Positions 1 through 64,000 of a stretch of DNA of 64,000 nt are shown piece by piece. Source of the DNA: a virus. Positions within the stretch are counted from its first letter, which is position 1, and each line of letters begins with the position of its first letter. The notes beneath the pieces were generated by a model. The model did not search any database and had not been told where the DNA came from. It worked only from the letters and a program-made list of their open reading frames with translations. The position numbers and the translations under genes were made by a program. The DNA lies in the IMG/VR virus record IMGVR_UViG_3300021171_000010, positions 9,552-73,551 of that record; one strand, written 5' to 3'.

Positions 1-7
1 GCAGAAA

Positions 8-1315
8 GTGGCGGCCCAAGACATCATGGGCGCTTCCATGACGCCCGGTTCGACGGAGCCGGCACAGTCGGCGCTTGATAAACTTTTTCAGGAGAACGAA
101 GCTCGACTGAAAGCGGCAGCGGGTGGGAAAGAGGCACCCGACCCGAACGCTACCCCCGCTACTCCGAAGACTACGGATGAGCCGGCGCCGAAGCCCGCCG
201 AGCCGGTAGCCGAGCCTAAGGCGGATGAGACTCCTGCCCCAGCAGCGGAGCCCACACCGGAGCAGAAGCGCGCTGAGGAGCTTTTCAAAGATGCGCCTAA
301 GCTTCCTACCGGCGCTAGTCCGAAGTCGGCCGAGGCCTTCAACCATGTTAAGGTGGAAGCGGCGAAAAAGATGATGGATTTGGAGAACAAACTTGCTGAG
401 ACATCGAAGGCTTTGGAAGAGGAGCGCAAGCGAGCTACCACTCCGACCACTGAGCAGCTTGAAAAAGAAAACGAGCTCAAGGAGCTCCGGAACTGGCGCG
501 CCAAGGTGGACGTTCAGTTTGACCCCGCGTTTCGAGAATTCGACAAGCAGATTTCTGAAGCGAGCGAATTTATTTACGCGCAGCTCAAGGAGTCGCCGGC
601 CATCAATGATGACCACATTAATCTTATTAAGCAATATGGTGGTCCACATAAGATTAATCTAACCAAGCTTTTCGAGACCATCAAAGACCCTACGCTGCAG
701 CGCTCGATTGAGAATCAGGTGAATGAGCTGAAGCGGATTGAATACCAGAAGGGCAAAAAGATTGCTGAGGCAAAAGACAACATCGAGACTTACACGCAGG
801 CGCGCGAGGAGCATTGGAAGAAGCAGGCAACCGCGCACACGATGGAAACTCAGAATCAGCTTACCGCGCTTTTCAAAGACAAGTCCATGGAATGGTTTGC
901 TCCAAAGAAGCCGGCTGATAGTGCGACAGCGGAGGAGAAGAAGGCCGCCGAGGCGCACAATGCTTTCATCTCAGAATTGAATGACCAGATAAAAGCCGCG
1001 GCCAATGACGATTCACCACAGATGCGCGCGGTTCTGGTCGCTGGCATGGCTCAGCTTTTCAATCTGCAGCGGGAGCATGCGAGCCTTAAGGCTCAATTGG
1101 AATCGGCCGTTAAAGAGCGTGATGCACTTTCCACTAAAATGGAAAAAATCAAGGCCTCTGCCACTACTCGGTTGCGCGAGAGCGCTGCGCCGGGCGAGGG
1201 TGTGCGGCAGCCAGCCAAGCCGGCTGTGGGTGTTAAGACGCGCACGGAAGACGCGGTTGACGCTCTGGCGCGCCAAGTGATGGAAGAGCGCCAAGCTAAG
1301 GGATTACCCGTCTGA
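8..1315 (+). CDS. Probable capsid scaffolding protein (may be 5'-truncated by the window edge)
   Basis: Pro/Ala/Glu-rich disordered N-terminus followed by long coiled coils; lies upstream of the capsid gene; the frame is open back to the window start. Confidence 0.5.
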   Translation: MAAQDIMGASMTPGSTEPAQSALDKLFQENEARLKAAAGGKEAPDPNATPATPKTTDEPAPKPAEPVAEPKADETPAPAAEPTPEQKRAEELFKDAPKLPTGASPKSAEAFNHVKVEAAKKMMDLENKLAETSKALEEERKRATTPTTEQLEKENELKELRNWRAKVDVQFDPAFREFDKQISEASEFIYAQLKESPAINDDHINLIKQYGGPHKINLTKLFETIKDPTLQRSIENQVNELKRIEYQKGKKIAEAKDNIETYTQAREEHWKKQATAHTMETQNQLTALFKDKSMEWFAPKKPADSATAEEKKAAEAHNAFISELNDQIKAAANDDSPQMRAVLVAGMAQLFNLQREHASLKAQLESAVKERDALSTKMEKIKASATTRLRESAAPGEGVRQPAKPAVGVKTRTEDAVDALARQVMEERQAKGLPV

Positions 1316-1320
1316 TTTAT

Positions 1321-2220
1321 ATGTCACTCGTTCCATCTGACCATGGTGCGGGAATCAATACGAAGCCGACCTTTCCGGCGACTTCGGTGATTCAATATGA
1401 CAAGAAGGTGCTGGTTGCGCTTCCTTGGCAGAAATCCGTTAATCCTATCACGTCTTTTTGCGTGTCCCAGCTAATGGACCGCCGGCGAACAGCGGCAATG
1501 ATTTCCTTCGGTGATGCTTTTGTGGCGCACACCAGGAACTCCTGCGCCGATGTTTTTCTTGAATCCCCGTGCGAGTGGATGCTGATGATTGATGACGACA
1601 TGATTTTGCCTTTCGGTGACCCCGGATGGTTTCGCACATACACGGGCTTTCAATTCGCTGAAAAATTCATGTCTTTGAATGCGATTGACCGGCTGATGAG
1701 TCACAAGAAAACCGTGGTGGGTGCTTTGTATTTCGGGCGTCATCCGGCGGCGCCGGCAGTCTTCAATGAAGGGCAAGCAGATAGCGCGGTGTCTGTTTAT
1801 TGTCGGCGCGGCCCGCACGATGAAATTCGCGCTACTAAGTGGGTAGGAACTGGCTGTTTGTTGGTGCATCGCTCAGTGTTCGAAGCTATTGAAAGAAAGT
1901 TTCCCAGGTTGGCTAGGAATGGAAAACGGGGAGGAAATTGGTTTACGTCTACTGAAGCCAGTGTAGTGTCTAAGCTTGAACAGATTCGCAGTGAGCTTCA
2001 GCAGGGGCCTTTGGATGGGACCAAAGCGTATAAAGCTTTGGAGGGCGTCACGGCGGCACTAGCCCTTGCAGAGCACGAGAACATGCTTGGGTTTGGTGAA
2101 GACGTCTCATTTTGTATGCGGGCAGCCGCGGTCGGGCACCCAGCGCACGTGGACCTGGGTTTGATTTGCGGCCACATTGGGCACGCCGTCTACGGGCCGC
2201 ACAACACCGGTTTGCGATGA
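1321..2220 (+). CDS. GT-A fold glycosyltransferase (GT2-like)
   Basis: 'HTRN..A..FL' segment, 'WMLMIDDDM' DxD motif, 'VGTGCLLVHRSVFE' and 'GEDVSFC..A' motifs. Confidence 0.8.
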   Translation: MSLVPSDHGAGINTKPTFPATSVIQYDKKVLVALPWQKSVNPITSFCVSQLMDRRRTAAMISFGDAFVAHTRNSCADVFLESPCEWMLMIDDDMILPFGDPGWFRTYTGFQFAEKFMSLNAIDRLMSHKKTVVGALYFGRHPAAPAVFNEGQADSAVSVYCRRGPHDEIRATKWVGTGCLLVHRSVFEAIERKFPRLARNGKRGGNWFTSTEASVVSKLEQIRSELQQGPLDGTKAYKALEGVTAALALAEHENMLGFGEDVSFCMRAAAVGHPAHVDLGLICGHIGHAVYGPHNTGLR

Positions 2221-2951
2221 GTCCCAAAATCCTAATATGCTTGGAGTTTTGGGAGGGCGACAAAGCCCAATCGATGCAGCTCGCGCGATTCATCGCCGAC
2301 CTTCAGCCCGGGCGCTGTGATTCTGCCGATTTTCTTTTCGTGTCACGTTTTGACTGTTCGCAGGATGCGGAAACAATTAAATATGTTGCTCGAAAGTTCA
2401 ACGTGCACCACTACCGCAGTCCGAAGTCTGGCACGGGTTGGCCTCATGGTTGCAATGAATTGTGGTTCGGTGCCATGGAGTGGATTTATCACATGATAGA
2501 GGCTAAGAAAGTGCCTCAATATAAGGCCATTTTTACAATCGAGGGAGACGGGCTTCCTCTGCAGTCAAACTGGATTGTGGACTTCTCTCGTAAGTGGGAT
2601 GAACTAAATGCTATAAAGCCTGTTTATGTAGCAGGCGCTATATTGAATCCCGGCGAAGACGGGGAGCACGTGAACGGCCAAGCGTTCTTCTCTGGTGACC
2701 TTCGATTTTTATTTTGGATTGTTAAACGAATTAACGGAGCTCCTTCGAATTGCGGCTGGGATTATTGGTTGCGGAAGGATTTTGCCCGATGGGGGCAGGC
2801 GCAGATGCCCGGGCTTCGTTGCTACTGGGGCACTAAGACTTTCTCACAGGAGCAGTATGAGCAGGAGCAACGAGATGGCACCGTGTGGCTGCACGGAGTT
2901 AAAGACAATTCACTATACTCAATGAGCCGAAAGAAACTCTTGAACGTATGA
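2217..2951 (+). CDS. Putative glycosyltransferase-like protein
   Basis: Starts at ATG 2217 with ATGA overlap; 'GWPHGCNELW', 'IFTIEGDG' (DxD variant), 'HVNGQA', 'GWDY', C-terminal 'WLHGVK'. Confidence 0.55.
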   Translation: MSPKILICLEFWEGDKAQSMQLARFIADLQPGRCDSADFLFVSRFDCSQDAETIKYVARKFNVHHYRSPKSGTGWPHGCNELWFGAMEWIYHMIEAKKVPQYKAIFTIEGDGLPLQSNWIVDFSRKWDELNAIKPVYVAGAILNPGEDGEHVNGQAFFSGDLRFLFWIVKRINGAPSNCGWDYWLRKDFARWGQAQMPGLRCYWGTKTFSQEQYEQEQRDGTVWLHGVKDNSLYSMSRKKLLNV

Positions 2952-3883
2952 TGGACCGAAATCGAAAAGTTTACGTGGCCGGACATCGTGGTCTCGCGGG
3001 CCGCGCAATTCTTCGGGAGCTAAATACCTTAGGATTTGAAAACGTGTTGACGATTCCGCACAATTTATTGGACCTACGAAATCAGAAGGAAGTTTTTTCG
3101 ATGTTCAAGCATGAGCGCCCCGATTACGTTTTTCTGTGTGCAGCTAAGGTGGGTGGAATTGTGGCGCATCTCAATTCGCCTGTTGATTTTTTGGTGGACA
3201 ATCTGGCCATCCAAACGAACGTTATGCAGGCGGCTAAGCAATGCGGCGTGGAAAAGCTTTTATTCTTGGGGTCTGCGTGCGCGTATCCGAAGTTTGCGCC
3301 TAATCCAATCAAGGAAGAGTATCTACTTACCGGCGAACTTGAGCCTTCAAACCGGGGGTATGCTCTGGCGAAGATTGCGGGCATTGAAGCGTGCAAGGCA
3401 TATCGAAGGCAATACAATTGTGATTTTATCGCGTGTATGCCAACTAACTTCTATGGGCCGGGCGACAACTATCATGCAGAAAATTCGCACGTTATTCCTG
3501 GCATGATACGCAAACTGCACGAAGCCAAAAAAGCAGGCGTCTGCAAAGCTGTATTGTGGGGGACCGGATTCCCGGTTCGTGAATTTATCTATTCCGACGA
3601 CTTGGCCCGCGCGTGTATTTTTCTCATGAATAATTACAGCAGCGGGGAGCTTATAAATTTAGGTTCCGGGGAGAATGTGACCTTGCGCGAATTGGCGCGT
3701 CTGGTAGCGGCCGCGGTGAATTACCAGGGCGATGTTATCTGGGATACGGAGAAACCGGACGGAACCCCCGAGCGAAGGCTAGATAATTCCAAGCTTTTTG
3801 AAATGGGCTGGCTGCCGACTGTTGGACTGGGCTATGGTTTGCTAGAAGCCTACAAAGATTTTTTATGCCGAGAGCACTTATAA
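2948..3883 (+). CDS. fcl: GDP-L-fucose synthase (GDP-4-keto-6-deoxymannose epimerase/reductase)
   Basis: 'VAGHRGLAG', 'AAKVGGI', '[10 protein letters not shown]', 'YALAK', '[11 protein letters not shown]', 'SHVIP', 'WGTG.PVREF', 'KPDGTP'. Confidence 0.95.
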
Positions 3884-4815
3884 CTGGAATAACCGGGCAG
3901 GATGGTAGCCATCTTGCTGAATTGCTGTTGTCAAAAGGCTATGAGGTGCATGGCATCATGCGCCGGGCTAGCACCTTCAACACGGCGCGTATCGACCACA
4001 TATGGGATAAACTGTATATTCACCATGGTGACCTAACGGATTCGGGCAATCTCTCGCGCATCGTTCACACAGTGGCGCCGGATGAGGTTTACAACTTGGG
4101 TGCGCAGTCGCACGTGAAGGTGTCCTTTGATGTTCCGGAATATTCTATGGAAGCGACCGGCGGCGGCTCGCTTCGATTGCTGGAAGCGGTGAAGGAATTC
4201 GCTCCTGGCGCTCGGTTTTATCAAGCGAGCTCGTCCGAGATGTTCGGCTCTTCGCCCCCGCCTCAGAATGAGTCCACCCCGTTTCATCCACGCAGCCCTT
4301 ACGGATGCGCAAAGGTTTTCGCCTACTGGACCGCGGTAAATTATCGAGAAGCTTACAAAATGCATGTGAGCAACGGGATTTTATTCAACCACGAGGGACC
4401 GCGCCGCGGAGAGACTTTTGTTACGCGAAAAATTACCCGGGCTGTGGCTCGAATAAGGAAGGGGCTGCAGAAAGAGCTGGTGCTTGGTAATCTTAATGCT
4501 CTTCGTGATTGGGGGTATGCCGGCGACTTTGTGGAGGCTATGTGGTTAATGGTGCAGAAATCTTGGGCTGATGATTACGTTATTGCTACGGGCGAGATGC
4601 ATACGGTGAAGGAATTTATTGAGCTCGCTTTCGATTATGTGGGCCTTCCCTGGGAGCCTTACGTGAAGACGGACCCTAAATATTTTCGTCCCTCTGAGGT
4701 GGATGCGCTGCAGGGCGATGCGACGAAAGCGTTTAAACAGCTCGGGTGGAAACCTAAAACTTCGTTTGCTGACCTTGTGGCGATGATGGTTGAGAACGAC
4801 CTAAAGATAGTATGA
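3865..4815 (+). CDS. gmd: GDP-mannose 4,6-dehydratase
   Basis: '[12 protein letters not shown]', '[13 protein letters not shown]', '[10 protein letters not shown]', 'PRSPYGCAK', '[20 protein letters not shown]', 'RDWG.A', 'RP.EVD'. Confidence 0.97.
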
Positions 4816-5543
4816 ACAATAATACGATGGTTGTAGTTTGTGGATACGCGGGGGACGCGCATCAGATTCGAAATTTGATGCCTTATTATTTACACCATCG
4901 TTGTCCTGTCCTCATTTTGTCCCCTTCAGATTCTCCCATCACGCCCCAGCAGCTTCCTATCCGTAGAGAGCTTGGGTTTTTGACTGGGGGTAAGCGTGCA
5001 TACACCGGCCAAGAATCTCTTGACCGTCAGATTGAGCACATGCGATTGATGCTACGGTGCCCGGCTGAGTATAAATTTTTTCTCGCTCATGATTCGGATT
5101 CTGTTGTGTTGAGCCAAGAGCTTCCTAGCTATATCTACAATGAGCCCGATGTTCTGTGGTCAAATGAAGTCAGCGATGCGATGCATGACCCTCACCGACC
5201 GGCGGATTATTCATATCCGCATCTTGCTTTTCAGCCGCCATATTTTATGTCGCGAGGGGTCATTGAGCGTTTGTTAAGCGTAGCGCCGGCGGTGAAAGCG
5301 GACCCGCACACGCCCTTTATCGATTGGGCAATGATGGCCTGGGCCGTTAAGGCGGGGATTCCACACAAGAATTTTATTGAGGGCGCCAGTTGTCCCACTA
5401 CTCCTGGCTATGGTATTGACACGATGAAAGAACTTGTTGAAAGGCATGGGCGGTATTTCGTCCATTCGGTGAAAACCCCCGAGGCGTTGAAGACATTGGT
5501 GTGGGCTCGCGTAGCTTTTAAGAATCGTTTTAGGAAGGGTTGA
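4812..5543 (+). CDS. Putative glycosyltransferase-like protein
   Basis: N-terminal beta-alpha nucleotide-binding-like pattern, 'FFLAHDSDS' DxD motif, 'YFMSRG', terminal 'VHSVK'; translationally coupled to gmd. Confidence 0.55.
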
Positions 5544-5635
5544 GTGTCTACTTTAGAATACACACTATTATCTCAGCTATGGGGGGATATCCCCCGGGGC
5601 CGCAGTTGCAGGCAGCGCAGGACTGTTAATCCAGC

Positions 5636-6136
5636 ATGCAAGTATCTGGCAATAGTGGAATTAGAGCAGGGAAGTTCTCCACTTCCCTTAAGATAGTCCC
5701 ACCCATAACCACGGCAAATTATTCGGCGGGCCAGAGCCTGGGAGGGCTCATAACATTGTCCAATGCTGTTAGAATAGCGGGCCAAGGTTCCACGCTGTCC
5801 AGTATTACGGTGGCGGACAACTCTAGGCAGAATGCCGCTTTTTCTATTGTGCTATTTGATGCTAAGCCCACTACAGCCACAATCACAGACCACGTAGCTT
5901 TTTCGTTTGGGGCAACAGATATTGCCAAAGCTGCCGCACTTTTTCCTATTACATCACAAGAATATGTGAATATAGATTCGGGGTCATCAATCGCGACCGT
6001 CCCGGGAATTAATGTTTACATAAAGAATAATGAGAATACTTTATTCTTATATGCAGCGCTCGTGGTAGCTGCTGGAGGCCCGCACTATACTTCAGTTTCT
6101 TCACTACAATTCATATTCGCGTTTTCCCAGGATTAA
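5636..6136 (+). CDS. Ser/Thr-rich beta-strand virion protein, paralog 1 of 3
   Basis: Shares 'P.I.T..Y..G..GGL.TL.NA', 'D.S.Q.A...I.LF', 'TDH..F.F', 'LYA' with 6140-6601 and the C-terminus of 8213-9118. Confidence 0.6.
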   Translation: MQVSGNSGIRAGKFSTSLKIVPPITTANYSAGQSLGGLITLSNAVRIAGQGSTLSSITVADNSRQNAAFSIVLFDAKPTTATITDHVAFSFGATDIAKAAALFPITSQEYVNIDSGSSIATVPGINVYIKNNENTLFLYAALVVAAGGPHYTSVSSLQFIFAFSQD

Positions 6137-6139
6137 TCA

Positions 6140-6601
6140 GTGGACAACACCAACTCAGTTGTAATAATTTTGCAACACCCTACAATTTCAACTGCTGCGT
6201 ATCAGACTGGTTTTGTGGTCGGGGGTCTTCAAACTTTATCGAATGCTTTGTCTTCGAGACAAACGGGAATTTTGAATTCTTTGCGTGTGCTCGATAGGTC
6301 TAATCAAAGGGCTCCTTTAGATGTGATTTTATTCAGCTCCCAACCCACAGCCGCAGCCACAGTAGACCACGCAGCGTTTTCATTTTCTACTGATGATTTG
6401 AAAGTCATTGCCATAATTTCAATTCTCACCACGGATTATGTGACTGTTGGCGGTAAGGCCTTGGCCACAGCACCTAACCTGGGACAATCTCTTGCGGTGC
6501 CTAGTGGGACCACGCTCTACGCCGTTGCTGTGACTTCTGGGACTCCTATATACACCACTGCAACGGACATTCAATTTGTTTGGGGATTCATTACAGATTG
6601 A
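6140..6601 (+). CDS. Ser/Thr-rich beta-strand virion protein, paralog 2 of 3
   Basis: Highly similar to the C-terminal ~150 aa of 8213-9118 (PTISTAAY/PTISTSAY, TGILNSL/TGILESL, STDDLKVI, GTTLYAVA.TSGTP). Confidence 0.65.
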   Translation: MDNTNSVVIILQHPTISTAAYQTGFVVGGLQTLSNALSSRQTGILNSLRVLDRSNQRAPLDVILFSSQPTAAATVDHAAFSFSTDDLKVIAIISILTTDYVTVGGKALATAPNLGQSLAVPSGTTLYAVAVTSGTPIYTTATDIQFVWGFITD

Positions 6602-6633
6602 TTTTTTCTGGGCATTCACCCACTGTTATTTTA

Positions 6634-6787
6634 GAGCCTTAAAAAGGTCCCGCCCCGGCTCATGCGGGAAGTTGCCTATTGCTGTTGGCCGCAGCGAAAA
6701 AGAAAACTGAGCGAGTCCAGTGTTTAGACCGCCCGGGCAAATTTCGGGGCACCGGCTGACAGTCCCCAGCAATTGTTAGGCAATTTT
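6634..6787 (+). promoter_or_regulatory. Structured 5' leader of the major capsid gene
   Basis: GAGCC(6634-38)/GGCTC(6657-61) and TCCCGC(6648-53)/GCGGGA(6664-69) interleave; TTGCCTA-TTGCTG(6672-84) pairs with CAGCAA..TAGGCAA(6767-83) just before ATG 6788; ACTGTTA motif at 6622-28. Confidence 0.55.
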
Positions 6788-8104
6788 ATGGCTTTTTTCT
6801 GCGATAATCCTAGCGCGATTTCTGATATTGCGTCAAAGGATACAAACCGCATCGTGGGCACCATCGCTAAAGCGCTGGCCGCGAATGCTCCTTTCATGAA
6901 CGTCATTCAGGGCGGAGTGTTTCCGTCTGGCACGTCTGACGCTATCCGGTCCATCGTCCAGATGCAGGCCGCTCCGGGCGACTCCCTGGCGGTTCCTAAT
7001 TTCGTCTGCGATACCGACATCTGCGGTCAGACTGGTATCCAGGACTTGACAGATACCGTTGAGTTTACCCTCCGGCTGGAAAGCTTCAGGGGTCGTGGTC
7101 CAAACATCTGCGTTAAGAAAGGCTACGCGGCCTTCAAAGGCAGTTATGTGATGGCTGAAGACTCGCTGAAGAAACTCGTTGTGCAGTATATCAACGCGGA
7201 CATCCGCGCTCAGTTATACCTGCGCTCTGCGAGCAAATTCACCGCGAATGCTGGCTATGATTTCAACTCGCTGTTCACCGGCGGTTTGGAAACTGACTTG
7301 GGTGTCAAGTTTGCGCCCCTGTTGCCTACCGGCCCCATGACCTTCAAGGCCTTGCATTTCATTGCGCGATATATGCGCGAGGTTCTTTTCGCCGAATGGT
7401 ATTCGGCCGACCAGGGCATGCCCCATTTTCGGTTCATCGGCAGCTCCGACCAAGTGGAATATTTCCGGTCGGAAGTCGGCGTGCAAAACGTCATGATTGG
7501 TTTGACCACTGGCGGTTATAAGCTCGGCGAGGAAACCCTCACCGCTTATTCCTTCGAACAGAGCCCTGCTTATCGGGGCATCGCGTTCGGTGTTGACCAG
7601 CGGCCTTTGCGGTCCACCGGCTTTAACGCTGATGGCACCCTGGCGCTGATTAACCCTATCACCATCGTGGCGAATCCTGCGCGCGGCGTTGCTTTCGCTA
7701 AGCCCAATCCGGCTTGGCTGAGCGCTCCATATGAAGTGGGTTTTCTCATCGCTGATGGCTCGTTTGAGCGTTTGGTGCCCGAGAAGTATGTTGGCGAAGG
7801 TTCCTTCAAGTTCGCGCCTCAGTTGCACATGGGCGAGCTCGAATGGCACTATATCATCGACAATCAATGTAATCAGTGGGGCGACTTTGGATGGCACAAG
7901 TATCAGATTACTCGCGCCTACCGGCCTTTGCGCCCGCAGCACATCGTGCCGATTCTGTATGGACGCTGCACCGCCGACCTGGGCTTGGTGGCTTGCGCTA
8001 ATCCTACTACCAGCACCTTCAGTGGGGCGTTCAGCTACACTAACGTGGGTGTTTGCGGCGACAATGAATCGCCTGTGATTGGGCCTGGATTCCCCACCCT
8101 CTGA
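6788..8104 (+). CDS. Major capsid protein
   Basis: 438 aa, codon usage typical of a highly expressed gene, own promoter and leader upstream, strong hairpin downstream, located downstream of the scaffold-like gene and before fibre genes. Confidence 0.75.
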   Translation: MAFFCDNPSAISDIASKDTNRIVGTIAKALAANAPFMNVIQGGVFPSGTSDAIRSIVQMQAAPGDSLAVPNFVCDTDICGQTGIQDLTDTVEFTLRLESFRGRGPNICVKKGYAAFKGSYVMAEDSLKKLVVQYINADIRAQLYLRSASKFTANAGYDFNSLFTGGLETDLGVKFAPLLPTGPMTFKALHFIARYMREVLFAEWYSADQGMPHFRFIGSSDQVEYFRSEVGVQNVMIGLTTGGYKLGEETLTAYSFEQSPAYRGIAFGVDQRPLRSTGFNADGTLALINPITIVANPARGVAFAKPNPAWLSAPYEVGFLIADGSFERLVPEKYVGEGSFKFAPQLHMGELEWHYIIDNQCNQWGDFGWHKYQITRAYRPLRPQHIVPILYGRCTADLGLVACANPTTSTFSGAFSYTNVGVCGDNESPVIGPGFPTL

Positions 8105-8140
8105 GCAAATCTAGCTCTCCCTGAGAGCTAAGCAGAAACG

Positions 8141-8172
8141 AGGGGCGCACAGTGGTCAGGCTGTGCGCCCCT
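8141..8172 (+). terminator. Strong hairpin after the capsid gene (terminator or mRNA stabiliser)
   Basis: AGGGGCGCACAG-8 nt-CTGTGCGCCCCT perfect 12-bp stem; no canonical U-tract. Confidence 0.55.
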
Positions 8173-8212
8173 TAATAAAAACTGACAAACATTTTATCCG
8201 TTAGGCGAATTT

Positions 8213-9118
8213 ATGGCATTCACCGAAGACACAGGCTTCAAGACCGGGGATTCTCTTTGGTCTCTCACTCGCAAGATTCTTTCTCGTCTCAACCAGGGTA
8301 TATCGACATCCGGAGGTGGTGGAGGTGGTGGGGGTGGCGGTCCTACTCAAATTCAGGATGGTGGTGGTAGTGGAGCTCTAGCAACCGTAACGGCGGCTAA
8401 TGCCGTTAAAACCGATGGAAGCGCAGTAACACAACCTATTTCCAATGCAAACCTGGGCAATCTTGACGTTTCTCTCTCTACTCGGCTGAAGCCCGCGGAT
8501 ACTCTTACCGCAGTCACTACGGTAGGAACTATCACGAATCCCGTCACAGTAGCACAGGCCACTGCGGCTAATCTCAAGGTAGATTTATCCGGCACGGGCG
8601 CCAATGCTACGGCGTTGAAAGTGGATGGCAGCGCGGTGACACAGCCAGTTAGCGGAAACGTGGGAGGTAAGACCGCCGTAATTAAAGCCAATCCGACTAT
8701 CAGCACGAGCGCCTATTCGGCCGGCTTCACTGTAGGGGCAATCCAAACTCTTGCGAATGCGTTCACCTCACAGAGCACAGGAATTTTGGAATCTTTGATT
8801 CTACTCGACAAGTCTAATCAGAAAGCGCCGATGGATATTCTGCTTTTCGATGCGAATCCCACCAACGCAACAACCACTGACCATGCGACTTTTGTAATCT
8901 CCACAGATGATTTGAAAGTGATTGGCCGAGTATCTGTAGCTGCGGGCGATTACGTAACCATCGCGAGCGGTGAGGCAGTGGCAATTAAAACCGGCCTGGG
9001 AATCGCGCTGAAGGCCGCGGCTGCCGGCACTACTCTCTATGCTGTGGCTATCACGTCAGGCACGCCCACTTATTCTGCCACTGCGCTGCAGTGGGTTTGG
9101 GGAATCCTGCAAGACTGA
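8213..9118 (+). CDS. Virion fibre or decoration protein (poly-Gly linker, DGSAVTQP repeats, C-terminal paralog 3 of 3)
   Basis: G10 linker, two 'K.DGSAVTQP.S' repeats, C-terminal domain shared with the 5636 and 6140 ORFs. Confidence 0.65.
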   Translation: MAFTEDTGFKTGDSLWSLTRKILSRLNQGISTSGGGGGGGGGGPTQIQDGGGSGALATVTAANAVKTDGSAVTQPISNANLGNLDVSLSTRLKPADTLTAVTTVGTITNPVTVAQATAANLKVDLSGTGANATALKVDGSAVTQPVSGNVGGKTAVIKANPTISTSAYSAGFTVGAIQTLANAFTSQSTGILESLILLDKSNQKAPMDILLFDANPTNATTTDHATFVISTDDLKVIGRVSVAAGDYVTIASGEAVAIKTGLGIALKAAAAGTTLYAVAITSGTPTYSATALQWVWGILQD

Positions 9119-9120
9119 GT

Positions 9121-10689
9121 ATGCCTAATCCGGTAGTCAATAGGCGCCTGGGCGGAGGAGCCAGTGGGTCTAACCCGTTGCTGAATGGGATTATTTCCTA
9201 TTGGGATTTTCAGACTTCATCTTACCTGGATTTGGTAGACGGAAATAACCTGTCTGCACCTAACGGTGGGGTGACTACCCAAGCTGAATTTATTGCTAAC
9301 GGTATTCAGGTTAGTTCGGGCGTTGGGGCTGTAGTAGGTATAGCGGATAACGCTAGTTTATCCGGAGGAGCGGGCGTATCGTTTACAGTAAGTGTGTGGT
9401 CTAATACCGCCAGTGGAACAAATGGTTTGCTTATCGGGAAGTGGGATAAAACGCACAATGATTATGCTATTCTGATTAATAGCCAGGATAGAGTAGTATT
9501 TGTAGCTACTGACATCACCACAGGGCTTGTCGTTGAAGTTGATTCAAAGTTTAATGTGTCCGGGGCGTCTAGCTTTAATCATTTTTGTGCCGGATTTGAT
9601 GCTACGGTAGGTGCGATTTGGCTACAGATTAATGGTGGAGTTCGATTTTATTCTAGTTGTAGTGGAGTTCAACGAACAGTAGCTGCTTTCACTGTGGGTA
9701 ATTTTGGGTTGGCTTCGGCCCAAACTGGATTAGGCGCAGGTTTGGATGAGGCCGCTTTTTGGCACCGTAGCTTAAGTGCAGATGAAGTCAATCTTCTTTA
9801 TAACATGGGAATTGGAAATCAGTATCCATTCTCTGGAGTTGTGGTGACTGGAAGCTCTTTGACTGTAGGCCAGGATTGGGCGAATAGGGTAGTTTCAAAC
9901 GGTGGCGCTGCGCCTAGTTCCACTTCTATAAACGCCGCAAATGATTTTTATAGTGGATTGGTGACTGATGGATTGGCCGGAATAGTAGTAGCTGCCAATA
10001 TGTTTGCCCCGGACAATCTGATTGCGGCTATTACTCCGTTGATTGCACAGGCCGGTTCTGACCCTTGGGTTAATCACAATTTTGTAATTGGTGATTTGAC
10101 TGTAAATGGATTGGTAGGAGATGGGTCCACTAAATATTTAGCAACCGGGATAATTCCCGGGCTAGCGGATGTTTTTCGATTGAATGCGCCATTGACTAGT
10201 ATTTCTGCCGGATTAGTCGGATACACATCAGTTGATAACTCTGGTTCGCAGGAAGAACTTGCTTGTTATGGGGCCAATACTCAATCTGAATTTGGATTGG
10301 CGACTAATTTTGGCGGCTCCTCATACCTCACTTGTTGGAAATTTGTTACTTCTGGCACTGATGACATTGTTGTTACTGCGCCCTCTCCTGCCACTGGCTA
10401 TTTTTCTGGGCAACGAACCGCTTCGAATGCAATTGCATTTTATTTTGCTAATAGTGGGCATGCGCACTCTACTCTAGGGAGCGGAACAGGCAATCAAACG
10501 GGTTCAATAGAAACCGTCCAACCGCTTTTTGCTTTTGCTGCCAATAACAATGGTGGAGGTCCAGCTAATTTCACTAGAAAACGACTTTCATTTTTGGCGG
10601 TCACTAAAGGGCTTACTTCGGCGCAAGATGCGAAATTGTTTTCGCGAGTGCAAACTCTGCGCACTACTTTGGGTGGGGGATTCGTATGA
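9121..10689 (+). CDS. LamG/concanavalin-like virion protein with a second C-terminal domain
   Basis: 'IISYWDF', 'SFTVSVW', 'FNHFCAGFD', 'LDEAAFWHRSLSADEV..LYN'; C-terminal half is paralogous to 14911-15792. Confidence 0.75.
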   Translation: MPNPVVNRRLGGGASGSNPLLNGIISYWDFQTSSYLDLVDGNNLSAPNGGVTTQAEFIANGIQVSSGVGAVVGIADNASLSGGAGVSFTVSVWSNTASGTNGLLIGKWDKTHNDYAILINSQDRVVFVATDITTGLVVEVDSKFNVSGASSFNHFCAGFDATVGAIWLQINGGVRFYSSCSGVQRTVAAFTVGNFGLASAQTGLGAGLDEAAFWHRSLSADEVNLLYNMGIGNQYPFSGVVVTGSSLTVGQDWANRVVSNGGAAPSSTSINAANDFYSGLVTDGLAGIVVAANMFAPDNLIAAITPLIAQAGSDPWVNHNFVIGDLTVNGLVGDGSTKYLATGIIPGLADVFRLNAPLTSISAGLVGYTSVDNSGSQEELACYGANTQSEFGLATNFGGSSYLTCWKFVTSGTDDIVVTAPSPATGYFSGQRTASNAIAFYFANSGHAHSTLGSGTGNQTGSIETVQPLFAFAANNNGGGPANFTRKRLSFLAVTKGLTSAQDAKLFSRVQTLRTTLGGGFV

Positions 10690-10877
10690 TAAAGAGGATT
10701 TTGGAAAACGAAAAACTACTTTTTGCCGCCCTCGGTTTTAATGGTGTGCTGGAAGGAATCAGGCACATTATTGTGAAATACCAACCCGAACTTACTGCTT
10801 TGCTTACGCTTTTACAGATAGCTATCGCGGCGCTTACCTTGGCGCACTTGGGTAAAAAACTCCTGAAGAAAAAATGA
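10686..10877 (+). CDS. Holin-like small membrane protein
   Basis: 63 aa, hydrophobic helices, basic C-terminal tail (KKLLKKK). Confidence 0.45.
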   Translation: MIKRILENEKLLFAALGFNGVLEGIRHIIVKYQPELTALLTLLQIAIAALTLAHLGKKLLKKK

Positions 10878-11626
10878 AAAAAATCCTGACCTTACTTGCG
10901 TTATCCTCGTTCTTGTTTACTGGGTGCGCTCTTATTCCTAAACCGGTTGAGTTTTTCCAGAAGAAAGTGAAATCCTTCCCCGAGCCCACTTCTAAGCAGG
11001 TGGAAGTTCAGAAACAAACTGCACAACGGGCTAAGGAAGCGGCTCAGGCTACCCTAAGCACCGCAGTGGATGAGGGCGCTAGCACAAATCTTGTGGCGAC
11101 TGCCAAAGATACCGCGGTGCTCACCGACGCAGTTTCGACTTCTCTGGGGCCGCCCGTGAAACCGTCTGTGGCGCCCGCGCAGGATTTGTCCACAGAGCTT
11201 TTGACCCAGGTAGCGAAGCTAAACCGAAAGATTGATGCTTTCGCTGAAGCAAACGAAAAGGTGGAAGGTAAAAAAATTGAAGGCACCGGAGTTTTTTCGG
11301 TTCCTTACTTCGTGTATGCCGGCGGATTTGTTTTGCTTGTGGTGGTTGGATGGCACTTGGCTAAAACTGCCTTGATGGCCGGTTCGATTGCTAATCCGGC
11401 GATTGCTCCCCTACTGGGCCTTGCAAATGGCGGCATGAACGCTGCCGGTGCCGCGGCGGGAAAGGGACTGCAACAGGTGGTTGCGGGAGGCTCCGCATTT
11501 CTTAAAAAATTGGAAACGGAAGTGACAGACCCCGCGCTCCGACAAAGAGTGAAAGACCTTTTCGTGGCGGCACACAAAGAGGCTCAGGATGCGGATGTGA
11601 AAGTGCTTGTTGACAAGCTTAAATGA
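10874..11626 (+). CDS. Lipoprotein with internal transmembrane segment (spanin-like)
   Basis: Signal peptide II lipobox 'LFTGC', coiled-coil region, TM segment 'YFVYAGGFVLLVVVGW'. Confidence 0.55.
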   Translation: MKKILTLLALSSFLFTGCALIPKPVEFFQKKVKSFPEPTSKQVEVQKQTAQRAKEAAQATLSTAVDEGASTNLVATAKDTAVLTDAVSTSLGPPVKPSVAPAQDLSTELLTQVAKLNRKIDAFAEANEKVEGKKIEGTGVFSVPYFVYAGGFVLLVVVGWHLAKTALMAGSIANPAIAPLLGLANGGMNAAGAAAGKGLQQVVAGGSAFLKKLETEVTDPALRQRVKDLFVAAHKEAQDADVKVLVDKLK

Positions 11627-11641
11627 ACCGACTCTTAGCCT

Positions 11642-11815
11642 GTGGACAATGACCAAGATGATGGTGCCCCGCCGGTGAACAACACCGGCCGAAGCGCCGA
11701 GAGCGAGGGCGGAGATTTTCCTGTTGCCCACGCGCACCCCGTTAGGCCGCGAAACGTTATGCAAGTTCCTCCGCCCGCGCCGCAATACGTTTTGGTTGTT
11801 ACTAACCCCGATTGA
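11642..11815 (+). CDS. Small hypothetical protein (57 aa, not in the ORF track)
   Basis: GTG start 4 nt after ACTCTTA; fills the gap to ATG 11819 (MDNDQDDGAPP...VVTNPD). Confidence 0.45.
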   Translation: MDNDQDDGAPPVNNTGRSAESEGGDFPVAHAHPVRPRNVMQVPPPAPQYVLVVTNPD

Positions 11816-11818
11816 AAT

Positions 11819-13018
11819 ATGCCTGGAGACACTGGAAATTGCACCGATTGCGGGACTTGTAATCCACAAAACCCCAATCCTATCGATACTTGCGGCCGGT
11901 CGTTGCTGCAGTGTGACAACCCTTGCCGTTCGCAGCCGGGAAACACGGCAGCTTGTGAATCGCTCCCCAGCCAGATTCAGAATTTCACGCTCCAGTTTTT
12001 CGGCACAGTGGTCAAGACGGAAGTAAATGGTGTGGTTCAGTGGCTTCTGCCCTGCAGTCTGGACGTTGGTTTGCCGGCGAATCCTCGCGGAGTGGATGAG
12101 GGTTTGGCTTGTTATTTCCTTAGGCTATTTCAAACGGGGATTACCGGTTTGCAGGGGCCGCCCGGAGCGCGCGGCCCATCGGGTTGTGACGGACGAAACG
12201 CATACACTGTTACGCTGCAGGCCTTTTCTCAGCCAAGTTTGGGAAGCCCAATCGCCCAGGTGCTGACCCAATACAATCCTGCCATTTTGACGGGCCTATC
12301 TGTTTACATCGCGGGGTCTGGGTGGTATCGAGTCACTCAGGCAAATTCTGATGGCACCCTTTTTCTGTCCTTGGAGGAGTCGCTTGTCAATGCGCCGTCA
12401 AGCATTCCGGCGGGTTCGTTGGTGGTCATCGCTGGCGAGCCGGGCGCACCTGGGCTTACCGGACCGGTTGGACCCCAGGGGCCTCAAGGTTTGCAGGGCG
12501 GTCAGGGTCCTGTTGGACCTATCGGGCCGCCGGGAATTCAGGGACCTCCGGGAACGCCGGGCAATACTCCCGTGCTCGCTTTTGGGTTTGCCCATGGCAC
12601 AGATAGTGGCGGCGCTGATGCTAGCGTAGGTAGCTCTTACGCCGCGTTGAATTTTGGACCGGGAACTTTCGGATTTGTTGCTGTTGCGACAGGAACGTAT
12701 TTCATCACGGTGGTGCTCACATTTAGCGTAACGCAGAATGATAATGTGGCGCCTAATCTGATTCCATCTCCGTTTGGCAAGTTGGTAAATATCACAGCCA
12801 GTGCAGACATTGCTTCTTCGGAGGTTTCAGTCACACCGTCCAAGATGGCATCGTTGCCTGGAGTTACACAAGTTCAATTGACAATTAGTTCAATTGTAAC
12901 TGTAGGCGCGCCGAATACATCAATCGGAGTTTACACTAAAGCTAACGGAATCGCGGGCTCTAGCTCGGTGACTGCCATATCGGCACAAACAGTAATTAAT
13001 TGGGTGAAAATCGCATGA
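11819..13018 (+). CDS. Collagen-like fibre protein with Cys-rich N-terminus
   Basis: G-X-Y repeats ([10 protein letters not shown]...), Cys-rich start, beta-rich C-terminal head. Confidence 0.8.
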
Positions 13019-13353
13019 AACAAATGGACCGAGATTTGAATATGTCGGAGATGGGGCCGGATAGCCAGCCCGAGATGCCGAGAAACGACCACTATCCCAC
13101 AATTCATTTTGAGGGGCCGGAGGAACTCGGCTTGCCGGAGCACGGCACGATGCTAGTTCATTACAAGGTAAAGCGCGAGGTGGAAACGAAACACCCCCCG
13201 GACCGGCACTGGTATTCTTGCGATATCGAGATTCGAAAAATTTGTGGGGCTGAAGCAGAGAAAGATATGCGACCCTCTAAACGTGATACATCAGCAGAAG
13301 ACAGTTTGGACAGGCTGATGAAAGAGCGCGAAGAGGGCGGTTCACGTGAGTAA
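13015..13353 (+). CDS. Small acidic hypothetical protein
   Basis: ATGA overlap with the upstream gene; 112 aa, highly charged. Confidence 0.55.
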
Positions 13354-14911
13354 TCAGGGACCGGTGGGGCCTCAAGGTCCGGTTGGGCCTCAAGGAGCTC
13401 CTGGCGTAGTGGGACCAGTTGGTCCGCAGGGCTCCACAGGCCCTCAAGGTTTTGACGGGGCTCAAGGTGTTCCTGGACCGATTGGCCCACAGGGTGCCAC
13501 AGGTCCGCAAGGTGTCCCTGGACCGGTTGGTCCACAAGGCGCCACAGGCCCTCAAGGGCCGGCTGGCAATGGTGGGACCGGAGTAGTCAGCACTAGTAAT
13601 TTCTACAACATCAAGACTGATTTTGGTGCTTTGGGGGACGGAACAACTGATGACACAATTGCCATACAGAATGCTATTAACGTCGTAGCTGCCTCGCCTG
13701 CTGGTGGGACAATCTTTTTTCCCAATGGTGTCTATATAATCGGCGGAGCCATGCGAGGAAGTGGAGCGTATCAAGCCCAGTTGCTTATACCTGAAATTCC
13801 AAACTACCCAAACCAAACCACGCTTATTCGATTTGTCGGTCCCGAGATGCCGGCACAAGGTCTCCCAGTAATTGCCTCTTTACCGAATGCTTTTGGCGGC
13901 GCTGTTTTAAAAAGCACCTTAGCTTCTACTGGAGGCGGCACCAATGCTGTAATCGCTACTGTTCGAAATACGGTTCCTAATTTTAACAACTTTAATTCCG
14001 TGTCAATAGATATGGAGAATCTGACAATCCAAGTGTCAGATAATCCTCAAATTTCTGGATTAAATTTCAGAAAAGCAGTTTGTCTCCGCCTGCGCGGGGT
14101 CACCGTTTACACGGGAGTGGCGCCGTTTTCATCCTCCAAGCCCACACTTACTACTTCCATAGGCGTTGTGACGCCTGACAACAACAACGGAGCTTTTACT
14201 AGGCTTGACGACACTGTTGTAAGTGGTTTTTATACTGGGTATGAGCTGAATGAACATGCTTGTGGCAATAATGTATGCGCATATTATTGTTTTCAAGGGG
14301 CTACAGTTCCTTTTGCATACCATGCTTTGCATTTCGAGCGTATTCTTTTGGTTCATTGTCCTCATGGGCTTGTGTGGAGCGGAGCATCCAGACTTGATGT
14401 AGAACAACTGGACGTTGAGTATTCTATGGGGGATTGGGCTGTTCTGGTTTCCAATTTGGATGACCCGGGTTCGGTGGCTTCAGGCAATATTCGATGGGCG
14501 GCTGTTCAGGGGGGCACTGGTCCCACTATTGGGGTAATCCATTCTTTTCCAAACGCGGCACCGTTGATTCATCTGCAAGAACTAGGAGATGGATTGCTTA
14601 CCAGCAGTGCAGCCGCAACAGTTTCCGGCCCAACTGTGCTGGATTTTTCTGGGGCTCCCCTTCAAACATTTATAATGTCAGGAGATGTCTCTTTTACTAC
14701 TCAGACCAGACGCGCCGGCGCTTTTTTGAGTGCGCGCATGCTTCCTAATGGGGCGGTTCGTTCAGTTCTTTTTCCGGCTGGGTGGACTTGGTTGGGGGTA
14801 GACAATAGCGCGGGATTATCTTTGCCAGTAGGAAAAACTGGGGTGTTATCTCTCACGTGTTACGGCCCGTTGGATTCGGATGTTGTGGCGGTCTATGCCG
14901 TTTCTCCCTAA
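13346..14911 (+). CDS. Collagen-stalked tailspike or depolymerase (pectate-lyase-like beta-helix)
   Basis: N-terminal GPQ repeats, then '[25 protein letters not shown]...[11 protein letters not shown]' typical of beta-helix spikes. Confidence 0.8.
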
Positions 14912-15792
14912 TGATTCCTAATTCCCTATGCAATGCGCCGTTTTTAGCATCCGCGGCGAAGGTATCTAGCGCTCCTATATCTGCGGGAGCCGCCTGGGCT
15001 ACTCAAGTTCAGGTTAACGGGGGAGCTAAACCCAGCAATAATTCAATTGCCGCCTGTTCAACTTTTTGGTCCGGTCTGATATCAGATGGAATATCAGGAA
15101 AAATAGTTATGGCTAATGTCATAGCTCCTGATAGTTTGACTGCAGCTTTGACCCCGCTTCAGGCCTCTTACGGTAATTTGCTATGGGCAAATCACAATTT
15201 TCTGGTTTCTGATTTAACTGTGGGTGGTTTAAAAGGTGATGGAGCTACAAAATATTTGGATACGGGCTTAATTCCCGGAGCCGCAAATAGTTTATTGACT
15301 AGCTCATCTTTTGGATTGGCTATATATGTAACAGAAGATAGCGCCGGTGCTGAAGAAGAGTTGTCTTGCTACGGACCATTGAATTCTTCTTGGTGTTCGT
15401 TGATGTCGAACTGGACGCAAGTAGGGGCTTTTGGATGTTGGCGATTCATCAATGTGAATAGTGATTTCATTCGTACCACTTCTCCCAACCCTGCAATTGG
15501 GTATTTTTCAGGGCACCGAGTCGCTTCTAATTTACTGAGCATGTATTTTGCTAGCAGCACGCACGCGCATACTGCGTTGATTACGGGCACTGCTGCTCAG
15601 TCAGGCTCGATTGAATCGGTCAGGTCTTTGTTTGCTTTTGCGGCCAATAACAACGGCACCGGTCCAGCCAATTTTAGCCACAAGCGTCTTTCATTTTTTG
15701 CGGTGACTGCGGGCTTATCATCAGCAGAAGACACGTTGCTGTTCGCGCGGGTGCAAGCGCTTCGGCAGGCCTTGGGCGGGGGATTCATTTGA
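14911..15792 (+). CDS. Virion protein paralogous to the C-terminal domain of 9121-10689
   Basis: Shared 'NGGA.PS', 'APD.L.AA.TPL', 'NHNF...DLTV.GL.GDG.TKYL.TG.IPG', 'RVQ.LR..LGGGF'. Confidence 0.7.
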   Translation: MIPNSLCNAPFLASAAKVSSAPISAGAAWATQVQVNGGAKPSNNSIAACSTFWSGLISDGISGKIVMANVIAPDSLTAALTPLQASYGNLLWANHNFLVSDLTVGGLKGDGATKYLDTGLIPGAANSLLTSSSFGLAIYVTEDSAGAEEELSCYGPLNSSWCSLMSNWTQVGAFGCWRFINVNSDFIRTTSPNPAIGYFSGHRVASNLLSMYFASSTHAHTALITGTAAQSGSIESVRSLFAFAANNNGTGPANFSHKRLSFFAVTAGLSSAEDTLLFARVQALRQALGGGFI

Positions 15793-15807
15793 CCCACTAT
15801 TAATTGT

Positions 15808-16815
15808 ATGTTCTTAGTCAATGACGTTTACGATGAGGCCAAGAACATTATTGGCACGTGCGACGACACCAAGCTTTTTCGATGGCTGGGTGACGCAGTG
15901 TCCATGATTGCTAACAAGGAAGACCTGGAAGGCTGGAAAGGTTACCTGGACATTTGCACGGGACATTGCCCGAATTGCAACGCGAGCTCGACAACCTGCA
16001 ATAATCCGGCTGGATGTGGGCGCCGGGTGGTTACTCTTCCCCGAGAGGTTGACACAGTGATTGGGGTGAACGTAGGCGGCCAGCCAGTTCTTGGCCGGAA
16101 TCAGCTTTTTCAGTTCCACTTAAACGGCCCTGGAAGTTGCCGCACTGTTTGCGAGTGGGCCTATACCGACCAGGGAAATTTTCACGTCACATACAAGGAT
16201 TTGCATACTCCGGCGTTGCTGGTAGGTTACGCCGGCAATCCTGGGGACAATGGAAAGTCATTCATCGTTTACGGGTATGACGACAAGCAGAACGTTCTTC
16301 GGCGCCAGGAGGGCGGAGTTTGGCTAAACGGGCTTCGGGTGCAGATAAGCTACGGTTACGCTATTCCTGCCGTAGGTGACCCGCTCGTGTCGCGCATCAC
16401 CGGGCTTTTCAAAGACCCGACTATTTCTAGCGCACGCCTCTCGACAATTGACAGCAGCGGCTCAACCGGAGTGCTTCTGGGGATTTATGAGCCCGATGAA
16501 ACAACTCCACAACTCCGCCGGATTCAATTGAATCGTTCTTGTAACTGGGTCCGTATTGCCTACAGGAAAATAAATCCGATATTTTCAAGTAAGTTTGACC
16601 ACATCCCGTTGCGCAGTCGTGTAGCGCTTTTGGTGGCTGTTCAGGCTCGTAAACATTATGACGATAGGCAGGCTGCCGATGCTCACGCCGCGGAAGCGGA
16701 TGCGGCTCGGTTGGAGCTTGAGGCCCAATATGCAGCCGAGCCACCTAACTTTTTTCCGCCACAAGTTATTGACATGTCAAATCCCCGTGATAAATACGAT
16801 TATGACATCCGTTAA
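15808..16815 (+). CDS. Putative head-tail adaptor or tail protein
   Basis: N- and C-terminal helices with a beta-rich middle; first gene of the podoviral tail module; ACTATTA upstream. Confidence 0.5.
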   Translation: MFLVNDVYDEAKNIIGTCDDTKLFRWLGDAVSMIANKEDLEGWKGYLDICTGHCPNCNASSTTCNNPAGCGRRVVTLPREVDTVIGVNVGGQPVLGRNQLFQFHLNGPGSCRTVCEWAYTDQGNFHVTYKDLHTPALLVGYAGNPGDNGKSFIVYGYDDKQNVLRRQEGGVWLNGLRVQISYGYAIPAVGDPLVSRITGLFKDPTISSARLSTIDSSGSTGVLLGIYEPDETTPQLRRIQLNRSCNWVRIAYRKINPIFSSKFDHIPLRSRVALLVAVQARKHYDDRQAADAHAAEADAARLELEAQYAAEPPNFFPPQVIDMSNPRDKYDYDIR

Positions 16816-17446
16816 GTTTACCTTATGGTTTGCGAAAACGATTTTATCGCTCATTCCGGAATCGAATGCGTTTAATTCTTGGGCAGCTAAACGTCGCAGT
16901 TATTTAAAAAGAAAAGGCACCGAGTTTGAAAAATTGAGAGCTAGACTCGCCGCCGCGCGATTTAGAAAAGCACATCCCGAGAAGGCTGGGGAATACTGGG
17001 ACGCATATTACGAGGAACATAAACAAGTTTTGTTTCAAAATAAAAAAGAATTCAACAAACGTAATCCAGAAAAGGTCCGACGATACGGGAGGAACAAGCA
17101 GCGAAATCGCCGAGTAAAAGACCCGGCGTATAGAATCGAATCTTCTATTCGATGCCGTATGCGATTGGCACTTAAAGGACTGAGTAAAAGTAAAAATACT
17201 TTATTACTATGTGGAGTTTCTTCTTGGCAGGAATTGCGCGCCAAGATTGAGCAGACTTTTTTGCCTGGATTTTCGTGGGGTAATTATGGGACCGTGTGGC
17301 ACATAGACCACAAACGTCCTTGCGCAAGTTTTGATTTGTCAGACCCCATACAGCAGGCACAGTGCTTTCATTGGTCAAATCTTCAGGCTCTTTCAGTTCA
17401 AGAAAATTTGAGCAAAGGTGCAAAATGGAATCCGGAGGGAAAGTAA
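16802..17446 (+). CDS. HNH-type homing endonuclease
   Basis: Basic helical N-terminus; 'W.NYG..WHIDHKRPCASFDL...CFHWSNLQAL...ENLSKG'; lower GC. Confidence 0.8.
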   Translation: MTSVKFTLWFAKTILSLIPESNAFNSWAAKRRSYLKRKGTEFEKLRARLAAARFRKAHPEKAGEYWDAYYEEHKQVLFQNKKEFNKRNPEKVRRYGRNKQRNRRVKDPAYRIESSIRCRMRLALKGLSKSKNTLLLCGVSSWQELRAKIEQTFLPGFSWGNYGTVWHIDHKRPCASFDLSDPIQQAQCFHWSNLQALSVQENLSKGAKWNPEGK

Positions 17447-19477
17447 ATGGGCCAGCTTCCTCAAGCAACAGACTCGAACCTAATTCAGGACTTCGATGGC
17501 AGTTTTTTTCAGGGTTCCAAATCCGATTGTGACCCGTCCCAGCTACCTGTTGGGTATGCGTGGAACCTGATTAACATGCTGAATCTCGGCGGAGTGCTTT
17601 CTTGCCGTCCCGGGTATCGTTGCATTTATACTTTGCCAGATGGAAATCTTCAGGGCCTAACTCTTTTTCGTCCTCTCGTGGGAGTGGAGCAGCTTATTGC
17701 GGTGGTGGACGGTTTGATTTACGTTTCTCCATATCCGTTCGTTTCATTTACTCAATTAAGGGGCGTGACCCTTTTGCCGGCAGCGGAACAAGTTTTTTGG
17801 GCGCAGACTTTGCAGGCCGCAGAACGAATTACAGAAGACTTCGCATCTGCGATTAAACTAATTCCCAGCAAAGCAGTGTTGTTCATTCAGGACGGCGGAT
17901 TCTCCGCACCTATTTGGTATGATGGCGCCCAGTTTGGTTCTGTGCAAGGCCACGCATTCGACACGCCCGCAGGTGGTTCGATGGTATGGGTGGGCAGCCG
18001 TTTGTGGGTAGCATCAGGAAATCAAGTTTTTGCTAGCGATGTGGGTAATCCATTTTCGTTCCGGGAAAACATTTACTTGGGTGGCAGCTCAGCCTTTTTC
18101 TTTAACGGTCCAGTAACCGCCATGGCTAAAACGCCATCTATCGAAGCCCCTCAATTGATGGTATTCACGGAGCTTGATGGTTCAATCCTTCAGGCTAATA
18201 TTCAAGACCGGACTCAGTGGCCCACCACAGTAGATTTTCAAGTGGAAGTCGTCCAAGTCGGATGCTCGTCGCAGCGTTCCATAGTTTCCCACTACGGCCA
18301 AATCGCATGGTTTTCTCCTTCCGGTGTCGCGATTTTCGACCCCGCCACTGCGGGCAAATTGACTGCGCGGTTACCCGTAAGAGACAATGAAATGTTGGTC
18401 AGCAAAACTCGTTTAAACGATGACCTTTCCTTGGTAGCGACCGGCGTGTTCGGACAATTTTTAATGTTCTCAGTGCCTGTGGATGACATCTACAATAAAC
18501 ATACCTGGGTGCTCAATCACGCGAGTTTCGAAACCTTGTCAGATACTTCCGGACCTTCCTGGTCTGGTTATTGGCTGGGCACTCGACCGGTAGAGTGGGC
18601 GTATGGGACGGTAGCGGACGTGCAGCGAATTTATCACATTTCAAAAGATGCAGATGGGCATAATCGAATCTGGGAAGCTTTTCGGCCGGAAAGATTGGAT
18701 AATGGTTGCCCGATTACCTGGGCCATGGAAAGTCGGGCCTATTTTGGCCTGACGGCTCCCACCCAGATGAAGGGGCCAGGACAGCGCGCCCGGCTTACCT
18801 GGGGTGATATTGCCATGGCCGGAATCGGTGAGGACATCGACTTGGGGGCGTTTTACGCTGGCGGCACGCGCGGCGCCTATAAACCGTTTCTAGCTAAACG
18901 GCTATCGGTGGCAAGAGGCAGTTTAGCATTTGACCAAGACATTGGAATTAATTCCCAGCTTTTCGCGTTCAAACCGCAATCCCGAGTGGTTCGCACGGAA
19001 GACGCCAGCAAGCAGCCTCTAGATTCTCCTTTAGCTTCGTGTGGCGCCGAGCGCCCCGAAAACGAGAATATTGATGAAAGTTTTCAATTCCTGATTGTGG
19101 GTCACGGGCCGGCAACCATTAGATGGGTGAGAGCATTTGGTCAAACTGTTCCGGAAGCCTTTCAAGGCAGCGGAACCGCATGCACTGATGAAACCGGAGT
19201 GAACGCCGTTCGATTTGATGGTGTTGGTGTGGCTGCTAATGATGAAGCCGGCGCTATCGCCGCTCTGGCGGCCGTCAATACGCAGCGTTATACTTCAGTG
19301 CAAACAGTGTCTGTTACTCAAAAAGGATTCTCTGAAGTAGGTGTAGGGAACGCTGAAAGTATAGTGTCTCAGGAAGCAGCCGACCGAGTGGCGGGAATTA
19401 TTGCCACCAAGCAGGCTGAAGCAGCCTTGTTCGCAGTTGTTCCCCCCGTGGTTTCGCAGGGGGTGGGGCTCCCGTGA
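17447..19477 (+). CDS. Tail nozzle or DNA-stabilisation protein (P22 gp10 / T7 gp12-like beta-propeller)
   Basis: 676 aa, beta-rich; 'LINM...GVLSCRPG' N-terminus, 'RLWVA', 'GCSSQRSIV'; position after the adaptor. Confidence 0.6.
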   Translation: MGQLPQATDSNLIQDFDGSFFQGSKSDCDPSQLPVGYAWNLINMLNLGGVLSCRPGYRCIYTLPDGNLQGLTLFRPLVGVEQLIAVVDGLIYVSPYPFVSFTQLRGVTLLPAAEQVFWAQTLQAAERITEDFASAIKLIPSKAVLFIQDGGFSAPIWYDGAQFGSVQGHAFDTPAGGSMVWVGSRLWVASGNQVFASDVGNPFSFRENIYLGGSSAFFFNGPVTAMAKTPSIEAPQLMVFTELDGSILQANIQDRTQWPTTVDFQVEVVQVGCSSQRSIVSHYGQIAWFSPSGVAIFDPATAGKLTARLPVRDNEMLVSKTRLNDDLSLVATGVFGQFLMFSVPVDDIYNKHTWVLNHASFETLSDTSGPSWSGYWLGTRPVEWAYGTVADVQRIYHISKDADGHNRIWEAFRPERLDNGCPITWAMESRAYFGLTAPTQMKGPGQRARLTWGDIAMAGIGEDIDLGAFYAGGTRGAYKPFLAKRLSVARGSLAFDQDIGINSQLFAFKPQSRVVRTEDASKQPLDSPLASCGAERPENENIDESFQFLIVGHGPATIRWVRAFGQTVPEAFQGSGTACTDETGVNAVRFDGVGVAANDEAGAIAALAAVNTQRYTSVQTVSVTQKGFSEVGVGNAESIVSQEAADRVAGIIATKQAEAALFAVVPPVVSQGVGLP

Positions 19478-20874
19478 ACATTATCCAGGAAAATCTCTTC
19501 TTACGCCGACCGCCCATTGATTATGTGTCGCCCCCGGTGTGTCCAGTTTTCGTGACCCCTTCGAGTGGTTCAGGCTCTTCATTGACCAGCGCTTTTACGA
19601 TTCCAGAATCATGTAATTTGGTATCGCCCACGGCGTTTGTCGGGCAAAACAACATTTTGACTTGGACTCCTCTGCCTACTTCCTGTCAAGGAGGATGCCA
19701 GGATTCTGCCGCATCAGGCGATGCCGACTGCAAAACGGTTGAATTGTGCTATTCAGTATATCGAGCCACCAACGCGAGCAATCCCAATGGAAGTTATGAT
19801 TTGATTGCTTCATGTGTCCCGAAGCTTACTACTATAATGTGCACACCCGGTTGCTATGTTGCGGCTGCGGTGGATGCTCACGGCGTGGAAATCGCGAGAG
19901 GAACACCGGTGTGTGGCAACGGCAGCGCGCCGATTAAGATTGCAATGCCCGTGGTAGACGGAGCGGTAGAATACAATTTGTATCACACCTCGGACCCTTC
20001 TAATCCATCTGGGATGTATCAGTTAGTTTTATCTCTATATGGGGGCGAAGCTTTTGAATTGTGCGCAACTGGGTGTTATCGGGTCGGTTTCATCACGCCA
20101 GACGGAGCAACTCCGCTAGGTAACGTTGTTTGTGTTACTGTGCTGTGCCCTCCCCAGGTGTGTTCCCCTGGAGACATTTGGAATGCGGCGAGCTGCTCTT
20201 GCGTCCCTATTATCTGCCCTCAGCAGCCATGCACTCCCGGTTTGATTTGGGATTTTCTGCATTGCGATTGTGTGCCATGTCCGGTTCAACCCTGCTTGCC
20301 GAGTCAGATTTGGGACACCACCAATTGCGCGTGCGTTACTTGTCCTGTAGAGCCGTGCCCACCCGGGTCCTGCTGGAATCCCTCCATATGCGCTTGCTCA
20401 GGTGCGCCCGGGGCTGGTTGGTCCAATGCAACTATAATTGCTCCCTGGGCCATATATGAGGGAGTGCCCCCGCTTCCGCCCGGAACTTTTGGGATAACCG
20501 GTGGCTACACCGGGAATTCGTCATTGACTGGCTCTTTATTCATGACGGGTGCCGCGGGCTTCAATAATCTTTTCGGGGAAATCCAGTTTAGCGTGATAAA
20601 TCCCGGAGGTGTGGGCAACAGCGCTACCATGATTTGGAATTACACAGCTACCGGTCCATCCAATCTGGGGATTGCAGTAAGCCAGGGGGGATGTTTAATA
20701 GGAACAGGAACCTGTGGAATCATGGTGCCGAACACGCCGGGCTCATACAGCGTAAGCTTTCCATTGCCTTCTTCTCCCGGGATAATCACGGTGGATTTTA
20801 AATTGGAAATCGAGGGACCGGCAGCCTCGAATGTGGCGAATTTAAGCTTTAGTTTCAACAACAACTGTCATTGA
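19474..20874 (+). CDS. Cys-rich virion protein with internal repeats
   Basis: Two FN3-like 'Y..Y....NP.G.Y' units and four 'CP..xC.P...W....C.C' repeats. Confidence 0.65.
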   Translation: MNIIQENLFLRRPPIDYVSPPVCPVFVTPSSGSGSSLTSAFTIPESCNLVSPTAFVGQNNILTWTPLPTSCQGGCQDSAASGDADCKTVELCYSVYRATNASNPNGSYDLIASCVPKLTTIMCTPGCYVAAAVDAHGVEIARGTPVCGNGSAPIKIAMPVVDGAVEYNLYHTSDPSNPSGMYQLVLSLYGGEAFELCATGCYRVGFITPDGATPLGNVVCVTVLCPPQVCSPGDIWNAASCSCVPIICPQQPCTPGLIWDFLHCDCVPCPVQPCLPSQIWDTTNCACVTCPVEPCPPGSCWNPSICACSGAPGAGWSNATIIAPWAIYEGVPPLPPGTFGITGGYTGNSSLTGSLFMTGAAGFNNLFGEIQFSVINPGGVGNSATMIWNYTATGPSNLGIAVSQGGCLIGTGTCGIMVPNTPGSYSVSFPLPSSPGIITVDFKLEIEGPAASNVANLSFSFNNNCH

Positions 20875-20884
20875 GGATAAAAAT

Positions 20885-21712
20885 ATGGCCCTAGTAGCAA
20901 CAGACCTTTTCATCCAGATGGGACCGATTCCGCCCACTTTCATCGGCACACCGCAAGCCCTCGCTGACGCTATGGTGCAGCGCATGAAAATTATGTCGCC
21001 CGGCGGAACGAATTTCATTTTCACAGGAGACACCGCGCCGACTTCAAACGTTGGACCGTGGTTACGCGGCAAGCAGTGGTGGGTATGGGACCCCGATACC
21101 AAGCAGTATGTGCCGCTTGACCTTTCGGCGAGTTTGACAATTCCGTTCTTTATCGGCAATTCTACTCCCTCCGGGACATCTCCTACAGTATGGCTGCAGA
21201 CCACGCAAGATGCGACCACCTCAGCCCCCACAGCTTTTGGAATGCCCATCGGATGGAATGTGTGGAACGGCACCTCATGGGTGCCTTTTGTGGGTATTGT
21301 GACTTCCGGACCGACTGCAAACAGACCCACCAGTCCCGCCAATCTTCAGCAGTTTTATGACACTGATATCAGTTGCTTGATTTGGTGGGAGCGTTCACAG
21401 TGGAGAACTGTGAGTGGGGTGCCCGGCGATTTGAAATTTGTAGTCTTCACCACGCTGGCAGCCGCATTAGTGGCTAATCCCGGCTGGGACCTTTTCGGGC
21501 GAAACACCCCAGGTTTTCTCGGTCGCGGTCTCGTTGCTGCTACCCAGGACGCAGTGGGGTCTAACGGTTCAAGCACATTTGCTCCGGTCCCCGGGGTGCC
21601 GGCGAGGCACGCTTTTGACACCTTCGGTGAGGCGAATCAAATCGCTACATCCGGGTCATCGGGACTGGTTTATCCTCCTAGTATGGCCTTTTGGTTGCTC
21701 GTCAAAGGATGA
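20885..21712 (+). CDS. Tail fibre or tail-associated protein
   Basis: 'TAPT...GPW', 'WNGTSW', 'TANRP', 'PGDLK....GW' collar-like motifs. Confidence 0.55.
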   Translation: MALVATDLFIQMGPIPPTFIGTPQALADAMVQRMKIMSPGGTNFIFTGDTAPTSNVGPWLRGKQWWVWDPDTKQYVPLDLSASLTIPFFIGNSTPSGTSPTVWLQTTQDATTSAPTAFGMPIGWNVWNGTSWVPFVGIVTSGPTANRPTSPANLQQFYDTDISCLIWWERSQWRTVSGVPGDLKFVVFTTLAAALVANPGWDLFGRNTPGFLGRGLVAATQDAVGSNGSSTFAPVPGVPARHAFDTFGEANQIATSGSSGLVYPPSMAFWLLVKG

Positions 21713-21722
21713 CTATTAGGAT

Positions 21723-22163
21723 ATGGTTCGCCGCTTAACGCCCGGAGAGATGGAAGAAGCCGTTTTGACGGTCATGCCATGCTTTGAGAAGGAATTCGGG
21801 CATTTTGCGCCAGTGAAGCCTGAGTTTTTGGCGGCGCACTGGAAGCTCATTATGGATATGGGCGGTCTTGCTTTCGGGCTGGAAGTAGCCGACGAATGGC
21901 GAGGGTTTCTGCTCGGTTCTGTGCTTCCGGACATGGTATCTGGTGTAAAGCAGGGCCTAGAATTTTTTTGGTTGGTTGAAAAAGAGTTTAGAGGTGAAGC
22001 CTCACTTCAACTATTGAATGCATTCGAAGCAGAATGTAAAAAGCGTGGTGCTCAGTGGGTTGTGATTGGCATGTCTCAGCTCGCGGCGCCGGAGAAGCGG
22101 AAACGAAAATACGCGAAACTGGGATACGTTCCCCACTGCGAAACTTGGTATAAGAAAATTTGA
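21723..22163 (+). CDS. GNAT-fold acetyltransferase of the podoviral ejection module
   Basis: 'FWLVEKEFRG...LL.AFE..CKKRGA', 'YAKLGY'; located just before the ejection genes. Confidence 0.75.
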   Translation: MVRRLTPGEMEEAVLTVMPCFEKEFGHFAPVKPEFLAAHWKLIMDMGGLAFGLEVADEWRGFLLGSVLPDMVSGVKQGLEFFWLVEKEFRGEASLQLLNAFEAECKKRGAQWVVIGMSQLAAPEKRKRKYAKLGYVPHCETWYKKI

Positions 22164-22166
22164 AAT

Positions 22167-23174
22167 ATGGGTGACGTATTAGGCTTTGTTGGACAAATTG
22201 GCGCGGCCGAAATTCAATCTTCGGCTGCAGAACGCGCTACTCAGGCACAGCTAGATGCTCTGAATCAGCAGCGCAATTTTGTTTTTCAGAATCTTCAACC
22301 GAGCACGATTAATGCGCAAGCAACTCAGGCGGATGTCCAGCAAACGCTGAGCCAGCTTGAACTGCAGCGTCAAATAGACCCTGGACTTGCTGCCGCTAGG
22401 CAAGCGGCAGGTTCGCAGATAGCAGCAGGCACTGCGGGAATTGGAGCCACGAGCAACCCCATTGCTGCTCAGGCGGCTGCAGAAGCTACTTCCGGCGTGA
22501 GTGGTGCGGCTGGCAGCACCTCTGCTCAGGGTAAACAGCAATTGATTGACGCCGCATTGCAGCAACTTAAGCTTGGCGCTACTCTTCCTCCGGATGTTGA
22601 AGCTCAACTCGTGCAGTCGGGTCTGGAACAATCTGGAATGGTTACCCAATCCGCTTCCGGCCAGGGCATCGGCGGCCAGCTTCAGCGGCAAATCCTTGGG
22701 ACAGCGGGTATTCAGTTGCAGATGCAACGCCAACAGCAGGCGCAAAACCTTTTGATGGGGGCACAGAATCTGGAAACATCTCGCGCTAACATCTTGCAGT
22801 CGTTGTTTCCGAATCTGGCGCAGACTCAGCTAGCCAATCTTCAGGGCGCTGAAGGCGCTTTCAACACCTCGAATGCCGCGGCTCCGAACGTAGGCTTAAG
22901 CGGCACCAATGTGGCCAATTTGTGGCTCGCGCGCGTGGGCGCTACGAATCAGCTTACGCAATCTGCTGCGAACGCCGCGGCTCAGGGCGCAATGGCTCAG
23001 GGCACCATTTGGGGACAGGCCGTAGGCGGAGCCGCGCGCGCTGCAGGCGGAGCGCTTCCCACTGCTAGCCAACTGTGGAGCAGCTTAAACACTAACACCG
23101 GAGCTGGCGGAGTGGCTCCCGGAGCAGACCAGCAAAGCCAAGCAGATGCACAGGCTGCCGCATCGATAATTTGA
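22167..23174 (+). CDS. Internal virion or DNA ejection (pilot) protein
   Basis: Gln/Ala/Gly-rich helical protein with 'SSAAERATQAQ' N-terminus; follows the GNAT. Confidence 0.65.
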   Translation: MGDVLGFVGQIGAAEIQSSAAERATQAQLDALNQQRNFVFQNLQPSTINAQATQADVQQTLSQLELQRQIDPGLAAARQAAGSQIAAGTAGIGATSNPIAAQAAAEATSGVSGAAGSTSAQGKQQLIDAALQQLKLGATLPPDVEAQLVQSGLEQSGMVTQSASGQGIGGQLQRQILGTAGIQLQMQRQQQAQNLLMGAQNLETSRANILQSLFPNLAQTQLANLQGAEGAFNTSNAAAPNVGLSGTNVANLWLARVGATNQLTQSAANAAAQGAMAQGTIWGQAVGGAARAAGGALPTASQLWSSLNTNTGAGGVAPGADQQSQADAQAAASII

Positions 23175-23177
23175 TGT

Positions 23178-23648
23178 ATGGGACTTTTCGGCTGGACAGC
23201 ACAATCATTGGTTCCTCCTCACTCTGTGAGTGCCTTTGGCACTGGTGGTGTGGGAATGCAGAACGTGTCCCAGGTAGGCACCCCGGCGGCTCAGACTTTT
23301 ACCACACCGACCACGCCACAGCTTAACATTCAGCCACAAATGCAGCAGATTCTTGCGAAGATTTTAGGACCTAATTATCAGCAGGGCACGAATCCAAGTC
23401 CCATTGCTGGGTCTCAAGATTTGTATTCTCCGAACTATTTGGCTCAGGTGAATTCAGGCACTGCGCCCCAGGTTTCTCCAAACGGTTTCACTCGATTTGG
23501 GAATTCTTTTTGGCGAATGCCCGCGCAGCAGCCCGCGGAGTCTCAGCAGCTATCGGGCACCCCAGCACCCACTTTTGCGCCCGCAGCTACCAGCTACGGC
23601 GCGCCTTCTGCGTGGACTCCCAACCAAACGAACCTTTTCAATATCTAA
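23178..23648 (+). CDS. Low-complexity internal virion protein
   Basis: Gln/Pro/Thr-rich; within the ejection cluster. Confidence 0.5.
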   Translation: MGLFGWTAQSLVPPHSVSAFGTGGVGMQNVSQVGTPAAQTFTTPTTPQLNIQPQMQQILAKILGPNYQQGTNPSPIAGSQDLYSPNYLAQVNSGTAPQVSPNGFTRFGNSFWRMPAQQPAESQQLSGTPAPTFAPAATSYGAPSAWTPNQTNLFNI

Positions 23649-23651
23649 TTT

Positions 23652-25250
23652 ATGGCTATAGGACAAGAGCCCATTCAACCGATTCAAGCTGGCGCCACTG
23701 CGCAACCGCTAGTCACTTCGGCATCCGATGTCGTCACTCCGGATGCGGTGGCGCAGCTTACTGATGGTTTTCGCAAAGGCTTCATAACGGCTGATGATGT
23801 GGTCAATCGTATCGGGGACGTAGGCAAGGCACAGAAAAAGGCCCTCCTGGAATCTCTTGGTGAATATGTCAATCCGGATTTGATTAATTCACGGCTTGCT
23901 GCTGCCAAAGCTTCGACTGCGCAGAGTAATCTACAGCAGCAGCAAGCAACGGCGGCGCAGGGCATCGTGCAGCCGGCCGCTAATCTCGCGCAGACACAGA
24001 TTGCTTCTCAGCAGGCTGAAGCGGTTTACGGCAAAGGTGGACTGGAAACTTATCAGACTCTTGGGCCGCTCTACGGTGAGTCTATGCCGCCTAATCCGGA
24101 TGAGAACGATTTCAAGAAAGCTGCGCAGCGCGGGAATGAAATGAAAGGGCAGATGATGTTGGCGGACCGGTGGCTGCAACAAATCGCACCAGCGGCAGAT
24201 TACACCTTCACCGATGCCCAAGGCAATACATATCCTCGCAAGAAAAATTGGCAGGGCATTGATGTGACTCCGCCAAACCCTTCGACCGGATATCCCGGGT
24301 CTCCTGCTTATTGGGCCTATGCGAAGCAGCTCGACCAGTTTTTGCCGAAGTTCCATCCAGCCCGGTCCCAGTATTTTCTTGACCAGTCTTCGGCACCTAG
24401 CCCGGATGATGTTCACGAGGTGGAACCTACTGTGCCGGCGGGAACGCATCCCGCCTCGTCTGCGATTGAGCCTTTGACGGATGACCAAGTGCGAGCAGCC
24501 GCGGTGAATAAGTTGGGCCTTACCGGTGACCAAGCGGCGAACATGAACGCCCGAGATTTGACAACCGCCAGGACTCTCATAGAGCCTGCCCAAGCTCCTC
24601 CTGCAGTTGCTGCCGCTCCGGCCGCTGCTGCCGTAGCTCCCGCTTATTCCGGCCAGGGCGCCGCGCCAGGGGAAGTTCCCATAAAGCCCGGTCAGACGGT
24701 GCCTGAGGCACGCGAGCAGCTTCAGAAGCTTCCCGGTATCGAGCAATTTGCCAAGGCTCAGCCTCTGTATGCCAATTTTCTATCCGCGGCAGTGAACGCG
24801 CACAAAACTCCGGCCGGGGAGCCTACGGGAACCAGTGATTTGACTCTGGGAGAAACCTACGGCAAGCTGCTTGACCCGAGCGCCACACTTCGCGAGTTTA
24901 AGTGGGATGCTATCAAAAAAGCCATACCCTGGGCCGATGAGTTTTCGGATGCTAAGAATTTGATTCTGCGCACCCACACTTTCCCACCCCAGTTCCGGCA
25001 GCGCTTGGTGGACGATGGATTCAACATCATCGAAAATAGCGAAAAGGCAATTGCGCCGAAGTTGCAGTATGCTCAGAAGCAATATCCTGGGGTGCTCGAT
25101 TCTGACGAGCAGGGTATCGCGAATGGAGTGCCTTTCCGGCAGCGCAAGGGTTATTACCAAGCAATCGCGAGCTCTCCTGCCGCGGCTGCCGGTGGCAATA
25201 AACGCACAGTAAATATTCCTGGTGTTGGCCCGGTAATCGTCAACTTTTAA
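23652..25250 (+). CDS. Internal virion or ejection protein
   Basis: Ala/Gln/Pro-rich with C-terminal helical domain 'D..L...Y.KLLDP.A..RE'. Confidence 0.6.
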   Translation: MAIGQEPIQPIQAGATAQPLVTSASDVVTPDAVAQLTDGFRKGFITADDVVNRIGDVGKAQKKALLESLGEYVNPDLINSRLAAAKASTAQSNLQQQQATAAQGIVQPAANLAQTQIASQQAEAVYGKGGLETYQTLGPLYGESMPPNPDENDFKKAAQRGNEMKGQMMLADRWLQQIAPAADYTFTDAQGNTYPRKKNWQGIDVTPPNPSTGYPGSPAYWAYAKQLDQFLPKFHPARSQYFLDQSSAPSPDDVHEVEPTVPAGTHPASSAIEPLTDDQVRAAAVNKLGLTGDQAANMNARDLTTARTLIEPAQAPPAVAAAPAAAAVAPAYSGQGAAPGEVPIKPGQTVPEAREQLQKLPGIEQFAKAQPLYANFLSAAVNAHKTPAGEPTGTSDLTLGETYGKLLDPSATLREFKWDAIKKAIPWADEFSDAKNLILRTHTFPPQFRQRLVDDGFNIIENSEKAIAPKLQYAQKQYPGVLDSDEQGIANGVPFRQRKGYYQAIASSPAAAAGGNKRTVNIPGVGPVIVNF

Positions 25251-25253
25251 GAT

Positions 25254-28200
25254 GTGCCTACGTTTACCGCACCTGACGGTTCGCCTGTTACTTTGACCCC
25301 AGAGCAGCAGACTCAAGCGCTTAGCCTTGCATCTGCTGCTACTCCCGAAGCTACTTTCACTCGGCCTGACGGCACTCCCGTCACATTGGCACCTGAGCAG
25401 CAATCTCAGGCGTTGCAACAGGCCCAATCTCCCGCGCCGATGCTTAGCCGGCCGGATGGCACGCCCCTGGACGTCACAAGTCTTCATGCTGAACAACTGG
25501 CCGAGTTGAATAAGCAAGAGCCGGGTTTCGACCTCCCGTCCGTGTGGAATTCCCTGCCCGCGGAACAAAAAACACCTGACGCGCTAGCGAGATTTTCTGA
25601 AGCTTCGCACCTCGTGCATCAGCAGCCTTTTTCGTTGCCTACGGTGACCAAGATGCTTTCCAATCTCTGGCAGCTTGCCAAAGGGGGCGGCGAGATGATT
25701 TCCAACCTTGCCAAGGGTGGCGCTTTGATAGTTGGTGGATATCCCGGCGCAGGCACCTGGATGGACCCCCAGAAGGTTAAGGAAGTTCAGCAGGGAATCG
25801 CCGAAGGATGGTCTGGAACAGAGAGCGCGGTGACTGGACTCGCCAATCAACTCAAGGAAACAGTGGTGCGGCACGTCATTCAGCCGCCTAACACACTGGA
25901 CCCGGCGGTTAAGCAGCAGAATTTTCTTGATGAGGCTGCGATGGCAGACCAGCAGTCTCAAATTCTAAAAGGTCGCGGCGAGTTCATGAATCGAGTTGGT
26001 GGCGATGAAATATCTTATTTGGAGTCACAGGGATTTCCGGTTCGCCCAGAGCATGCTGCTAATCTTGCTCAAGTGGACCCATTCACTTTTTATCTTTTTG
26101 GCAAAGCCTTTGACGCATTGCCGGCGGCTACTAAAGCGGCTATTCCCACGCCGATTTTAGACGCAATTCAAAAAGCCAGCGATACCGCGACCGATACCGC
26201 CAAACAAATCGTGGGCGGAGGAGCTGCTGCGACTGCTGCAGTGCTGCAAGGTGTAGGCGCGGGCGTGACTAAAGCGGCTCCGCATATTGGGCGCCCCGCG
26301 GCTGCGATTGCCGGCGGAATTCATGCCGGCGTGCCGGGCGCGGTCACGGGACTGGTTTTCGGCAAAGGCATGACCGAATCCCTGTCTGAGATGGGGAAGA
26401 AAATTGCTTCGGCAGCTAAAGGCACCGCTAAATTCGGTGAAGGCGTGTCCAGCGAGGCGGCTACCGGACCGGTATCACAGGCTGCCAAGGACATTATTGA
26501 AGCTGCGCCCGGCGCATTAGCTGGTGTCGCTCAAGGCGCCGCTTTAGATGTGGGACTTCAGGCGGCCACAGCAGAGACGCCGCAGCAACAGCAAAGCTTC
26601 ACCCCGGTGGGGACCGCCATGGGATTGACTCATGGTGCTATGTCTGCTGGCAAGTGGATGCTCGGCGGCCAACTTGCAGGAGAGCGGAACTGGGGCGCTA
26701 CCGCAGGTGTGCCAAATTCGGCAGCGTTTCCCGCGCTGAACACTCTCCACAACGCCGCAATGTCTGCTGCGCCCCCTAAGATTCAGGAAAGAATCAGGGC
26801 GATTCAGCAGCTTAAGCAGGGAGTCAATCCTAACACTGATGTTTTCTACATCCCCGACCCGGTGGGTGTGATGGCTGCTCTGGGTGCAACTCCGGGTGCG
26901 GAACAGCATGCTTTTCAGGCCGGCGCCGCGAATGGAGTTTTCTTGAAGGATTTGCCCGGAGCGAATGGGCAGAAGCGCAACGCAATCATCTTCCAGAACG
27001 TAGATGCGGCCCCACACGAAGCAGTGCACGCGATGGATGCAGCTCTCGGAGCGGAAAGAGTAAATGAGCTTAATCAGTCTGCTAAATCAGACTATGGAGA
27101 CCTTTGGGACCAATTTACCAGTCATTACGCCAATTTGCTCAATGGAGGACAGCCACTTCCTGAAGGCACTACGCCAGGAGATTTTCTGCTTCAGCAATCA
27201 GGATTTGGCCCTGAGGCAGCCCGGAATAAAACCGGCGGAGACGGGTCAGATTGGCAGACTGCTCTGACACCAGACGAAAAGCAAAACGCGATTGACCGCT
27301 ACATCGGCGCCGAGATTCGCGCGGAGAACGGGGACGCGTATTTCAAACGCACGGGCGGCAAAGCGCCGGGATTCACAGACAAAATGGCGAATGCTGCCGG
27401 CGAGCTCGTAAGCCTGCTAGGTGGAAATCCCTTAGAGGGACGCGTTAGCAGCGGACTTCAACTACCGTTGCGATGGGACACGTTTAAACAGGCTGGTCAA
27501 ACTCTTGCCGAGGCCCGGGCTAATGTTCCTCCTGCTTTGCGGCCTGTAGCTAGAACGCCACTAACTACTAAGACGGTGCCGACCACGCCGGAGGAAATCC
27601 AGCAGAATGCGGATGACGCAAGAGTAATTGCTGGACAGCAGCCGGCAGAGAAACCGACTGGCGCCGAGGGCGAGCAGTCGCCCAAAGAAGCCCTGGGAAC
27701 AGTTGCTGAAGCGATTGCAAGCCAGTCCCCAGTGCGATATCAATACCGCGGGGCCGCCGGCGAAACTCCTACAGGGGGAGCCTTGGAAACTGATGTTTCG
27801 CAGCGCCAAGCCGAAATAGCCAAAGCTCAAAACGTGTCTGAGACCGACCGAGATCTTTTCGAGCGCGTCGGATTCCCATACAAAGTAGAAATGACCGGCA
27901 AAGGTCCTCAAGTTCTAGACTGGGCGCCCGTAAATCTCGCCGCAAATGCTTTTCGTTGGTCCAAAGCTCTGTCAGAACTAGCCAAGAAAAATCCAAATGC
28001 TCCGGAGCTTGCACGCAATCCATTTGCATTAGATGTCGCGAAAGGCGAGTTCACAACTGAAGGCTGGCATGATTTGTTAGACACTGCACAGAAAGTATCT
28101 GCAAATCAACTTGCCGGATTTGGCGGGGCTGGACAGAAAATCGTTGTGCCGTCCGATTTAGGGGCTGCGAACGTCTATGCACCGCCTCGTGTTTCTGAAA

Positions 28201-31200
28201 CTGCTCCTTTTCAAGTTGACCAAGCGAAAGCAGATTTTATTAACATGCTTTATGGGGAACGTCCGCCAGAGACACCGCGTGTGTCTCGCAAAAGCGGCGT
28301 CCCCGCCAATGTTGTGGCGCAGAAAATCTCTGCCGCTACTGAGCCCGGAAGGGTAGTTGAGCCAGCGAAGATTCGAGCAAAGCCCAAGCAGGCCGCCGGG
28401 CTTGGCGTGGAACCTGGGACGTTAATAGAGCGCGCGCCATTCAAAGAGCCAATTTTGGGTGTGCCTACCATCCAGGAAGTAAATCCCACCCGAGGTGCTT
28501 TAGAAAATGCCCTGCAGTCCGCCGGTGTTGAAATCCCCAAGATGACAAAAGTCATCCGCCGGTTGAACCTGGAACATATCCATTCAGTTCAACCGGAACC
28601 AAATCTGCCGCGGACCGCGGGCGCCAATGTTCTAACCACCACTGCCGGCTTTATGCCGGTGACGGATTTTGTTGACCGGCTTGATAAAACCTCGCCGGAT
28701 GATTGGCGAAACATGGTGACCAATTATCAGGGCCGATTTGGGGGTGGACAGACCGGTTTGTCAATAGAGGTTGGGGCTGGGGCAAAAAGTCCTGAGGAAG
28801 TGGCAGCTTTGCAATCTGCTACGGAGCGCCAAAGTGAACTAATGCGCGGGGCTTTAAAGAACAGAGATTTTCAAACTGCCGCGGGATATGCGATTAAGGC
28901 GCAGGCAGCTAGAGAGGCTCATGAGGCCGCTACTGGTGGCGGAGGGATGCCAGATTTTCTGCAAAGGTATCACCCCGAGGCTGGATATAAACCTCCGTTT
29001 CCTGAATCGACTTTACAAGCTGCGCCGCGGAATGAAGATGTGGCCAAAGTGGCAGAGGATTATGTGGGCCGACCGCTGCGTCCCATCGGCAATTTGCCAA
29101 TCAGCCCCGACTTAGGCAAGCGCCTCGCGGACTTCGCACAGGAAGCGCAGCACAATCCGGATGACCCTGCTGTGAAGGCTAGTTATGGTGCGTTGAACGC
29201 GCAGATTAAACAGCAGTATGACGCAATCCGGAAAGCGGGCTACACTGTAGAGCCGTGGACCGGCGCAGGCGAGCCTTACAAGTCCAGTGCCGAGATGTCT
29301 GCAGACGTGCGCGACAACAAGCACCTTTTCTTCACGCCAACTGCGCGCAGTTTTAGTGGCCAAGAAAACAACTTGATGCTACAACCCTCTGGCGTGGGTG
29401 ATTTAAGTCATAATGATTTATTCCGCGCGGTGCATGATTTCTTCGGCCACGCCAAGGAGGGGTTGCAGTTTGGTCCCCGGGGTGAATATAATGCTTGGCG
29501 GGAACATTCCCAGATGTTCAGCCCGGAAGCTCAGGGCGCCTTAGCTGCCGAGACTTTGGCTCAAAACGCTTTCGTAAATTTCGGTAGTCATCTCCGCAAC
29601 GCGGAAGGAAACATACCGGCAGTGGGAGAGCCCGGGTATGTTCCGCCTGCTCAGCGACCTTTCGCGGAACAAAAAAATTTCGTGGTGCCCTCCGAACTCA
29701 GGAAAGCCGCACAATTTCAACCACTTCCTCCCGGTGCTGGCAAAGCTCTTGATTGGCGTGACTTAGGGAACGATACTCTTGCTCCCGGCCTTCACATCGA
29801 AGCTATCGCTGGAAAGCCTCCTGCTGTTCCGATTTCTCAGCTCCAAAAAGAGGGCTGGAAAACGATGGACTTTCAAGATAATGGAAGCTTCCATGATTAC
29901 GACAATCGCCCCGTTTTTTACAAAGATAATACGGGAAAATTTCCCGTAACTCCTGATGGAGTAAAGGCGGCTTCTGAGGCCGCTAGTAAAGCTTTTGATG
30001 AAGCTCAAAATTTAGCGTTCGAAGACCGATATGGCGAAGGCCCCGTTCAATATCAGCCTAGACCAATCGAAGAGGCGCGTAGCGAGCCGAAAACGATTCT
30101 AATTCGCCACGGAACGACTGCCCTGAATAACACTGACCCGACCAAAGATTTAATCCGCGGGCACAAAAACGTTCAGCTTAGTGAAGAGGGCCGACAGCAA
30201 GCCGCGGAGCTGGGGCAGCAGCTTAAAACCTCTGGTATCTCCAGAATTTATTCCTCTGATTTAGACCGCACCATGGACACTGCCAAGGAAGTGGCCAAAA
30301 CCACCGGTGCGCCTATAACGCCCGATGCTAGACTAAGGCCCTGGAAACTTGGAAGCACAATCGAAGGAAAACCGACAGCGGATATGCTGCCTAGAATCAA
30401 ATCTCTTACTGAGAGTCCAGATGAACGACCGCCCGGCGGAGAGACCTTCAATGAATTCAAGGACCGTTTTCTTGAAGGCTATCACGCAATCCAGGACGCG
30501 CATCCGAATGAGCACACCGCTATAGTGACTCACTATCGCGGCACGAAGTTGATGGATGCTTGGCGTGCCGCCGGCGTGGATAATGACGAGGTGAAACCAG
30601 ATGTTTTCGATGCATATGACCCGCACAAAAAACCGGGCAGTTATCAGGTGCTCGACAAGCAAGGTAATGAGCTACCTCTAGATACCGCTCGCCCGGAGGG
30701 AGCTCCAATCACTCACCTCTCTGATGCTGAGTTGAACTCGGCGCCGGGCATGACGCGCGAGCAGACTCTGGCAGCCGAGCGAGGGGGAACCCAGCCAGCA
30801 CAGTTCAAGCCTCGTGAGAAACAGGAAAAAGAAATCGAGCTGCGCCACTGGTCAAACATTCCGGGACTCAAAGTGCTTGACCCTCGTTTTCATGGCACCG
30901 GCTTGAGTGGTGAGGAACGCGCCCGAGCCCGTGACTACAAAGAAATTTACGTGCCTCGCACCTATTTTGGAACGAAGGATTACACCAAAGAGCCGAACCT
31001 GGGGCCAGAGCAATACCGCGCTTTTGTGCAGCGCAGCAAGCTCTACCCGTTTCAGGAAGACCCCAAAGATTTGTGGCCCACGCCGGAGGAAGTGGAAAAG
31101 GCCGGATACGCGCCGATGGACTCTCGCGCGGCGAATACGCTTTACGAAAATAAGATTGCGCAGGCTGGTTATGAGGGCTATATTCACCGTGATGCAAAAG

Positions 31201-33164
31201 TCGCTGCGAAGTTCACCAAGACTCCGGTAGAATATTTAGGCTCTATGGCCCAATTCTCACCATCTACCAAACCTCGTGCTATCCGAGCAGCCGCAGTGCA
31301 AGACAAAGACACTGGCCAAATTTTCGAAGGTTTTGCACATTTTGATGCTCACGGAAAAATGCTGGATGCTGGTTATAATCCTCACGACTTGTTTCAGCAC
31401 CCGCAGGGTTTTGTGACAAATGAAGGTGAATTTTTGGACCGAGAACAGGCTTTAAAAAGGGCGAGAGAATTGGACCAAATACGTCCTTCCTACGCCGAAA
31501 ATAAAACGCGAACGCGTGCTATTGCTGAGGCTATAGATATGGCCGCCAAACCCCCATCCTCAGCAGAGCCGGCCGGGCCGGCGCAATTCAAACCCGCGGG
31601 CGCTCCCAAACTGGAAGATTTCCAATCTGAAGACAAAATAGCTAAAGCGCTCGCGCGCCCGGGATGGGCATTACTCACCGCGACCGAAGAGCGAAAAGGT
31701 CCCGGCACTGCTCCGGTAAATGTGAAAGCAAACGAACGCTTATCAGACAGACTCGCTCAGCTCGGTTATGATTTCACTCCTGTAGCTGGCAGCTATAAAG
31801 GCATCGACCAAGGCCAGAATTTTCTCGTGACTGGCATTTCTCCACAGGATGCTCTCACGCTGGGGAAGGAATTCAATCAAGAATCCGTTCTTACTCCCGC
31901 CGGACTGGTGTATCAAGACGGAAGTGTGCACCCCGCCAAGCCGGAAGAGACTACCATAGGCAAAGCGGCCAAGAAAAACGATTTCTATTCCCAAGTCCAG
32001 GGCGGCCCGGCATTTTCGATGGGTATCGATTTCGAGAACAAGATTCCCGCTTCTGAAGCTCCAGTCCCCGCGGCTCGGCCAGAGCAGCAGATGATGGGCG
32101 GAGAGTTTTCGCCCACCAAAGAGCTGGCCGGCAATCAAATGTCGCCCACGGAGCTGAAGGAACATTACCCGGAAGCGATTGTAGTGCCTGATAAGGAAAA
32201 CGGCAAGCCTGTAGGCATCCCTTCGGATATCAAAGAATCTCCACTCTACAAAGAGCATGAGACTGAAGCTGAGGCAGTGGACACTTTCGCTAAACGACTC
32301 GCAGACTTTGCTCGCCAATACAAAGACAACCCAGCTTACAAAGATGGGCTGCGTTGGTATTCTGAATTCGTCCCGCTTTTGAAAAAGCATTTTGGCGAGC
32401 ATGCCCAAATAATGGCTGAGCTCCTGGCGGCCACAAGCCCGCAGAACAATCCACAGCAAAATTTTGCGATGGCGAATGATGCGCTGGAAATGTGGAAGCG
32501 CGGCAAGTTCGATAAACAGCTCGCTAAATTCGAAGAAGGTGCAAAAAAGATTGAAGATGGGACTTGGAAAGATTCCGGGGCGCCGACCGAAGCAAAATTC
32601 ATGGCTGACTGGATTGATGAGCACGATTTAAAACCGCGGCAGAGCAATGGAAAGCTTTATAACATGCACTCTGTGCCAGTGCTTCAGGTGCTCGCCCGCA
32701 AGTGGCTAGAAAACACCGGCGGCCCGAAGACTCAAAACTTCGTCAAGAATCTCTTGGGCACCGGGCATGGCGCCACTTATGATGTGTGGGCTGACCGTAC
32801 CCTTCGCAGAATCGGATATTCAGGGCATCAAGCGCGATGGCGAATCCTGCCAAAGAACGCGGTGGGGGTCTCAGATGCTGATTTTGCTTTCGGCCAGAAA
32901 GTTTTCGCCAAGGCAGCCAAGGAGCTCGGCGTGAGGCCGGATTCTCTGCAGGGCGGTCTGTGGTTCGCAGAAAAACAATTGTGGGCGGACAACGGGTGGG
33001 GTAGACTTGACTTAGGCGATTTTCGGAAAGAAATCCAGAATCGCGAGTTGCTGAACCGCGGCATTGTGCAGCGCTTGGCAGCTACGGAAGCGGCGCAGCA
33101 AGCTCCTCAGACTGCGCAGAGCGGATTTGATTTGGGAATGATTGAACCGAGACCGATTCGATGA
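25254..33164 (+). CDS. Giant polyvalent internal virion protein (zincin HExxH, histidine phosphatase, ART-like, DUF3293-like and other domains)
   Basis: Three 'PDG[ST]P' N-terminal repeats; Gly/Ala hydrophobic region; HEAVH at 27015-29; 'LIRHG' phosphatase; modular C-terminal half. Confidence 0.8.
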   Translation: MPTFTAPDGSPVTLTPEQQTQALSLASAATPEATFTRPDGTPVTLAPEQQSQALQQAQSPAPMLSRPDGTPLDVTSLHAEQLAELNKQEPGFDLPSVWNSLPAEQKTPDALARFSEASHLVHQQPFSLPTVTKMLSNLWQLAKGGGEMISNLAKGGALIVGGYPGAGTWMDPQKVKEVQQGIAEGWSGTESAVTGLANQLKETVVRHVIQPPNTLDPAVKQQNFLDEAAMADQQSQILKGRGEFMNRVGGDEISYLESQGFPVRPEHAANLAQVDPFTFYLFGKAFDALPAATKAAIPTPILDAIQKASDTATDTAKQIVGGGAAATAAVLQGVGAGVTKAAPHIGRPAAAIAGGIHAGVPGAVTGLVFGKGMTESLSEMGKKIASAAKGTAKFGEGVSSEAATGPVSQAAKDIIEAAPGALAGVAQGAALDVGLQAATAETPQQQQSFTPVGTAMGLTHGAMSAGKWMLGGQLAGERNWGATAGVPNSAAFPALNTLHNAAMSAAPPKIQERIRAIQQLKQGVNPNTDVFYIPDPVGVMAALGATPGAEQHAFQAGAANGVFLKDLPGANGQKRNAIIFQNVDAAPHEAVHAMDAALGAERVNELNQSAKSDYGDLWDQFTSHYANLLNGGQPLPEGTTPGDFLLQQSGFGPEAARNKTGGDGSDWQTALTPDEKQNAIDRYIGAEIRAENGDAYFKRTGGKAPGFTDKMANAAGELVSLLGGNPLEGRVSSGLQLPLRWDTFKQAGQTLAEARANVPPALRPVARTPLTTKTVPTTPEEIQQNADDARVIAGQQPAEKPTGAEGEQSPKEALGTVAEAIASQSPVRYQYRGAAGETPTGGALETDVSQRQAEIAKAQNVSETDRDLFERVGFPYKVEMTGKGPQVLDWAPVNLAANAFRWSKALSELAKKNPNAPELARNPFALDVAKGEFTTEGWHDLLDTAQKVSANQLAGFGGAGQKIVVPSDLGAANVYAPPRVSETAPFQVDQAKADFINMLYGERPPETPRVSRKSGVPANVVAQKISAATEPGRVVEPAKIRAKPKQAAGLGVEPGTLIERAPFKEPILGVPTIQEVNPTRGALENALQSAGVEIPKMTKVIRRLNLEHIHSVQPEPNLPRTAGANVLTTTAGFMPVTDFVDRLDKTSPDDWRNMVTNYQGRFGGGQTGLSIEVGAGAKSPEEVAALQSATERQSELMRGALKNRDFQTAAGYAIKAQAAREAHEAATGGGGMPDFLQRYHPEAGYKPPFPESTLQAAPRNEDVAKVAEDYVGRPLRPIGNLPISPDLGKRLADFAQEAQHNPDDPAVKASYGALNAQIKQQYDAIRKAGYTVEPWTGAGEPYKSSAEMSADVRDNKHLFFTPTARSFSGQENNLMLQPSGVGDLSHNDLFRAVHDFFGHAKEGLQFGPRGEYNAWREHSQMFSPEAQGALAAETLAQNAFVNFGSHLRNAEGNIPAVGEPGYVPPAQRPFAEQKNFVVPSELRKAAQFQPLPPGAGKALDWRDLGNDTLAPGLHIEAIAGKPPAVPISQLQKEGWKTMDFQDNGSFHDYDNRPVFYKDNTGKFPVTPDGVKAASEAASKAFDEAQNLAFEDRYGEGPVQYQPRPIEEARSEPKTILIRHGTTALNNTDPTKDLIRGHKNVQLSEEGRQQAAELGQQLKTSGISRIYSSDLDRTMDTAKEVAKTTGAPITPDARLRPWKLGSTIEGKPTADMLPRIKSLTESPDERPPGGETFNEFKDRFLEGYHAIQDAHPNEHTAIVTHYRGTKLMDAWRAAGVDNDEVKPDVFDAYDPHKKPGSYQVLDKQGNELPLDTARPEGAPITHLSDAELNSAPGMTREQTLAAERGGTQPAQFKPREKQEKEIELRHWSNIPGLKVLDPRFHGTGLSGEERARARDYKEIYVPRTYFGTKDYTKEPNLGPEQYRAFVQRSKLYPFQEDPKDLWPTPEEVEKAGYAPMDSRAANTLYENKIAQAGYEGYIHRDAKVAAKFTKTPVEYLGSMAQFSPSTKPRAIRAAAVQDKDTGQIFEGFAHFDAHGKMLDAGYNPHDLFQHPQGFVTNEGEFLDREQALKRARELDQIRPSYAENKTRTRAIAEAIDMAAKPPSSAEPAGPAQFKPAGAPKLEDFQSEDKIAKALARPGWALLTATEERKGPGTAPVNVKANERLSDRLAQLGYDFTPVAGSYKGIDQGQNFLVTGISPQDALTLGKEFNQESVLTPAGLVYQDGSVHPAKPEETTIGKAAKKNDFYSQVQGGPAFSMGIDFENKIPASEAPVPAARPEQQMMGGEFSPTKELAGNQMSPTELKEHYPEAIVVPDKENGKPVGIPSDIKESPLYKEHETEAEAVDTFAKRLADFARQYKDNPAYKDGLRWYSEFVPLLKKHFGEHAQIMAELLAATSPQNNPQQNFAMANDALEMWKRGKFDKQLAKFEEGAKKIEDGTWKDSGAPTEAKFMADWIDEHDLKPRQSNGKLYNMHSVPVLQVLARKWLENTGGPKTQNFVKNLLGTGHGATYDVWADRTLRRIGYSGHQARWRILPKNAVGVSDADFAFGQKVFAKAAKELGVRPDSLQGGLWFAEKQLWADNGWGRLDLGDFRKEIQNRELLNRGIVQRLAATEAAQQAPQTAQSGFDLGMIEPRPIR

Positions 33165-33334
33165 AAACTAAACTGACAGAGAAGCAAAAAACTGAACTAG
33201 CTGGGGTTGCAAAATATTCTGCCGCCTCAGCGACTGATTCACCGTTTTGGAATGATGTGCTGCAGCACCTGGAAGACAGCCACGCGAAGCGGCAAGCACA
33301 GATTGAGCCTCGCAAACTGAAAGGAAACTATTAA
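33161..33334 (+). CDS. Small hypothetical protein (57 aa, not in the ORF track)
   Basis: ATGA overlap with the giant gene; MKTKLTEKQK...LKGNY. Confidence 0.5.
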   Translation: MKTKLTEKQKTELAGVAKYSAASATDSPFWNDVLQHLEDSHAKRQAQIEPRKLKGNY

Positions 33335-33337
33335 TTT

Positions 33338-34030
33338 ATGGCAACTGATACTAGCATGATTCAACCAGCGGATGACGCTGCTCCGCCTTCTCCTCAGGTC
33401 CAGCCCGCCAATGCACCAGCACCCCCTGCCGGGCCAAAGCTTTCCGAAAAGCTGCTCAAGATGCCGGCGATGCAAGCGCTTTTCGCTGGTGCACCTCCGG
33501 CCCTGAGCGCACCCACCAAGGACTTTACTCAATCCAAGCGGGACGAGGCTAAGATAATCAAGGACAATCTCCCAGCGCTGCAGCAGGTCGGCATGGGCTT
33601 TTACAAGTCCCTGAGCGGTCATCTGGGGGTTATATACAACATGCTGCATGTGCACCTGCAGGATTTGCAGGCTGCAGATAAAGCCGGCAAGTTGACCGTC
33701 TTGGCGCCAGATTTTGATTCCATCACCCACGCAGTGTCCAAAAGTGGGGCACGTAACCCTGTCCTGGCGGTCCGGGGTGTTCCTAAAGGCTTCAAAACTC
33801 CTACTCCCCAGGCCCCGCCTCTGGCCGCCCCGGTGCCCCCAGGCGCTTCTGGACCCGCTCCCGCCCCTATGTCACCTCCTCCGGCTCCGCAAGTGCGCCC
33901 CGCCCCCGCCGGCGTTCAGCGCAAGCTAGCTAATGCGAGAGTGGCGAACCTTCAACCGGGCGCCCCGACTTCTGGGGCTTCTCCGGGTGCCGGCCGATTG
34001 CTGAACGCAATCATGAAGCCAGTCATCTAA
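33338..34030 (+). CDS. Pro/Ala-rich hypothetical late protein
   Basis: ACTATTA 4 nt before ATG; last + strand gene of the module. Confidence 0.6.
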   Translation: MATDTSMIQPADDAAPPSPQVQPANAPAPPAGPKLSEKLLKMPAMQALFAGAPPALSAPTKDFTQSKRDEAKIIKDNLPALQQVGMGFYKSLSGHLGVIYNMLHVHLQDLQAADKAGKLTVLAPDFDSITHAVSKSGARNPVLAVRGVPKGFKTPTPQAPPLAAPVPPGASGPAPAPMSPPPAPQVRPAPAGVQRKLANARVANLQPGAPTSGASPGAGRLLNAIMKPVI

Positions 34031-34366
34031 ATTCTCACTGCTGAGAAATGTGCCTTCGGCGGTCATGCCCAACTTTTGGGCGATGGCAGAAAACTCCGGT
34101 CCATGTCCTGGCACCGGGCAAGCCGCATGACAGAGCTCGTGCAATAAAAATTGAAGCATCTGGCGCCGGCCGGGGAATTTCTTACTAATGACGACCACGT
34201 TCACCGCACGGTGAAACTCCCCAAAATAGTGAACATGCTGGCAGTCTCCCAGGAACACGCGCAGCCGAGTAGGTAGCGGGTGCCCGATTCGAATGAACTC
34301 GCCGCGCATTAGCTTTACTGCGCGGCGTAGCCATTTTTCCTTGAGCGCTCGTCTAGTGAGAGGCAT
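33926..34366 (-). CDS. SprT-like zinc metalloprotease
   Basis: 'LLHELCH......HGPEF'; 3' end overlaps the convergent gene. Confidence 0.65.
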   Translation of the reverse strand: MPLTRRALKEKWLRRAVKLMRGEFIRIGHPLPTRLRVFLGDCQHVHYFGEFHRAVNVVVISKKFPGRRQMLQFLLHELCHAACPVPGHGPEFSAIAQKLGMTAEGTFLSSENLDDWLHDCVQQSAGTRRSPRSRGARLKVRHSRIS

Positions 34367-34835
34367 CTGGAAAATTTAAAGCCGCGAAATCACCAAAAAG
34401 TTTTTGTGCCGCGGCATCGTAAGCCTTGGCGGCCTCTACTTCATCATCGAAGTATCCTAAGTGTTTCTGGCAAGCATCAAGGACAATATATGCTCGCCAG
34501 CACTGGTCCCTTCGATACCAGCTCACGCCTTTGAAGCGACTGGTTCGTTTGCCTTGACGCGGTAAAATTTGATAACGCACGTTTTGAGCATTAGTGCAGA
34601 CTCGTAAATTATCAAACCAGTTGTGCAGGCCATTGCCATCCCAGTGATTCACTTTTGCGGAATCCGGCGCGTTTACTAGCCATCTATGTAAGTAAACGAG
34701 CGAACCAGCGATGCGCGCTCTGGCATAAATAGTTTTCTCTCTTCGGTCCGCATGCCACTTATGAAGATTAACACTAGCAAACACCGAATCATCCACCAAG
34801 GCAACTAATCCCTGAGAAAGGGGAACGACTTTCAC
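34353..34835 (-). CDS. HNH-AP2 homing endonuclease
   Basis: 'LSQG..ALVDD', 'LHR', 'HWDGNGL.N...NLR', 'SRFKGVSW...W.A....LGYF....AA.AYD'. Confidence 0.88.
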   Translation of the reverse strand: MKVVPLSQGLVALVDDSVFASVNLHKWHADRREKTIYARARIAGSLVYLHRWLVNAPDSAKVNHWDGNGLHNWFDNLRVCTNAQNVRYQILPRQGKRTSRFKGVSWYRRDQCWRAYIVLDACQKHLGYFDDEVEAAKAYDAAAQKLFGDFAALNFPDASH

Positions 34836-36103
34836 GGCGTGACTGAAAAGGTTCCAACGTTACCATGCTCAGGATGCCAAAGAAAAGCCTCTGCCGCCCT
34901 TAACCCGTCATAGCCCTTCATGCGGTGCCACGCGTCAGCGGGGCAAAGGCTGGGGATGATTCGGACCCGAACACCGTTCTGTTCCTCTACCGGCTGCCAG
35001 AAGATTTCCTTTTTGTGGTGCCAATGACCGAGATGAATCTCGCGGAACTTCGCAACGGCCCACAGTTCTGGCTTCTCAGTCGCCATAATGAGCGGCAAGT
35101 TTTTGTGAGGTTCATTGTGCCCATGCGTGTATCCGATTAAGCACTTGCCAAAGGCATAATATTTTCGCAAAGTCGGGGCATTGTTAACAGTCACCCCGGG
35201 AGTTTTATTGAACCAACCTTCCAGGGTATCGCCCAGATAAAAAATTCTTTCGGTATCGTGATTTCCAGACACCATCACCACATCAACTGGCGCAATCTCT
35301 CGGAGTCGAAGAATTGCGTCCACCATTAACTTACGACCCGCCACGAAGGATTTCTGATACCTAACGTCCTCATGTTGTGGCGTGCCCGCGGTAGTCGTTT
35401 GCGCCGCATTGTCAACATTAAAAAAGTCGTTGCCGACTGGAAAAACAATTCTCCCGATAGGGAAACCTTTTGCCCGGGAAATGAGCCGCTCAAGCGCGGT
35501 AGAAAAAACAGACTGTGCGATTTTTGCATCATAGTTCTCTCCGGATTCGGGAGCCCAACAGAGTTTGCCTAGGTGTAAATCAAAAATAGAAATTTCCAAT
35601 AAATGACCTTCGGTGCGCAAAGCGCAATCGCGAACGATTGCCGGACGCTTCGGCGCCTGCTGTGCGAATTGTTTCAACATTTCCTTAATCAACTCGCGGG
35701 TCTGGTTCACCACTATTCGTTTCTTCAGCCACGCTTTGACCTGAAACAGGGGCAATTTATCGGCCTCGTCGTTCTTGTCTTTGTAGCCCATCTCCCACTT
35801 GTTGACTACATAACGTTCAACTTCCCAAACGGACAAATCTACTTTAGTAAACTGCAGAAGCTGGTCAAGAGAAGTAATCTCTCGACTACAAGAGGAAGCG
35901 AAGCCGGTAGCGCCGGAATCTTCGAAAGTTGTTCCTTCTTTTGGGGTATTAGGCGCCGCCGGTAGGGGAAGATGAGCTATCTTCGCCGTCACTTGGGAGA
36001 CTCGGCGGCCGAGGGCTTCGGCGATTTCTTTTGCGGTCTTTCCCTGGGAGCGGAGTTGCGTCAGGGTTTGCGTTTCTGTTTTTGTCCAAGGGAGCTTGTT
36101 CAT
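34832..36103 (-). CDS. Calcineurin-like metallophosphoesterase with N-terminal HTH
   Basis: 'DLHLG', 'GND', 'GNHD', 'THGH', 'GHWH'; N-terminal 'GKTAKEIAEALGR'. Confidence 0.85.
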   Translation of the reverse strand: MNKLPWTKTETQTLTQLRSQGKTAKEIAEALGRRVSQVTAKIAHLPLPAAPNTPKEGTTFEDSGATGFASSCSREITSLDQLLQFTKVDLSVWEVERYVVNKWEMGYKDKNDEADKLPLFQVKAWLKKRIVVNQTRELIKEMLKQFAQQAPKRPAIVRDCALRTEGHLLEISIFDLHLGKLCWAPESGENYDAKIAQSVFSTALERLISRAKGFPIGRIVFPVGNDFFNVDNAAQTTTAGTPQHEDVRYQKSFVAGRKLMVDAILRLREIAPVDVVMVSGNHDTERIFYLGDTLEGWFNKTPGVTVNNAPTLRKYYAFGKCLIGYTHGHNEPHKNLPLIMATEKPELWAVAKFREIHLGHWHHKKEIFWQPVEEQNGVRVRIIPSLCPADAWHRMKGYDGLRAAEAFLWHPEHGNVGTFSVTP

Positions 36104-36695
36104 TTTTAGTTTCAACACCGTTTTTTTCCAACCATTCGTGAGTAAAGGGAGTCTGCCGGCCGGCAAAGGCTTCGTCAAAAGCGAACAGACATTGCTCAAC
36201 TGTAGGGCCGATGCCCACCAAGCAGGTAGGCGAATTCAAATCCCCTTTGAAAGCGGCCCAGTCGCCTGTTTTCAACCGCACCAGGGTAGGATTCAACCGA
36301 GTATGGGGCGAGGAAATTTCTAGAGAGGCTTTTTTCTGCGCTTCCAGACTTTCCAGGTTCAGCTTGATGGCTGCCTTGTAGTCGGCCTCGACCTGCTTTT
36401 GAAATTCGCTGTCCCACCGCGCGCTGTCATCCAAAATCGCATCCAGGCGTTCACACACCTTGATAAAAGTGTTCTCTGCAGCGACAAGGGCTTCCCCAGG
36501 CAACGCCTTTTCGGCGGAGGGCACGGAAGACTCATTGTATTCCATGTTCTGTGCCTTCACGTTACAGGCGGTAATCATCATGCCGATGATTTGCAAACAG
36601 GTGTTCACCTGCTGCTGAGTCGCCAACTCCCGCATCGAAAGCTGAATTTGTGGAGGATTCACGATTTGATTCTGCCTAAATGATTGATTGCCCAT
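35949..36695 (-). CDS. Hypothetical protein (C-terminal 'GIGPTVEQ..AFD' HicB-like segment)
   Basis: Long ORF in operon orientation; 3' end overlaps the next gene. Confidence 0.45.
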   Translation of the reverse strand: MGNQSFRQNQIVNPPQIQLSMRELATQQQVNTCLQIIGMMITACNVKAQNMEYNESSVPSAEKALPGEALVAAENTFIKVCERLDAILDDSARWDSEFQKQVEADYKAAIKLNLESLEAQKKASLEISSPHTRLNPTLVRLKTGDWAAFKGDLNSPTCLVGIGPTVEQCLFAFDEAFAGRQTPFTHEWLEKNGVETKNEQAPLDKNRNANPDATPLPGKDRKRNRRSPRPPSLPSDGEDSSSSPTGGA

Positions 36696-37167
36696 ACTTT
36701 AAAAAGTTTGTCCTCGCAAATTCTCCAAAAAATTTCCGAGCCGCAGCATCATATGCCTTAGCAGCCTTTTCTGCCGTGTCGAATCTTCCAAGGTATTTGA
36801 GCCGATTGTTTACTCGAATACTAGCTTGCCACATCCCATTATGCCAGCTAACGCCCTTGAAACCGGAGGTATTGTTTCGGCTCATACCCTTGTTTTGCTG
36901 ATTTTGGTGCCGAGTAACACGAAGATTATAGCGCTGATAATTTAGAGAATTTCCATCAGCATGGTCTCCTTGTGTTTTAGGATTATCAAGTCCCAAAATT
37001 AAACGATGCATCAGGATAAGCTTACGCATGCCTTTGCATCTAATACTGCGCGCGGCATAATATCCGCTATTCACTTCCATTGCATACCAATTCCATTGGC
37101 TGAGCCATTCAAAATCAGCATCATCAACTAAAGCAAATTGACCCTTTGTCAAGGGAATCTGTTTCAT
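36676..37167 (-). CDS. HNH-AP2 homing endonuclease
   Basis: 'LTKGQFALVDDAD', 'MHRLILG', 'DHADGN', 'NTSGFKGVSW', AP2 motif. Confidence 0.9.
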   Translation of the reverse strand: MKQIPLTKGQFALVDDADFEWLSQWNWYAMEVNSGYYAARSIRCKGMRKLILMHRLILGLDNPKTQGDHADGNSLNYQRYNLRVTRHQNQQNKGMSRNNTSGFKGVSWHNGMWQASIRVNNRLKYLGRFDTAEKAAKAYDAAARKFFGEFARTNFLKYGQSII

Positions 37168-37673
37168 ATTAAACGCCCCAAGTGTTGTTTACCCCAAAGC
37201 ACCAACCAAATAGCATCCACAGCATCATCACTTAAATCTTGTGCTTTAAATTCGGGATATTGTTTAAACAGAGCAGCTTTCATCATCGGCTTGTCGGCTC
37301 CTCCGTGCCCTGTCGCGAATTTTTTAAGACCCGAAGTCGAAACACATTCACATATTTTATTGGCTCTTGAAGCGACAAGCCAAACCACCGTTCGAAATGA
37401 ACTCCAAAGTTGCGCCTGAAGCCGGTATGTCGAAAACAGAACATCTTCAAATATTATCACTGAAGGGTTATACTGGACAACAACTTTATTCAGAGCATCA
37501 AAAAACCTGAACACTCGCGGGTCTCCGCGGCGGGTCTGCCGAGTTTGCCCCCATCGTTTGATTTCCTGAGCGGTGCCGAGCTTCCAATTAGTGGCCGCGA
37601 TTGCTTTGCCATCGAAAAAGGCAACGCCAGTGTCAGTTCCCAAATCAAGTCCCAGTATCGTCGGTGGTCCCAC
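37164..37673 (-). CDS. RuvC-like Holliday junction resolvase
   Basis: 'ILGLDLG..TG', 'IIFED', 'KKFATGHG.ADK', 'DDAVDA'. Confidence 0.85.
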   Translation of the reverse strand: MGPPTILGLDLGTDTGVAFFDGKAIAATNWKLGTAQEIKRWGQTRQTRRGDPRVFRFFDALNKVVVQYNPSVIIFEDVLFSTYRLQAQLWSSFRTVVWLVASRANKICECVSTSGLKKFATGHGGADKPMMKAALFKQYPEFKAQDLSDDAVDAIWLVLWGKQHLGRLI

Positions 37674-37676
37674 ATA

Positions 37677-38333
37677 CTAGAAGTCGGAATAAAGAACGTG
37701 TCTCGCGAGTAATTTATTTCTGATTTTCTTGAGTGCGCTGCCGTGAATATGCCGCACCGCCTCACAGGTCACACCCAGCTTTTTGCCAATGTCCGTAAGG
37801 GTGAAGCCGCTCTTGTAGTGCAGGTCAATCACCATCGCCTCGCGCTGCGATAAAAGCTTAAGTAGCGGAGCGACCAAGGCCCACTGTTCCCGGAGTTTGA
37901 CGGTTTTAAAATCTGGGTCTGCTATCTCACCAGTTAGGACTTCCACATCCAGAGTCTGCGTATCGGGGTCATTACTCATGCACAGCGTGTCTCTCAACTC
38001 CTCGCGCGAAACTGTGAAGCCTTTTTTAATCACTTTCTGAGTATTGAAATATTCCTTCACCGCGCCACGGAGGTGTGCCTTGCTGAAAGCAAAGAACCGC
38101 GCCCAATTCGGCTTGAACCGCCGGGCAGCATTCAGCATGGCGCCATAGCACAAACTCAAAAGTTCGGCGTCTGAAATCGCGGCCCCGCAAACCCGCTTGG
38201 AATACTTGACCGCCTCGCGCATATTGTGCAGCACTAGCTTGTTATGCGCAGTTGCGGTGCCCCGCTTCGCCAGGGCATTTTCTTGTGCAGTGGTCAGCTT
38301 CTCTTCAGGAAATCCGTCACAGATGTCGGTCAT
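37677..38333 (-). CDS. Phage-encoded sigma70-family RNA polymerase sigma factor
   Basis: Region 1.2 'LT..QE..LA', region 2 'KLVLHNMR....L..AARRF....RF..F', region 4 'LSQRE..VI.L.Y...TL.DIG..LGVT.E.VR.I...AL.K.R'; start ATG 38333 overlaps the primase stop. Confidence 0.85.
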   Translation of the reverse strand: MTDICDGFPEEKLTTAQENALAKRGTATAHNKLVLHNMREAVKYSKRVCGAAISDAELLSLCYGAMLNAARRFKPNWARFFAFSKAHLRGAVKEYFNTQKVIKKGFTVSREELRDTLCMSNDPDTQTLDVEVLTGEIADPDFKTVKLREQWALVAPLLKLLSQREAMVIDLHYKSGFTLTDIGKKLGVTCEAVRHIHGSALKKIRNKLLARHVLYSDF

Positions 38334-40546
38334 ACGGGCAATGGAGTGGATGATTGCGGTGGCGTAGTTGAATCCACCGGGACAGTCATTTCCCGGGGAC
38401 GTTGAATAATCCAAGTTCGAGTTTTCAGGGCGCCTTCTTCCGAACGGCATTTAATAATTCCCTCTTTTGACAGGCGTTCCATATAGCGATTGATTGAGCT
38501 GCCGTCAAGCCGGCGGTCCAGCAGCGCGTGCGCCGGGTCGGACATAATCAGCGCGGTTAAATCCCGCACGTTGCCGCGCCATTCAGTGTCTTTGTCGTGC
38601 GTCTCAAAATATCGCTTCAGCGATTCGAGCAAGATTTCCTTGAAAGGATTTGCCGGATTGCCCTGCAGCACTTGGCTCAGCAAAGACGGCTCTTGAAAGC
38701 TAGCGAGCTCATATCTAGCATGCCGGGCAAGCTCATCAGAGATTTCCATTTCAGAAAGCCACTTAAGAAAATGGGGCAATTCCTTCAGCAGAATTTTCTC
38801 CTGCTCACTTCGTGCCGGGAATTGGAAATCAGTGTGCTCCTCTACGCAGCGGAAAATATTGGTCTTGTCCAGCACAGTGTTGTCCAGGGTGCCTAAAATG
38901 CGCAGCGACACAGGGTCAAGGTTGCCCGTGATTCCAATCATGCCGCGCCACTCAGTCATTCCGGAGACTACAAATTTTTCATTGTTGAGATGCTGGTCAT
39001 TCGCCACCATTTTTTTCAGGGCAGCTTGGAAGCGTAGCGCCGAGGCTGAATTCGCCGAAGGGTTATCGTCATCGAGTGCCCAATAGGGGTAGTGGTAAAG
39101 ATGGGAATTGAAGGAGCTTCCTTCAACGAGATAATCCGATGCGTCAACATATCCACCCAAGCTTCTTCCGAAAACCTCGCGGCTAACAAAAGTTTTTCCC
39201 ACACCGGGACCTCCGAGAAAATACGAATAGCAGGAGGGCTGAGGCGCCCAATTAAGCGCTCGCATGTATCCAAAGTGGAACCACGCGAGGGCGTGGTTGA
39301 GCTGTGACCTGGGGTTAAATAACGCATCGAGCAGGGCAGAGATAAACGGAAAATTTCCATGAGGTCCCCAAACTTCTTTTACCGCTCCTGCGGCAGGTTG
39401 CACTGGTTTTTTGTTGTAGATGTTTAGAATTCGCTGACCATTCAAAATCATGACGCCCGGCCGGCGCATTACAACCGGCACCGCGGCGCGCACACGGTTG
39501 TAAGTGTAAATGTGATTCTTGGCGAGCTCGATTTGGCTAACACCGTTATCATCAGACTTTGTGGAGAGCTTGTGATTCACTTTCCAAAGCGTGACTTGCT
39601 CGTGCGGGTCTCGCCCTTCATACTCCTCTGAAATCACCGACTTGGACCAAAAACATTTTTTGTCCCAGTAGATGTCTTCTGTGGCTGATGCTATTGCGTC
39701 TTTGAAATAAGTTTTTGCGAATTCCTCGCCCAGGATGTCCGACCACTTGTTGAAAACCTTGGCAGCGTGCGCGGCGAAGGAAATCATTCCGCCCTCTTTC
39801 AGGATGGCAGACATCGGCGAAGTGCTCTCAGGAATCCAGAAGCTTGGCCCCTGGGAGCCTACTGTGAAATCCGTTGGCCACGAGAAGCCCGGGAATTTCG
39901 CTTTGATTTCCTTTTCGACAACATCCAAGGGAATTGCTTCCTCACCTTTTCCCAGGCCCTTAAAAGCATGTTTTTTTCCAACTCCAACGAAAAACGCCTG
40001 ACAGTCTCTTCGGGGAAGTGCCTGAGCTCCGTCCACCTTTTCCCATTTGCATCCGTTGCAGTATAGACGGGTCGGTGTGATGAAAGCTTGTTCATCAAGG
40101 CCAGGGGCATGATGAAGCTGCAGCCACTTAATGGCCGCTTGGTAGATTGCGGAGCAGAAGCCATAGTCTTGAACGAGAAAAGGAATTTCGATGGGCCAGA
40201 TGAACCGGCGATGAAAGCCCAGGGAGGTTTCGACCCACTGAGGTCTGAAAGGCATTTCCTTGATGATTTCCTGAATGCGCTGGTCAGGGATTTCCACGTC
40301 CAGGTCTGCCACGAAGGCATGAATCTTGTGCGGAGGATTAGACTCTTTACTTACGCGCTGATTGGGATTCAATGCTTCCAGCCCGGAATAAAACTGATGC
40401 TGCGTTGCCGTGTTGCTATACCAAAGTTGGCGCTCTTCCTTATCCTTTCGGATTTGCAGCGTGATTACTTCTGTGGGAACGAAGTCCCAGGGTGCCGGGC
40501 ACTCCTGCATGGAAAGGGTAACGAGATTCTTTGTAGCAAAAAACAT
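38330..40546 (-). CDS. Primase (PrimPol-like) / SF3-type helicase
   Basis: N-terminal 'FVADLD...VETSLGFH'; C-terminal Walker A 'GGPGVGKT', 'SSFN', 'DDD', 'NEKF', 'TGN'. Confidence 0.8.
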   Translation of the reverse strand: MFFATKNLVTLSMQECPAPWDFVPTEVITLQIRKDKEERQLWYSNTATQHQFYSGLEALNPNQRVSKESNPPHKIHAFVADLDVEIPDQRIQEIIKEMPFRPQWVETSLGFHRRFIWPIEIPFLVQDYGFCSAIYQAAIKWLQLHHAPGLDEQAFITPTRLYCNGCKWEKVDGAQALPRRDCQAFFVGVGKKHAFKGLGKGEEAIPLDVVEKEIKAKFPGFSWPTDFTVGSQGPSFWIPESTSPMSAILKEGGMISFAAHAAKVFNKWSDILGEEFAKTYFKDAIASATEDIYWDKKCFWSKSVISEEYEGRDPHEQVTLWKVNHKLSTKSDDNGVSQIELAKNHIYTYNRVRAAVPVVMRRPGVMILNGQRILNIYNKKPVQPAAGAVKEVWGPHGNFPFISALLDALFNPRSQLNHALAWFHFGYMRALNWAPQPSCYSYFLGGPGVGKTFVSREVFGRSLGGYVDASDYLVEGSSFNSHLYHYPYWALDDDNPSANSASALRFQAALKKMVANDQHLNNEKFVVSGMTEWRGMIGITGNLDPVSLRILGTLDNTVLDKTNIFRCVEEHTDFQFPARSEQEKILLKELPHFLKWLSEMEISDELARHARYELASFQEPSLLSQVLQGNPANPFKEILLESLKRYFETHDKDTEWRGNVRDLTALIMSDPAHALLDRRLDGSSINRYMERLSKEGIIKCRSEEGALKTRTWIIQRPREMTVPVDSTTPPQSSTPLPV

Positions 40547-40548
40547 AG

Positions 40549-41031
40549 TCAGGGGAAATTAAGCACCGCGAAGGCACCAAAATATTTACGAGCAGCGGTA
40601 TCATAGCATTCGGCAGCTAATCGTAAATCTCTAAAATATCCCAAGTGCTTCTTTTTACCGTTCACCTGTATTTGCACCACCCAACTTTTATTGCTAATTT
40701 TCCACGAGACGCCCTTACGCCCAGAAGCATTATCGATACGCAAGCGCTGATTTTGATTGTTGTTCGTCCTAGTGGCTACTCTTAAATTATGTTCCCTATT
40801 GTTAAGGCCATCGCCATCCCAATGGTCCCCCTCAATTTTGGGATTTTTAATGCCTAAAATCAGGCGGTGCATTCTTATTTGAAGCTGCTTGCCGTTCGGC
40901 CCCGGAACATTCCGCACTGCATAGAAAGTTTTTCCGTGCTTCTGGGTCCACCACTTCCATTGATTGAGCCAAGAATAGTTCCAATCATCTACAATAGTAG
41001 ATTTACCTTGCGTAAGCGAAATGCGTTTCAT
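40549..41031 (-). CDS. HNH-AP2 homing endonuclease
   Basis: 'LTQGK..IVDD', 'MHRLILG', 'DHWDGDGLNN...NLR', AP2 motif. Confidence 0.9.
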   Translation of the reverse strand: MKRISLTQGKSTIVDDWNYSWLNQWKWWTQKHGKTFYAVRNVPGPNGKQLQIRMHRLILGIKNPKIEGDHWDGDGLNNREHNLRVATRTNNNQNQRLRIDNASGRKGVSWKISNKSWVVQIQVNGKKKHLGYFRDLRLAAECYDTAARKYFGAFAVLNFP

Positions 41032-43004
41032 TTACAATAGTGAGAAACGGCTTTCGCCTCTGCGGCCAAAGGGAAATTGGGCGCCCAGTCAGGTGGCGTA
41101 GACATGTAATTCTCAATGTCTTCAGGTGACACGTCTAAATCAACCTCTAAAATGTTTTCATCGTGAGCTGTCCATAAACTTGTTAGCCCTGCTTTATGCG
41201 TGCGAACTACGGTAGACGCAAAGAAATCTCTAGCCACGGCTTGCACAATGTTCTCTGTCAGCTTACCACCGTAGCTGGGAACGCGCCGACCGCCCACCTC
41301 AGCGGTATATTCCGTTTTCATCCAGGGCTTGCCGTCTTTCTTACTCTTCTCCATGCGGCCCTGCGCGCGCACGTTCTTGTAAATCATTTTCCTGCCATTC
41401 GGCAAGTTCATCACAAAGTCTCCGCCCACTGAGCTCCGAAAATTCTCCTCTAGCTTTTGCCACATTGCTGTGATAGTAGGTGAGGCAGCGCGAAAGTCTC
41501 TGACCAGTTTCCGAGCGAAAGCCCCATAGCCCGGCACCTTAGTGGTAACGTCAGTGAAAGGGTCAACGATTTCTTCGAACTCCGGGTCAGTTTCGGTAAG
41601 GTCCATGCCGGATTCTTTGAGCGCAGTGGCGATGAACTTTTCCCAGCCGGCTTGATACCCGAGTTGCAGCACCTGGATTTTGATGAGCTTATATTCATTG
41701 GTAGACTTGTCCATCTTGCCACCGGTATAACCAAAGTTTGCCCTCGCAAAAGCTTCGTAAACTGACAGGCCGGAACGCACCTCTTCCAGCATTTTTCTAT
41801 TACCAGACAACCACGCCAGCACTCTCGGCTCGATTTGCGCAAGGTCGGAGACAATCATTTTCTTGCCTGGCCGGGGAACGAAAAGCGCCCGGAAGTCCAG
41901 AGCGAATCTAACTTCGTCGGGCCACTTGCCAGTTTTGCTGTGCTCCTTTATATAGCGCGCAACTGCCTTGTCATCCTGCTGCAGCAATCCGGATTGCAAG
42001 CCGAAAGCAGGATATCGGCGCATGTTCTGAAAATTGATTTTGTTATCGCCGCTCCACCGGCCGGTATGGGCGCCCCAATACTTGAGACCGAAAGGTATCG
42101 TGCCATCCGGCCGTAACCGAGACTTCATAGTCAAAAAGCTTTTGTAAAGCTTATTGATAGACCGCCATGCGGTGACAGCGAGAATCCAGGGATGCTGCGG
42201 TGCATAGAGTTTTTCCCAGGCATCATACTCCTCCTCACTCTCAGCCTTAACGGGACAGCAAGGTATGCCAACGCGCCGGCACTGCTCCGCGATGCATTTT
42301 GAGCTAGTGGGCGAGAGTTTAAAATCATCCCAGTCTTCGTCATCTGGGTCTTGCATCCACGGAATCATTTTTTCCGTATTGGCTTTCATCTCGTGCGAAT
42401 CGCAGATGTAGCGGTTCAGCAATTCAACGTCCACCTGTATGCCGCGGAGACCTTGGTCAATCGTAAGATTAGAAAGGATGCGTTCATCTTCACTCCATTT
42501 GTGGGCGTGGTCGGTCCAAATTTTGTGCGGCCAGTATGCATCCCGGCGCGCGTAAGCAAGCATGGCGGTCTGCTGCTCCGGTGTGAAGTCTTGGGGCCAG
42601 CGCTTACCTTCAGCGTCTGCGCGTTCCGCCTTGCTGACCCGAACCCCATAAAGCGCTTCAACCGCGTTATCCAGGGCTCGCTGATTGCAGAGAAAAGAAG
42701 TGAGATTCGCAGTGCAGTGCCATTCCGCCGGCGTGAATTTGGGGATGAACTGCCTGCGCTGCATCTCGGAGATTACGGAGAAATCGAATTTCTTGTTGTG
42801 TGAAAGCAAGACCCGACCCTCAAGAGCGCTCCAGGTCATGTCCCTGGGATGCCCGGCCCAGCAAGTTTCGCCATCCGTCACCGAAACCATATAGCAGTCA
42901 AAGAGCTCATGCCGGCAATACTGCTCGTCAATCAAGCTCTTGATGGAATACTTAAGCTTGGGAGCGTAATACGTTTCCGTATCAATCAGGATGGGCGGCG
43001 GCAT
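41028..43004 (-). CDS. Family A DNA polymerase with 3'-5' exonuclease
   Basis: ExoI 'DTET', ExoII 'HN..FD', ExoIII 'Y...D'; 'GAHTGRWSG'; motif A 'DLAQIEPR'; motif C 'HDE'. Confidence 0.93.
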   Translation of the reverse strand: MPPPILIDTETYYAPKLKYSIKSLIDEQYCRHELFDCYMVSVTDGETCWAGHPRDMTWSALEGRVLLSHNKKFDFSVISEMQRRQFIPKFTPAEWHCTANLTSFLCNQRALDNAVEALYGVRVSKAERADAEGKRWPQDFTPEQQTAMLAYARRDAYWPHKIWTDHAHKWSEDERILSNLTIDQGLRGIQVDVELLNRYICDSHEMKANTEKMIPWMQDPDDEDWDDFKLSPTSSKCIAEQCRRVGIPCCPVKAESEEEYDAWEKLYAPQHPWILAVTAWRSINKLYKSFLTMKSRLRPDGTIPFGLKYWGAHTGRWSGDNKINFQNMRRYPAFGLQSGLLQQDDKAVARYIKEHSKTGKWPDEVRFALDFRALFVPRPGKKMIVSDLAQIEPRVLAWLSGNRKMLEEVRSGLSVYEAFARANFGYTGGKMDKSTNEYKLIKIQVLQLGYQAGWEKFIATALKESGMDLTETDPEFEEIVDPFTDVTTKVPGYGAFARKLVRDFRAASPTITAMWQKLEENFRSSVGGDFVMNLPNGRKMIYKNVRAQGRMEKSKKDGKPWMKTEYTAEVGGRRVPSYGGKLTENIVQAVARDFFASTVVRTHKAGLTSLWTAHDENILEVDLDVSPEDIENYMSTPPDWAPNFPLAAEAKAVSHYCK

Positions 43005-43061
43005 AGAAATTAGAAGCGCCGCCCCGGGTCAGCGGGACGGCGCGTAGGCACCAGGGAACTA

Positions 43062-43412
43062 TTACCGTGTTGCTCGCAGGGTGCAACCCACAGAGGGCTG
43101 TTTTTGGACTTTCGACTGTATGAGCCTTGCGATTGCATCATTGAGCGCAGCCATAACCTTATCAGAAAGCGCGCCCGTCACACAACAAGCATTTTCATCC
43201 AGCGGAAGAGGCTCATGCAGGGGCGTGGGCCACTTGTTTCGAATCTCTCGAATAAAGGCCTCGACGTCTGCGCGCACTTCGTTCTGGAAGTCTTCCCCAA
43301 CCCGGGTGAATTTGCCTGCCCGAAACTTCTGGGAGCACGCCAGGGCGTGATTGTGAATGGCTGATTCATTCAGCAGCCGCAGAGTCGCAAGGTCAACAAA
43401 TTCCGTGCTCAT
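43062..43412 (-). CDS. Hypothetical protein
   Basis: ORF coupled by ATGA to the upstream gene. Confidence 0.55.
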   Translation of the reverse strand: MSTEFVDLATLRLLNESAIHNHALACSQKFRAGKFTRVGEDFQNEVRADVEAFIREIRNKWPTPLHEPLPLDENACCVTGALSDKVMAALNDAIARLIQSKVQKQPSVGCTLRATR

Positions 43413-44062
43413 TCGTCTTCGCCGTCTCCTTCCAATTCTTTCGGGATTTCAAACGCCATGGCCTGTTTGTTGCAAGCACACAGCGGGGCGCCAACTTCTT
43501 CCAGCCATTTTCGAGTGATGCGAACATTGCAACCGCACTCGCCGCATTCCGCCTTGATTAGCCGGGTGGTCTGTTTCTTGTCCAGCCGAAAACCCGGCTG
43601 GAGGGCTGGGTGCGGATAATCTCCAAGCCTCGCCTGAGTCATTAAGCGGAGTTCTTGCATCAGCGATTCGCCGGCGTGCGTAGCGGTCATCTTGCCCTCA
43701 AGTCCGACCGCCAGGGCAGCTTTCTTGAAGACCTTGTTGTGCTTTTCCTTGCAGCCTACTACGGCGTGCACCAACTCATGAACCAGCACTGGCAACACCC
43801 CGGCCTGCGCCTCTGTCACACTGGCCGTAAGGCGAGGGCTGATGAAAATGTGGCAGGCTTTGTCCTCGCTCGCCTTTTCCGGCCAACATTCCCCGATTGG
43901 GTATTTGCGGGTGCCTGTGCCGCCACGGCTAGGCCAGCCGCAGGATACGTGCAGTTTCGCCGGTATTTCATAACCGGCCGTCTTGAAATGCGTCCGAAGC
44001 AAATCGGTCGCAGCGATTAGCCAGCCCTCGCGGGTGGCATGTTTTGGTATGGTTTTACTCAT
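43409..44062 (-). CDS. SprT-like metalloprotease with C-terminal zinc ribbon
   Basis: 'IGECW', 'LVHELVH......H...F', 'CGECG...C.C'. Confidence 0.75.
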   Translation of the reverse strand: MSKTIPKHATREGWLIAATDLLRTHFKTAGYEIPAKLHVSCGWPSRGGTGTRKYPIGECWPEKASEDKACHIFISPRLTASVTEAQAGVLPVLVHELVHAVVGCKEKHNKVFKKAALAVGLEGKMTATHAGESLMQELRLMTQARLGDYPHPALQPGFRLDKKQTTRLIKAECGECGCNVRITRKWLEEVGAPLCACNKQAMAFEIPKELEGDGEDE

Positions 44063-44067
44063 AAAAA

Positions 44068-44253
44068 TCAAGCAGGAGAGCCGTAGGCTTCAATCCTCCA
44101 AACTCCCCGCACGGAAGTCTTTTGCACAATCCGAGACTGTGTAGGCAGCTCCGGGTGTCGAAAAGAGACGTAATCTGCAAACGTCCCGTGCCGAACCCAT
44201 CCCTTTGATTGCAGATATTTTATTGCAGATTTTTTCGAACTGAATATGCTCAT
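44068..44253 (-). CDS. Small hypothetical protein
   Basis: ORF track; in operon orientation. Confidence 0.45.
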   Translation of the reverse strand: MSIFSSKKSAIKYLQSKGWVRHGTFADYVSFRHPELPTQSRIVQKTSVRGVWRIEAYGSPA

Positions 44254-44257
44254 AAAT

Positions 44258-44455
44258 TCAACGAGTGCGGGGCTCTAAAGTAAGCGCGCCATTTTCCAGC
44301 AGGTTCCACAGCTTCAAAAGGGTTTTCTCATCGCCTTTACCAATACGAATTCCGCCATGGAAACCCGCCTTGCGAATTTCTTCGCAAAACTCAATTCCGT
44401 TCCGGGCTAGCACTCCGCCACCTGCGTATCGCATCCAAACATTTGCTTTGTTCAT
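44258..44455 (-). CDS. Small hypothetical protein
   Basis: ATGA-coupled ORF. Confidence 0.45.
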   Translation of the reverse strand: MNKANVWMRYAGGGVLARNGIEFCEEIRKAGFHGGIRIGKGDEKTLLKLWNLLENGALTLEPRTR

Positions 44456-44712
44456 ATAAGGTCCCTCGGAAAGGCGGTATTGCGATTTTCGGCGGGGATT
44501 GGCAAACCAGGACCGGCGTAAGGGCTAGGCTGGTAATATCCAGTGAAATTCTCCACAACCCAACACGGTGCCCAGCCAGCATGCAGAGTCCCATCGTCGC
44601 CGTGCCACATAAAGCCGTAGTGCGGCTCCGGCCCAAATTTGTCCACACAGGACACGACACATTCAAAACGTCCAAAACTGAATTTTTGACCAGCGCTTAA
44701 TTTTGCATTCAT
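44452..44712 (-). CDS. Small hypothetical protein (probable leaderless start MNAK)
   Basis: ATG 6 nt downstream of the CATATT -10 box. Confidence 0.5.
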   Translation of the reverse strand: MNAKLSAGQKFSFGRFECVVSCVDKFGPEPHYGFMWHGDDGTLHAGWAPCWVVENFTGYYQPSPYAGPGLPIPAENRNTAFPRDLI

Positions 44713-44718
44713 GCCAAC

Positions 44719-44756
44719 AATATGGCATACCCGTTTAAACAACGCAAGCGGATTTT
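44719..44756 (-). promoter_or_regulatory. Host-sigma-type early promoter
   Basis: AAAATCCGC-TTGCGT-N17-CATATT; the same arrangement recurs at 49358-49395. Confidence 0.6.
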
Positions 44757-44782
44757 TAACTTTTTAGTTTCACTAATGAAAA

Positions 44783-44809
44783 GGGCAGCTTGGATAATCC
44801 AAGCTGCCC
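44783..44809 (-). terminator. Rho-independent terminator
   Basis: GGGCAGCTTGGA-TAA-TCCAAGCTGCCC perfect stem, followed by TTTT on the - strand. Confidence 0.75.
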
Positions 44810-44854
44810 AGTGCGACGAATGGCTAGCCGTGTGTATGTGGGCCTAGTGGTCGC

Positions 44855-45691
44855 TCAATTTGCAAGAGCCTGCTGGGGCTTCAGCACGGTCTTGGCGAAT
44901 TCCAGAAAGCTCTCTGTGCTCTTCTGGAAAGGCAAGCACACCGGCACCCAAGCTTCCTTGCCGCCGTTGTATTTCTGCAGCTTGGTGGTGGTGGCGTAGT
45001 TGTAGCTGGGATAACCGCCCAGGCGCAGGCAGCCCGTCTGGCGATGGGTGAAGAACACCTTCCGGGCGCCCTCAGTGTAGATAGCGCCTTTCATATTCCA
45101 CCACGCCAGGGCGTATTTGAAACCATCCACATCGAAGGTGAAAATGGTGCCGTCATCCGCCACAACATCCGGGCGGCGAATCAAGGTAAGCGCTGTGGCA
45201 AGGGGCTGGAAATACAGCATTCCAGCAGCCTTCTTGAGCTGCCACTCGGACCAATCGCAAGTTCCGCCGGCCGAAACGACTTCAGCTTCGCTGTTCACAA
45301 TCATTCCACGCGCGGCCGAGCCTTCGATTTTCTGCACGTAGCGGGTATCCTTCCAGCCGAGCACAGTGATGATAACGGGCGGCGAAGCCGGTTGAACTAC
45401 GCCGGTGGCGGGGTCAATCCGCGGAGGATTGAACAGAGGCAGCTTGCCATCGAAAAGCAAGGTGCCGAGAGGAAACCGCCGGCCGAGTTCGCTCATGTTT
45501 TGGACGATAAGTATATGCGGAAGTATAATATCACGAAAGGTCGGGATATAATCCCCGAGAACTGGACCACCAGGAGCCACTGCACGCGTGCCGGCCGCCG
45601 GAGTTGTGGCCACAGCCGTTGTAGCTGGTGTGGTAGGTGGCGCTACTTGTTCGACTGGGACCGCGCCGGGTCCGAATGTTACTTCACTCAT
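44855..45691 (-). CDS. Putative ssDNA-binding or replication accessory protein
   Basis: Lies between the DUF2800-like nuclease and the PolA operon; beta-rich; followed by a terminator. Confidence 0.4.
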   Translation of the reverse strand: MSEVTFGPGAVPVEQVAPPTTPATTAVATTPAAGTRAVAPGGPVLGDYIPTFRDIILPHILIVQNMSELGRRFPLGTLLFDGKLPLFNPPRIDPATGVVQPASPPVIITVLGWKDTRYVQKIEGSAARGMIVNSEAEVVSAGGTCDWSEWQLKKAAGMLYFQPLATALTLIRRPDVVADDGTIFTFDVDGFKYALAWWNMKGAIYTEGARKVFFTHRQTGCLRLGGYPSYNYATTTKLQKYNGGKEAWVPVCLPFQKSTESFLEFAKTVLKPQQALAN

Positions 45692-45711
45692 TTTGTTTTT
45701 ATGTTTTGTGT

Positions 45712-46956
45712 TTATGTGCTGCTTTTCTCCGTCAACTGACGTAGAAAACTGTAGGAGTCTCCTCGCTCAACCGCGCCTGCTTCTTCCAGGGCCTTCTGGA
45801 ATTCTTCCACGGTAGCCTCTTTGTAGCCGCGGGGCGTCTTCTCCAAAATCTTATCTTCAAGGGTGCCGAAGCTCGCTTCAAGGCATGCTTGATATTCTTC
45901 CTCGTTCAAATATTTCAGGGCGACTTCCTTGAACTTCGCAAGGTCTTTAATCTTTCGGCGCCCGCTCGTGGTCTCAATCTTGTAGCCGGGCGGAATCTTC
46001 GCGTCACCTCGAAGCACTCGATTTGTGACCTGCCGTTTAAACGCGCCAGTCCAAACTGCCATAACTTGGGCAAGCTCCATCGCGAGCTTTGTATTCTGCG
46101 GGTCTTGTATCTGCGTTGGCGTAATCGACTCCGGAAACGCTAGAGGATGAAACTTCTTTGCCACGCCCAAGGCAGTAGCGAGATTCGCCGGGCATCTACC
46201 GAGGTGGTCACAGAAAAGACACACCGGAGTGAACTGGCGCGCCAAAGAAAAATCTCCCAGGTGCTTTGCTTCGATTGCTCTTAGGCAGACGGTTTTAACT
46301 CGCCGATACAATTCGGGCGCCTGTTCGCGAGTGAACACAGCGTCTGTGATGTAGTCCAGATGAGGCTGCTTAAACCAAAACCGAACCTTCTGAAGCTTGG
46401 CAAATCGTCTAAACAAACCCAGCGTGTAGGCGATGCCTTGAAGATTATTTTCAGCCGATTCAACCGCCCAGAATCCAAATTTATAGTCCACGAGTTCGGC
46501 GTATAATTCGTCCCAAGAGATGAATCCGTGGTCAATGTATCCGCCCGTTGTGCAATCAGCGTCTTCATATTTGCAATCGTCAATTGGCAAGTAAGTTTCT
46601 TTGAGCTCCTGGATTTGATACTTAGCGGGAACCGGTTGATTAACCGCCCAATCGTCACCCTTCGTATAGGCTTCTTGTGCCTGTTCCTGCATGAAAGCTC
46701 GCCGGGTAGCTACAAAATCCAGGCATTCCGCCACCGCCAAAGCGTCATCATCTCCCAGTTGCGCGTTGTCTTCCTGCGAGTCCACCACCTTGTGCGCCCG
46801 GGTGCCGGCAGTTGAGCGGCGATGCACCAGACCGTCTGTCTTCGAATCGAAATCAGGACAGGCTTCCAAGCACTGCAGCTTGCTAGGTGACCTGGGATGA
46901 TGCGGTCTTTCTTCCAGAATCCCAATGTTTTTGACTTCGAGGCCAGTGACTTTCAT
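45712..46956 (-). CDS. PD-(D/E)XK Cas4-like nuclease (DUF2800-like)
   Basis: 'HH..SPS.L....CP', 'GT.AH', 'GYID', 'VDYKFG', 'N.Q...Y', 'C.FC.....CP'. Confidence 0.8.
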   Translation of the reverse strand: MKVTGLEVKNIGILEERPHHPRSPSKLQCLEACPDFDSKTDGLVHRRSTAGTRAHKVVDSQEDNAQLGDDDALAVAECLDFVATRRAFMQEQAQEAYTKGDDWAVNQPVPAKYQIQELKETYLPIDDCKYEDADCTTGGYIDHGFISWDELYAELVDYKFGFWAVESAENNLQGIAYTLGLFRRFAKLQKVRFWFKQPHLDYITDAVFTREQAPELYRRVKTVCLRAIEAKHLGDFSLARQFTPVCLFCDHLGRCPANLATALGVAKKFHPLAFPESITPTQIQDPQNTKLAMELAQVMAVWTGAFKRQVTNRVLRGDAKIPPGYKIETTSGRRKIKDLAKFKEVALKYLNEEEYQACLEASFGTLEDKILEKTPRGYKEATVEEFQKALEEAGAVERGDSYSFLRQLTEKSST

Positions 46957-47015
46957 AAAATAAGTAAGGCCAGAATATCACTTCCGGCCTTACTCACTCA
47001 ACTAAATTTTTGAGG

Positions 47016-47294
47016 TTACTTCACCTTGCACCACCTACCGCCACAGAAGTGCCAAGCTCCTGGCTTGACGTCCAACAGAGCCGAAGCCCGGGCGGCATTG
47101 CGGATTTCAAGCAGCCGTTGCCGAAGCTTGTAAAGCGCCAGTAGCTTAGTCTGCGTGACATACTGAGGAGAAACTCCAAGCTGCTTTGCGATTTGTGCGT
47201 CAGTCATCCGCTTTTCAGGCGGCACGATGTCATCCAGGGCATCGTTAATTTCCCGGCCAATTTGTAACTTTTCTTTAAGTGTATGAGTTGCCAT
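47016..47294 (-). CDS. Sigma region-4-like HTH protein
   Basis: 'MTDAQIAKQLGVSPQYV.Q....AL.KLR'. Confidence 0.65.
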   Translation of the reverse strand: MATHTLKEKLQIGREINDALDDIVPPEKRMTDAQIAKQLGVSPQYVTQTKLLALYKLRQRLLEIRNAARASALLDVKPGAWHFCGGRWCKVK

Positions 47295-47295
47295 T

Positions 47296-47490
47296 TTAGT
47301 ATTTGGACATCACGCGAGACTTGATGTCCTGAGCGGGTTTTCCAGTAGGACGCCAATTACTGTGCTCGACTGCGTTTAGCAATCGTTTCTGGCGAGCCGC
47401 CTTTGCAGGCGTTGTGGATTTTGCTTTGATACCTCCCGGAGTCCGCACCTGGACCCGGCCTTTTCCAACAGATTTTATACGCACTGGCAT
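47296..47490 (-). CDS. Small basic protein
   Basis: 64 aa, Lys/Arg-rich. Confidence 0.5.
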   Translation of the reverse strand: MPVRIKSVGKGRVQVRTPGGIKAKSTTPAKAARQKRLLNAVEHSNWRPTGKPAQDIKSRVMSKY

Positions 47491-47981
47491 GTTTTAATGG
47501 TGGGAAAATTGAGCCGCGCAAACGAGCCAAAATATCTTGCAGCCAAAGCATCATAAGCTTTAGCTGCCTCGATTTCATCAGTAAACAATCCTCCATAAAT
47601 GTGAAGATAAAAATACCGAAGTTGCACAACCCATCGTTGTTTATCTGTCTTCCACGATACTCCACGAAAACGACTCGTTTTCCCAATTTTCAACTGGCGG
47701 AACGCAGAAGAATTTTGCTGATTAGAACAGGCCCTCAAATTCGAGCGAAGGCAATTTAAGCCATCTCCGTCTTTATGGTCTGTTTTTATTTTCCGGTCGG
47801 TAAGTCCCAAAATTACGCGATGTAAATAGCACTTTGTAAAGGAGCCGTCAGGTTTGACGGCGTGTCCGACCGCATAGGTGCGGCGTCCATATTTACGCGC
47901 CCACCAAGATTGCTGAGATACACGAACAAAGTCTTTTCGACTAACTCGTGCGAATCCTCCACTTGTAAGTAGTAATTTCAC
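47475..47981 (-). CDS. HNH-AP2 homing endonuclease
   Basis: GTG start at 47981; 'LHRVILG', 'DHKDGDGLN...NLR', 'SRFRGVSW', 'AAKAYD'. Confidence 0.85.
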   Translation of the reverse strand: MKLLLTSGGFARVSRKDFVRVSQQSWWARKYGRRTYAVGHAVKPDGSFTKCYLHRVILGLTDRKIKTDHKDGDGLNCLRSNLRACSNQQNSSAFRQLKIGKTSRFRGVSWKTDKQRWVVQLRYFYLHIYGGLFTDEIEAAKAYDALAARYFGSFARLNFPTIKTCQCV

Positions 47982-48230
47982 GCTGCAATTCGCAAACCTA
48001 ATTCTGCGCCGCGGTCTACAAGAGACCGAAGCTGTTGGTTGAGCGGCGCGCAAGACTGCCGCAGCGATTTAATGCTGGCTGCCTTTTTAACGGCGCCCAG
48101 TTCCTCGTCATTCTCGATACGCATTATCTGCACATCGACCGATGCTAACTCTGCTTGAATCTGCTTGACTCGCTTCGGAATTCTCCGAGCTCGATTAGCC
48201 AGCAGGTGTTTTTTGGTATTGTGTTGTCAT
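47978..48230 (-). pseudogene. Small coiled-coil ORF broken by one extra A in an A6 run
   Basis: ATG ACA ACA CAA TAC CAAAAAA CAC CTG...; removing one A gives an ~83-aa ORF that ends in a GTGA overlap with the HNH start. Confidence 0.5.
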
Positions 48231-48342
48231 AAAAATAAACTGATTGAGATTGCGAGCCAGATAAGCCGCCAGAGGCAAGCCCGGTCCCACCTCAGTTGAG
48301 AAAACGATTTGCATGGATGGAGTTGTCTATAAAGGCAAGGAT

Positions 48343-48885
48343 TCAATTGGCGAGCCTCAACATTTTCTGGAAAGTATCTTCACAATCCGGCGTGAAAGGA
48401 AAAGTGTTGGCCGGATTCACAAACTGGTCTGTCCGAATACGGTCAAAGAACGGCACCACGATGTGCGGTGGAACGCCACGCTCATTACAGAATCGCTCAA
48501 TAGTTGGCTTGGAAATACCAAGCTGGTAGTGAAGCTGAGCAACGCCCACAGGAGTGGAGTCTATCCAAATTTCAACCTTCTTGGCCCAGGTATTGAGAAA
48601 AACCCCCTGTGCACCGCGCATACCGCAGTGCGCCGCTATGAGCCCCGCCCGGGCGCCCATACATTGAGCCCATCTCATATCGCCGGCCACGAATTCATGG
48701 GCATGCACCGTGTGATAAACAATCGGTGCACCTACCGGGATTGACTCCCTATGGGCGGCGAGAATAAGTGCATTTTCAAACTCTCTACTGCGCAGTCGGG
48801 ACAGCTTTACTTCGTCCCGGGCCGCGAGAAGCTCCATGACCCTGGGGCAAGATTGCTGTGTATAAAGTTCTTGAAATGTATTCAT
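48343..48885 (-). CDS. Hypothetical protein
   Basis: ATGA-coupled ORF. Confidence 0.5.
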   Translation of the reverse strand: MNTFQELYTQQSCPRVMELLAARDEVKLSRLRSREFENALILAAHRESIPVGAPIVYHTVHAHEFVAGDMRWAQCMGARAGLIAAHCGMRGAQGVFLNTWAKKVEIWIDSTPVGVAQLHYQLGISKPTIERFCNERGVPPHIVVPFFDRIRTDQFVNPANTFPFTPDCEDTFQKMLRLAN

Positions 48886-49124
48886 ACGCCGGCGAAAAAG
48901 GATTCGATGAATTTGTCTCGCCGCTCTGCGGTGCGATAGCCGCGGACCTTGTTCAGAAACCGGATAGCCTTGCGGCCCTCCAAAAACACGGTGTTCCGGA
49001 GCTTGGCGGAGTGCAGCACCACTTCAGTGGCTGACGCCTGCGTGAAGGAGCAATGCCGGTTGTGGTTGTCTTCCACCTTCACAGGAGCTTTGTTCATTTT
49101 GATGATTGTTGGCAAGTCGAACAT
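48882..49124 (-). CDS. Hypothetical protein
   Basis: ORF track; operon orientation. Confidence 0.5.
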   Translation of the reverse strand: MFDLPTIIKMNKAPVKVEDNHNRHCSFTQASATEVVLHSAKLRNTVFLEGRKAIRFLNKVRGYRTAERRDKFIESFFAGV

Positions 49125-49144
49125 AAAACTGTTACGAGATAAAG

Positions 49145-49351
49145 TTAATTGTTACGGGCCGGATGACGAGACGGTAAATAGTTATGCTTAGGGCGGTCTT
49201 CATCGGGAACTGCATCAGTGAGCATCGCCCGGGCGGCAATGACTCGACCCCGCAAAGCGATTCCCTCCGGGGATTGGAAGTCTTTCACAGTATCTTCTGC
49301 TACGGCAACTGCAGCATTCAACGCCGCCCATTCTGCTCTGTTTAATCTCAT
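49145..49351 (-). CDS. Hypothetical protein
   Basis: ATG 6 nt after the CATATT box. Confidence 0.5.
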   Translation of the reverse strand: MRLNRAEWAALNAAVAVAEDTVKDFQSPEGIALRGRVIAARAMLTDAVPDEDRPKHNYLPSRHPARNN

Positions 49352-49357
49352 GCCCAG

Positions 49358-49395
49358 AATATGACAGACACCACAACCAAAGGCAAGCGGATTTT
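49358..49395 (-). promoter_or_regulatory. Host-sigma-type early promoter
   Basis: AAAATCCGC-TTGCCT-N17-CATATT. Confidence 0.6.
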
Positions 49396-50890
49396 AACGA
49401 TTTAAGGGCAGGTTATCCGGGCACCAGTCTGAATCAGTCAAAGTCATAAGGGCATCCAGGTTGTTTAGCTTACCCCGGACTGCACTCCAAATTTTCTTTT
49501 CTATTGTGCCAGCAGCGAAAAGCACTTTATAAAACGAATGAGATTTGCCGCTTTCCCTGGGAAGCCGGAAGAAAAGCTGGCGCATAGTCTCGGCAGAAAA
49601 GCATGGGCTCGCGATGCCGGCCCGGGGATGGCCGCCATGCAGGTCATGCAGCGACATCGACACCCCGCCGGCCTTGGAATTCACTATCAGTTTACGGAGG
49701 TGATTACTCTGGAAAGCGGCGAGGGTCTTCTCCCGGGTCTTGATTGTTGTGCCGTCGATAATGCCGGCACCGGGGAACTTCTTCAACAATTCTTCAATCG
49801 TTTGACGGTAGTTCACGAAAAACACCACTGATAATCCGCGGTCCGCATAGGTCTCGCCGAGCTCAGTCATAACCGGCACTTTTAGTAGCTCCACAGTCTG
49901 CTGCGCGCGCAGTATTTTGGTGAGCGGATGGTCCGGCGATTTATCATTTTCACTAGCATGCTGTTTTAGCGTTTCGACTGCTTCACGCATTATCCCATAA
50001 GCCCGGTCCATCTCTTCCGGCTTGTCCAAATCATAGAGTTCAGCGTCAATCTGACAGGTGGGAAAACCGGGAATGCTTGCCACAGTCACTCTGACGCCAC
50101 GAGCAGGAATAATCTGGTCCCTGATGGATTTCATAATTTCCAGTTGCCGGGACTTGCTAGCAAACCATTTCAAGCCACGCGTGTGCACATCGAACCGGAC
50201 TTCCTGCTTCGCAAGCCAGCGTTTAAACGATGGGCGCCGCATTGCTGCACCAAACTTTGTCTGCACTAATTCATCAGTGGAGTCATTATGTAAATCGAGA
50301 AGATAGCCGAGAGCTCGCATATCCAGGGGCGAGCTGGCCGGCGTAGCCGACAAGCAAAGAGTCTTAATTCCTTGCCGCTTTGCCGCAAGACCGAGCTCGC
50401 AGTTCAAGGAATCGATACCGTTGAAGCGCTGCGACTCATCAAAAATTACTAGGCGCACTGCTGGATTGAAAACGAAACTGCCGTAGTGGGCGCTAATTTT
50501 TTTAGTGACAAGGCAGTGAATTCCAGCCGGGTGGCAATAGCAAGGCACGAAGCGAGCGAAATCAACTTTGCACTGGCAATTCTCACACTGGAAATATTCC
50601 CGGGCTGCCCGGTATTCGGTCCAGGTGCCAAATTTTTGGTTTCCAGTGCGAAGAAGTTCATAATTGCAAAACGAAAACTTGTCATTAAAGGTCTCAGCAG
50701 CAAGGTCCCAGGCAGTCTTACTAATCTTAGGACCAACAATTAGGGCGGGTAGTTTTAACTGGGAGGCTACCCAGGCGCCCACGTAGGTCTTGCCGACTCC
50801 TCCATCTGACCAATCGACTACGGAGTCATGTTTCTGCAATAAAGTCAGAAGCTGCTCTGCAGGTTCGACTTGGTGAGGTCTTAGGGGCAC
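49394..50890 (-). CDS. SF2 (SNF2-like) helicase with a Cys/His insertion
   Basis: 'LRPHQ', 'GVGKT', 'DESQ', 'SATP', 'AGGVSMSL', 'Q...R..R', 'GTIE'. Confidence 0.85.
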   Translation of the reverse strand: MPLRPHQVEPAEQLLTLLQKHDSVVDWSDGGVGKTYVGAWVASQLKLPALIVGPKISKTAWDLAAETFNDKFSFCNYELLRTGNQKFGTWTEYRAAREYFQCENCQCKVDFARFVPCYCHPAGIHCLVTKKISAHYGSFVFNPAVRLVIFDESQRFNGIDSLNCELGLAAKRQGIKTLCLSATPASSPLDMRALGYLLDLHNDSTDELVQTKFGAAMRRPSFKRWLAKQEVRFDVHTRGLKWFASKSRQLEIMKSIRDQIIPARGVRVTVASIPGFPTCQIDAELYDLDKPEEMDRAYGIMREAVETLKQHASENDKSPDHPLTKILRAQQTVELLKVPVMTELGETYADRGLSVVFFVNYRQTIEELLKKFPGAGIIDGTTIKTREKTLAAFQSNHLRKLIVNSKAGGVSMSLHDLHGGHPRAGIASPCFSAETMRQLFFRLPRESGKSHSFYKVLFAAGTIEKKIWSAVRGKLNNLDALMTLTDSDWCPDNLPLNR

Positions 50891-51366
50891 GGAAAATTGA
50901 GACGTGCGAATTCTCCAAAATATTTACGCGCCGCAACATCATAAGCCCGGGCCGCTTCTTCTGCCGTTTTGAACCGCCCTAAAACAATTGATTTATAGTT
51001 TACACAAATCATCCCCACCCAAGGGGTCTGGGGGCGTCCTTTACAAGCAGAAACTCCTTTATATCCCGATTTATTATTTCGACGAAGGCCTTGATTTGCG
51101 TGATTTTGTGAATTAGTTGCGGGACGAAGATTGTGTCGCTGATTATCTAAGCCGTTAAGATTTTTATGCTTCCCCTGAATTTTAGAATCCGTAAGTCCTA
51201 AAATTTGTCGATGCATTAGATAATTTTTGCCTTTCCATCCTTCCTTACGCATCGCATACCAAGAGCCTCGAAAACAAACCGCTTGCCATCTCCATTGATT
51301 TAGCCAATCAAAATCAGCATCATCAACAAACGCAACTTTGCCCCGAGTTAGAATAATCTGTTTCAA
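50881..51366 (-). CDS. HNH-AP2 homing endonuclease
   Basis: 'LTRGKVAFVDDAD', 'MHRQILG', 'NGLDNQRHNLR', 'SGYKGV', 'AARAYD'. Confidence 0.88.
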   Translation of the reverse strand: MKQIILTRGKVAFVDDADFDWLNQWRWQAVCFRGSWYAMRKEGWKGKNYLMHRQILGLTDSKIQGKHKNLNGLDNQRHNLRPATNSQNHANQGLRRNNKSGYKGVSACKGRPQTPWVGMICVNYKSIVLGRFKTAEEAARAYDVAARKYFGEFARLNFPCP

Positions 51367-51554
51367 TTTCCTAAAGCTTCACAACACCACGCGGCGTGGC
51401 GGTCTCCTTCAGGAACACCGCAGTGAGGACAAGCAGCGATAGCCAGTCCACACTTGATGCATTCCCACCCCACAACAACGACCCCGCCAGTATCTTTACA
51501 CTCTTCAGTGACTTCCTGAAGTTTGTGCGTTCCGCATTTTGGACACGTGTTCAC
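51363..51554 (-). CDS. Small zinc-ribbon protein
   Basis: CPKC, CIKC, CPHC motifs. Confidence 0.6.
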   Translation of the reverse strand: MNTCPKCGTHKLQEVTEECKDTGGVVVVGWECIKCGLAIAACPHCGVPEGDRHAAWCCEALGN

Positions 51555-51988
51555 TTCTCCGTAAATTCAGCAATCAACTTGCCAGCGGGTCCCTTTGGGG
51601 GTCTATCATCAATCATGCAATCGCAGCTCATGGCATCCAGGATAATAGCCATGCAAGCTGCTACGCTGGCCTCGTGCGGCTTGCCAGTCTCGTGGTCCGC
51701 ATCCTCGCCATCCAAGGCCTGTTGAAGGTGCCTCATCGCGGCTTCCAGGTAGACAGTCCTGCGGACTTTCTTGTCACGCCAATTGTAAGCGCCATACTTC
51801 TTAGCGCCCACTGCCATGGCGAACGAAGTGTATATGAGCAATGCCGGCGGCACTAATCGGAGCGGAGGTTTCTTCATCCCAAGAATGTCCTTGGGATTTG
51901 TTGTATCTACTGTTTCAGGCACGTTCATATCTCGTCCAGCTAGCTCAAGAGCTCGTGCATGCATCTGTGCCTCTGCAAAAGTGCTCAT
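51551..51988 (-). CDS. DUF5664-like dATP/dGTP diphosphohydrolase
   Basis: 'TNPKD..G..K..L.LVP', 'GAKKYG.YNWR', 'Y..AA.RH', 'D.ETG.PH'. Confidence 0.8.
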   Translation of the reverse strand: MSTFAEAQMHARALELAGRDMNVPETVDTTNPKDILGMKKPPLRLVPPALLIYTSFAMAVGAKKYGAYNWRDKKVRRTVYLEAAMRHLQQALDGEDADHETGKPHEASVAACMAIILDAMSCDCMIDDRPPKGPAGKLIAEFTEK

Positions 51989-52365
51989 GATGCGGGAATA
52001 AGCACAAAGTTTTCATATTGCCTCACTGGAATACCCAGGGCATGCGCGACTGCCACTTCAGCACGGGCGCCCTTAGACCGTTCCCAGCCAGGAAGGCACA
52101 CCACCATGTCTGCGTGCAAGCAGATATAATCACAATCCTTCAGGAAGGCCTCACGAAAATTCCACTTGAGATGCGCGATGTCTTTTAAGTCCCCGGTTTC
52201 GGATTTGTTGAATCCCACGCCGAATTCTTCCTCTTCACATTCCGCGGCGCTGAAGACTTCAAATCCTTTATCGCGAAGGGCGGCAGTCGCAGCGTGAAAC
52301 GCGGGGAAGTTAAAGTCCTTGATGTTGCGCATCGGACCAGCCAAATATATTTTTTGTGGATTCAT
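51985..52365 (-). CDS. DUF4406 / nucleoside 2-deoxyribosyltransferase-like protein
   Basis: 'IYLAGPM', 'FNFPAF', 'LPGWERSKGARAE'. Confidence 0.85.
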   Translation of the reverse strand: MNPQKIYLAGPMRNIKDFNFPAFHAATAALRDKGFEVFSAAECEEEEFGVGFNKSETGDLKDIAHLKWNFREAFLKDCDYICLHADMVVCLPGWERSKGARAEVAVAHALGIPVRQYENFVLIPAS

Positions 52366-52565
52366 AGCGGGCTTTTCTGAGGAGGGTCGCCGCGCTGGCC
52401 AACTTCGGGAATACGAGTCTCTTCCTCTAGTTGCGTGCCGTCTTCACCGACCTTCTTTTTAGTCTTGTCATAGACGCCGGCGGCACGATTTTTTTCCCCG
52501 GGCCACTGGGGTTGCTGACCTACCGTTTCCGGGGTCACCGATGAATTTGTTTCTTTTTCACTCAT
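52362..52565 (-). CDS. Small hydrophilic hypothetical protein
   Basis: ATGA-coupled to both neighbours. Confidence 0.4.
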   Translation of the reverse strand: MSEKETNSSVTPETVGQQPQWPGEKNRAAGVYDKTKKKVGEDGTQLEEETRIPEVGQRGDPPQKSPL

Positions 52566-52783
52566 AAATTTTTGTTCCATTTAATGTAACTGCGCACTGC
52601 AAGAGCAAAGAAAACGCAGCAGATGAAAGCAAGGTCCCACATCCCGGCTGCAACAGATTTCACAATCCAAGCGGCTTCGCCAACCATCGAAAACCAGAAC
52701 GCTCCTCGCCGGCGGTTGCCGATGCCCCAAAGGCCTGCAGTGATGGCGATGTTACCGAGCCAGCCAAGCAGGAAGGTAATCAC
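52562..52783 (-). CDS. Small 3-TM membrane protein (PnuC or PQ-loop half-transporter-like)
   Basis: 'LGW.G....G..W...RR..F......W' with three hydrophobic helices. Confidence 0.55.
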   Translation of the reverse strand: MITFLLGWLGNIAITAGLWGIGNRRRGAFWFSMVGEAAWIVKSVAAGMWDLAFICCVFFALAVRSYIKWNKNL

Positions 52784-53775
52784 AGGTCAACTCCAGTCAC
52801 TGGTTCCGCAGGCGCTTGCGAGAAAAGCGCTTTGAATTCCTCCGGCGTGTAGAACCGCTGGCACGGGCTCGCTGTAATCGGGTCTGACCAAACCACCGGC
52901 TTCTTGTCGCCTTGAGGCTCTCGCTGCATTAGCTGCGAGGCTTGGCCATCCAAGTGCGCCGCGAGCTGCTCATTACGCTGTCTCTTGTTGCGGCTCGCCA
53001 TGGTGGTTTGAGAGGCTGCCACATGAAAATGCCTGAAGCCCGCTTCCTTGAGCATCTGGAATTCTGCCGTGGTCTGCACATCAGTCACCGCAACAATCCC
53101 GGATTGCACCTGGGAAGCTTCCTTAATAAGATACTTGGCCAGGAAACCTGCGGTGCCAAATTCCGGCATATCAAAAAGCAGCCGGGCGACCTGAGTCATT
53201 GTCACACGCTCCACCGTGTTTGGCTTTGCAAAATCGCCATTCGCCCAGGCGATTATCCGAGCAAATTCCTCTGCAGTAGGAGCCGGCCCCACCCAGAGCG
53301 CTCCTAATGGCATGTTGAATTCCAGCACCCGGGCGCCCAATAGCTGAGCGAGAAAAGACTTGCCGGCGCCAGAGCGGCCAGTGAAGAAGATTTTATGCGC
53401 GGGGTTTGTATTCACAGAAGCAATTTCCGGAAGGCCGGCCGCAGGCAGGGCAGCGGGCAGCACGGGGACTAGTTCCGAAGTCGGGACAGTTACAGTTTCC
53501 TCTTCCACCTTCGGCGCCGGAGCCCGCTTCCGCTTGCCCGCCATTGGATTGGCTGCCGCCTGCGCTGCCTGCTCCTCCGCACTCGGTCCCCCCAGGGTTT
53601 CCGCCAGCATATGCGCCGCTTGCTGTTGCTCCAACTTGTCCGCAGCGCTCATCGCCGGGTCTTGGATGTTGGGGTTGTTTACGAGAGTTAGCAGGCTGCT
53701 TTGCGCGAGCAAGTCGTTTCCTTTGAGCGTGGGGTCCAGGGGGCGTGTAAGTTTTGAATCCAAAAGTCCGGGCAT
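52780..53775 (-). CDS. dNMP-kinase-like P-loop protein with disordered N-terminus
   Basis: 'IFFTGRSGAGKS.LA', 'VTDV....E...LK..G'. Confidence 0.6.
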   Translation of the reverse strand: MPGLLDSKLTRPLDPTLKGNDLLAQSSLLTLVNNPNIQDPAMSAADKLEQQQAAHMLAETLGGPSAEEQAAQAAANPMAGKRKRAPAPKVEEETVTVPTSELVPVLPAALPAAGLPEIASVNTNPAHKIFFTGRSGAGKSFLAQLLGARVLEFNMPLGALWVGPAPTAEEFARIIAWANGDFAKPNTVERVTMTQVARLLFDMPEFGTAGFLAKYLIKEASQVQSGIVAVTDVQTTAEFQMLKEAGFRHFHVAASQTTMASRNKRQRNEQLAAHLDGQASQLMQREPQGDKKPVVWSDPITASPCQRFYTPEEFKALFSQAPAEPVTGVDL

Positions 53776-53892
53776 AAACTAGTTCTTTCTGTTCTACTTG
53801 TATTGTCGGCGTTTCAACAGGCTGCGCGTCTTCGACATACTCGAAAAACGCTTCACGGTATTCGCTGCATTCACTCACATGACGGATAGTAG

Positions 53893-54417
53893 CTAATTGC
53901 CGCGGTCTACACAACGTAATTTTATCTCGGCCAAGGTCAGCTCAATGATGAGCTCGAAATGCATCACAGCTATGTCTAGTTCCGCCTGCCGGCGCTTTGC
54001 CATCCCGGCAGCGGCTTGCAGAATCGGTGCAGGTGAATCAGTGCGAGCAATCTTGTCAAGCTGCCGGGCCAGCATCTGATAGGCGCACTGTGCATCCCGC
54101 CTTCGATTCGTCGCTCTACGATTCCACCTGTTCAACTGAGCGAAACTAGCGTAGTCGAAACGGTTTTCCAACTTGCCGTGCACTGGCTTCGCAACTCTGG
54201 TGGATTGATAATGATTCTCCCGGGCGCGCAGACATTCTTTGCGCTCTCGATTAGTCATCCTCGCCTTTGGCGAACAGAGCATCTCAGTCGCCACTTCAAT
54301 GGGCATGTGGTCAAACTGAACGCGTTCAATCGTCGTGCAACCTATTGGCGGAAACGGTTTCTGAATAGCGACAAGTTGGCCGTTTTTACAATCAAAATGA
54401 TTAATGTGCTTATTCAT
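53893..54417 (-). CDS. Hypothetical protein
   Basis: ATGA-coupled ORF. Confidence 0.5.
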   Translation of the reverse strand: MNKHINHFDCKNGQLVAIQKPFPPIGCTTIERVQFDHMPIEVATEMLCSPKARMTNRERKECLRARENHYQSTRVAKPVHGKLENRFDYASFAQLNRWNRRATNRRRDAQCAYQMLARQLDKIARTDSPAPILQAAAGMAKRRQAELDIAVMHFELIIELTLAEIKLRCVDRGN

Positions 54418-54719
54418 TCGAAAATCTCCGGGGTGGCGTTGGCTTGATTAACGGACAATTGGCTGAGCTTCACAGCAGCTAAGCGCAGAGCTTCAATTGA
54501 ACCTTTATCCTTTTCGGAAGGTTCAATTGCATCTAGTGTATCTGCGGCGAGCGAGATCATTTGACCCGCGTTCGTCCAGCCTACACAGATACCTCGCAGA
54601 AAAGCTTTGCGCTCCTCAGCAGGACAGAGATTCACGAATTCTTGGATTTGACTTCTCATTTCCAATTGCGCTTCTCTCGCTGCCCCTAACTGCTCTTTGT
54701 ATTTTTCTTGTATGTTCAT
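54414..54719 (-). CDS. Hypothetical protein
   Basis: ATGA-coupled ORF. Confidence 0.5.
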   Translation of the reverse strand: MNIQEKYKEQLGAAREAQLEMRSQIQEFVNLCPAEERKAFLRGICVGWTNAGQMISLAADTLDAIEPSEKDKGSIEALRLAAVKLSQLSVNQANATPEIFE

Positions 54720-55669
54720 TGTTTGTTTATTTGTGAATTTTCTCCAGCCAAAAGCTTTTTGTAATACTGCGAGAAACCATCACTGACGCCGCGCACGATT
54801 TGCTTCCAGTGGTCATCGAAAAGGGTCTGCTTGATTTCCTCTTGCTCTTCAGCGAGCAGGTCGGTGCCCAGTTCTGCCAGGAGCGGGCCGATATCCTCAG
54901 GGCCATTTACTAACTTGCCCGATTCTTTCAGATGCTGAATCGCCTTCAACCAACGAGCCTCTGTGCGGTATCGACTCACAATCGACTGAATTAACTCGCC
55001 CGGCTGAGCTTTGCGGTTCAGCGGTCCAACCAAGTGCTTTTCCTTGAATCGGTCAGAGACAATTTTGGCCGTCATTGGTGCTGTGCCGCTTTGGCTTTCA
55101 GCATGCTGCTTGCCGTAATTCTTGATTACGATACCTTCAATTTTAGTGCCACCCAAGATTGAATCATGTTCTACCAAATCAAACACGGGGCAATGCTGCA
55201 ATTCTGCCACGGTATCCTTAAAAAATACGATTCCGTTACCTCGATAATAGGTGGGCACCGGAGTGATGTCGAATACTTTCGCCCAGGCGTCTACTTCCTC
55301 CGGGCAATACTTGCCTGATGGGTCGCGAACATCGAAAAGCACGAGGTGCCCATGAGGAATACAGGCGTAGGTAAGCACGTTATGCTTCGGCTTAGCCAAA
55401 TACTCGCACTGGAAGGTCCAACCCTCCGGAATCTGACCCGCATGCCACATCGCCCGCACAGTGTTTACACCAGCTTCAAACATTCCAGGCGCCGCGAGAT
55501 TAATTTCCGTGCTTTTGCTGAAGCAGTGGAGCTGCGTGCCGCCGGGAATTGATTCTACACTGAAAGAAAACTGGGAGCCGTCAATTTTCTCCTGCACCCA
55601 GACTTCCCCGTCAAAAATGTCCTGAGTGTAGCGATGCCCCAGGGCGTAGATTTTGGGTATCGATTTCAC
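54716..55669 (-). CDS. Rnl2-like RNA ligase
   Basis: Nucleotidyltransferase motifs 'QEKIDGS', 'CEY', 'LFDV', 'EGIVIK', 'AKIVS..FKE'. Confidence 0.8.
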   Translation of the reverse strand: MKSIPKIYALGHRYTQDIFDGEVWVQEKIDGSQFSFSVESIPGGTQLHCFSKSTEINLAAPGMFEAGVNTVRAMWHAGQIPEGWTFQCEYLAKPKHNVLTYACIPHGHLVLFDVRDPSGKYCPEEVDAWAKVFDITPVPTYYRGNGIVFFKDTVAELQHCPVFDLVEHDSILGGTKIEGIVIKNYGKQHAESQSGTAPMTAKIVSDRFKEKHLVGPLNRKAQPGELIQSIVSRYRTEARWLKAIQHLKESGKLVNGPEDIGPLLAELGTDLLAEEQEEIKQTLFDDHWKQIVRGVSDGFSQYYKKLLAGENSQINKQ

Positions 55670-56034
55670 AGTAGTCCATCACCACGTTTAAACGTGACCG
55701 CTACGCAGGCGATGCGGCGCGTTGCGCTCGCTTGGTGCCTGTCTGCTGTTTCTCGGTCTGGGTGCACAGCATCTGCTATGCTGCCGTCATAGAAATTCAC
55801 CCAGCGGGTTTCCGGCTCGGGCACGTTTATCAAATCCATTCCGTCAATCCCATTTGGCATCCATCGGCCATCAGCGGAAAAAGCTGTCACCGACTCCTTA
55901 CCACCCTCTTCCGTGATTAAGGCCACGATAGGCTGCAACGTATCTTGATAATACGTATTTGCTGAGGATTCGATGATGCGCGCCTTGCGGCCGTCGCGAG
56001 TCTGAACTGGTTTCGTTAAATCAATCATGCGCAT
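55666..56034 (-). CDS. Phage hypothetical protein (TRDGRKARI type)
   Basis: 'KPVQTRDGRKARI...PIVALI...DL' motif seen in many phage proteins. Confidence 0.6.
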   Translation of the reverse strand: MRMIDLTKPVQTRDGRKARIIESSANTYYQDTLQPIVALITEEGGKESVTAFSADGRWMPNGIDGMDLINVPEPETRWVNFYDGSIADAVHPDRETADRHQASATRRIACVAVTFKRGDGLL

Positions 56035-56037
56035 AAT

Positions 56038-56400
56038 TTAGCACACCGGTGGCTCGCTACTCAACAAGATTTTTTCTTTAGGCACAATCTTGCCCAGCAG
56101 GCAGCGGCCGGGAGATTCTTTCAACGGCTGCGTAAGATAACTCATGAAAGCCTGCGCGTCGGCTTCGCTGCGGAACCTGAAGGGATATGGGTCTTGAATT
56201 ATCTCCATTCCAGGCAGAACGAAGAAACCAATTTCATACGGCGCATCTCTCCACTCCGGATTGATTGCGACCTGACGCACCGACTTGAAATATTTCAGCG
56301 GTGGGATTGGCCCTCTGATGGCCCCAGGGATTGCCAAAGGTGCAACTGCTAGGCCGGCAGCGAAAAGACTGAGCGACTTAAAGAAGCTCCGGAGGTTCAT
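56038..56400 (-). CDS. Small exported protein with a major-capsid-like motif
   Basis: Tat-like signal 'MNLRSFFKSL...'; NPEWRDAPYEIGF compared with capsid NPAWLSAPYEVGF. Confidence 0.6.
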   Translation of the reverse strand: MNLRSFFKSLSLFAAGLAVAPLAIPGAIRGPIPPLKYFKSVRQVAINPEWRDAPYEIGFFVLPGMEIIQDPYPFRFRSEADAQAFMSYLTQPLKESPGRCLLGKIVPKEKILLSSEPPVC

Positions 56401-56409
56401 TCTTGGGGG

Positions 56410-56859
56410 TCATTGCTGGGGAGGTGGATTTCCTTGGCATTGATATCCACTGTAGGTGTCTACCAGCATGCCATATCCAGGCGCCGGGCACATGCAAGCT
56501 TCCCGCGCAACATACCAGTCCATCGTGAAGTCGCCGCCCATCACAACAGGCCCAGGAGCATCGGATTGGCTACAGTGGGTCCAGGAAGTGAATCCCCAAT
56601 TCAAAGATGAAAGGCTGCCGCAGATGTAGTTAGAAGCCTGCACCAGCACAAGGTCACCATCCGAAAGAGACACCGCGGTGTTGGCGCCAGGGGCAATCGT
56701 CTGATAGGTGGTTTGTCCGAATACCGTAATAGTGATGCCATATTGGGCAGTCACTTTAGGATTCGAAAATAATGTGAGACCGCACCCAGCCGCTGCCTTG
56801 GCGGAGTCAGTGAGGAATAGTGAAGCGGCCAGTAAAAGGCCGGCGAGTAGTTTTTTCAT
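56410..56859 (-). CDS. Secreted Cys-containing protein
   Basis: Sec signal peptide 'MKKLLAGLLLAASLFLTDSAKA'; six Cys. Confidence 0.6.
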   Translation of the reverse strand: MKKLLAGLLLAASLFLTDSAKAAAGCGLTLFSNPKVTAQYGITITVFGQTTYQTIAPGANTAVSLSDGDLVLVQASNYICGSLSSLNWGFTSWTHCSQSDAPGPVVMGGDFTMDWYVAREACMCPAPGYGMLVDTYSGYQCQGNPPPQQ

Positions 56860-57062
56860 TTTCGCTTTCTTTTGGTTGTATTGCGGCGGATTTGCCGCAA
56901 AATTCGTGGTATCTCGATTGTGTTATGACACGTCACAACGTTTCGAATTAATCTCAATTCCTCTCTAATATCCATCAGCACTGCTAGCTGGGCTTGGTCA
57001 AAACTAACATGGTTGGCACAATCCGGCGTGACATTCCAGTTAACGTTTTGTTGGTCGTGCAT
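56856..57062 (-). CDS. Hypothetical protein
   Basis: ORF with basic C-terminus. Confidence 0.5.
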   Translation of the reverse strand: MHDQQNVNWNVTPDCANHVSFDQAQLAVLMDIREELRLIRNVVTCHNTIEIPRILRQIRRNTTKRKRK

Positions 57063-57131
57063 AAAATTTAAAAAGACACCAGAGTAAAAGCGCCAGGACG
57101 GTGGCGAAAAGGTCTGTTAAATCAGAAGAGT

Positions 57132-57572
57132 CTAGCCACATATCTGTTTCATTGCCTCGCGCGCCTGCTTCGCGAGGCGAGCGATTTCCTCCTGGTTGTC
57201 CAGAATCATCCCGCCCATAGACGCAGCATACACCTCTCGCTCATAACTGACCTGCTTCTGGCGCTGTAGGTGATTCACAATACAAGCGGCTTCGAACTTC
57301 GACTCTGCCTTTTCAAGCCTCGCCTGCAGCAATTCAAGTCCCTGCTGCTTGAGTTTCACGTAGGCTTTCTGCTCACGCACCTCTGCTTCCAGCTCGGAGG
57401 CTTTGGCGCGCCACATTTCCTGACGCGCCAGTGAGGTGTTATTGGCTTCTACACATGACGCATAGCAAAGCCAAGGCAGCCACTCTTCGCCACGATAAAG
57501 AATACGGGATTCGCTGCTTGCTAGCTTAAACGGCACCAGCCAGGAAAGCCATTTCTTAAACGTCAAGGACAC
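57132..57572 (-). CDS. Coiled-coil hypothetical protein
   Basis: ORF track. Confidence 0.5.
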   Translation of the reverse strand: MSLTFKKWLSWLVPFKLASSESRILYRGEEWLPWLCYASCVEANNTSLARQEMWRAKASELEAEVREQKAYVKLKQQGLELLQARLEKAESKFEAACIVNHLQRQKQVSYEREVYAASMGGMILDNQEEIARLAKQAREAMKQICG

Positions 57573-57831
57573 GGCGAAAACCTTTCTTATAGAGCTCCTG
57601 AGCGAGTATTGTTGCTGTGCCTAGCACGCAGTCCTCTGACAGGTCCCCAATTTCTCGGTGGAGCAATTCATGAATCAACGTATCAAGAAAATCCTGTGGC
57701 CGAAGGCGAGGGTCAATTATAATCGTGCCGTCCGGTCTGCACAATCCCCAGGTAGGCCGGCCCTTGCCATAGGGATTCTTGCTGAGCTTACGCTCGGTGA
57801 TTTTCCGCACGATTATTCTCGGCGAACTCAT
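57556..57831 (-). CDS. Minimal zincin-like protein
   Basis: 'WGLC...I.IDP.L......TLIHELLH......E'. Confidence 0.65.
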   Translation of the reverse strand: MSSPRIIVRKITERKLSKNPYGKGRPTWGLCRPDGTIIIDPRLRPQDFLDTLIHELLHREIGDLSEDCVLGTATILAQELYKKGFRRVLDV

Positions 57832-58410
57832 AATTGCAGTAGTTGCAGCGATAATCAGTCTGGTTTATGGCAACCGCAATCACCTCCACAACATGCGGAG
57901 TTTTCCGCCGGCACAGTGGGCATAGCGTCTGCCCCTGGATTTTGAGAAGTGGCCCCTGGGGCTGCAACATGGTCAAAGTCCCCGCCGGCGATTGTGGGGT
58001 AGCTTTTTTGCGTGCCATATGTCTTCCGGATTCGATTTGAGGTGACTCGTTTGAATCCGTCATCCCCACCTTCGGTTCGCCATTGTATTTCGTCATAGTG
58101 TTTTCGATATCCCGGCGAGCGGTCTTTATCGCCTTTGCCGGCTTGGTGTGAATCCATCAGCGCGCGGTTCCCGCGGCCTACATTAGCTCTTGGTGGCATC
58201 TTGTGATTCCAGTTCTTTCATCAGCTTGTCCAAAGCTGCTTCGGTTTTTAAGTGAGAATCAATTTCTTGCCAAGTCGGACCAGCTTGACAATAATCTTTT
58301 CGCTGAATATGCTTGGGTCGGTGGACGAGAAAAAACGATGTCCATCCCAAGAGGGTCCGCCACTGCGCGAGTCACCCATAAGTGGCGAACCCAAATCTTC
58401 AGCATTTTCA

Positions 58411-58737
58411 TCAGGCCTTCTTTTCTTCAACCGCCAGTTTAGCGCGCTGTGCGTCTGCCGCTTCAGCGAGAAATTGCTGGCTCGCAGCGATTCGGCTCAT
58501 CAAACCACTGAGCGCGCCAATCAGCGGCTGGTATTCTCGAATCATGGTAATCCAACTGCCGAGCAGCTCGGAGCCGTGAATGAAAAGCTGGTGTTGTAGG
58601 TGCTGCTGCAAGCCGCGTTCCTCTGCCTCTTCGGCAGCGGTCTTGATTTTACGAGCTTGCAGGTCGGAGTAACGTTGAAAAGCTTGCACGAGGGCGAAGC
58701 CTTCATCGCGGGTCATTGGTGTTTCAGTAATTTGCAT
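58411..58737 (-). CDS. Hypothetical helical protein
   Basis: ORF track. Confidence 0.5.
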   Translation of the reverse strand: MQITETPMTRDEGFALVQAFQRYSDLQARKIKTAAEEAEERGLQQHLQHQLFIHGSELLGSWITMIREYQPLIGALSGLMSRIAASQQFLAEAADAQRAKLAVEEKKA

Positions 58738-58773
58738 TGGGAATACACTAGCTTATTGGTGGGGGCCACTCAA

Positions 58774-59565
58774 CTAAAAATTAGGTTTGGGCTTTTTAAC
58801 AACTTCCAGGTCGAGTTTGGCAAGGTTTTTATGGACCTCTTCGCACCGAAGTTCTACGCCCACCACGCGATTATTTATCACTTTTTGAAGATGTTCTCCC
58901 AACTCTTTTAGCTGTTTACTTATCGCTAAAAACTTTTCATCCATTTCATCTAATCGTATGGCTGCGGCGTCTTCCAAAGTTTGAACGCGTTTCTCGAAAG
59001 CCGCGACTTTTTCTTTTAATATTTCAGTATTAGCCCGACGCAATCGAGCAGCATCTGAAATTGCGGCGCCGCGAACCGTCACAATTTTTCTTATAGCTTC
59101 CATGTGTTCCGCGGGAGGAAGCACACCCTTTTCCAAAAGAAGCTGTTCGAATTCTTTCAAAACAGCAGTGAGCAGCGGTTCACGCTCAGCCACATCAAGC
59201 GCCGCATCTGTTCGCGAGAAATTAAACTTGGCCCGGGCCGGCTCCAAACGGTATTTACCAAATATAATTTCCACCATATCAGAAAGCCGAGCCGCATGCG
59301 CTTCCAGGAATTTACCGCTCGCAATGACAATATTATAACCGTGAAGGTTTCGCGATACGCGATGCACACCGTGCACCACCCGGCAGGCACCAAAAATTCC
59401 ATCAAAACGTTGATTAGGCCAGTTCTCTCCACTAGCGGTTTGAAAGATGTGGGTGCTTATGAAGCGCATTTTCGCCATCAAAGTCCAATCCTTAAATGTT
59501 TTACCCCTACGCGAGGCGATAAGGGCTTTCCAGGCCACAGGGTCAAATATTTCTTGCATACCCAT
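58774..59565 (-). CDS. Hypothetical protein with C-terminal coiled coil
   Basis: First - strand gene; ACTGTTA 6 nt upstream. Confidence 0.55.
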   Translation of the reverse strand: MGMQEIFDPVAWKALIASRRGKTFKDWTLMAKMRFISTHIFQTASGENWPNQRFDGIFGACRVVHGVHRVSRNLHGYNIVIASGKFLEAHAARLSDMVEIIFGKYRLEPARAKFNFSRTDAALDVAEREPLLTAVLKEFEQLLLEKGVLPPAEHMEAIRKIVTVRGAAISDAARLRRANTEILKEKVAAFEKRVQTLEDAAAIRLDEMDEKFLAISKQLKELGEHLQKVINNRVVGVELRCEEVHKNLAKLDLEVVKKPKPNF

Positions 59566-59640
59566 CTACCATAACAGTGGCGAGAAGGCTACACAACTCA
59601 AAACTTTAAATTGTAAACGGTAGAAGTTACTATACAAAAA

Positions 59641-59825
59641 TGCCCCACCTACAACACAGGGGGTTGAGTCTGGTAGGCTCGTTCAAAAAGTGAGGTGCAA
59701 TAGGATTTACTGATATAATATATAAAAAATGAAGAGTCGCGTATATTATATCTGGTGTGTATATTATAAATGTCACTTTTTAACAGGTTCTACCAGACTT
59801 AACCCCATGTGTTGTAGGTGGGGCA
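59641..59825. repeat. 53-bp imperfect inverted repeat around an AT-rich 79-bp core
   Basis: 59641-93 TGCCCCACCTACAACACAGGGGGTTGAGTCTGGTAG...AAAAAGTGA is mirrored at 59773-825. Confidence 0.9.
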
Positions 59826-59912
59826 ATATTTTAAGCATATATTATACAGGGGACGGCCCGGCACCAGTTTTTCGTGCTTGGGCTGGCAGCTTTGGTGTTC
59901 GACTGTTAAAAT

Positions 59913-60053
59913 GTGAAGAAGACACCAGAAAAGAAGCTTTTTGAGCGAATGCCCGGAAAACTACAGAAACTCAGCGAAAAGTCCAGACAAGAGCGGCGCC
60001 AAGCTCAGCGTAAGCTGTGGTGGCAGCAACAGAACGGAGGAGTGATTCGATGA
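59913..60053 (+). CDS. Small basic protein (46 aa, not in the ORF track)
   Basis: GTG 4 nt after ACTGTTA; ends in an ATGA overlap with the next gene. Confidence 0.55.
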   Translation: MKKTPEKKLFERMPGKLQKLSEKSRQERRQAQRKLWWQQQNGGVIR

Positions 60054-60784
60054 CTACCCGCGTGGAAAAGGCCCAAGCCCAGGCTGAGAAAGAGCTACGC
60101 CGGCTAGCCCCTGATTTGCCCTCAGGCGCGCCGGACGACCGATTCGATAGAGAGAACGCTTTTCAGCTCTACGCCACGTTCTGCGGTGATGTGGAGCGCA
60201 CAGCACATGCCCTGGGAATTCAGCCGGTGGACGTCTGCCGGGTTGCGGATGAGGGTGCATGGTCCGAGCGCCTGCGTGCCATATTCGCGCTAAAGAAGTC
60301 CACGAAGCCCGGAGACTTGGAAAGGGGCCTCAATCGGGCCATGAATTTTGTGCAGGCCCAGCGAATGCGGCTGTTCATTGGCCGGCTACTGAAGAAATTT
60401 TCGATGATGGATGAGACTGAGCTAGACAACTGGCTGTTTAGCACCGTGGAGCGCCACGAGAAGGGCGAGAACGGCGCTACGATTATCGAGCGTAAAATCA
60501 ATACTAAATCCATATCTGACCTAGCTGCAGCGATGGAGAAATGCCACCAGATGTCATACGCTGCGCTGAACGATACGGCTAGCGAGCGAGTGAACCGCGG
60601 AGATGAGCAGGAGCGTGAGACTAGTGCCACAGAGCTCCACCAGCAGCTCGCCCAGGCTATGGGCCAAGCGGCCGGCGACCAATCCCCACGAGCTAAGCTT
60701 TTCGATGAACAGCTCAAGGTAGGCCAGGACTTGCAGGAGCGGCAACAGCTACAAGCCCAGCTTGACAAGGCGCTTGACCAGTGA
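60050..60784 (+). CDS. Putative terminase small subunit
   Basis: N-terminal HTH-like 'AF.LY....GD...TA..LGI....V...A....W', helical oligomerisation region; preceded by the late-type motif. Confidence 0.45.
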   Translation: MTTRVEKAQAQAEKELRRLAPDLPSGAPDDRFDRENAFQLYATFCGDVERTAHALGIQPVDVCRVADEGAWSERLRAIFALKKSTKPGDLERGLNRAMNFVQAQRMRLFIGRLLKKFSMMDETELDNWLFSTVERHEKGENGATIIERKINTKSISDLAAAMEKCHQMSYAALNDTASERVNRGDEQERETSATELHQQLAQAMGQAAGDQSPRAKLFDEQLKVGQDLQERQQLQAQLDKALDQ

Positions 60785-60890
60785 ATTCTAATTCAGTTAC
60801 TTGTGATAGGTGTGGAGGGTATTTGCCAGGGCACGCGAGCAGCGGCGCCGATATTTGTCAGTGTGAGCCTATTACAGTCTTTAACGTTAA

Positions 60891-60906
60891 CGTTCCACGT
60901 GGAACA
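60891..60906. promoter_or_regulatory. parS-like site (ParB binding)
   Basis: CGTTCCACGTGGAACA; perfect 14-bp palindrome matching the bacterial chromosomal parS consensus. Confidence 0.7.
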
Positions 60907-60975
60907 TTCCGCCGGGTCCGCGGGCTCATGCGTAAGCGAAAATCGAACGGCGCGCGCGAAGTTGCCTTTTGGCTT

Positions 60976-61020
60976 GTGCAAATTTTGCACTAATCTACGG
61001 TCGTGTGCAAATTTTGCACA
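60976..61020. repeat. Two copies of the palindrome GTGCAAATTTTGCAC
   Basis: 60976-90 and 61005-19, 29-bp period. Confidence 0.85.
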
Positions 61021-61349
61021 AGATTTGGGACCGGCCGGTTGCGATAACGTTAAAGTATTGCGCTATCTGCCCAGATGGCGCAACGCCCCAGGTCGGAAGC
61101 GCTCTGGACCAGCAGTTTGGGTTGGCACGGGACCTGCTGCAAGGCTGAGGGCCGCCGGGGGGTCTGCGGCGCCTAGACTTCGCTTAGTGGTAAAATCGAG
61201 AATTAAAAAATAAGCCTCGCGGCCCCCAAATTTTTGTTGAGTGCCCGGGGGCTACCATGCTAGGGTTTTGTCGTGTTGAAGAATTTTTTACTTTGGACGT
61301 TTTACCGGGCCTGCGAGTTGGCTGGTAGACTCCTACTCTGGATAATTTC

Positions 61350-61706
61350 ATGAGGGGAGAATTTAGAGTTCACAATGGTAAGCTGGAAGACCTTCTCCCC
61401 AACGATTCCTGGGAGGCAGTCCAGCAGTCTCTTGAGAAAGCACGCACAAATAGTTTTCGCCATTTTCTCCGATGGTTAAAACATCTCTGGGTGACAAAAT
61501 ATGTCTCCAAGCAAAGTAAATGGGAAAGCTCAGAGACGGTGCTTAGAGTGAAAGGCGCCACTATGCTGGAAGGCTACAAGTCTCCCTGTGAGTGTTGTGG
61601 CCCCGAGCTGCAGGACCAGCCCTCTATTTTTGCTAAGAAACCCACAGTGGTTAGCCCGCACGAACTCGCCATTATTTCTGGACGATTTAAAAACAAAATA
61701 AAATGA
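61350..61706 (+). CDS. Hypothetical protein
   Basis: ORF track; sigma70-like TTGAGT-N18-TAGGGT upstream (61237-61266). Confidence 0.45.
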   Translation: MRGEFRVHNGKLEDLLPNDSWEAVQQSLEKARTNSFRHFLRWLKHLWVTKYVSKQSKWESSETVLRVKGATMLEGYKSPCECCGPELQDQPSIFAKKPTVVSPHELAIISGRFKNKIK

Positions 61707-61807
61707 GCCCTTGGTATCCACTTTTTTACATTCTCATTATGTTTGCCATCGCGGTGGCAATCATTGAACTTTTCCTTGGCCCAGGAGACGGACCCTATGA
61801 CCCCTGA
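61703..61807 (+). CDS. Single-TM micropeptide (34 aa)
   Basis: MSPWYPLFYILIMFAIAVAIIELFLG...; ATGA-coupled. Confidence 0.5.
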   Translation: MSPWYPLFYILIMFAIAVAIIELFLGPGDGPYDP

Positions 61808-61898
61808 ACTACTCGGCGAGTATATTCTGACCGTGGGAGGTTGCATTATTGTGCTTGGCCTCATTGTAATTTTCTGCATCAGCAACTTAATGGACTAA
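61797..61898 (+). CDS. Single-TM micropeptide (33 aa)
   Basis: MTPELLGEYILTVGGCIIVLGLIVIFCISNLMD; TAATG overlap with the next gene. Confidence 0.5.
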   Translation: MTPELLGEYILTVGGCIIVLGLIVIFCISNLMD

Positions 61899-62485
61899 TG
61901 AGCTCAAATCTATTCAAAGCAATCGACAAACGACAAATCGAAAATATTCTCAAACGCGCCCTGAACTATGAGGGCTGGTCTATCCAGGGCTTTGGTATGC
62001 TCCGGCTTTACCTCACTAAAGAAATCCGGCTGCACGTCTGGGACGCTCGTTTCATGGTGCCAAATGTGTCCCTAGTCCACGACCATCCCTGGAATTTCTT
62101 TTCGCGCGTGATTGCGGGGCAGATTGAAAATGCGCGATACTACGTGAGGGAGCCAGACGCCGGCAGTCCAAACTATTTTTTCAGCACTATCCAGTGCGGC
62201 CCAGGTGGGGGAATGCGTTCTGAACCCAAGCTTATCGGCTTGGCCCGGCACCCCTCGCATACTTACATCGAAGGGCAATCCTACAGCCAGGAAGCTTCCG
62301 AGATTCATGACACTGATTATCGGGACGGCACTGTGACGCTGGTAGAGAGAACGTTTAAACAGGACACCGAGCACGCTCGCGTTTTCTGGAAAGAGAGCGA
62401 GCAGTGGATATCTGCTGAGCCGCGCAAAGCTGATGAGCAGGAGGTGGAGCAGATTTGCCATCGTGCGCTTAGCAACTGGTTTTAA
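61898..62485 (+). CDS. Cupin-fold metalloprotein (HDHPW motif)
   Basis: 'RLHVW', 'VHDHPWNFFS.VI.G', distal 'IH'. Confidence 0.65.
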   Translation: MSSNLFKAIDKRQIENILKRALNYEGWSIQGFGMLRLYLTKEIRLHVWDARFMVPNVSLVHDHPWNFFSRVIAGQIENARYYVREPDAGSPNYFFSTIQCGPGGGMRSEPKLIGLARHPSHTYIEGQSYSQEASEIHDTDYRDGTVTLVERTFKQDTEHARVFWKESEQWISAEPRKADEQEVEQICHRALSNWF

Positions 62486-62490
62486 TTTAT

Positions 62491-62604
62491 GGGAGTGTGG
62501 CCAGCCAACTGGGACGGCTGGGGTCCCCGGAGTTTAATCAGCGCTGAGGCCGCGGTCAAGGGACAACTCTAACCGCTTGCGGAGTTCGAATCCCGCCACT
62601 CTCT
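62491..62604 (+). ncRNA. tRNA-like RNA with an expanded, non-canonical anticodon arm
   Basis: Acceptor stem GGGAGTG/CACTCTC, D-arm AGCC/GGCT, T-arm GCGGAG-TTCGAAT-CCCGC; ~55-nt insert in place of the anticodon and variable arms. Confidence 0.65.
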
Positions 62605-62676
62605 TAGTTTTTAGTTACGAATCGAAGTTTTTCGTTACCTTGTTTTCTCTCGCTGCTCGGGGAACTATTATCCCGT

Positions 62677-63180
62677 ATGGCGCTAACTCTTTCCAATCCG
62701 GCCGCGGTGAAAGCCGTAGGCGACTACATGCGGCGAAGTAATGCTTACAATTACCCGCTTGATGCTGGTGTTATTGACCGTCTTGTCGCAGCCGGCGTGA
62801 ATCTGGGATATGGGCTGGATGAGGGAATAGAATCAGCTCCGGATGGCAGCACAGGTAACACGAAGAACGCATTGCAGAACGCCCCAGTAGCTGCCCTGTT
62901 GAAATTGATTCGAAAATATTCGGGCGGCATGGGAGTGAATACGGACCAGACTCCACTAGTCAAAGCGCTGAGACTACTGGACCAGGGCGTAGCCTATGAG
63001 ACGCCTATCGACGTTACTATTTGTCAGCTCGTCAATCAGTATGCTATCGCAGCCGGTTTTTCGACTCCTAGCAATACCGGAAACATTATGCTTCCCCTCG
63101 GCAATGCCCCATACACCACGCTGATTTATCTGCTCTACTGGGTGGGCACCCCCAACGCAGTGAATCCCTACACTTTTTGA
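62677..63180 (+). CDS. Hypothetical (late or virion?) protein
   Basis: ACTATTA 6 nt before ATG; internal repeat (NAPVAALLKL / QTPLVKALRL / NAPYTTLIYL). Confidence 0.55.
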   Translation: MALTLSNPAAVKAVGDYMRRSNAYNYPLDAGVIDRLVAAGVNLGYGLDEGIESAPDGSTGNTKNALQNAPVAALLKLIRKYSGGMGVNTDQTPLVKALRLLDQGVAYETPIDVTICQLVNQYAIAAGFSTPSNTGNIMLPLGNAPYTTLIYLLYWVGTPNAVNPYTF

Positions 63181-63181
63181 T

Positions 63182-63325
63182 ATGACCATGGAACCATCGA
63201 CCGCCCAGGTGCTTTTCAGTATCGTTTTTGGATTGGTTGTTGGCCTCATCGATTTCTCCGCCAAAGCCGCGATTGTTGCGGCAGCGGCCTGCTTCGTCAT
63301 TAAACGATTTAGCCGGCTGAATTAG
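63182..63325 (+). CDS. Small membrane peptide (47 aa)
   Basis: Hydrophobic ORF directly after the previous stop. Confidence 0.45.
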   Translation: MTMEPSTAQVLFSIVFGLVVGLIDFSAKAAIVAAAACFVIKRFSRLN

Positions 63326-63340
63326 TTCAGCTTAAATCGT

Positions 63341-63379
63341 AAAAATCCAGTTGCCTTCCGCGAGGGAGTAGTGTAGGCT
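63341..63379 (+). promoter_or_regulatory. Host-sigma-type early promoter
   Basis: AAAAATCCAG-TTGCCT-N17-TAGGCT; same upstream element as the two - strand promoters. Confidence 0.55.
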
Positions 63380-63395
63380 TTGTTCATAATTAAAT

Positions 63396-64000
63396 ATGAA
63401 AAAGCCGACAAAACAAACAGCAATTAAAATTCTTGAACTTCTCAAGCATGGCCTCACTCACGGTAAAGGCCAACCCGAACCGGGTAAAATGTGCGTGGAA
63501 GCGGCTGTGTGTTACGCTATGGGCTTGCCGCATAGCGACGAGCCGCCTTGCGTAGCTGCTACCGTTCGGTCGTTCAAGATTGCTCTTAATGATTCTTGTT
63601 GGTCCAGTAACACGGCGCGCGCGAACGGTCTGCGGCGGATTGCTATTGCTCAATTAGGTAGCGAGGACATTGACGAGGCTCTCTTTGTTAAAGAGTTGAC
63701 TCGTTTGACAATCAAAAGAATTGTTCCGATTGCTCTCCGAGCCGCGGCAAAAATTCATCCACAAGAGGAGCACAGAATTTCATTAGAACAAGCGGCGCTT
63801 CGCTGTGAGGCGGAAGAAACCGCCGACGCCGCCCGCGCCGCCCACGCCGCCGACGACGCCAACGCCGCCGCCCGCGCCGCCCGCGCCGCCTACGCCGCCG
63901 CCGACGCCGCCAACGCCGCCGCCCGCGCCGCCGCCGACGCCGCCGCCTACGCCGCCGCCGACGCCGCCAACGCCGCCGCCCGCGCCGCCGCCCGCGCCGC
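63396..64000 (+). CDS. Hypothetical protein with Ala-rich degenerate repeat tail (runs off the window)
   Basis: MKKPTKQTA...MCVEAAVCYAMGLPHSDEPPCV...; GCC-rich repeats encode AADAARAAHAADDANAAA from ~63820. Confidence 0.7.
   Translation, partial: MKKPTKQTAIKILELLKHGLTHGKGQPEPGKMCVEAAVCYAMGLPHSDEPPCVAATVRSFKIALNDSCWSSNTARANGLRRIAIAQLGSEDIDEALFVKELTRLTIKRIVPIALRAAAKIHPQEEHRISLEQAALRCEAEETADAARAAHAADDANAAARAARAAYAAADAANAAARAAADAAAYAAADAANAAARAAARA

Follow-up and report, generated by a model that had tools for sequence, protein, structure and literature searches.

Why would a tailed phage keep genes for sugar synthesis and sugar transfer among the genes that build its head? This question is raised by a 64,000-nucleotide stretch of viral DNA, hereafter the window (positions 9,552 to 73,551 of IMG/VR record IMGVR_UViG_3300021171_000010). 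The record is approximately 73.5 kb long and represents a phage of an uncultured soil clade. The analysis described here leads us to favor, with moderate confidence, the reading that the phage fucosylates its own particle by means of a cytoplasmic protein-glycosylation module located in the head operon.

Organization of the cassette and its surroundings

A preliminary description of the window had reported five coupled genes at 1321–5543 inside the head module, and this arrangement proved to be real. Five ORFs on the same (plus) strand, at 1321–2220, 2217–2951, 2948–3883, 3865–4815, and 4812–5543, all overlap their neighbors: by ATGA at 2217/2220 and 4812/4815, by ATGATG at 2948/2951, and by 19 nt at 3865/3883. 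Only 5 nt separate the start of the first ORF from the stop codon of an upstream scaffold-like ORF. The full gene order is scaffold-like gene, GT1, GT2, fcl, gmd, GT3, p166, p153, capsid candidate, and p301. A GC-rich palindrome (5582–5596), read directly from the sequence, lies in the 92-nt gap 3′ of GT3.

The scaffold-like gene (1–1315, plus strand; approximately 461 aa) starts 70 nt before the window, at record base 9481. Its product is charged, rich in Ala, Pro, Lys, and Glu, devoid of Cys, and contains 11% Ser + Thr; family searches, including Pfam and PHROG, gave no match. Its position and composition are consistent with a scaffold role, which we infer on these grounds. A weak match to the large terminase (TerL) and a 708-aa portal-sized ORF were found 5′ of this gene, and tail-fiber genes were found downstream of the cassette. 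The replication genes are located on the opposite strand at 34–59 kb, whereas the cassette lies on the structural strand.

Predicted supply of GDP-fucose

The preliminary description had assigned gmd and fcl to the conversion of GDP-mannose into GDP-L-fucose, and the searches agree with it. The gmd product (3865–4815, plus strand) matched PF16363 at 9e-133 and, with 485 bits over positions 3–341 of 342, exceeded the 415-bit cut-off of TIGR01472, and its best PDB matches were GDP-mannose 4,6-dehydratases (3e-130). Short-chain dehydrogenases/reductases (SDRs) are marked by an N-terminal Gly-rich dinucleotide motif and a catalytic Tyr-x3-Lys pair. Both are visible in the gmd translation and align with those of a solved plant enzyme. 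The protein is therefore a bona fide GDP-mannose 4,6-dehydratase.

The fcl-like product (2948–3883, plus strand) is a putative GDP-L-fucose synthase (GDP-4-keto-6-deoxymannose 3,5-epimerase/4-reductase). It matched PF01370 at 8e-60 and NF047922 at 1e-122 over positions 2–304 of 308, but at 409 bits it stays short of the 500-bit equivalog threshold. The 18 best PDB sequences were all GDP-L-fucose synthases (2e-92 to 1.5e-40, the best over residues 5–306), and the next class, GDP-mannose 3,5-epimerase, reached only 8e-22. The resemblance to GDP-L-fucose synthases thus extends along the whole predicted protein.

The cassette had also been called self-contained, which is not the case. No NTP_transferase/ManC gene was found in the 73.5-kb record by a search that, as a control, matched 14/14 genomes; therefore, GDP-mannose must come from the host.

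Predicted glycosyltransferases

The three remaining ORFs had been described as glycosyltransferase-like. A GT-A fold was recovered for GT2 and GT3 (pLDDT 97 and 96; Z 16–18 to GT31-type enzymes), whereas GT1 yielded leads to this fold. The AlphaFold2 model of GT2 (2217–2951, plus strand) had a pLDDT of 97.2, and the top matches from Foldseek against the PDB were solely GT-A enzymes, down to 2.4e-8. VIA aligned the whole model with CHPF (Z 16.5), B3GalT6 (Z 15.8), and XylT1 (Z 15.2), the best match having an rmsd of 3.4 Å over 208 aligned residues. An E109-G-D111 motif follows the β-strand 102–108, and D111 is invariant among 39 sequences. As modeled, GT2 is a GT-A fold glycosyltransferase of an unclassified family and a candidate core enzyme.

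For GT3 (4812–5543, plus strand), the model had a pLDDT of 95.7. Foldseek matched it to B3GNT2 at 8.5e-9, and VIA matched it to CHSY3 (Z 18.4), B3GalT6 (Z 16.8), and C1GalT1 (Z 16.3), with an rmsd of 3.4 Å over 217 aligned residues for the best match. D94-S-D96 follows the β-strand 89–93, with D94 and D96 invariant among 41 sequences. The model indicates that GT3 is likewise a GT-A fold glycosyltransferase, GT31-like in fold and probably accessory. GT2 and GT3 had no Pfam match at E ≤ 10 and thus no Galactosyl_T or Fringe sequence membership in CAZy GT31, so that the modeled GT31 resemblance is confined to the fold level. They share with GT31-type enzymes (B3GNT2, B3GalT5/6, C1GalT1, and the GT31-like domain of CHSY3/CHPF) the whole-chain fold (Z 15–18, rmsd of approximately 3.5 Å over approximately 210–225 residues) and, behind the equivalent strand, a motif of the DXD type. 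However, the identity is 7–12%, and GT2 and GT3 are predicted to be soluble, lacking a stem or membrane anchor.

GT1 (1321–2220, plus strand), the other core candidate, gave no match in Pfam, NCBIfam, or PDB sequence searches. It matched phrog_34859, annotated as “glycosyltransferase,” at 5.4e-4, and Atlas’s own model (pLDDT 0.71) has structural neighbors with PF00535 at TM 0.59–0.60. Sub-threshold matches were obtained for members of its family to Fringe (7/36), Anp1 (2/36), and GT2_3 (1/36), and D91, D92, and D93 are invariant in the 36 aligned sequences. These leads suggest that GT1 probably has a GT-A fold. Acidic DXD-type motif columns are invariant in all three families.

Capsid candidate and Ser/Thr-rich neighbors

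The ORF at 6788–8104 (plus strand; 438–443 aa, 438 from the ATG at 6788) is probably the major capsid protein. Its place, behind the terminase, portal-sized, and scaffold-like genes, is the canonical one, and it is the most conserved gene of the neighborhood (70–93% identity across relatives). An Atlas feature search based on a language model led to a cluster with PF13252 (Phage_capsid_3) in 41% of its members, and an identical 1602-nt contig spanning 6655–8256 was present in an independent RNA library. The protein had no Pfam or PHROG match, nor did any of 36 distant relatives (0/36), and a deep profile searched against the PDB found nothing. PF13252 was not detected in it by a search whose control was equally silent. 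The capsid assignment, as originally proposed, thus draws on gene order, conservation, the language-model lead, and the RNA-library contig, with no family or fold match, and the scaffold was named from position and composition. The capsid candidate contains only 12% Ser + Thr, and its Ser/Thr-containing C-terminal tail varies in length and sequence past a conserved stretch. A strong hairpin (8141–8172; 12-bp stem with nine G-C pairs) begins 37 nt past its stop codon and may act as a terminator or stabilizer.

Three Ser/Thr-rich paralogs flank this gene on the plus strand: p166 (5636–6136; 22% Ser + Thr), p153 (6140–6601; 24%), and p301 (8213–9118; 23%). p166, which may be an accessory virion protein and a glycan acceptor, had no family match in Pfam/PHROG searches and is 39% identical to p153 (9e-27). 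p301 combines an N-terminal half containing a Gly-run and repeats with a C-terminal p153-like domain (56% identity with p153 over 147 residues, 8e-54). An alignment of 19 family sequences shows a conserved motif at the C-terminal end. These proteins had been pointed out as virion-type proteins and possible targets of the transferases. Only some relatives have the family, and it is missing from many that carry the island; therefore it cannot be the obligatory acceptor.

Proposed route and target of glycosylation

In the route that we propose, Gmd and the Fcl-like enzyme would turn host GDP-mannose into GDP-L-fucose, and soluble GT1 and GT2 as core enzymes, with GT3 as an accessory, would assemble a short fucose-containing glycan on a virion protein. 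As a point against this route, GT31-like enzymes usually extend glycans, and no initiating protein O-transferase was recognized. The glycan would be built directly on the virion protein during particle assembly; here we infer the late co-expression, the acceptor, the order of transfer, and the enzyme that uses GDP-fucose. The likeliest acceptors would be the capsid candidate's variable C-terminal tail, proteins of the Ser/Thr-rich p153 family, or collagen-like fibers.

The preliminary description had taken the location to speak against modification of DNA and against lysogenic O-antigen conversion. For DNA modification and the Gtr type of conversion, the gene content points the same way, with no thymidylate-synthase-like gene and no membrane segment in any cassette protein. 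That the transferases act on something non-structural, either the bases of phage DNA or, as a takeover function, proteins of the host, appears very improbable to us. Phage DNA glycosyltransferases are well known (PMC12619734), and the replication module has a MazZ-like dNTP diphosphohydrolase domain, a hint of nucleotide-pool manipulation. However, the 73.5-kb record gave no match to PF00303 (thymidylate-synthase-like hydroxymethylase) at E ≤ 1 in a search whose control matched 10/14 genomes, and no PurZ-type gene was found. The cassette is also coupled to head genes on the structural strand, opposite to the replication genes. No case in which GDP-fucose serves as the donor in DNA modification is known to us. 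With regard to O-antigen conversion, the GtrA, GtrB, and Gtr(type) families gave no match. No cassette protein has a hydrophobic 19-residue window above 1.4, indicating no membrane segment, and GT1–3 have no 19-residue window above 1.0 on the Kyte–Doolittle scale.

The island across relatives

Synteny was compared among loci of relatives. Of 80 loci, 52 had 6.5 kb or more of upstream DNA and could be assessed, and 28 were excluded for insufficient length. GT1 and GT2 homologs lay between the scaffold-like gene and the capsid candidate in 52/52 assessable loci. The order was the same in L084, L086, and L090, whose capsid candidates are 67, 74.5, and 47% identical, respectively, to that of the window; in L090, the GT1 and GT2 HMMs matched at 6e-55 and 4e-53. 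The two putative GT-A transferases of unclassified families may have stayed beside the capsid gene since before it diverged to 47% identity. This conserved position strengthens the predicted link of the cassette to the head genes.

The scaffold-like gene has homologs before GT1 in the relatives, and its product co-varies in divergence with the transferases (35–51% identity, compared with 70–93% for the capsid candidate). This co-divergence and the 5-nt spacing to GT1 would suit a role of the scaffold, or of another transient assembly factor, as the acceptor, or of a free oligosaccharide that serves assembly, with a mature particle that bears no glycan. We regard this as highly unlikely; the scaffold-like protein contains 11% Ser + Thr only, and no precedent is known to us.

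The rest of the island varies. fcl and gmd occur together in 17/52 loci, and fcl without gmd occurs in 9/52, so the sugar logic in the relatives is not simple. Altogether, 37 distinct islands were distinguished, with fcl-type, gmd-type, and a third type of SDR sugar enzyme, Polysacc_synt_2, pyruvyl transferase, and zero to two copies of GT3. GT3 subclades track the presence of gmd + fcl weakly (10 label changes compared with a shuffled mean of 13.2, a value reached in 25/500 shuffles). Homing endonucleases were found within islands of relatives, and part of the variability may thus reflect a recombination hot spot. By analogy, the island behaves like an O-antigen locus, with a fixed core and a variable periphery, an architecture that implies selection for diverse glycans.

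O-antigen and capsule loci typically contain Gmd, Fcl, and GT-A enzymes, and they share with the island both the placement of Gmd/Fcl beside transferases and the modular, hypervariable content at a fixed place. These likenesses would also suit the remodeling, during infection, of a glycan of the host envelope (LPS, capsule, or S-layer glycan), which might block superinfection or keep progeny from sticking to debris; the head position would then be no more than a convenient route to late expression. The pectate-lyase-like tailspike encoded by the phage suggests a polysaccharide-coated host, and a small serine recombinase is located at the start of the record; both would suit this explanation. 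Nevertheless, we consider it unlikely. The cassette encodes neither a membrane protein or flippase nor a polymerase or initiating transferase. The island also departs from the bacterial loci for O-antigen and capsule in lacking Wzx/Wzy/Wzz, an ABC transporter, and an initiating phosphoglycosyl transferase, and in its place in a phage head operon. Translational coupling links the cassette genes to a structural gene, and GT1 and GT2 are fixed between the scaffold-like and capsid-candidate genes down to 47% identity of the capsid candidate, unlike movable conversion modules. If the phage instead fucosylates its own particle, swappable sugar and transferase modules around two fixed transferases would give related phages different surface glycans.

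Comparison with known systems

Virion O-glycosylation has been described in mycobacteriophages, in which capsid and tail-tube subunits carry glycans at their C-termini (Freeman et al., 2023, Cell Host Microbe; as cited in PMC12619734 and PMC13313380). The phage studied here resembles them as a tailed phage with its own glycosyltransferases, and its capsid candidate likewise has a variable C-terminal tail. However, GT1 had no tblastn match at E ≤ 0.01 in 50,697 phage records, mycobacteriophages included. The transferase genes of mycobacteriophages reportedly lie elsewhere in their genomes, whereas those of this soil phage lie inside the head operon, are accompanied by nucleotide-sugar enzymes, and are modular across the clade.

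Chloroviruses and prasinoviruses encode the same pair, GDP-D-mannose dehydratase together with GDP-L-fucose synthase, and fucose is part of the capsid protein glycan (PMC3602175). These giant viruses of eukaryotes have a jelly-roll capsid, and their genes are dispersed, whereas the cassette described here is a compact set of five overlapping genes in a tailed phage of approximately 73 kb.

If the preferred reading is true, an unrelated and widespread soil phage clade glycosylates its particle with its own nucleotide-sugar supply. Three transferase families without Pfam coverage are defined here, and the five-gene cassette could be used for testing cytoplasmic protein fucosylation in bacteria. 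More tentatively, and with some doubt, we suggest that in an abundant clade of uncultured soil phages of approximately 70–75 kb, a glycan locus resembling those for O-antigen is a fixed part of the head operon, and that its exchangeable modules (fucose here; other deoxy-sugar, pyruvyl, and additional modules elsewhere) may give each lineage its own capsid “serotype.” On that reading, glycan diversity of phage particles would be a selected trait in soil, for example, in evading lectin-like defenses or grazers or in tuning adhesion to particles and biofilm matrix. GT1 sequences of the clade form more than 1,100 clusters at 90% identity, and its capsid candidates form 196 clusters at 50% identity.

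Organization of the cassette and its sugar nucleotide enzymes

Five plus-strand ORFs were located at 1321–5543, exactly where the preliminary description had placed them: GT1 (1321–2220), GT2 (2217–2951), an fcl-like gene (2948–3883), gmd (3865–4815), and GT3 (4812–5543), with GT1 to GT3 denoting the glycosyltransferase-like ORFs. The start codon of GT1 lies 5 nt past the stop of the upstream scaffold-like ORF, and the genes are coupled by overlaps of ATGA (GT1/GT2 and gmd/GT3), ATGATG (GT2/fcl), and 19 nt (fcl/gmd). The product of gmd passed the NCBIfam equivalog cut-off (485 bits; cut-off, 415) and matched solved GDP-mannose 4,6-dehydratases in the PDB at 3e-130. The fcl-like gene matched the Fcl equivalog of NCBIfam over its full length (1e-122), yet its 409 bits fell below the 500-bit cut-off; its 18 best PDB matches were all GDP-L-fucose synthases (2e-92 to 1.5e-40), followed by the next enzyme class at 8e-22. 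On this sequence evidence, the gene very probably encodes Fcl.

No NTP_transferase/ManC-type gene was identified in the virus record by a search that was positive in 14 of 14 control genomes. Because of this absence, the pathway would start from host GDP-mannose, and "self-contained," the term first applied to the cassette, is an overstatement. In one run of an RNA library, 1321–5543 was not covered by an identical contig; gmd was matched only by pieces of 24–40 nt with 2–3 mismatches, which probably come from other organisms.

Fold assignment of the glycosyltransferase-like ORFs

GT1, GT2, and GT3 showed no Pfam match at E ≤ 10, no NCBIfam match, and no PDB sequence match by phmmer, and their family profiles (36–41 relatives each) detected nothing significant in the PDB. 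The GT1 profile search returned 1127 matches; none of the 120 listed, all of them close relatives, had a Pfam domain or an informative name. Alignment of the families with hhalign (GT2 vs. GT3 and GT1 vs. GT3) gave no relation, and the three families appear not to be detectably related at the level of profile comparison.

The structures of GT2 and GT3 were predicted from family alignments. The best Foldseek matches of the GT2 model (pLDDT 97.2) were all GT-A glycosyltransferases, down to 2.4e-8, with whole-chain VIA Z scores of 16.5 for CHPF, 15.8 for B3GalT6, and 15.2 for xylosyltransferase 1; its viral neighbors in BFVD were phage and giant-virus glycosyltransferases (2.2e-8). The GT3 model (pLDDT 95.7) matched B3GNT2 in Foldseek at 8.5e-9 and gave VIA Z scores of 18.4 for CHSY3, 16.8 for B3GalT6, and 16.3 for C1GalT1, placing GT31-type enzymes 2–3 Z units over others. 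An invariant acidic motif follows the expected strand in both proteins (E-G-D111 in GT2 and D94-S-D96 in GT3). The predicted folds settle the assignment of GT2 and GT3 as GT-A glycosyltransferases.

For GT1, there are leads to the same fold rather than proof: an invariant DDD at residues 91–93 of the family alignment, a weak match to a PHROG annotated as glycosyltransferase (5.4e-4), and an Atlas model (pLDDT 0.71) whose structural neighbors include PF00535-bearing clusters at a TM of about 0.6. Sub-threshold matches within the GT1 family were to Fringe (7/36 members), Anp1 (2/36), and GT2_3 (1/36). The label "GT-like" initially given to all three ORFs is borne out structurally for two of them. 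None of the three contains a membrane-like segment.

The capsid candidate and the head module

The analyzed sequence comes from a tailed phage and covers bases 9552–73551 of a virus record 73,551 bases long. Within the preceding 9.5 kb, a 644-aa ORF weakly matched annotated large terminases (best E value, 3e-5; 18–63% query coverage) and is followed by a 708-aa portal-sized ORF, a 116-aa ORF, and the scaffold-like ORF. The portal candidate had no match, including by tblastn. The scaffold-like ORF starts at record base 9481, is charged and of low complexity, and has no family match; it is termed scaffold-like solely by position and composition.

The 443-aa ORF (ATG at 6788, giving 438 aa to 8104) is the best-conserved gene nearby and carries a variable C-terminal tail behind a conserved stretch. 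It matched no Pfam or PHROG family, nor did any of 36 distant relatives collected by a deep profile search (0/36); two profiles of the ORF, one of them deep, had no matches in the PDB, and tblastn detected no match in phage records. A PF13252 search of the record was also without match, and the control for that search was equally silent. An Atlas feature match (score 0.97) led to a cluster with Phage_capsid_3 in 41% of its members, and a strong hairpin lies 37 nt downstream of the stop codon. In a soil RNA library from a study other than that of the probable source sample, in which DNA carry-over is possible, a 1602-nt contig was identical to 6655–8256, covering the capsid candidate and its flanks, and a 262-nt contig was identical to 261–522 inside the scaffold-like gene. 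Because of the canonical gene order, the conservation, the Atlas match, the hairpin, and the RNA-library contigs, the 443-aa ORF is likely to be the capsid protein. Nearly the same motif of ~15 nt precedes the starts of the capsid candidate (6771–6795) and of the Ser/Thr-rich protein p301 (8199–8220), with no obvious Shine–Dalgarno sequence; it could be an element that both genes share for translation initiation or regulation.

Conservation of the island in related phages

Eighty related viral loci with a 70–93% identical capsid candidate were retrieved, and the 52 with at least 6.5 kb of upstream sequence were assessed; the other 28 were too short and were left out. Homologues of GT1 and GT2 were present upstream of the capsid candidate in all 52 assessable loci, and fcl occurred together with gmd in 17; these counts include near-duplicates. 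By the same count, fcl occurred without gmd in nine loci and gmd without an fcl-type gene in three; GT3 was present in 36, GT1 and GT2 stood alone in 14, and the full gene set of the window was found in 16. Another set of 52 loci, all with matches for scaffold, GT1, and the capsid candidate, reduced to 37 distinct islands. Also encoded in the islands of relatives are a short-chain dehydrogenase/reductase (SDR) sugar enzyme of a third type (10 members), a Polysacc_synt_2 dehydratase, polysaccharide pyruvyl transferases, unclassified ORFs, and homing endonucleases.

Sequence divergence is much faster in the transferases than in the capsid candidate, with median identities across relatives of 57% (GT1), 43% (GT2), and 43% (GT3) compared to 87%. 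The order scaffold–GT1–GT2–capsid is kept in L084, a 26.5-kb MAG contig with a 67% identical capsid candidate, and in L086. It also persists in L090 at 47% capsid-candidate identity, where GT1 and GT2 are ~30% identical and match the family HMMs at 6e-55 and 4e-53. Among distant relatives of the capsid candidate, P0124 led to L090, P0130 and P0190 led to fragments only, and P0150 led to no locus.

A fixed transferase pair beside head genes with a variable periphery fits poorly with a casual "moron" insertion. The deep linkage of the island to head genes also weakens the explanation that the cassette enzymes remodel the host envelope, as does the lack of any membrane protein, flippase, polymerase, or initiating enzyme in the cassette. 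Assignment of GDP-fucose to GT3 by phylogeny was rejected, since subclades in the GT3 tree were only weakly tied to the presence of gmd and fcl.

In some relatives (L058:8064–9083, L081:8157–9110, and L056:6337–7479), a polysaccharide pyruvyl transferase and a Polysacc_synt_2 (CapD/PglF-like) dehydratase replace gmd/fcl; therefore, different glycans in different lineages are implied. The gmd of L047 (6445–8529) encodes 694 aa, with two Gmd stretches split by a weakly LAGLIDADG-like insert, a candidate intein or homing-endonuclease insertion. Endonuclease VII-type ORFs (a cluster of eight) and one GIY-YIG/NUMOD3 homing endonuclease were observed inside islands (L005:5377–5784, L016:9296–9799, L027:9376–9819, and L041:5538–6146), and such endonucleases may drive module exchange. 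The sole genome match in the host search was the L084 contig, labeled Candidatus Peribacteraceae; this label may hint at the host or may result from faulty binning.

Possible acceptors and function of the cassette

Three Ser/Thr-rich proteins lie near the capsid candidate: p166 (5636–6136), p153 (6140–6601), and p301 (8213–9118). The first two are paralogous to each other and to the C-terminal part (half) of p301, and the three contain 22–24% Ser + Thr; none has a family match, and p301 gave no tblastn match. Because many relatives have the island without this family, these proteins, to which the preliminary description had pointed, are excluded as an obligatory acceptor. Acceptor candidates present in all relatives are the tail of the capsid candidate and the collagen-like fibers. 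Collagen-repeat proteins are encoded on the plus strand at 13346–14911 and 11819–13018, one with an added pectate-lyase-like domain (PF12708, 1e-13); they are probably fibers or a depolymerase tailspike, and they offer an alternative set of glycan acceptors. Less probably, the target would be a transient assembly factor.

Glycosylation of the phage DNA would be another use of such enzymes. This explanation is weakened by the failure to find a thymidylate-synthase-like gene in the record, and the strand and module location of the cassette point elsewhere. The best-supported reading, which builds on the observed enzymes, folds, coupling, and conserved position, is that GDP-L-fucose would be made from host GDP-mannose and a virion protein glycosylated in the cytoplasm during assembly. 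What we infer in this reading is when the cassette would act, which protein would accept the sugar, in what order the transfers would occur, and which transferase would take GDP-fucose.

Mycobacteriophage virion glycosylation, as reported in PMC12619734 and PMC13313380, is the nearest functional precedent, and chloroviruses and prasinoviruses have a GMD and GDP-fucose synthase pair and a fucosylated capsid protein (PMC3602175). Compared to both precedents, the transferase families here appear unrelated, the cassette is located in the head operon, a tailed phage carries its own sugar nucleotide enzymes, and the locus is modular. No description of a tailed phage with gmd/fcl beside capsid genes was found in the literature searched, which excluded most subscription journals. 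The observation in the preliminary description largely stands, and its interpretation as virion fucosylation is partly supported.

Other genomic features

No near-identical DNA was found among phage records, and promoter and terminator scans gave counts at chance level. Replication-type genes (DNA polymerase, helicase, RuvC, exonucleases, sigma factor, RNA ligase, and several HNH endonucleases) occupy the minus strand at ~34–59 kb, and the plus strand carries the collagen-repeat tail fibers and the pectate-lyase-like tailspike. The virus record opens with a small serine recombinase/invertase-like ORF (PF00239, 1e-24; L003:249–977).

On the structural strand, a giant 2636-aa ORF (25254–33164, plus) contains a histidine-phosphatase domain (PF00300, 3e-33), DUF3293, and DUF7178; it could be a multi-domain protein that sits inside the virion or is ejected from it. 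The 250-aa protein at 10874–11626 (plus) carries a signal-and-lipobox-like sequence at its N terminus and is strongly hydrophobic in a segment around residue 140 (Kyte–Doolittle, 2.18); it is a predicted lipoprotein within the structural operon, with homologues in many relatives.

HNH endonuclease paralogues (phrog_99), at least four in number, were identified along with an AP2-domain ORF (36676–37167, 40549–41031, and 50881–51366, minus; L003:3530–4003, plus; and 34353–34835, minus). Because one HNH gene separates the DNA-polymerase ORF (41028–43004) from an unmatched 738-aa ORF (38330–40546), the polymerase gene may be split. No PurZ-type adenylosuccinate synthetase was found in the record. 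A MazZ-like dATP/dGTP diphosphohydrolase N-terminal domain (PF18909, 5e-25) is encoded beside a DUF4406 protein on the minus strand (51551–51988 and 51985–52365), and this pair may serve nucleotide-pool manipulation or base modification.

Follow-up and report, generated by a model that had tools for sequence, protein, structure and literature searches.

The window analysed here, a 64,000-nucleotide stretch of viral DNA, covers positions 9552-73551 in a virus record of 73,551 bp, which CheckV judged complete. Its longest gene (25254..33164, on the plus strand, as are all features given below) starts with GTG and encodes a 2,636-residue giant protein, which is a phage polyvalent protein of the kind described by Iyer et al (2017). 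Several unrelated domains share the chain: Pfam searches returned His_Phos_1 at residues 1615-1761 (E = 2.7e-33), DUF3293 at residues 2155-2212 and DUF7178 at residues 2361-2572; a zincin-like domain is predicted as well, and at least seven units appear to fold separately. The DUF3293 and DUF7178 matches passed their curated cut-offs (29.8 bits against 25, and 29.7 bits against 27). The protein also matched four PHROGs families of unknown function, including phrog_3170 and phrog_839, and carries a precomputed PF26092 annotation. Its layout is a fixed, collinear N-terminal chassis of ~1,135 residues, a variable series of cassettes, and a conserved C-terminal block, or cap, bearing DUF7178; within our local Pfam library, no model matched the chassis or cassettes 1-3.

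The giant gene lies downstream of, and on the same strand as, tail-fibre-like genes and one gene with a "virion structural protein" match; no large gene comes after it in this conserved structural block. In a comparison of 33 related loci from IMG/VR, five upstream ORFs and a downstream 230-residue ORF were kept in 23-32 of the loci. Almost none of the neighbouring ORFs matches PHROGs or Pfam, so the phage appears to belong to an uncultivated lineage. Megablast of the giant gene against 50,697 phage records found no match, a single-protein scan of IMG/VR found no close relative, and tblastn against 50,697 deposited phage genomes recovered single cassettes and never the N-terminal 1,135 residues. 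From a collection of 5.8 billion proteins, 8,000 candidates were scored, and 132 of them are relatives at E <= 0.001. These are 1.5-3.6 thousand residues long, lie on contigs of mostly 45-78 kb, and include ART-PolyVal, GNAT, radical SAM and LPD domains. At nine loci, we looked for cassettes encoded as separate genes beyond a shortened giant gene, and no downstream ORF matched the family.

The chassis begins with three repeats of ~30 residues, seen in the translation as F-T-x-P-D-G-[ST]-P-V-T-L-x-P-E-Q-Q... (25257..25508, residues 2-85). A Gly/Ala-rich, weakly hydrophobic region follows (26151..26663, residues 300-470, 39% G+A), with low pLDDT at residues 308-390. The zincin-like domain (26700..27548, residues 483-765) is predicted to contain three strands, an HExxH helix (residues 583-598) and a helix at residues 673-700 with Y683, E687 and E691. 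The motif itself, HEAVH (27015..27029; H588, E589, H592), is invariant in an alignment of 30 sequences, and HExxH is kept in 109 of the 116 domain hits that cover this position. Seven relatives with an altered catalytic glutamate or first histidine (HDxxH, or first histidine lost) still carry the junction motif described below. In the same 30 sequences, the candidate third metal ligands on helix 673-700 are an invariant E687 and an E691 conserved at 90% or more. The remainder of the chassis (27624..28631, residues 791-1126) includes a WYL/Sm-like small barrel.

The predicted model places a three-stranded sheet before the active-site helix and resembles solved zincins; the HExxH domain is like lethal factor and the PPEPs in predicted fold, with a middling fold score. 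Pfam returned no family at E <= 10 for residues 561-1135. Searching PDB sequences with the 30-sequence chassis profile gave no meaningful match, which says nothing against a zincin fold, and Foldseek of the whole chassis against the PDB returned long helical proteins only (E >= 0.08), by which a zincin fold is not shown to be absent. The chassis model bears a weak likeness to N-terminal portions of polyvalent proteins from other uncultured phages (E = 2.6e-5 and 6e-5), and a very weak one to T7-like internal virion proteins in BFVD (E = 0.03-0.2, TM ~0.1).

Seven cassettes separate the chassis from the cap. The first (28659..29012, residues 1136-1253) is helical and was delimited from the AlphaFold2 model and HSP breakpoints; the second (29028..29708, residues 1259-1485) is a "VHDFFGH" domain matching phrog_3170; and the third (29724..30044, residues 1491-1597) has cover from only about five homologues and is poorly modelled for that reason. 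The fourth (30060..30797, residues 1603-1848) had been called a histidine phosphatase in the initial annotation, and its His_Phos_1 profile match, RHG motif and fold all place it in branch 1 of that superfamily. The fifth (30813..31247, residues 1854-1998) had been described as ART-like. An ESM Atlas search gives a lead in that direction (0.93; 24 of 30 hits are PF18760 clusters), the PF18760 HMM had no hit over the genome at E <= 1 and Pfam none for residues 1854-2003, and the cassette is thus a possible ART-PolyVal-like ADP-ribosyltransferase, as a lead only. The sixth (31263..31580, residues 2004-2109), a "GFVTNEGEFL" module matching phrog_839, is the most mobile cassette of the family.

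The seventh cassette (31596..32099, residues 2115-2282) is a DUF3293 domain, as first read from the sequence, and its predicted structure is similar to the SAM hydrolase chain in 7ock. The modules had also been cast as anti-defence effectors, and this SAM-hydrolase-like module, resembling a phage enzyme, is the one for which that idea found support. Foldseek and VIA searches with the 1,199-residue cassette model were dominated by histidine phosphatases, so that cassettes 1, 2, 3, 5 and 6 were barely compared with solved folds. The cap (32115..33161, residues 2288-2636) is conserved across the family and ends in IEPR (33141..33152), three residues before the stop. In 50 of 109 family proteins the last 12 residues include a string of the form [LIVM][EQ]PR, which only 0.26% of random windows do; this would fit cassettes that each end in a site.

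A short motif stands at every boundary between these units. Junction 1, AGFMP (28644..28658), closes the chassis, with G1132, F1133 and P1135 invariant in 30 sequences. It is followed by junctions 2, LQAAP (29013..29027); 3, AQFQP (29709..29723); 4, VQYQP (30045..30059); 5, AQFKP (30798..30812); 6, AQFSP (31248..31262); 7, AQFKP (31581..31595); and 8, GEFSP (32100..32114), a degenerate copy that reads VQFSP or FQFQP in relatives. All eight, and HEAVH, lie where the initial annotation had put them. To locate them relative to folded structure, we used an AlphaFold2 model of residues 1136-2334 built from a 36-row alignment (mean pLDDT 75), in which segments with pLDDT < 50 make up 21% of residues. 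Junction 4 falls within such a segment, junctions 5-8 overlap one, and junction 3 ends one residue before one; junction 2 lies in coil at pLDDT ~73-75 rather than in disorder, and junction 1 in the disordered tail of the chassis model (residues 1125-1135). Five look-alike strings that had not been proposed as linkers (LQFGP, AGYAP, AGYNP, AGYKP and PGYVP) are all in confident regions. The junctions therefore stand between predicted folded domains, in agreement with the domain-boundary placement first suggested. The linker had originally been written xQ[FY]xP; a conserved junction motif of this kind does exist, and the pattern as written has a sixth match, LQFGP (residue 1404), which lies inside the conserved "VHDFFGH" domain and is no linker.

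We derived a consensus from 135 unique family sites at which at least five HSPs end on a proline preceded by F or Y in the motif; some 60 of these are chassis ends. It reads A(91)-[G(73)/Q(44)]-F(133)-Q(87)-P, and the next residue is K, S, R or P. Across 117 chassis-bearing proteins, [QGK]F[not G]P occurs 562 times against 131.3 in shuffled sequences, FQP 288 times against 32.4, and QAQP 82 times against 5.4; because of this last enrichment, LQAAP counts as a degenerate, QAQP-type member. Among enriched gapped words, QF.P ranks third in this phage's protein (P0001) alone, and in each of the four relatives tested the top rank goes to this word or to its lineage variant. The motif is at chance level in the other ORFs of this genome and in 23 distant polyvalent proteins without this chassis; in a cultured Flavobacterium podovirus, the polyvalent structural protein (3,694 residues) has one instance, also chance level. 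Junctions of the same gene differ in synonymous codons at every position (CAA/CAG, TTT/TTC, CCA/CCT/CCC/CCG, GCA/GCC/GCG), and therefore it is the peptide, and not DNA homology, that is under selection.

The initial annotation had offered module swapping as one role for the linker, and comparison of homologues bears this out. BLASTP of the giant protein against 119 relatives gave 358 HSPs. Coverage is deep over residues 81-1135 (~66-94 relatives) and 2320-2580 (~93), and shallow over residues 1501-1840 (4-9) and 2081-2260 (35-42). In 20-residue bins that contain linkers, 50 HSPs end at 1121-1140 and 67 at 1481-1500 (junction 3), while 23 start at 1241-1260, 12 at 1841-1860, 43 at 1981-2000 (junction 6) and 54 across 2261-2300. 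At junction 1, 28 of the 45 HSPs listed there end exactly at residue 1135; the subjects read ...AGFQP up to this point and then run on into differing modules, often the one found at residues 2004-2109 in this phage. Cassette order thus varies within the family, and from one relative to another a given cassette may change place or be present two or three times.

An all-against-all comparison gave the same picture: of 26,611 HSP ends internal to the proteins, 8.5% coincide exactly with the proline of [QGKRE][FY]xP, against 0.4% of random positions, and HSP starts peak three residues before that proline. This loose pattern was dropped for segmentation, as it cut inside domains, and was replaced by a position-weighted definition. 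Cutting 114 proteins at the junctions so scored gave 427 segments in 123 clusters (91 singletons) and 96 architectures, counts that are underestimates, QAQP-type junctions having been left out of the cutting. The nearest relatives differ from P0001 by whole cassettes. In P0004 residues 1485-1847 are replaced; P0005 has ~125 residues inserted at AQFKP 1849; homology blocks with P0006 end at 1135 and 2003; and a deletion in P0003 starts at 1491 and ends 32 residues short of the next motif. On these sequence comparisons we consider it established computationally that the motif is a module junction, the place where cassettes enter, drop out, duplicate and change order.

The residue between F and P (hereafter x) varies in concert along each protein. 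Two junctions of one protein share it with a probability of 0.486, against 0.277 +/- 0.016 after shuffling (59 proteins, 295 sites; maximum 0.33 in 2,000 shuffles, the shuffle ignoring kinship between proteins). Whole proteins are of FLP type (P0086, P0089, P0092), FEP type (P0037, P0048, P0077), FKP/FRP type (P0046, P0054, P0074, L021, L028), FMP type (P0087, L024) or FAP type (L013), and some of these non-Q proteins are nested among FQP-type relatives. On the chassis tree, a minimum of 11 changes is needed to account for Q versus non-Q, and 4 for K/R status. A site co-evolving with its reader would look like this. We considered whether the C-terminal [LIVM][EQ]PR string also co-varies with x and rejected this by eye; K-type and E-type proteins likewise end in VEPR or IEPR.

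We then searched the chassis for columns whose charge complements x, and residue 595, three after H592, was the only one that looked meaningful. In raw counts it tracks x: proteins with Q595 (n = 64) have x = Q 173 times and K 10 times, those with D595 (n = 18) have K 20, R 5 and Q 13 times, and the K595 protein P0077 has E at three of five junctions. P0046, L028 and P0037 are counter-examples. A phylogeny-aware test had 4-6 independent pairs (p = 1) and hence no power, and we treat the apparent pairing as a lead, not as evidence.

From these observations we propose that the chassis zincin cuts the polyprotein in cis at the junction motif to give separate enzymes, a reading whose chances we put at even. 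The string small-[Q/G]-[F/Y/A]-x-P, set in the disordered spacer that closes each cassette, would be the recognition site of the zincin. By analogy with PPEPs, phenylalanine would occupy P3, x would occupy P2 and proline P1, with the cut directly after proline; such a register would also fit the sharp end of homology at that residue. Release of the enzymes would happen inside the capsid or once the polyprotein has entered the host. Only in-frame exchanges at the spacers would preserve both folding and processing, and for that reason gain, loss, duplication and reordering of cassettes would concentrate there. The protein-level motif, its concerted variation, the near-invariant HExxH in a domain of lethal-factor/PPEP-like predicted fold and the confinement of the motif to one gene are indirect lines consistent with cis cleavage, against which stand the altered-active-site relatives that keep the motif, precedents of unprocessed MPTases and the middling fold score. 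Its extension to a general processing code is plausible at somewhat less than even chances: a post-proline, lethal-factor/PPEP-like zincin would cut after every small-[Q/G]-F-x-P, any cassette could be plugged in, and the lineage-specific FQP, FKP, FEP, FLP, FMP and FAP codes would drift with the specificity of the protease. We further infer that the giant protein is packaged in the virion and ejected with the DNA, because of its position in the structural block, its Gly/Ala-rich, weakly hydrophobic stretch, its weak fold resemblances and the precedent of other polyvalent proteins.

Conservation and coinciding breakpoints do not by themselves demand cleavage. The motif may instead be an uncleaved short linear motif of the spacer, such as a capsid docking or packing signal or a hinge or handle for threading through the tail, with exchange marking only where recombinants survive; we regard this as unlikely. 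It would account for a motif that persists where the zincin looks impaired, and the related terminal [LIVM][EQ]PR could then be a docking tag. Other MPTase-bearing polyvalent proteins are delivered whole, according to the accessible sections of PMC5512222. A passive hinge, however, needs no invariant F and P around a co-varying middle residue, and the motif co-occurs with the HExxH chassis and is absent from the other polyvalent proteins examined. F-x-P is also similar to what the proteases nearest in structure prefer on the non-prime side.

It is less probable still, in our estimate, that the motif is cleaved in trans by a protease of the host or a different one of the phage (a prohead protease, for instance), and that the zincin has some other job, for example degrading cell wall or a host protein. 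Such roles have been raised for other metallopeptidase domains: the available part of a phi24B preprint proposes a peptidoglycan role for the gp47 metallopeptidase (bioRxiv 10.64898/2026.04.10.717836), and the accessible text of PMC5512222 allows that MPTases may themselves be effectors. The retention of the motif in relatives with HDxxH or without the first histidine would also follow. Yet enrichment of the motif, to be expected as a rule in the substrates of a prohead protease, is seen in none of the genome's other ORFs, and a scan of 33 neighbouring or large ORFs found no protease family. Concerted switching of x in proteins nested among FQP-type relatives likewise fits a recogniser carried by the gene better than a host enzyme. 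That the motif is a DNA-level microhomology aiming cassette exchange, with no role in the protein, would explain the clustering of breakpoints and is very improbable, as 15 bases are too few for homologous recombination and only the amino acids, not the codons, are conserved within genes.

Polyvalent proteins are thought to be a main route for sending counter-defence enzymes into the host along with the DNA of phages and conjugative elements. They were already known; as far as our searches reach, a conserved, lineage-tunable junction and a fixed chassis, cassette and cap layout are undescribed. We found no described junction or cleavage motif in the literature searched on polyvalent proteins (subscription journals and supplements lay outside the search), nor DUF7178 by name. 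With the motif as a rule, cassettes of unknown function can be delimited in giant proteins from metagenomes, of which there are thousands, and it explains how cargo can be shuffled freely enough to give 96 architectures in 114 proteins. The 2017 proposal of zincin self-processing, for which the searched literature held no defined site, gains a concrete and cheaply testable motif. If cis cleavage is correct, this would be the first processing code to be defined by sequence in phage polyvalent proteins, a standard socket for adding enzymes to an injected arsenal, and possibly a compact pair of site-specific protease and tag.

PPEP-1, PPEP-2, PPEP-3 and anthrax lethal factor are zincins of the MEROPS M34 type. 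The chassis has no sequence similarity to them that Pfam or PDB profile searches could detect. In PPEPs a hydrophobic S1 pocket takes up the P1 proline, a hydrophobic residue stands at P3, and the second histidine and the residue four after it form part of the S2 pocket; VNP, PLP and PSP are among the accepted P3-P1 strings (excerpts of PMC12828418). PPEPs are small secreted enzymes that cut between prolines, whereas the chassis zincin is one domain of a polyprotein and would be a post-proline rather than a Pro-Pro enzyme: proline follows the junction proline in only 16 of the 135 family sites, and in P0001 the following residues are L, R, R, S, A, T, V and R. The spacing of Tyr190 and Glu197 in PPEP-3, seven residues, also differs from that of Y683 and E687 or E691.

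MARTX toxins and viral polyproteins are like the proposed system in that a built-in protease cuts short conserved sites between domains and frees an assortment of effectors reshuffled between strains. They use a cysteine protease domain or 3C/NS3-type enzymes; to our knowledge their proteases, sites and delivery routes are unrelated, and nothing here is homologous to them. The head-protease sites of T4, phiKZ and SPN3US are short consensus motifs. In these phages, capsid-packaged proteins that are ejected are cut by the head protease (available portions of PMC10052503 and PMC7411985), a separate enzyme that acts on many virion proteins, whereas here the motif is confined to one gene with its own candidate protease. 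By its description in the available part of the preprint, the 2,811-residue gp47 of phi24B, a podovirus, is likewise a giant polyvalent protein that includes a metallopeptidase domain; mass spectrometry detected it in virions, and it is a proposed ejection protein (bioRxiv 10.64898/2026.04.10.717836). It differs in carrying LPD1/5/38 and a MuF-C peptidase, and that text reports no processing or junction motif.

The giant protein belongs with the polyvalent proteins of Iyer, Burroughs, Anand, de Souza and Aravind (2017; PMC5512222), which in the accessible sections are giant phage proteins encoded among late or structural genes, in which numerous unrelated catalytic domains stand beside an HExxH MPTase proposed to process the protein into functional units. 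Those sections define no cleavage site, whereas the family described here has a junction motif, a chassis, cassette and cap architecture, and concerted variation of the motif within each protein.

The structural genes flanking the giant gene (window 25254-33164) lie at 15808-25250 and 33338-34030, and the synteny of this whole block is conserved in the IMG/VR relatives, a 335-aa ORF showing identities of up to 71%. A Pfam search with the ORFs of the block returned zero matches, and PHROG matches were limited to two, both weak, in a 275-aa ORF and a 146-aa ORF. The phage belongs to a deep, unannotated lineage. The conserved block also contains, three genes 5' of the giant gene, a small acetyltransferase-like ORF (21723-22163; phrog_1249, E = 1.8e-06), which recurs in 12 of the 33 related loci.

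Farther upstream are collagen-like tail-fibre genes (11819-13018 and 13346-14911), whose PHROG matches span many tail-fibre families, the lowest E-value being 7.6e-21. Two adjacent nucleotide-sugar-epimerase-like genes precede these within 1321-4815 (phrog_540, E = 2.6e-74 and 7.8e-89), along with an ORF weakly resembling glycosyltransferases. To the left of the window, genome bases 1-9600 include a gene resembling serine recombinases/invertases (phrog_95, E = 2.9e-38), together with one for an HNH endonuclease; adjoining these genes are two large unassigned ORFs, 644 and 708 aa long, which may encode the terminase and portal. The phage may be temperate.

At its extreme N-terminus, the giant protein carries three tandem repeats of ~30 aa (aa 2-85; window 25257-25508) with the consensus F-T-x-P-D-G-[ST]-P-V-T-L-x-P-E-Q-Q-[ST]-Q-A-L, the third copy being degenerate. 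The repeats form short strand pairs in the predicted structure, and one guess is that they serve as a capsid or portal targeting signal. The protein ends in an [LIVM][EQ]PR tail (33141-33152) that is shared with the C-termini of relatives: the motif is conserved in 50 of 109 family proteins, positioned 0-6 residues ahead of the stop codon. Across the family proteins, we found no co-variation of this tail with junction type, the residue between F and P in the motif separating the cassettes.

The zincin domain of the chassis (HEAVH in the giant protein), proposed to cut these junctions, is naturally altered in several relatives. Four proteins (P0054, P0069, P0086 and P0092) and the loci L014/L033 and L030 either read HDxxH or have lost the first histidine, and all retain full sets of junction motifs. 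These variants provide existing material for testing whether the proposed processing occurs in cis, by the chassis zincin, or in trans, by another protease.

Follow-up and report, generated by a model that had tools for sequence, protein, structure and literature searches.

An uncultured phage of about 73.5 kb carries a small accessory gene whose product joins a Tat-type leader to a core block that resembles part of a putative major capsid protein of 443 amino acids, itself the most conserved large protein of the same phage lineage. The similarity is local, spanning about 28-40 residues, and is in our judgement quite probably real, with common descent of the shared segment more likely than convergence. 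As the best reading, to which we give an even chance, we propose that the gene encodes a capsid-derived module within an exported accessory protein.

The small gene, its family and its leader

The window, the whole stretch of 64,000 nucleotides that was analysed, corresponds to bases 9552-73551 of a virus record that is 73,551 bp long and rated 100% complete, and public runs with this stretch carry the label soil metagenome. One half of the window is read from the plus strand and carries structural genes, among them two nucleotide-sugar epimerases, a giant protein of 2636 aa and tail-fibre-like proteins; the other half, on the minus strand, carries the replication genes (DNA polymerase, helicase, exonucleases, RNA ligase and five HNH-endonuclease paralogues). 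The features of relevance are the following:

56038..56400, minus strand: small-protein gene, 120 aa, begins MNLRSFFKSL; a real accessory gene
56332..56400, minus strand: leader, residues 1-23, MNLRSFFKSL followed by an Ala/Gly/Leu-rich hydrophobic stretch; Tat-type
56203..56283, minus strand: capsid-like core, residues 40-66, strand, NPEW turn or short helix, strand; includes the motif at 56224-56262
56155..56193, minus strand: second conserved block, residues 70-82, DP[WY]PxRFRxxEDA, then helix 79-90
56410..56859, minus strand: Cys-rich protein of 149 aa encoded upstream, its leader (MKKLLAGLLLAASLF...AAAGC) being of Sec type or lipoprotein-like; 9-nt gap to the small gene
54716..56034, minus strand: downstream neighbours, a 122-aa ORF (55666-56034) and the RNA ligase (54716-55669); head of the minus-strand replication module
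6773..8104, plus strand: putative major capsid protein, 443 aa; no other large family of the phage lineage is as conserved
7685..7768, plus strand: segment matched by the small-family profile, residues 305-332 of the 443-aa protein; N312, P313, W315, A318, E321 and G323 invariant

The minus-strand row is tightly packed: the 149-aa gene is followed after 9 nt by the small gene and after another 3 nt by the 122-aa ORF and the RNA ligase. Counts of promoters and terminators around the small gene lie at shuffle expectation (6 vs 4.9 and 11 vs 7.5), and no transcription unit could be called from them. In one soil metatranscriptome run, small contigs were recovered on the flanks (55254-55466, 56772-57039 and 57258-57600) and none over 56038-56400, which is evidence neither for nor against expression of this interval. 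The early timing proposed for the gene in the initial annotation would follow from strand and neighbours only.

An exhaustive profile search of a 1.8-billion-protein library returned 66 representative clusters at E<=0.001. True family members are all 57-141 aa long; two of the 66 clusters are spurious, representing long repetitive proteins, one of them a TPR protein with INPExDDAYxNLG repeats. Closest to the small protein of the window are two relatives, 91% and 46% identical. Conservation, as read from an alignment of 41 sequences, is highest in two features: a nearly invariant MNRRxF leader, which continues into a mildly hydrophobic stretch (R4 and F6 in at least 90%), and the core block NPEWxxAPYE (N47, A53 and E56 invariant; P48, W50 and Y55 in at least 90%). 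A third conserved feature is the block DP[WY]PxRFRxxEDA, in which R75 is invariant. If the Tat-signal models are set aside, no entry of Pfam or NCBIfam matches more than two of the 41 members, the other matches being isolated and weak, and no PHROG family was found for the small protein.

The leader was assessed against the Tat consensus (S/T)-R-R-x-F-L-K close to the N-terminus. Akin to Tat signal proteins, the family displays MNRRxF[FL]+, an Ala/Gly-rich stretch and basic residues thereafter, and at E<=0.1 the TAT_signal model (PF10518) matches 14 of the 41 members and the NCBIfam model TIGR01409 matches 13, with best E-values of 4.9e-4 and 2e-4, respectively. The mature part, on the other hand, matches no known Tat substrate family, and the window copy itself departs from the signal: L3 replaces the first arginine (MNLRSFFK, LR rather than RR), neither PF10518 nor TIGR01409 matches, and no canonical AxA cleavage site is visible in the leader. 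RR is kept in the 91%-identical relative. Indeed, the initial annotation described a Tat-like leader with a single arginine, which is correct for the window copy, the family consensus being the full twin-arginine MNRRxF. From the positively charged N-terminus, the hydrophobic helix with basic residues behind it and the lack of an AxA site, we infer that the small protein is either exported or anchored, its domain lying outside the cytoplasm, and the leader may stay on as a membrane anchor; export itself is a prediction.

The AF2 model of the small protein has a mean pLDDT of 80.7, reaching 90-98 over residues 31-60 and the shared segment. The leader forms a helix (residues 3-19) in the model, and behind it lies a compact alpha/beta domain of two strands (35-38, 43-46), a short helix (48-52), a third strand (55-59) and a further helix (79-90). 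Fold searches with the model yielded no significant match and no capsid protein, the best values being E 3.1 (PDB) and 0.12 (BFVD) with Foldseek and Z 3.2 with VIA-align. These best matches are all weak ferredoxin-like or RRM-like look-alikes, and no fold was assigned.

The family occurs in phages: a motif scan located six viral loci with family members, and none in 185,579 species of bacteria and archaea, each represented by one genome. Four of the five phage records with a small-family member also carry the capsid-like family. In G004, a complete 57.8-kb record with a family member, the capsid-like family was not detected even by profile at E<=10. Among 19 records chosen via the capsid gene alone, the small family is clear in four and partial in three. 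Its location also varies, the gene following that of the giant protein in three phages and adjoining a helicase in another and the RNA ligase in the window. Considering this patchy presence and the differing neighbours, the small gene is, judged from sequence, a dispensable, mobile accessory gene of a phage-only family. Synteny traced via the RNA ligase led to unrelated phages: the small family is missing from all 13 loci whose ligases are 34-40% identical, and the capsid-like gene is absent from the five records searched among them.

These data bear on a role in the virion or in assembly, with the small protein as a membrane-tethered anchor, a cement protein or a spanin-like lysis partner of the 149-aa protein. 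The gene does adjoin that of the 149-aa protein with its Sec or lipoprotein-like leader, for which a weak match to the PHROG family 'virion structural protein' was found (E 0.028); however, the two genes are neighbours in 0 of 11 other loci examined. Moreover, most related phages are without the small gene (as seen in the 19 records above), a distribution that does not support the assembly anchor suggested by the initial annotation, and the leader topology would place the domain outside the cytoplasm, away from head assembly. Two-component spanins pair a small lipoprotein with a type-II membrane protein whose periplasmic domain forms a coiled coil. The predicted model of the small protein shows a compact alpha/beta domain rather than a coiled coil or Pro-rich lipoprotein features, and the pairing with the 149-aa gene lacks conservation at those 11 loci. 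We regard a role of this kind as very improbable.

Similarity to the putative major capsid protein

The 443-aa protein has 1025 relatives, 70-91% identical among those listed. Mean pairwise identity in its family is 0.85, as compared with 0.27-0.63 in 25 other families and 0.52 for the DNA polymerase family. In the ESM Atlas, neighbours with any Pfam carry the HK97-fold families PF13252 (Phage_capsid_3), PF25209 (Phage_capsid_4, N4-gp56 type) and PF20036 (Gp13-like), at scores of 0.96-0.97, and capsid Pfams are found on 28-41% of members among the language-model neighbours of the protein. Its size, its position in the plus-strand structural block and its extreme conservation likewise fit HK97-fold capsids. 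Unlike these families, however, the protein and 14 relatives have no Pfam or PHROG match, and an hhalign comparison of its family, with only 7 rows on the query side, against 80 N4-gp56 relatives gave a probability of 0.2%. A PDB profile search with the protein returned nothing, as did tblastn against 50,697 phage records at E<=10. PHROGs and Pfam also gave no name to the presumed terminase, portal and other large structural ORFs. The capsid label of the initial annotation is therefore kept as putative, being backed indirectly by the ESM neighbours, the structural block and the conservation, and by no HMM, profile or PDB match.

At the level of single sequences, NPEWRDAPYEIGF (residues 47-59 of the small protein; nt 56224-56262, minus strand) and NPAWLSAPYEVGF (residues 312-324 of the 443-aa ORF 6773-8104, plus strand; nt 7706-7744) are identical at 9 of 13 positions plus an I/V pair, precisely as first reported and at the coordinates given then. 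BLASTP of the pair yields 29.3 bits, 10/18 identities and E 2e-5 for this one comparison, a value that overstates the case because any protein pair could have been picked. In an all-vs-all BLASTP of the 85 ORFs of the window (20,271 aa), the pair has an E of 0.003 per query and ranks first among non-paralogous pairs, and when the proteins of the window were shuffled as a set, the top non-self score was at least 29.3 bits in 1 of 30 rounds. Corrected for the look-elsewhere effect, the chance probability of the single-sequence match is estimated at about 0.03-0.07, and on single sequences alone the match is borderline. This figure, together with an alignment of just 28-40 columns, leaves room for chance or convergence, in which case NPxWxxAxYE would be a locally favourable strand-turn-strand pattern with separate origins in two proteins that share no evolutionary or functional link.

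Profile comparison of the two families, on the other hand, gives a signal that climbs as the alignment deepens, which argues against chance. With three small-family sequences hhalign returned 80% and E 1.4e-5; with 41 sequences it returned 93.2% probability and E 2.8e-7 over 28 columns, aligning residues 40-66 of the small protein with residues 305-332 of the 443-aa protein. Shuffles of the untrimmed columns behaved erratically, 2 of 150 exceeding the real score (maximum 134), outliers that we attribute to gap-rich columns, and the control was repeated on gap-trimmed alignments. Here, the real score of 51.7 stands against a mean of 12.9 for 250 column shuffles (sd 2.5, maximum 23.7), none of which came near it, again in disfavour of chance, and reversed-alignment controls score 13.3 and 13.5.

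In six-frame searches, the small-family profile matches the capsid-like gene in 24 of the 24 related phage records having it, always at the same place and with per-genome E-values of 3e-7 to 2e-4; in several records the alignment continues to ...GSFERLVPERY, covering about 40 profile positions. For the window's own genome the per-genome E is 5.3e-6, and multiplication by 85 possible queries still leaves about 5e-4, a further point against chance. The same holds for the conserved positions, as all six of the small-family motif (N, P, W, A, Y and E) coincide with conserved positions of the 443-aa family, in whose alignment L316 and Y320 are nearly invariant besides the invariant residues listed above. 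The initial annotation had tied its claim to conservation of the motif among homologues and to profile-level similarity with capsids. The motif is indeed the most conserved part of the family, and profile-level similarity to the capsid-like family is present, locally.

The AF2 model of the 443-aa protein is unusable as a whole (pLDDT 32). Its best-scored stretch, itself of low confidence, runs through two strands (296-301, 306-311), a helix (313-316) and a further strand (320-327). The order of elements (hairpin, short helix, strand) agrees between this low-confidence model and that of the small protein.

Several observations temper the profile signal. A shallower local profile with eight members matches the capsid at just E 0.002-0.009, and four other small families of the 21 tested match some large protein at E<=0.01, two of them representing clear domain sharing, one with E 5e-5 and one marginal. 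The first family profile, built from three sequences, also matched the unrelated TPR-repeat protein in the 1.8-billion-protein library at E 3.4e-6; considering the INPExDDAYxNLG repeats of that protein, the motif pattern can recur without homology. Such a comparable match adds to the case for chance, as do the one record with the small family and without the capsid-like family (G004) and the lack of a fold match between the small domain and capsids.

Co-variation or gene conversion within individual genomes was also considered and rejected, as identity of the motif to the own capsid is no higher than to the capsids of other phages in nine genomes: 7.9 vs 7.6 of 17 residues (permutation P 0.17) and 28.1 vs 27.8 of 51 nucleotides (P 0.34) for own and other, respectively. 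In one genome, G003, 28 of 30 nucleotides are identical between the two motif copies.

The initial annotation further read the stretch DPYPFRF, which follows the motif, as a permuted echo of DQRPLR in the capsid, and this part did not hold up. The sole such alignment, which hmmsearch gave in a homologue, has an i-Evalue of 14, hhalign reported none, and the conserved block at residues 70-82 has no significant counterpart in the 443-aa protein. Inclusion of the relative G019, in which the blocks stand in capsid order, did not rescue the echo, hhalign against the capsid profile giving 0.2%; of the G019 protein, the leader alone matches the small family.

A second capsid-like module in small ORFs

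Capsid-like segments in small ORFs extend beyond the reported gene. In G002, the gene next to the family member shares its Tat leader and linker and then continues into a capsid-like segment, which hhalign aligns with residues 16-55 of the 443-aa protein (89%, E 2.2e-6, 40 columns). Further capsid-like small ORFs were sought with the capsid profile in 25 records. Two leaderless small ORFs, one in G027 (E 2.3e-7) and one in G028 (E 0.005), carry the N-terminal module at their C-terminal end, and a small ORF of G029 gave a weak match to residues 350-386 of the 443-aa protein. With BLASTP, the N-terminal module shows 46-54% identity over 34-35 aa, with E-values down to 4e-7. The three N-terminal-type copies share features missing from the capsid, for example ALEKxSP, and may thus derive from one capture that was later shuffled between contexts. 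The small protein of G027 with this module is rare, with just two relatives found.

As a control, profiles of 26 large-protein families were compared with 794 small ORFs from 11 genomes. With true paralogues and genes truncated at the end of a sequence piece set aside, matches below E 1e-3 came from the capsid-like family alone; four marginal matches (0.002-0.005) fell in two other families. With a second, clearly homologous capsid-like module in the small ORFs of the same lineage, in one case behind the same leader, chance becomes a poorer explanation for the reported gene too. Aggregated, we consider it unlikely that chance or convergence accounts for the shared segment.

Possible functions and meaning

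In the preferred reading, of a capsid-derived module in an exported accessory protein, the core of the small protein would most likely go back to part of the capsid gene that was captured long ago, so that about 28-40 residues of the domain core (strand, NPxW turn, strand) would be homologous to capsid residues about 300-340. The leader, degenerate with LR here, would export or anchor the small protein, which would then act in the periplasm or tethered to the membrane, serving a dispensable, moron-like function. Our guess is that the protein might interfere with superinfection by related phages or mask an envelope ligand, where the module would contact the same partner as in the capsid, or merely supply the same small fold. 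From such an extracytoplasmic location it would follow that the protein meets neither assembling heads nor cytoplasmic capsid sensors at steady state.

Small exported or membrane proteins of phages that act in superinfection exclusion or receptor masking include T4 Imm and Sp, T5 Llp and P22 SieA. The present protein is a candidate for a similar mode of action, being like them in its small size, in having a leader, in being dispensable and patchy, and in lying among non-structural genes; we know of no superinfection-exclusion or receptor-masking protein with a Tat leader or a capsid-like segment. Re-use of capsid parts by other elements is known as well, in the form of satellite capsid homologues that redirect head size, of encapsulin cargo-loading peptides and of Gag-derived restriction factors (Fv1). 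What these have in common with the present case is the concept of a piece or copy of a shell that targets or interferes with shells. To our knowledge, none of them is a short internal capsid segment inside an exported mini-domain.

The initial annotation proposed a capsid decoy. The fragment itself stands, as a capsid-like and probably capsid-derived one in a small exported protein, given the conserved motif and the profile similarity, whereas the decoy role sits poorly with the export leader. In its general form, a functional mimic or decoy would display the capsid segment to bind whatever recognises the capsid, be it a host sensor or a shell-binding factor of phage or host; this we find improbable, and its particular modes, namely titrating the partner, dragging it to the membrane or the Tat translocon, or poisoning the capsid assembly of related superinfecting phages, at best equally so. 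The appeal of a mimic lies partly in the 443-aa protein, so extraordinarily constrained (see the identities above) that it would make a good immune target with little mutational escape, and partly in the exact coincidence of the conserved positions; however, motif and capsid of the same phage show no co-variation, and in the model the motif residues lie in a well-ordered domain core rather than in a free peptide. Similarly, the recurrence of at least two different capsid segments in small accessory ORFs, both kinds behind a Tat leader, and a patchy, mobile distribution that resembles an arms-race gene would suit a mimic, but our literature search provided no precedent: neither capsid-fragment decoys in phages nor Tat-dependent exclusion proteins were described, the related texts being concerned with host capsid sensing.

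That short capsid segments trigger defences is documented. The Lit protease recognises the Gol peptide of T4 gp23, and CapRel-SJ46 recognises the major capsid protein and the small protein Gp54 of Bas11 (PMC12926258, PMC13728456). The likeness to our case is that a short internal capsid stretch or a small phage protein is recognised by a host factor. Lit and CapRel-SJ46, on the other hand, are cytoplasmic host sensors, whereas here the phage encodes an extra copy with an export leader, and the small protein would end up in a compartment other than that of these sensors and of assembly.

A bolder view takes both modules together: the lineage would repeatedly copy capsid segments (at least residues 16-55 and about 300-340) into mobile accessory proteins, some of them with a Tat leader, as capsid-mimicking competitors, because a shell protein so constrained (85% mean identity) cannot mutate away from its recogniser. 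The copies would titrate or relocate a capsid-recognising host factor, or poison the heads of related superinfecting phages. We hold both this copying and the proposed action of the copies to be long shots, and return to the capsid-derived module in an exported accessory protein as the preferred reading.

Unknown anti-defence and exclusion functions of phages reside mainly in small accessory proteins, most of which offer no handle. Here, a handle is provided by the export leader together with a module common to the most conserved structural protein of the lineage, with a second case in relatives. The small family, with its 66 clusters, is a new protein family of unusual origin and a new entry for annotation. 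If functional mimicry were true, it would represent a way for phages to protect an immutable capsid and would point to the capsid surface that is recognised. If capsid segments were indeed copied as competitors, the small proteins would form a new class of proteins for anti-defence or exclusion, with Gag-derived restriction factors as their counterpart outside phages. If the module is merely an old exaptation, it would offer a clear example of how a fragment of a structural gene becomes a new exported mini-domain.

Conservation of the putative capsid protein and its segments in relatives

Conservation of the putative capsid protein (443 aa, window 6773-8104, +) is extraordinary: across eight related genomes its mean pairwise identity is 0.85. 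The corresponding value is 0.52 in the DNA polymerase family, and every one of the 25 other large families lies within 0.27-0.63. Seven of its cysteines, C10, C79, C84, C113, C366, C399 and C408, are invariant.

In related phages, we found small ORFs with further segments of this capsid-like protein, distributed over the following loci.

Small ORFs of relatives with other capsid-like segments
L109:1790-2149, -, record G002: capsid-like residues 16-55 behind the Tat-type leader of the small family, the single such case
L136:975-1340, -, record G027: residues 16-55 at the C-terminus of a leaderless protein
L137:696-1160, +, record G028: residues 16-55 at the C-terminus of a leaderless protein
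L138:894-1277, -, record G029: ORF weakly matching residues 350-386

The window's own genome lacks any ORF with such other segments. A 136-aa ORF of record G019 (L119:1171-1581, -) carries the small family's Tat leader, but its two conserved blocks come in reversed order relative to the small family, DPWPIRFR preceding a degenerate motif; its significant match to the small-family profile is confined to the leader.

Immediate surroundings of the small gene

Immediately upstream of the small gene lies a Cys-rich protein of 149 aa (window 56410-56859, -) whose leader (…AAAGC) is of the Sec or lipoprotein-like kind. This protein weakly matches a PHROG 'virion structural protein' family (E 0.028), and in other phages it is not a conserved neighbour of the small gene. 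In one low-depth contig of a DNA run that may be the window's source, 197 bases at window 56949-57147 are exchanged for 201 different letters, representing a strain variant that lies a short way upstream of the 149-aa gene.

The structural block

The capsid-like gene is flanked by three ORFs whose C-terminal domains, each about 145 aa long, are related at 38-56% identity; no family match was obtained for them, and they may represent head decoration or fibre proteins. Coordinates prefixed G000 refer to the full record.

Features of the structural block
5636-6136, 6140-6601 and 8213-9118, +: ORFs with the common domain, the last with an additional run of 11 glycines
G000:3996-5930: presumed terminase
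G000:6982-9108: presumed portal

Across the whole block, presumed terminase and portal included, neither Pfam nor PHROG yielded a match. Two further ORFs, 9091-10689 and 14857-15792 (+), have a 289-aa C-terminal region in common (54% identity, E 2e-100) and flank the tail-fibre-like genes 11819-13018 and 13346-14911. A 2636-aa ORF (window 25254-33164, +) matches solely PHROGs of unknown function. Upstream of the capsid-like gene, the block also includes an ORF resembling glycosyltransferases and a pair of paralogous nucleotide-sugar epimerases (window 1321-2220, 2948-3883 and 3865-4815, +), which may serve modification of virion or host-surface glycans.

HNH endonucleases and a recombinase-type ORF

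Five HNH endonuclease paralogues, 39-55% identical, are dispersed across the replication module, and a sixth HNH gene immediately precedes a 644-aa ORF upstream of the window.

HNH and recombinase-type genes
34353-34835, 36676-37167, 40549-41031, 47475-48053 and 50881-51366, all -: HNH paralogues in the window
G000:3530-4003, +: sixth HNH gene, outside the window
G000:249-977 (locus L260), +: serine-recombinase-type ORF (PHROG integrase / DNA invertase, E 3e-38)

The recombinase-type ORF lies outside the window, at the record's left end, and the phage may be temperate or carry an invertible segment.
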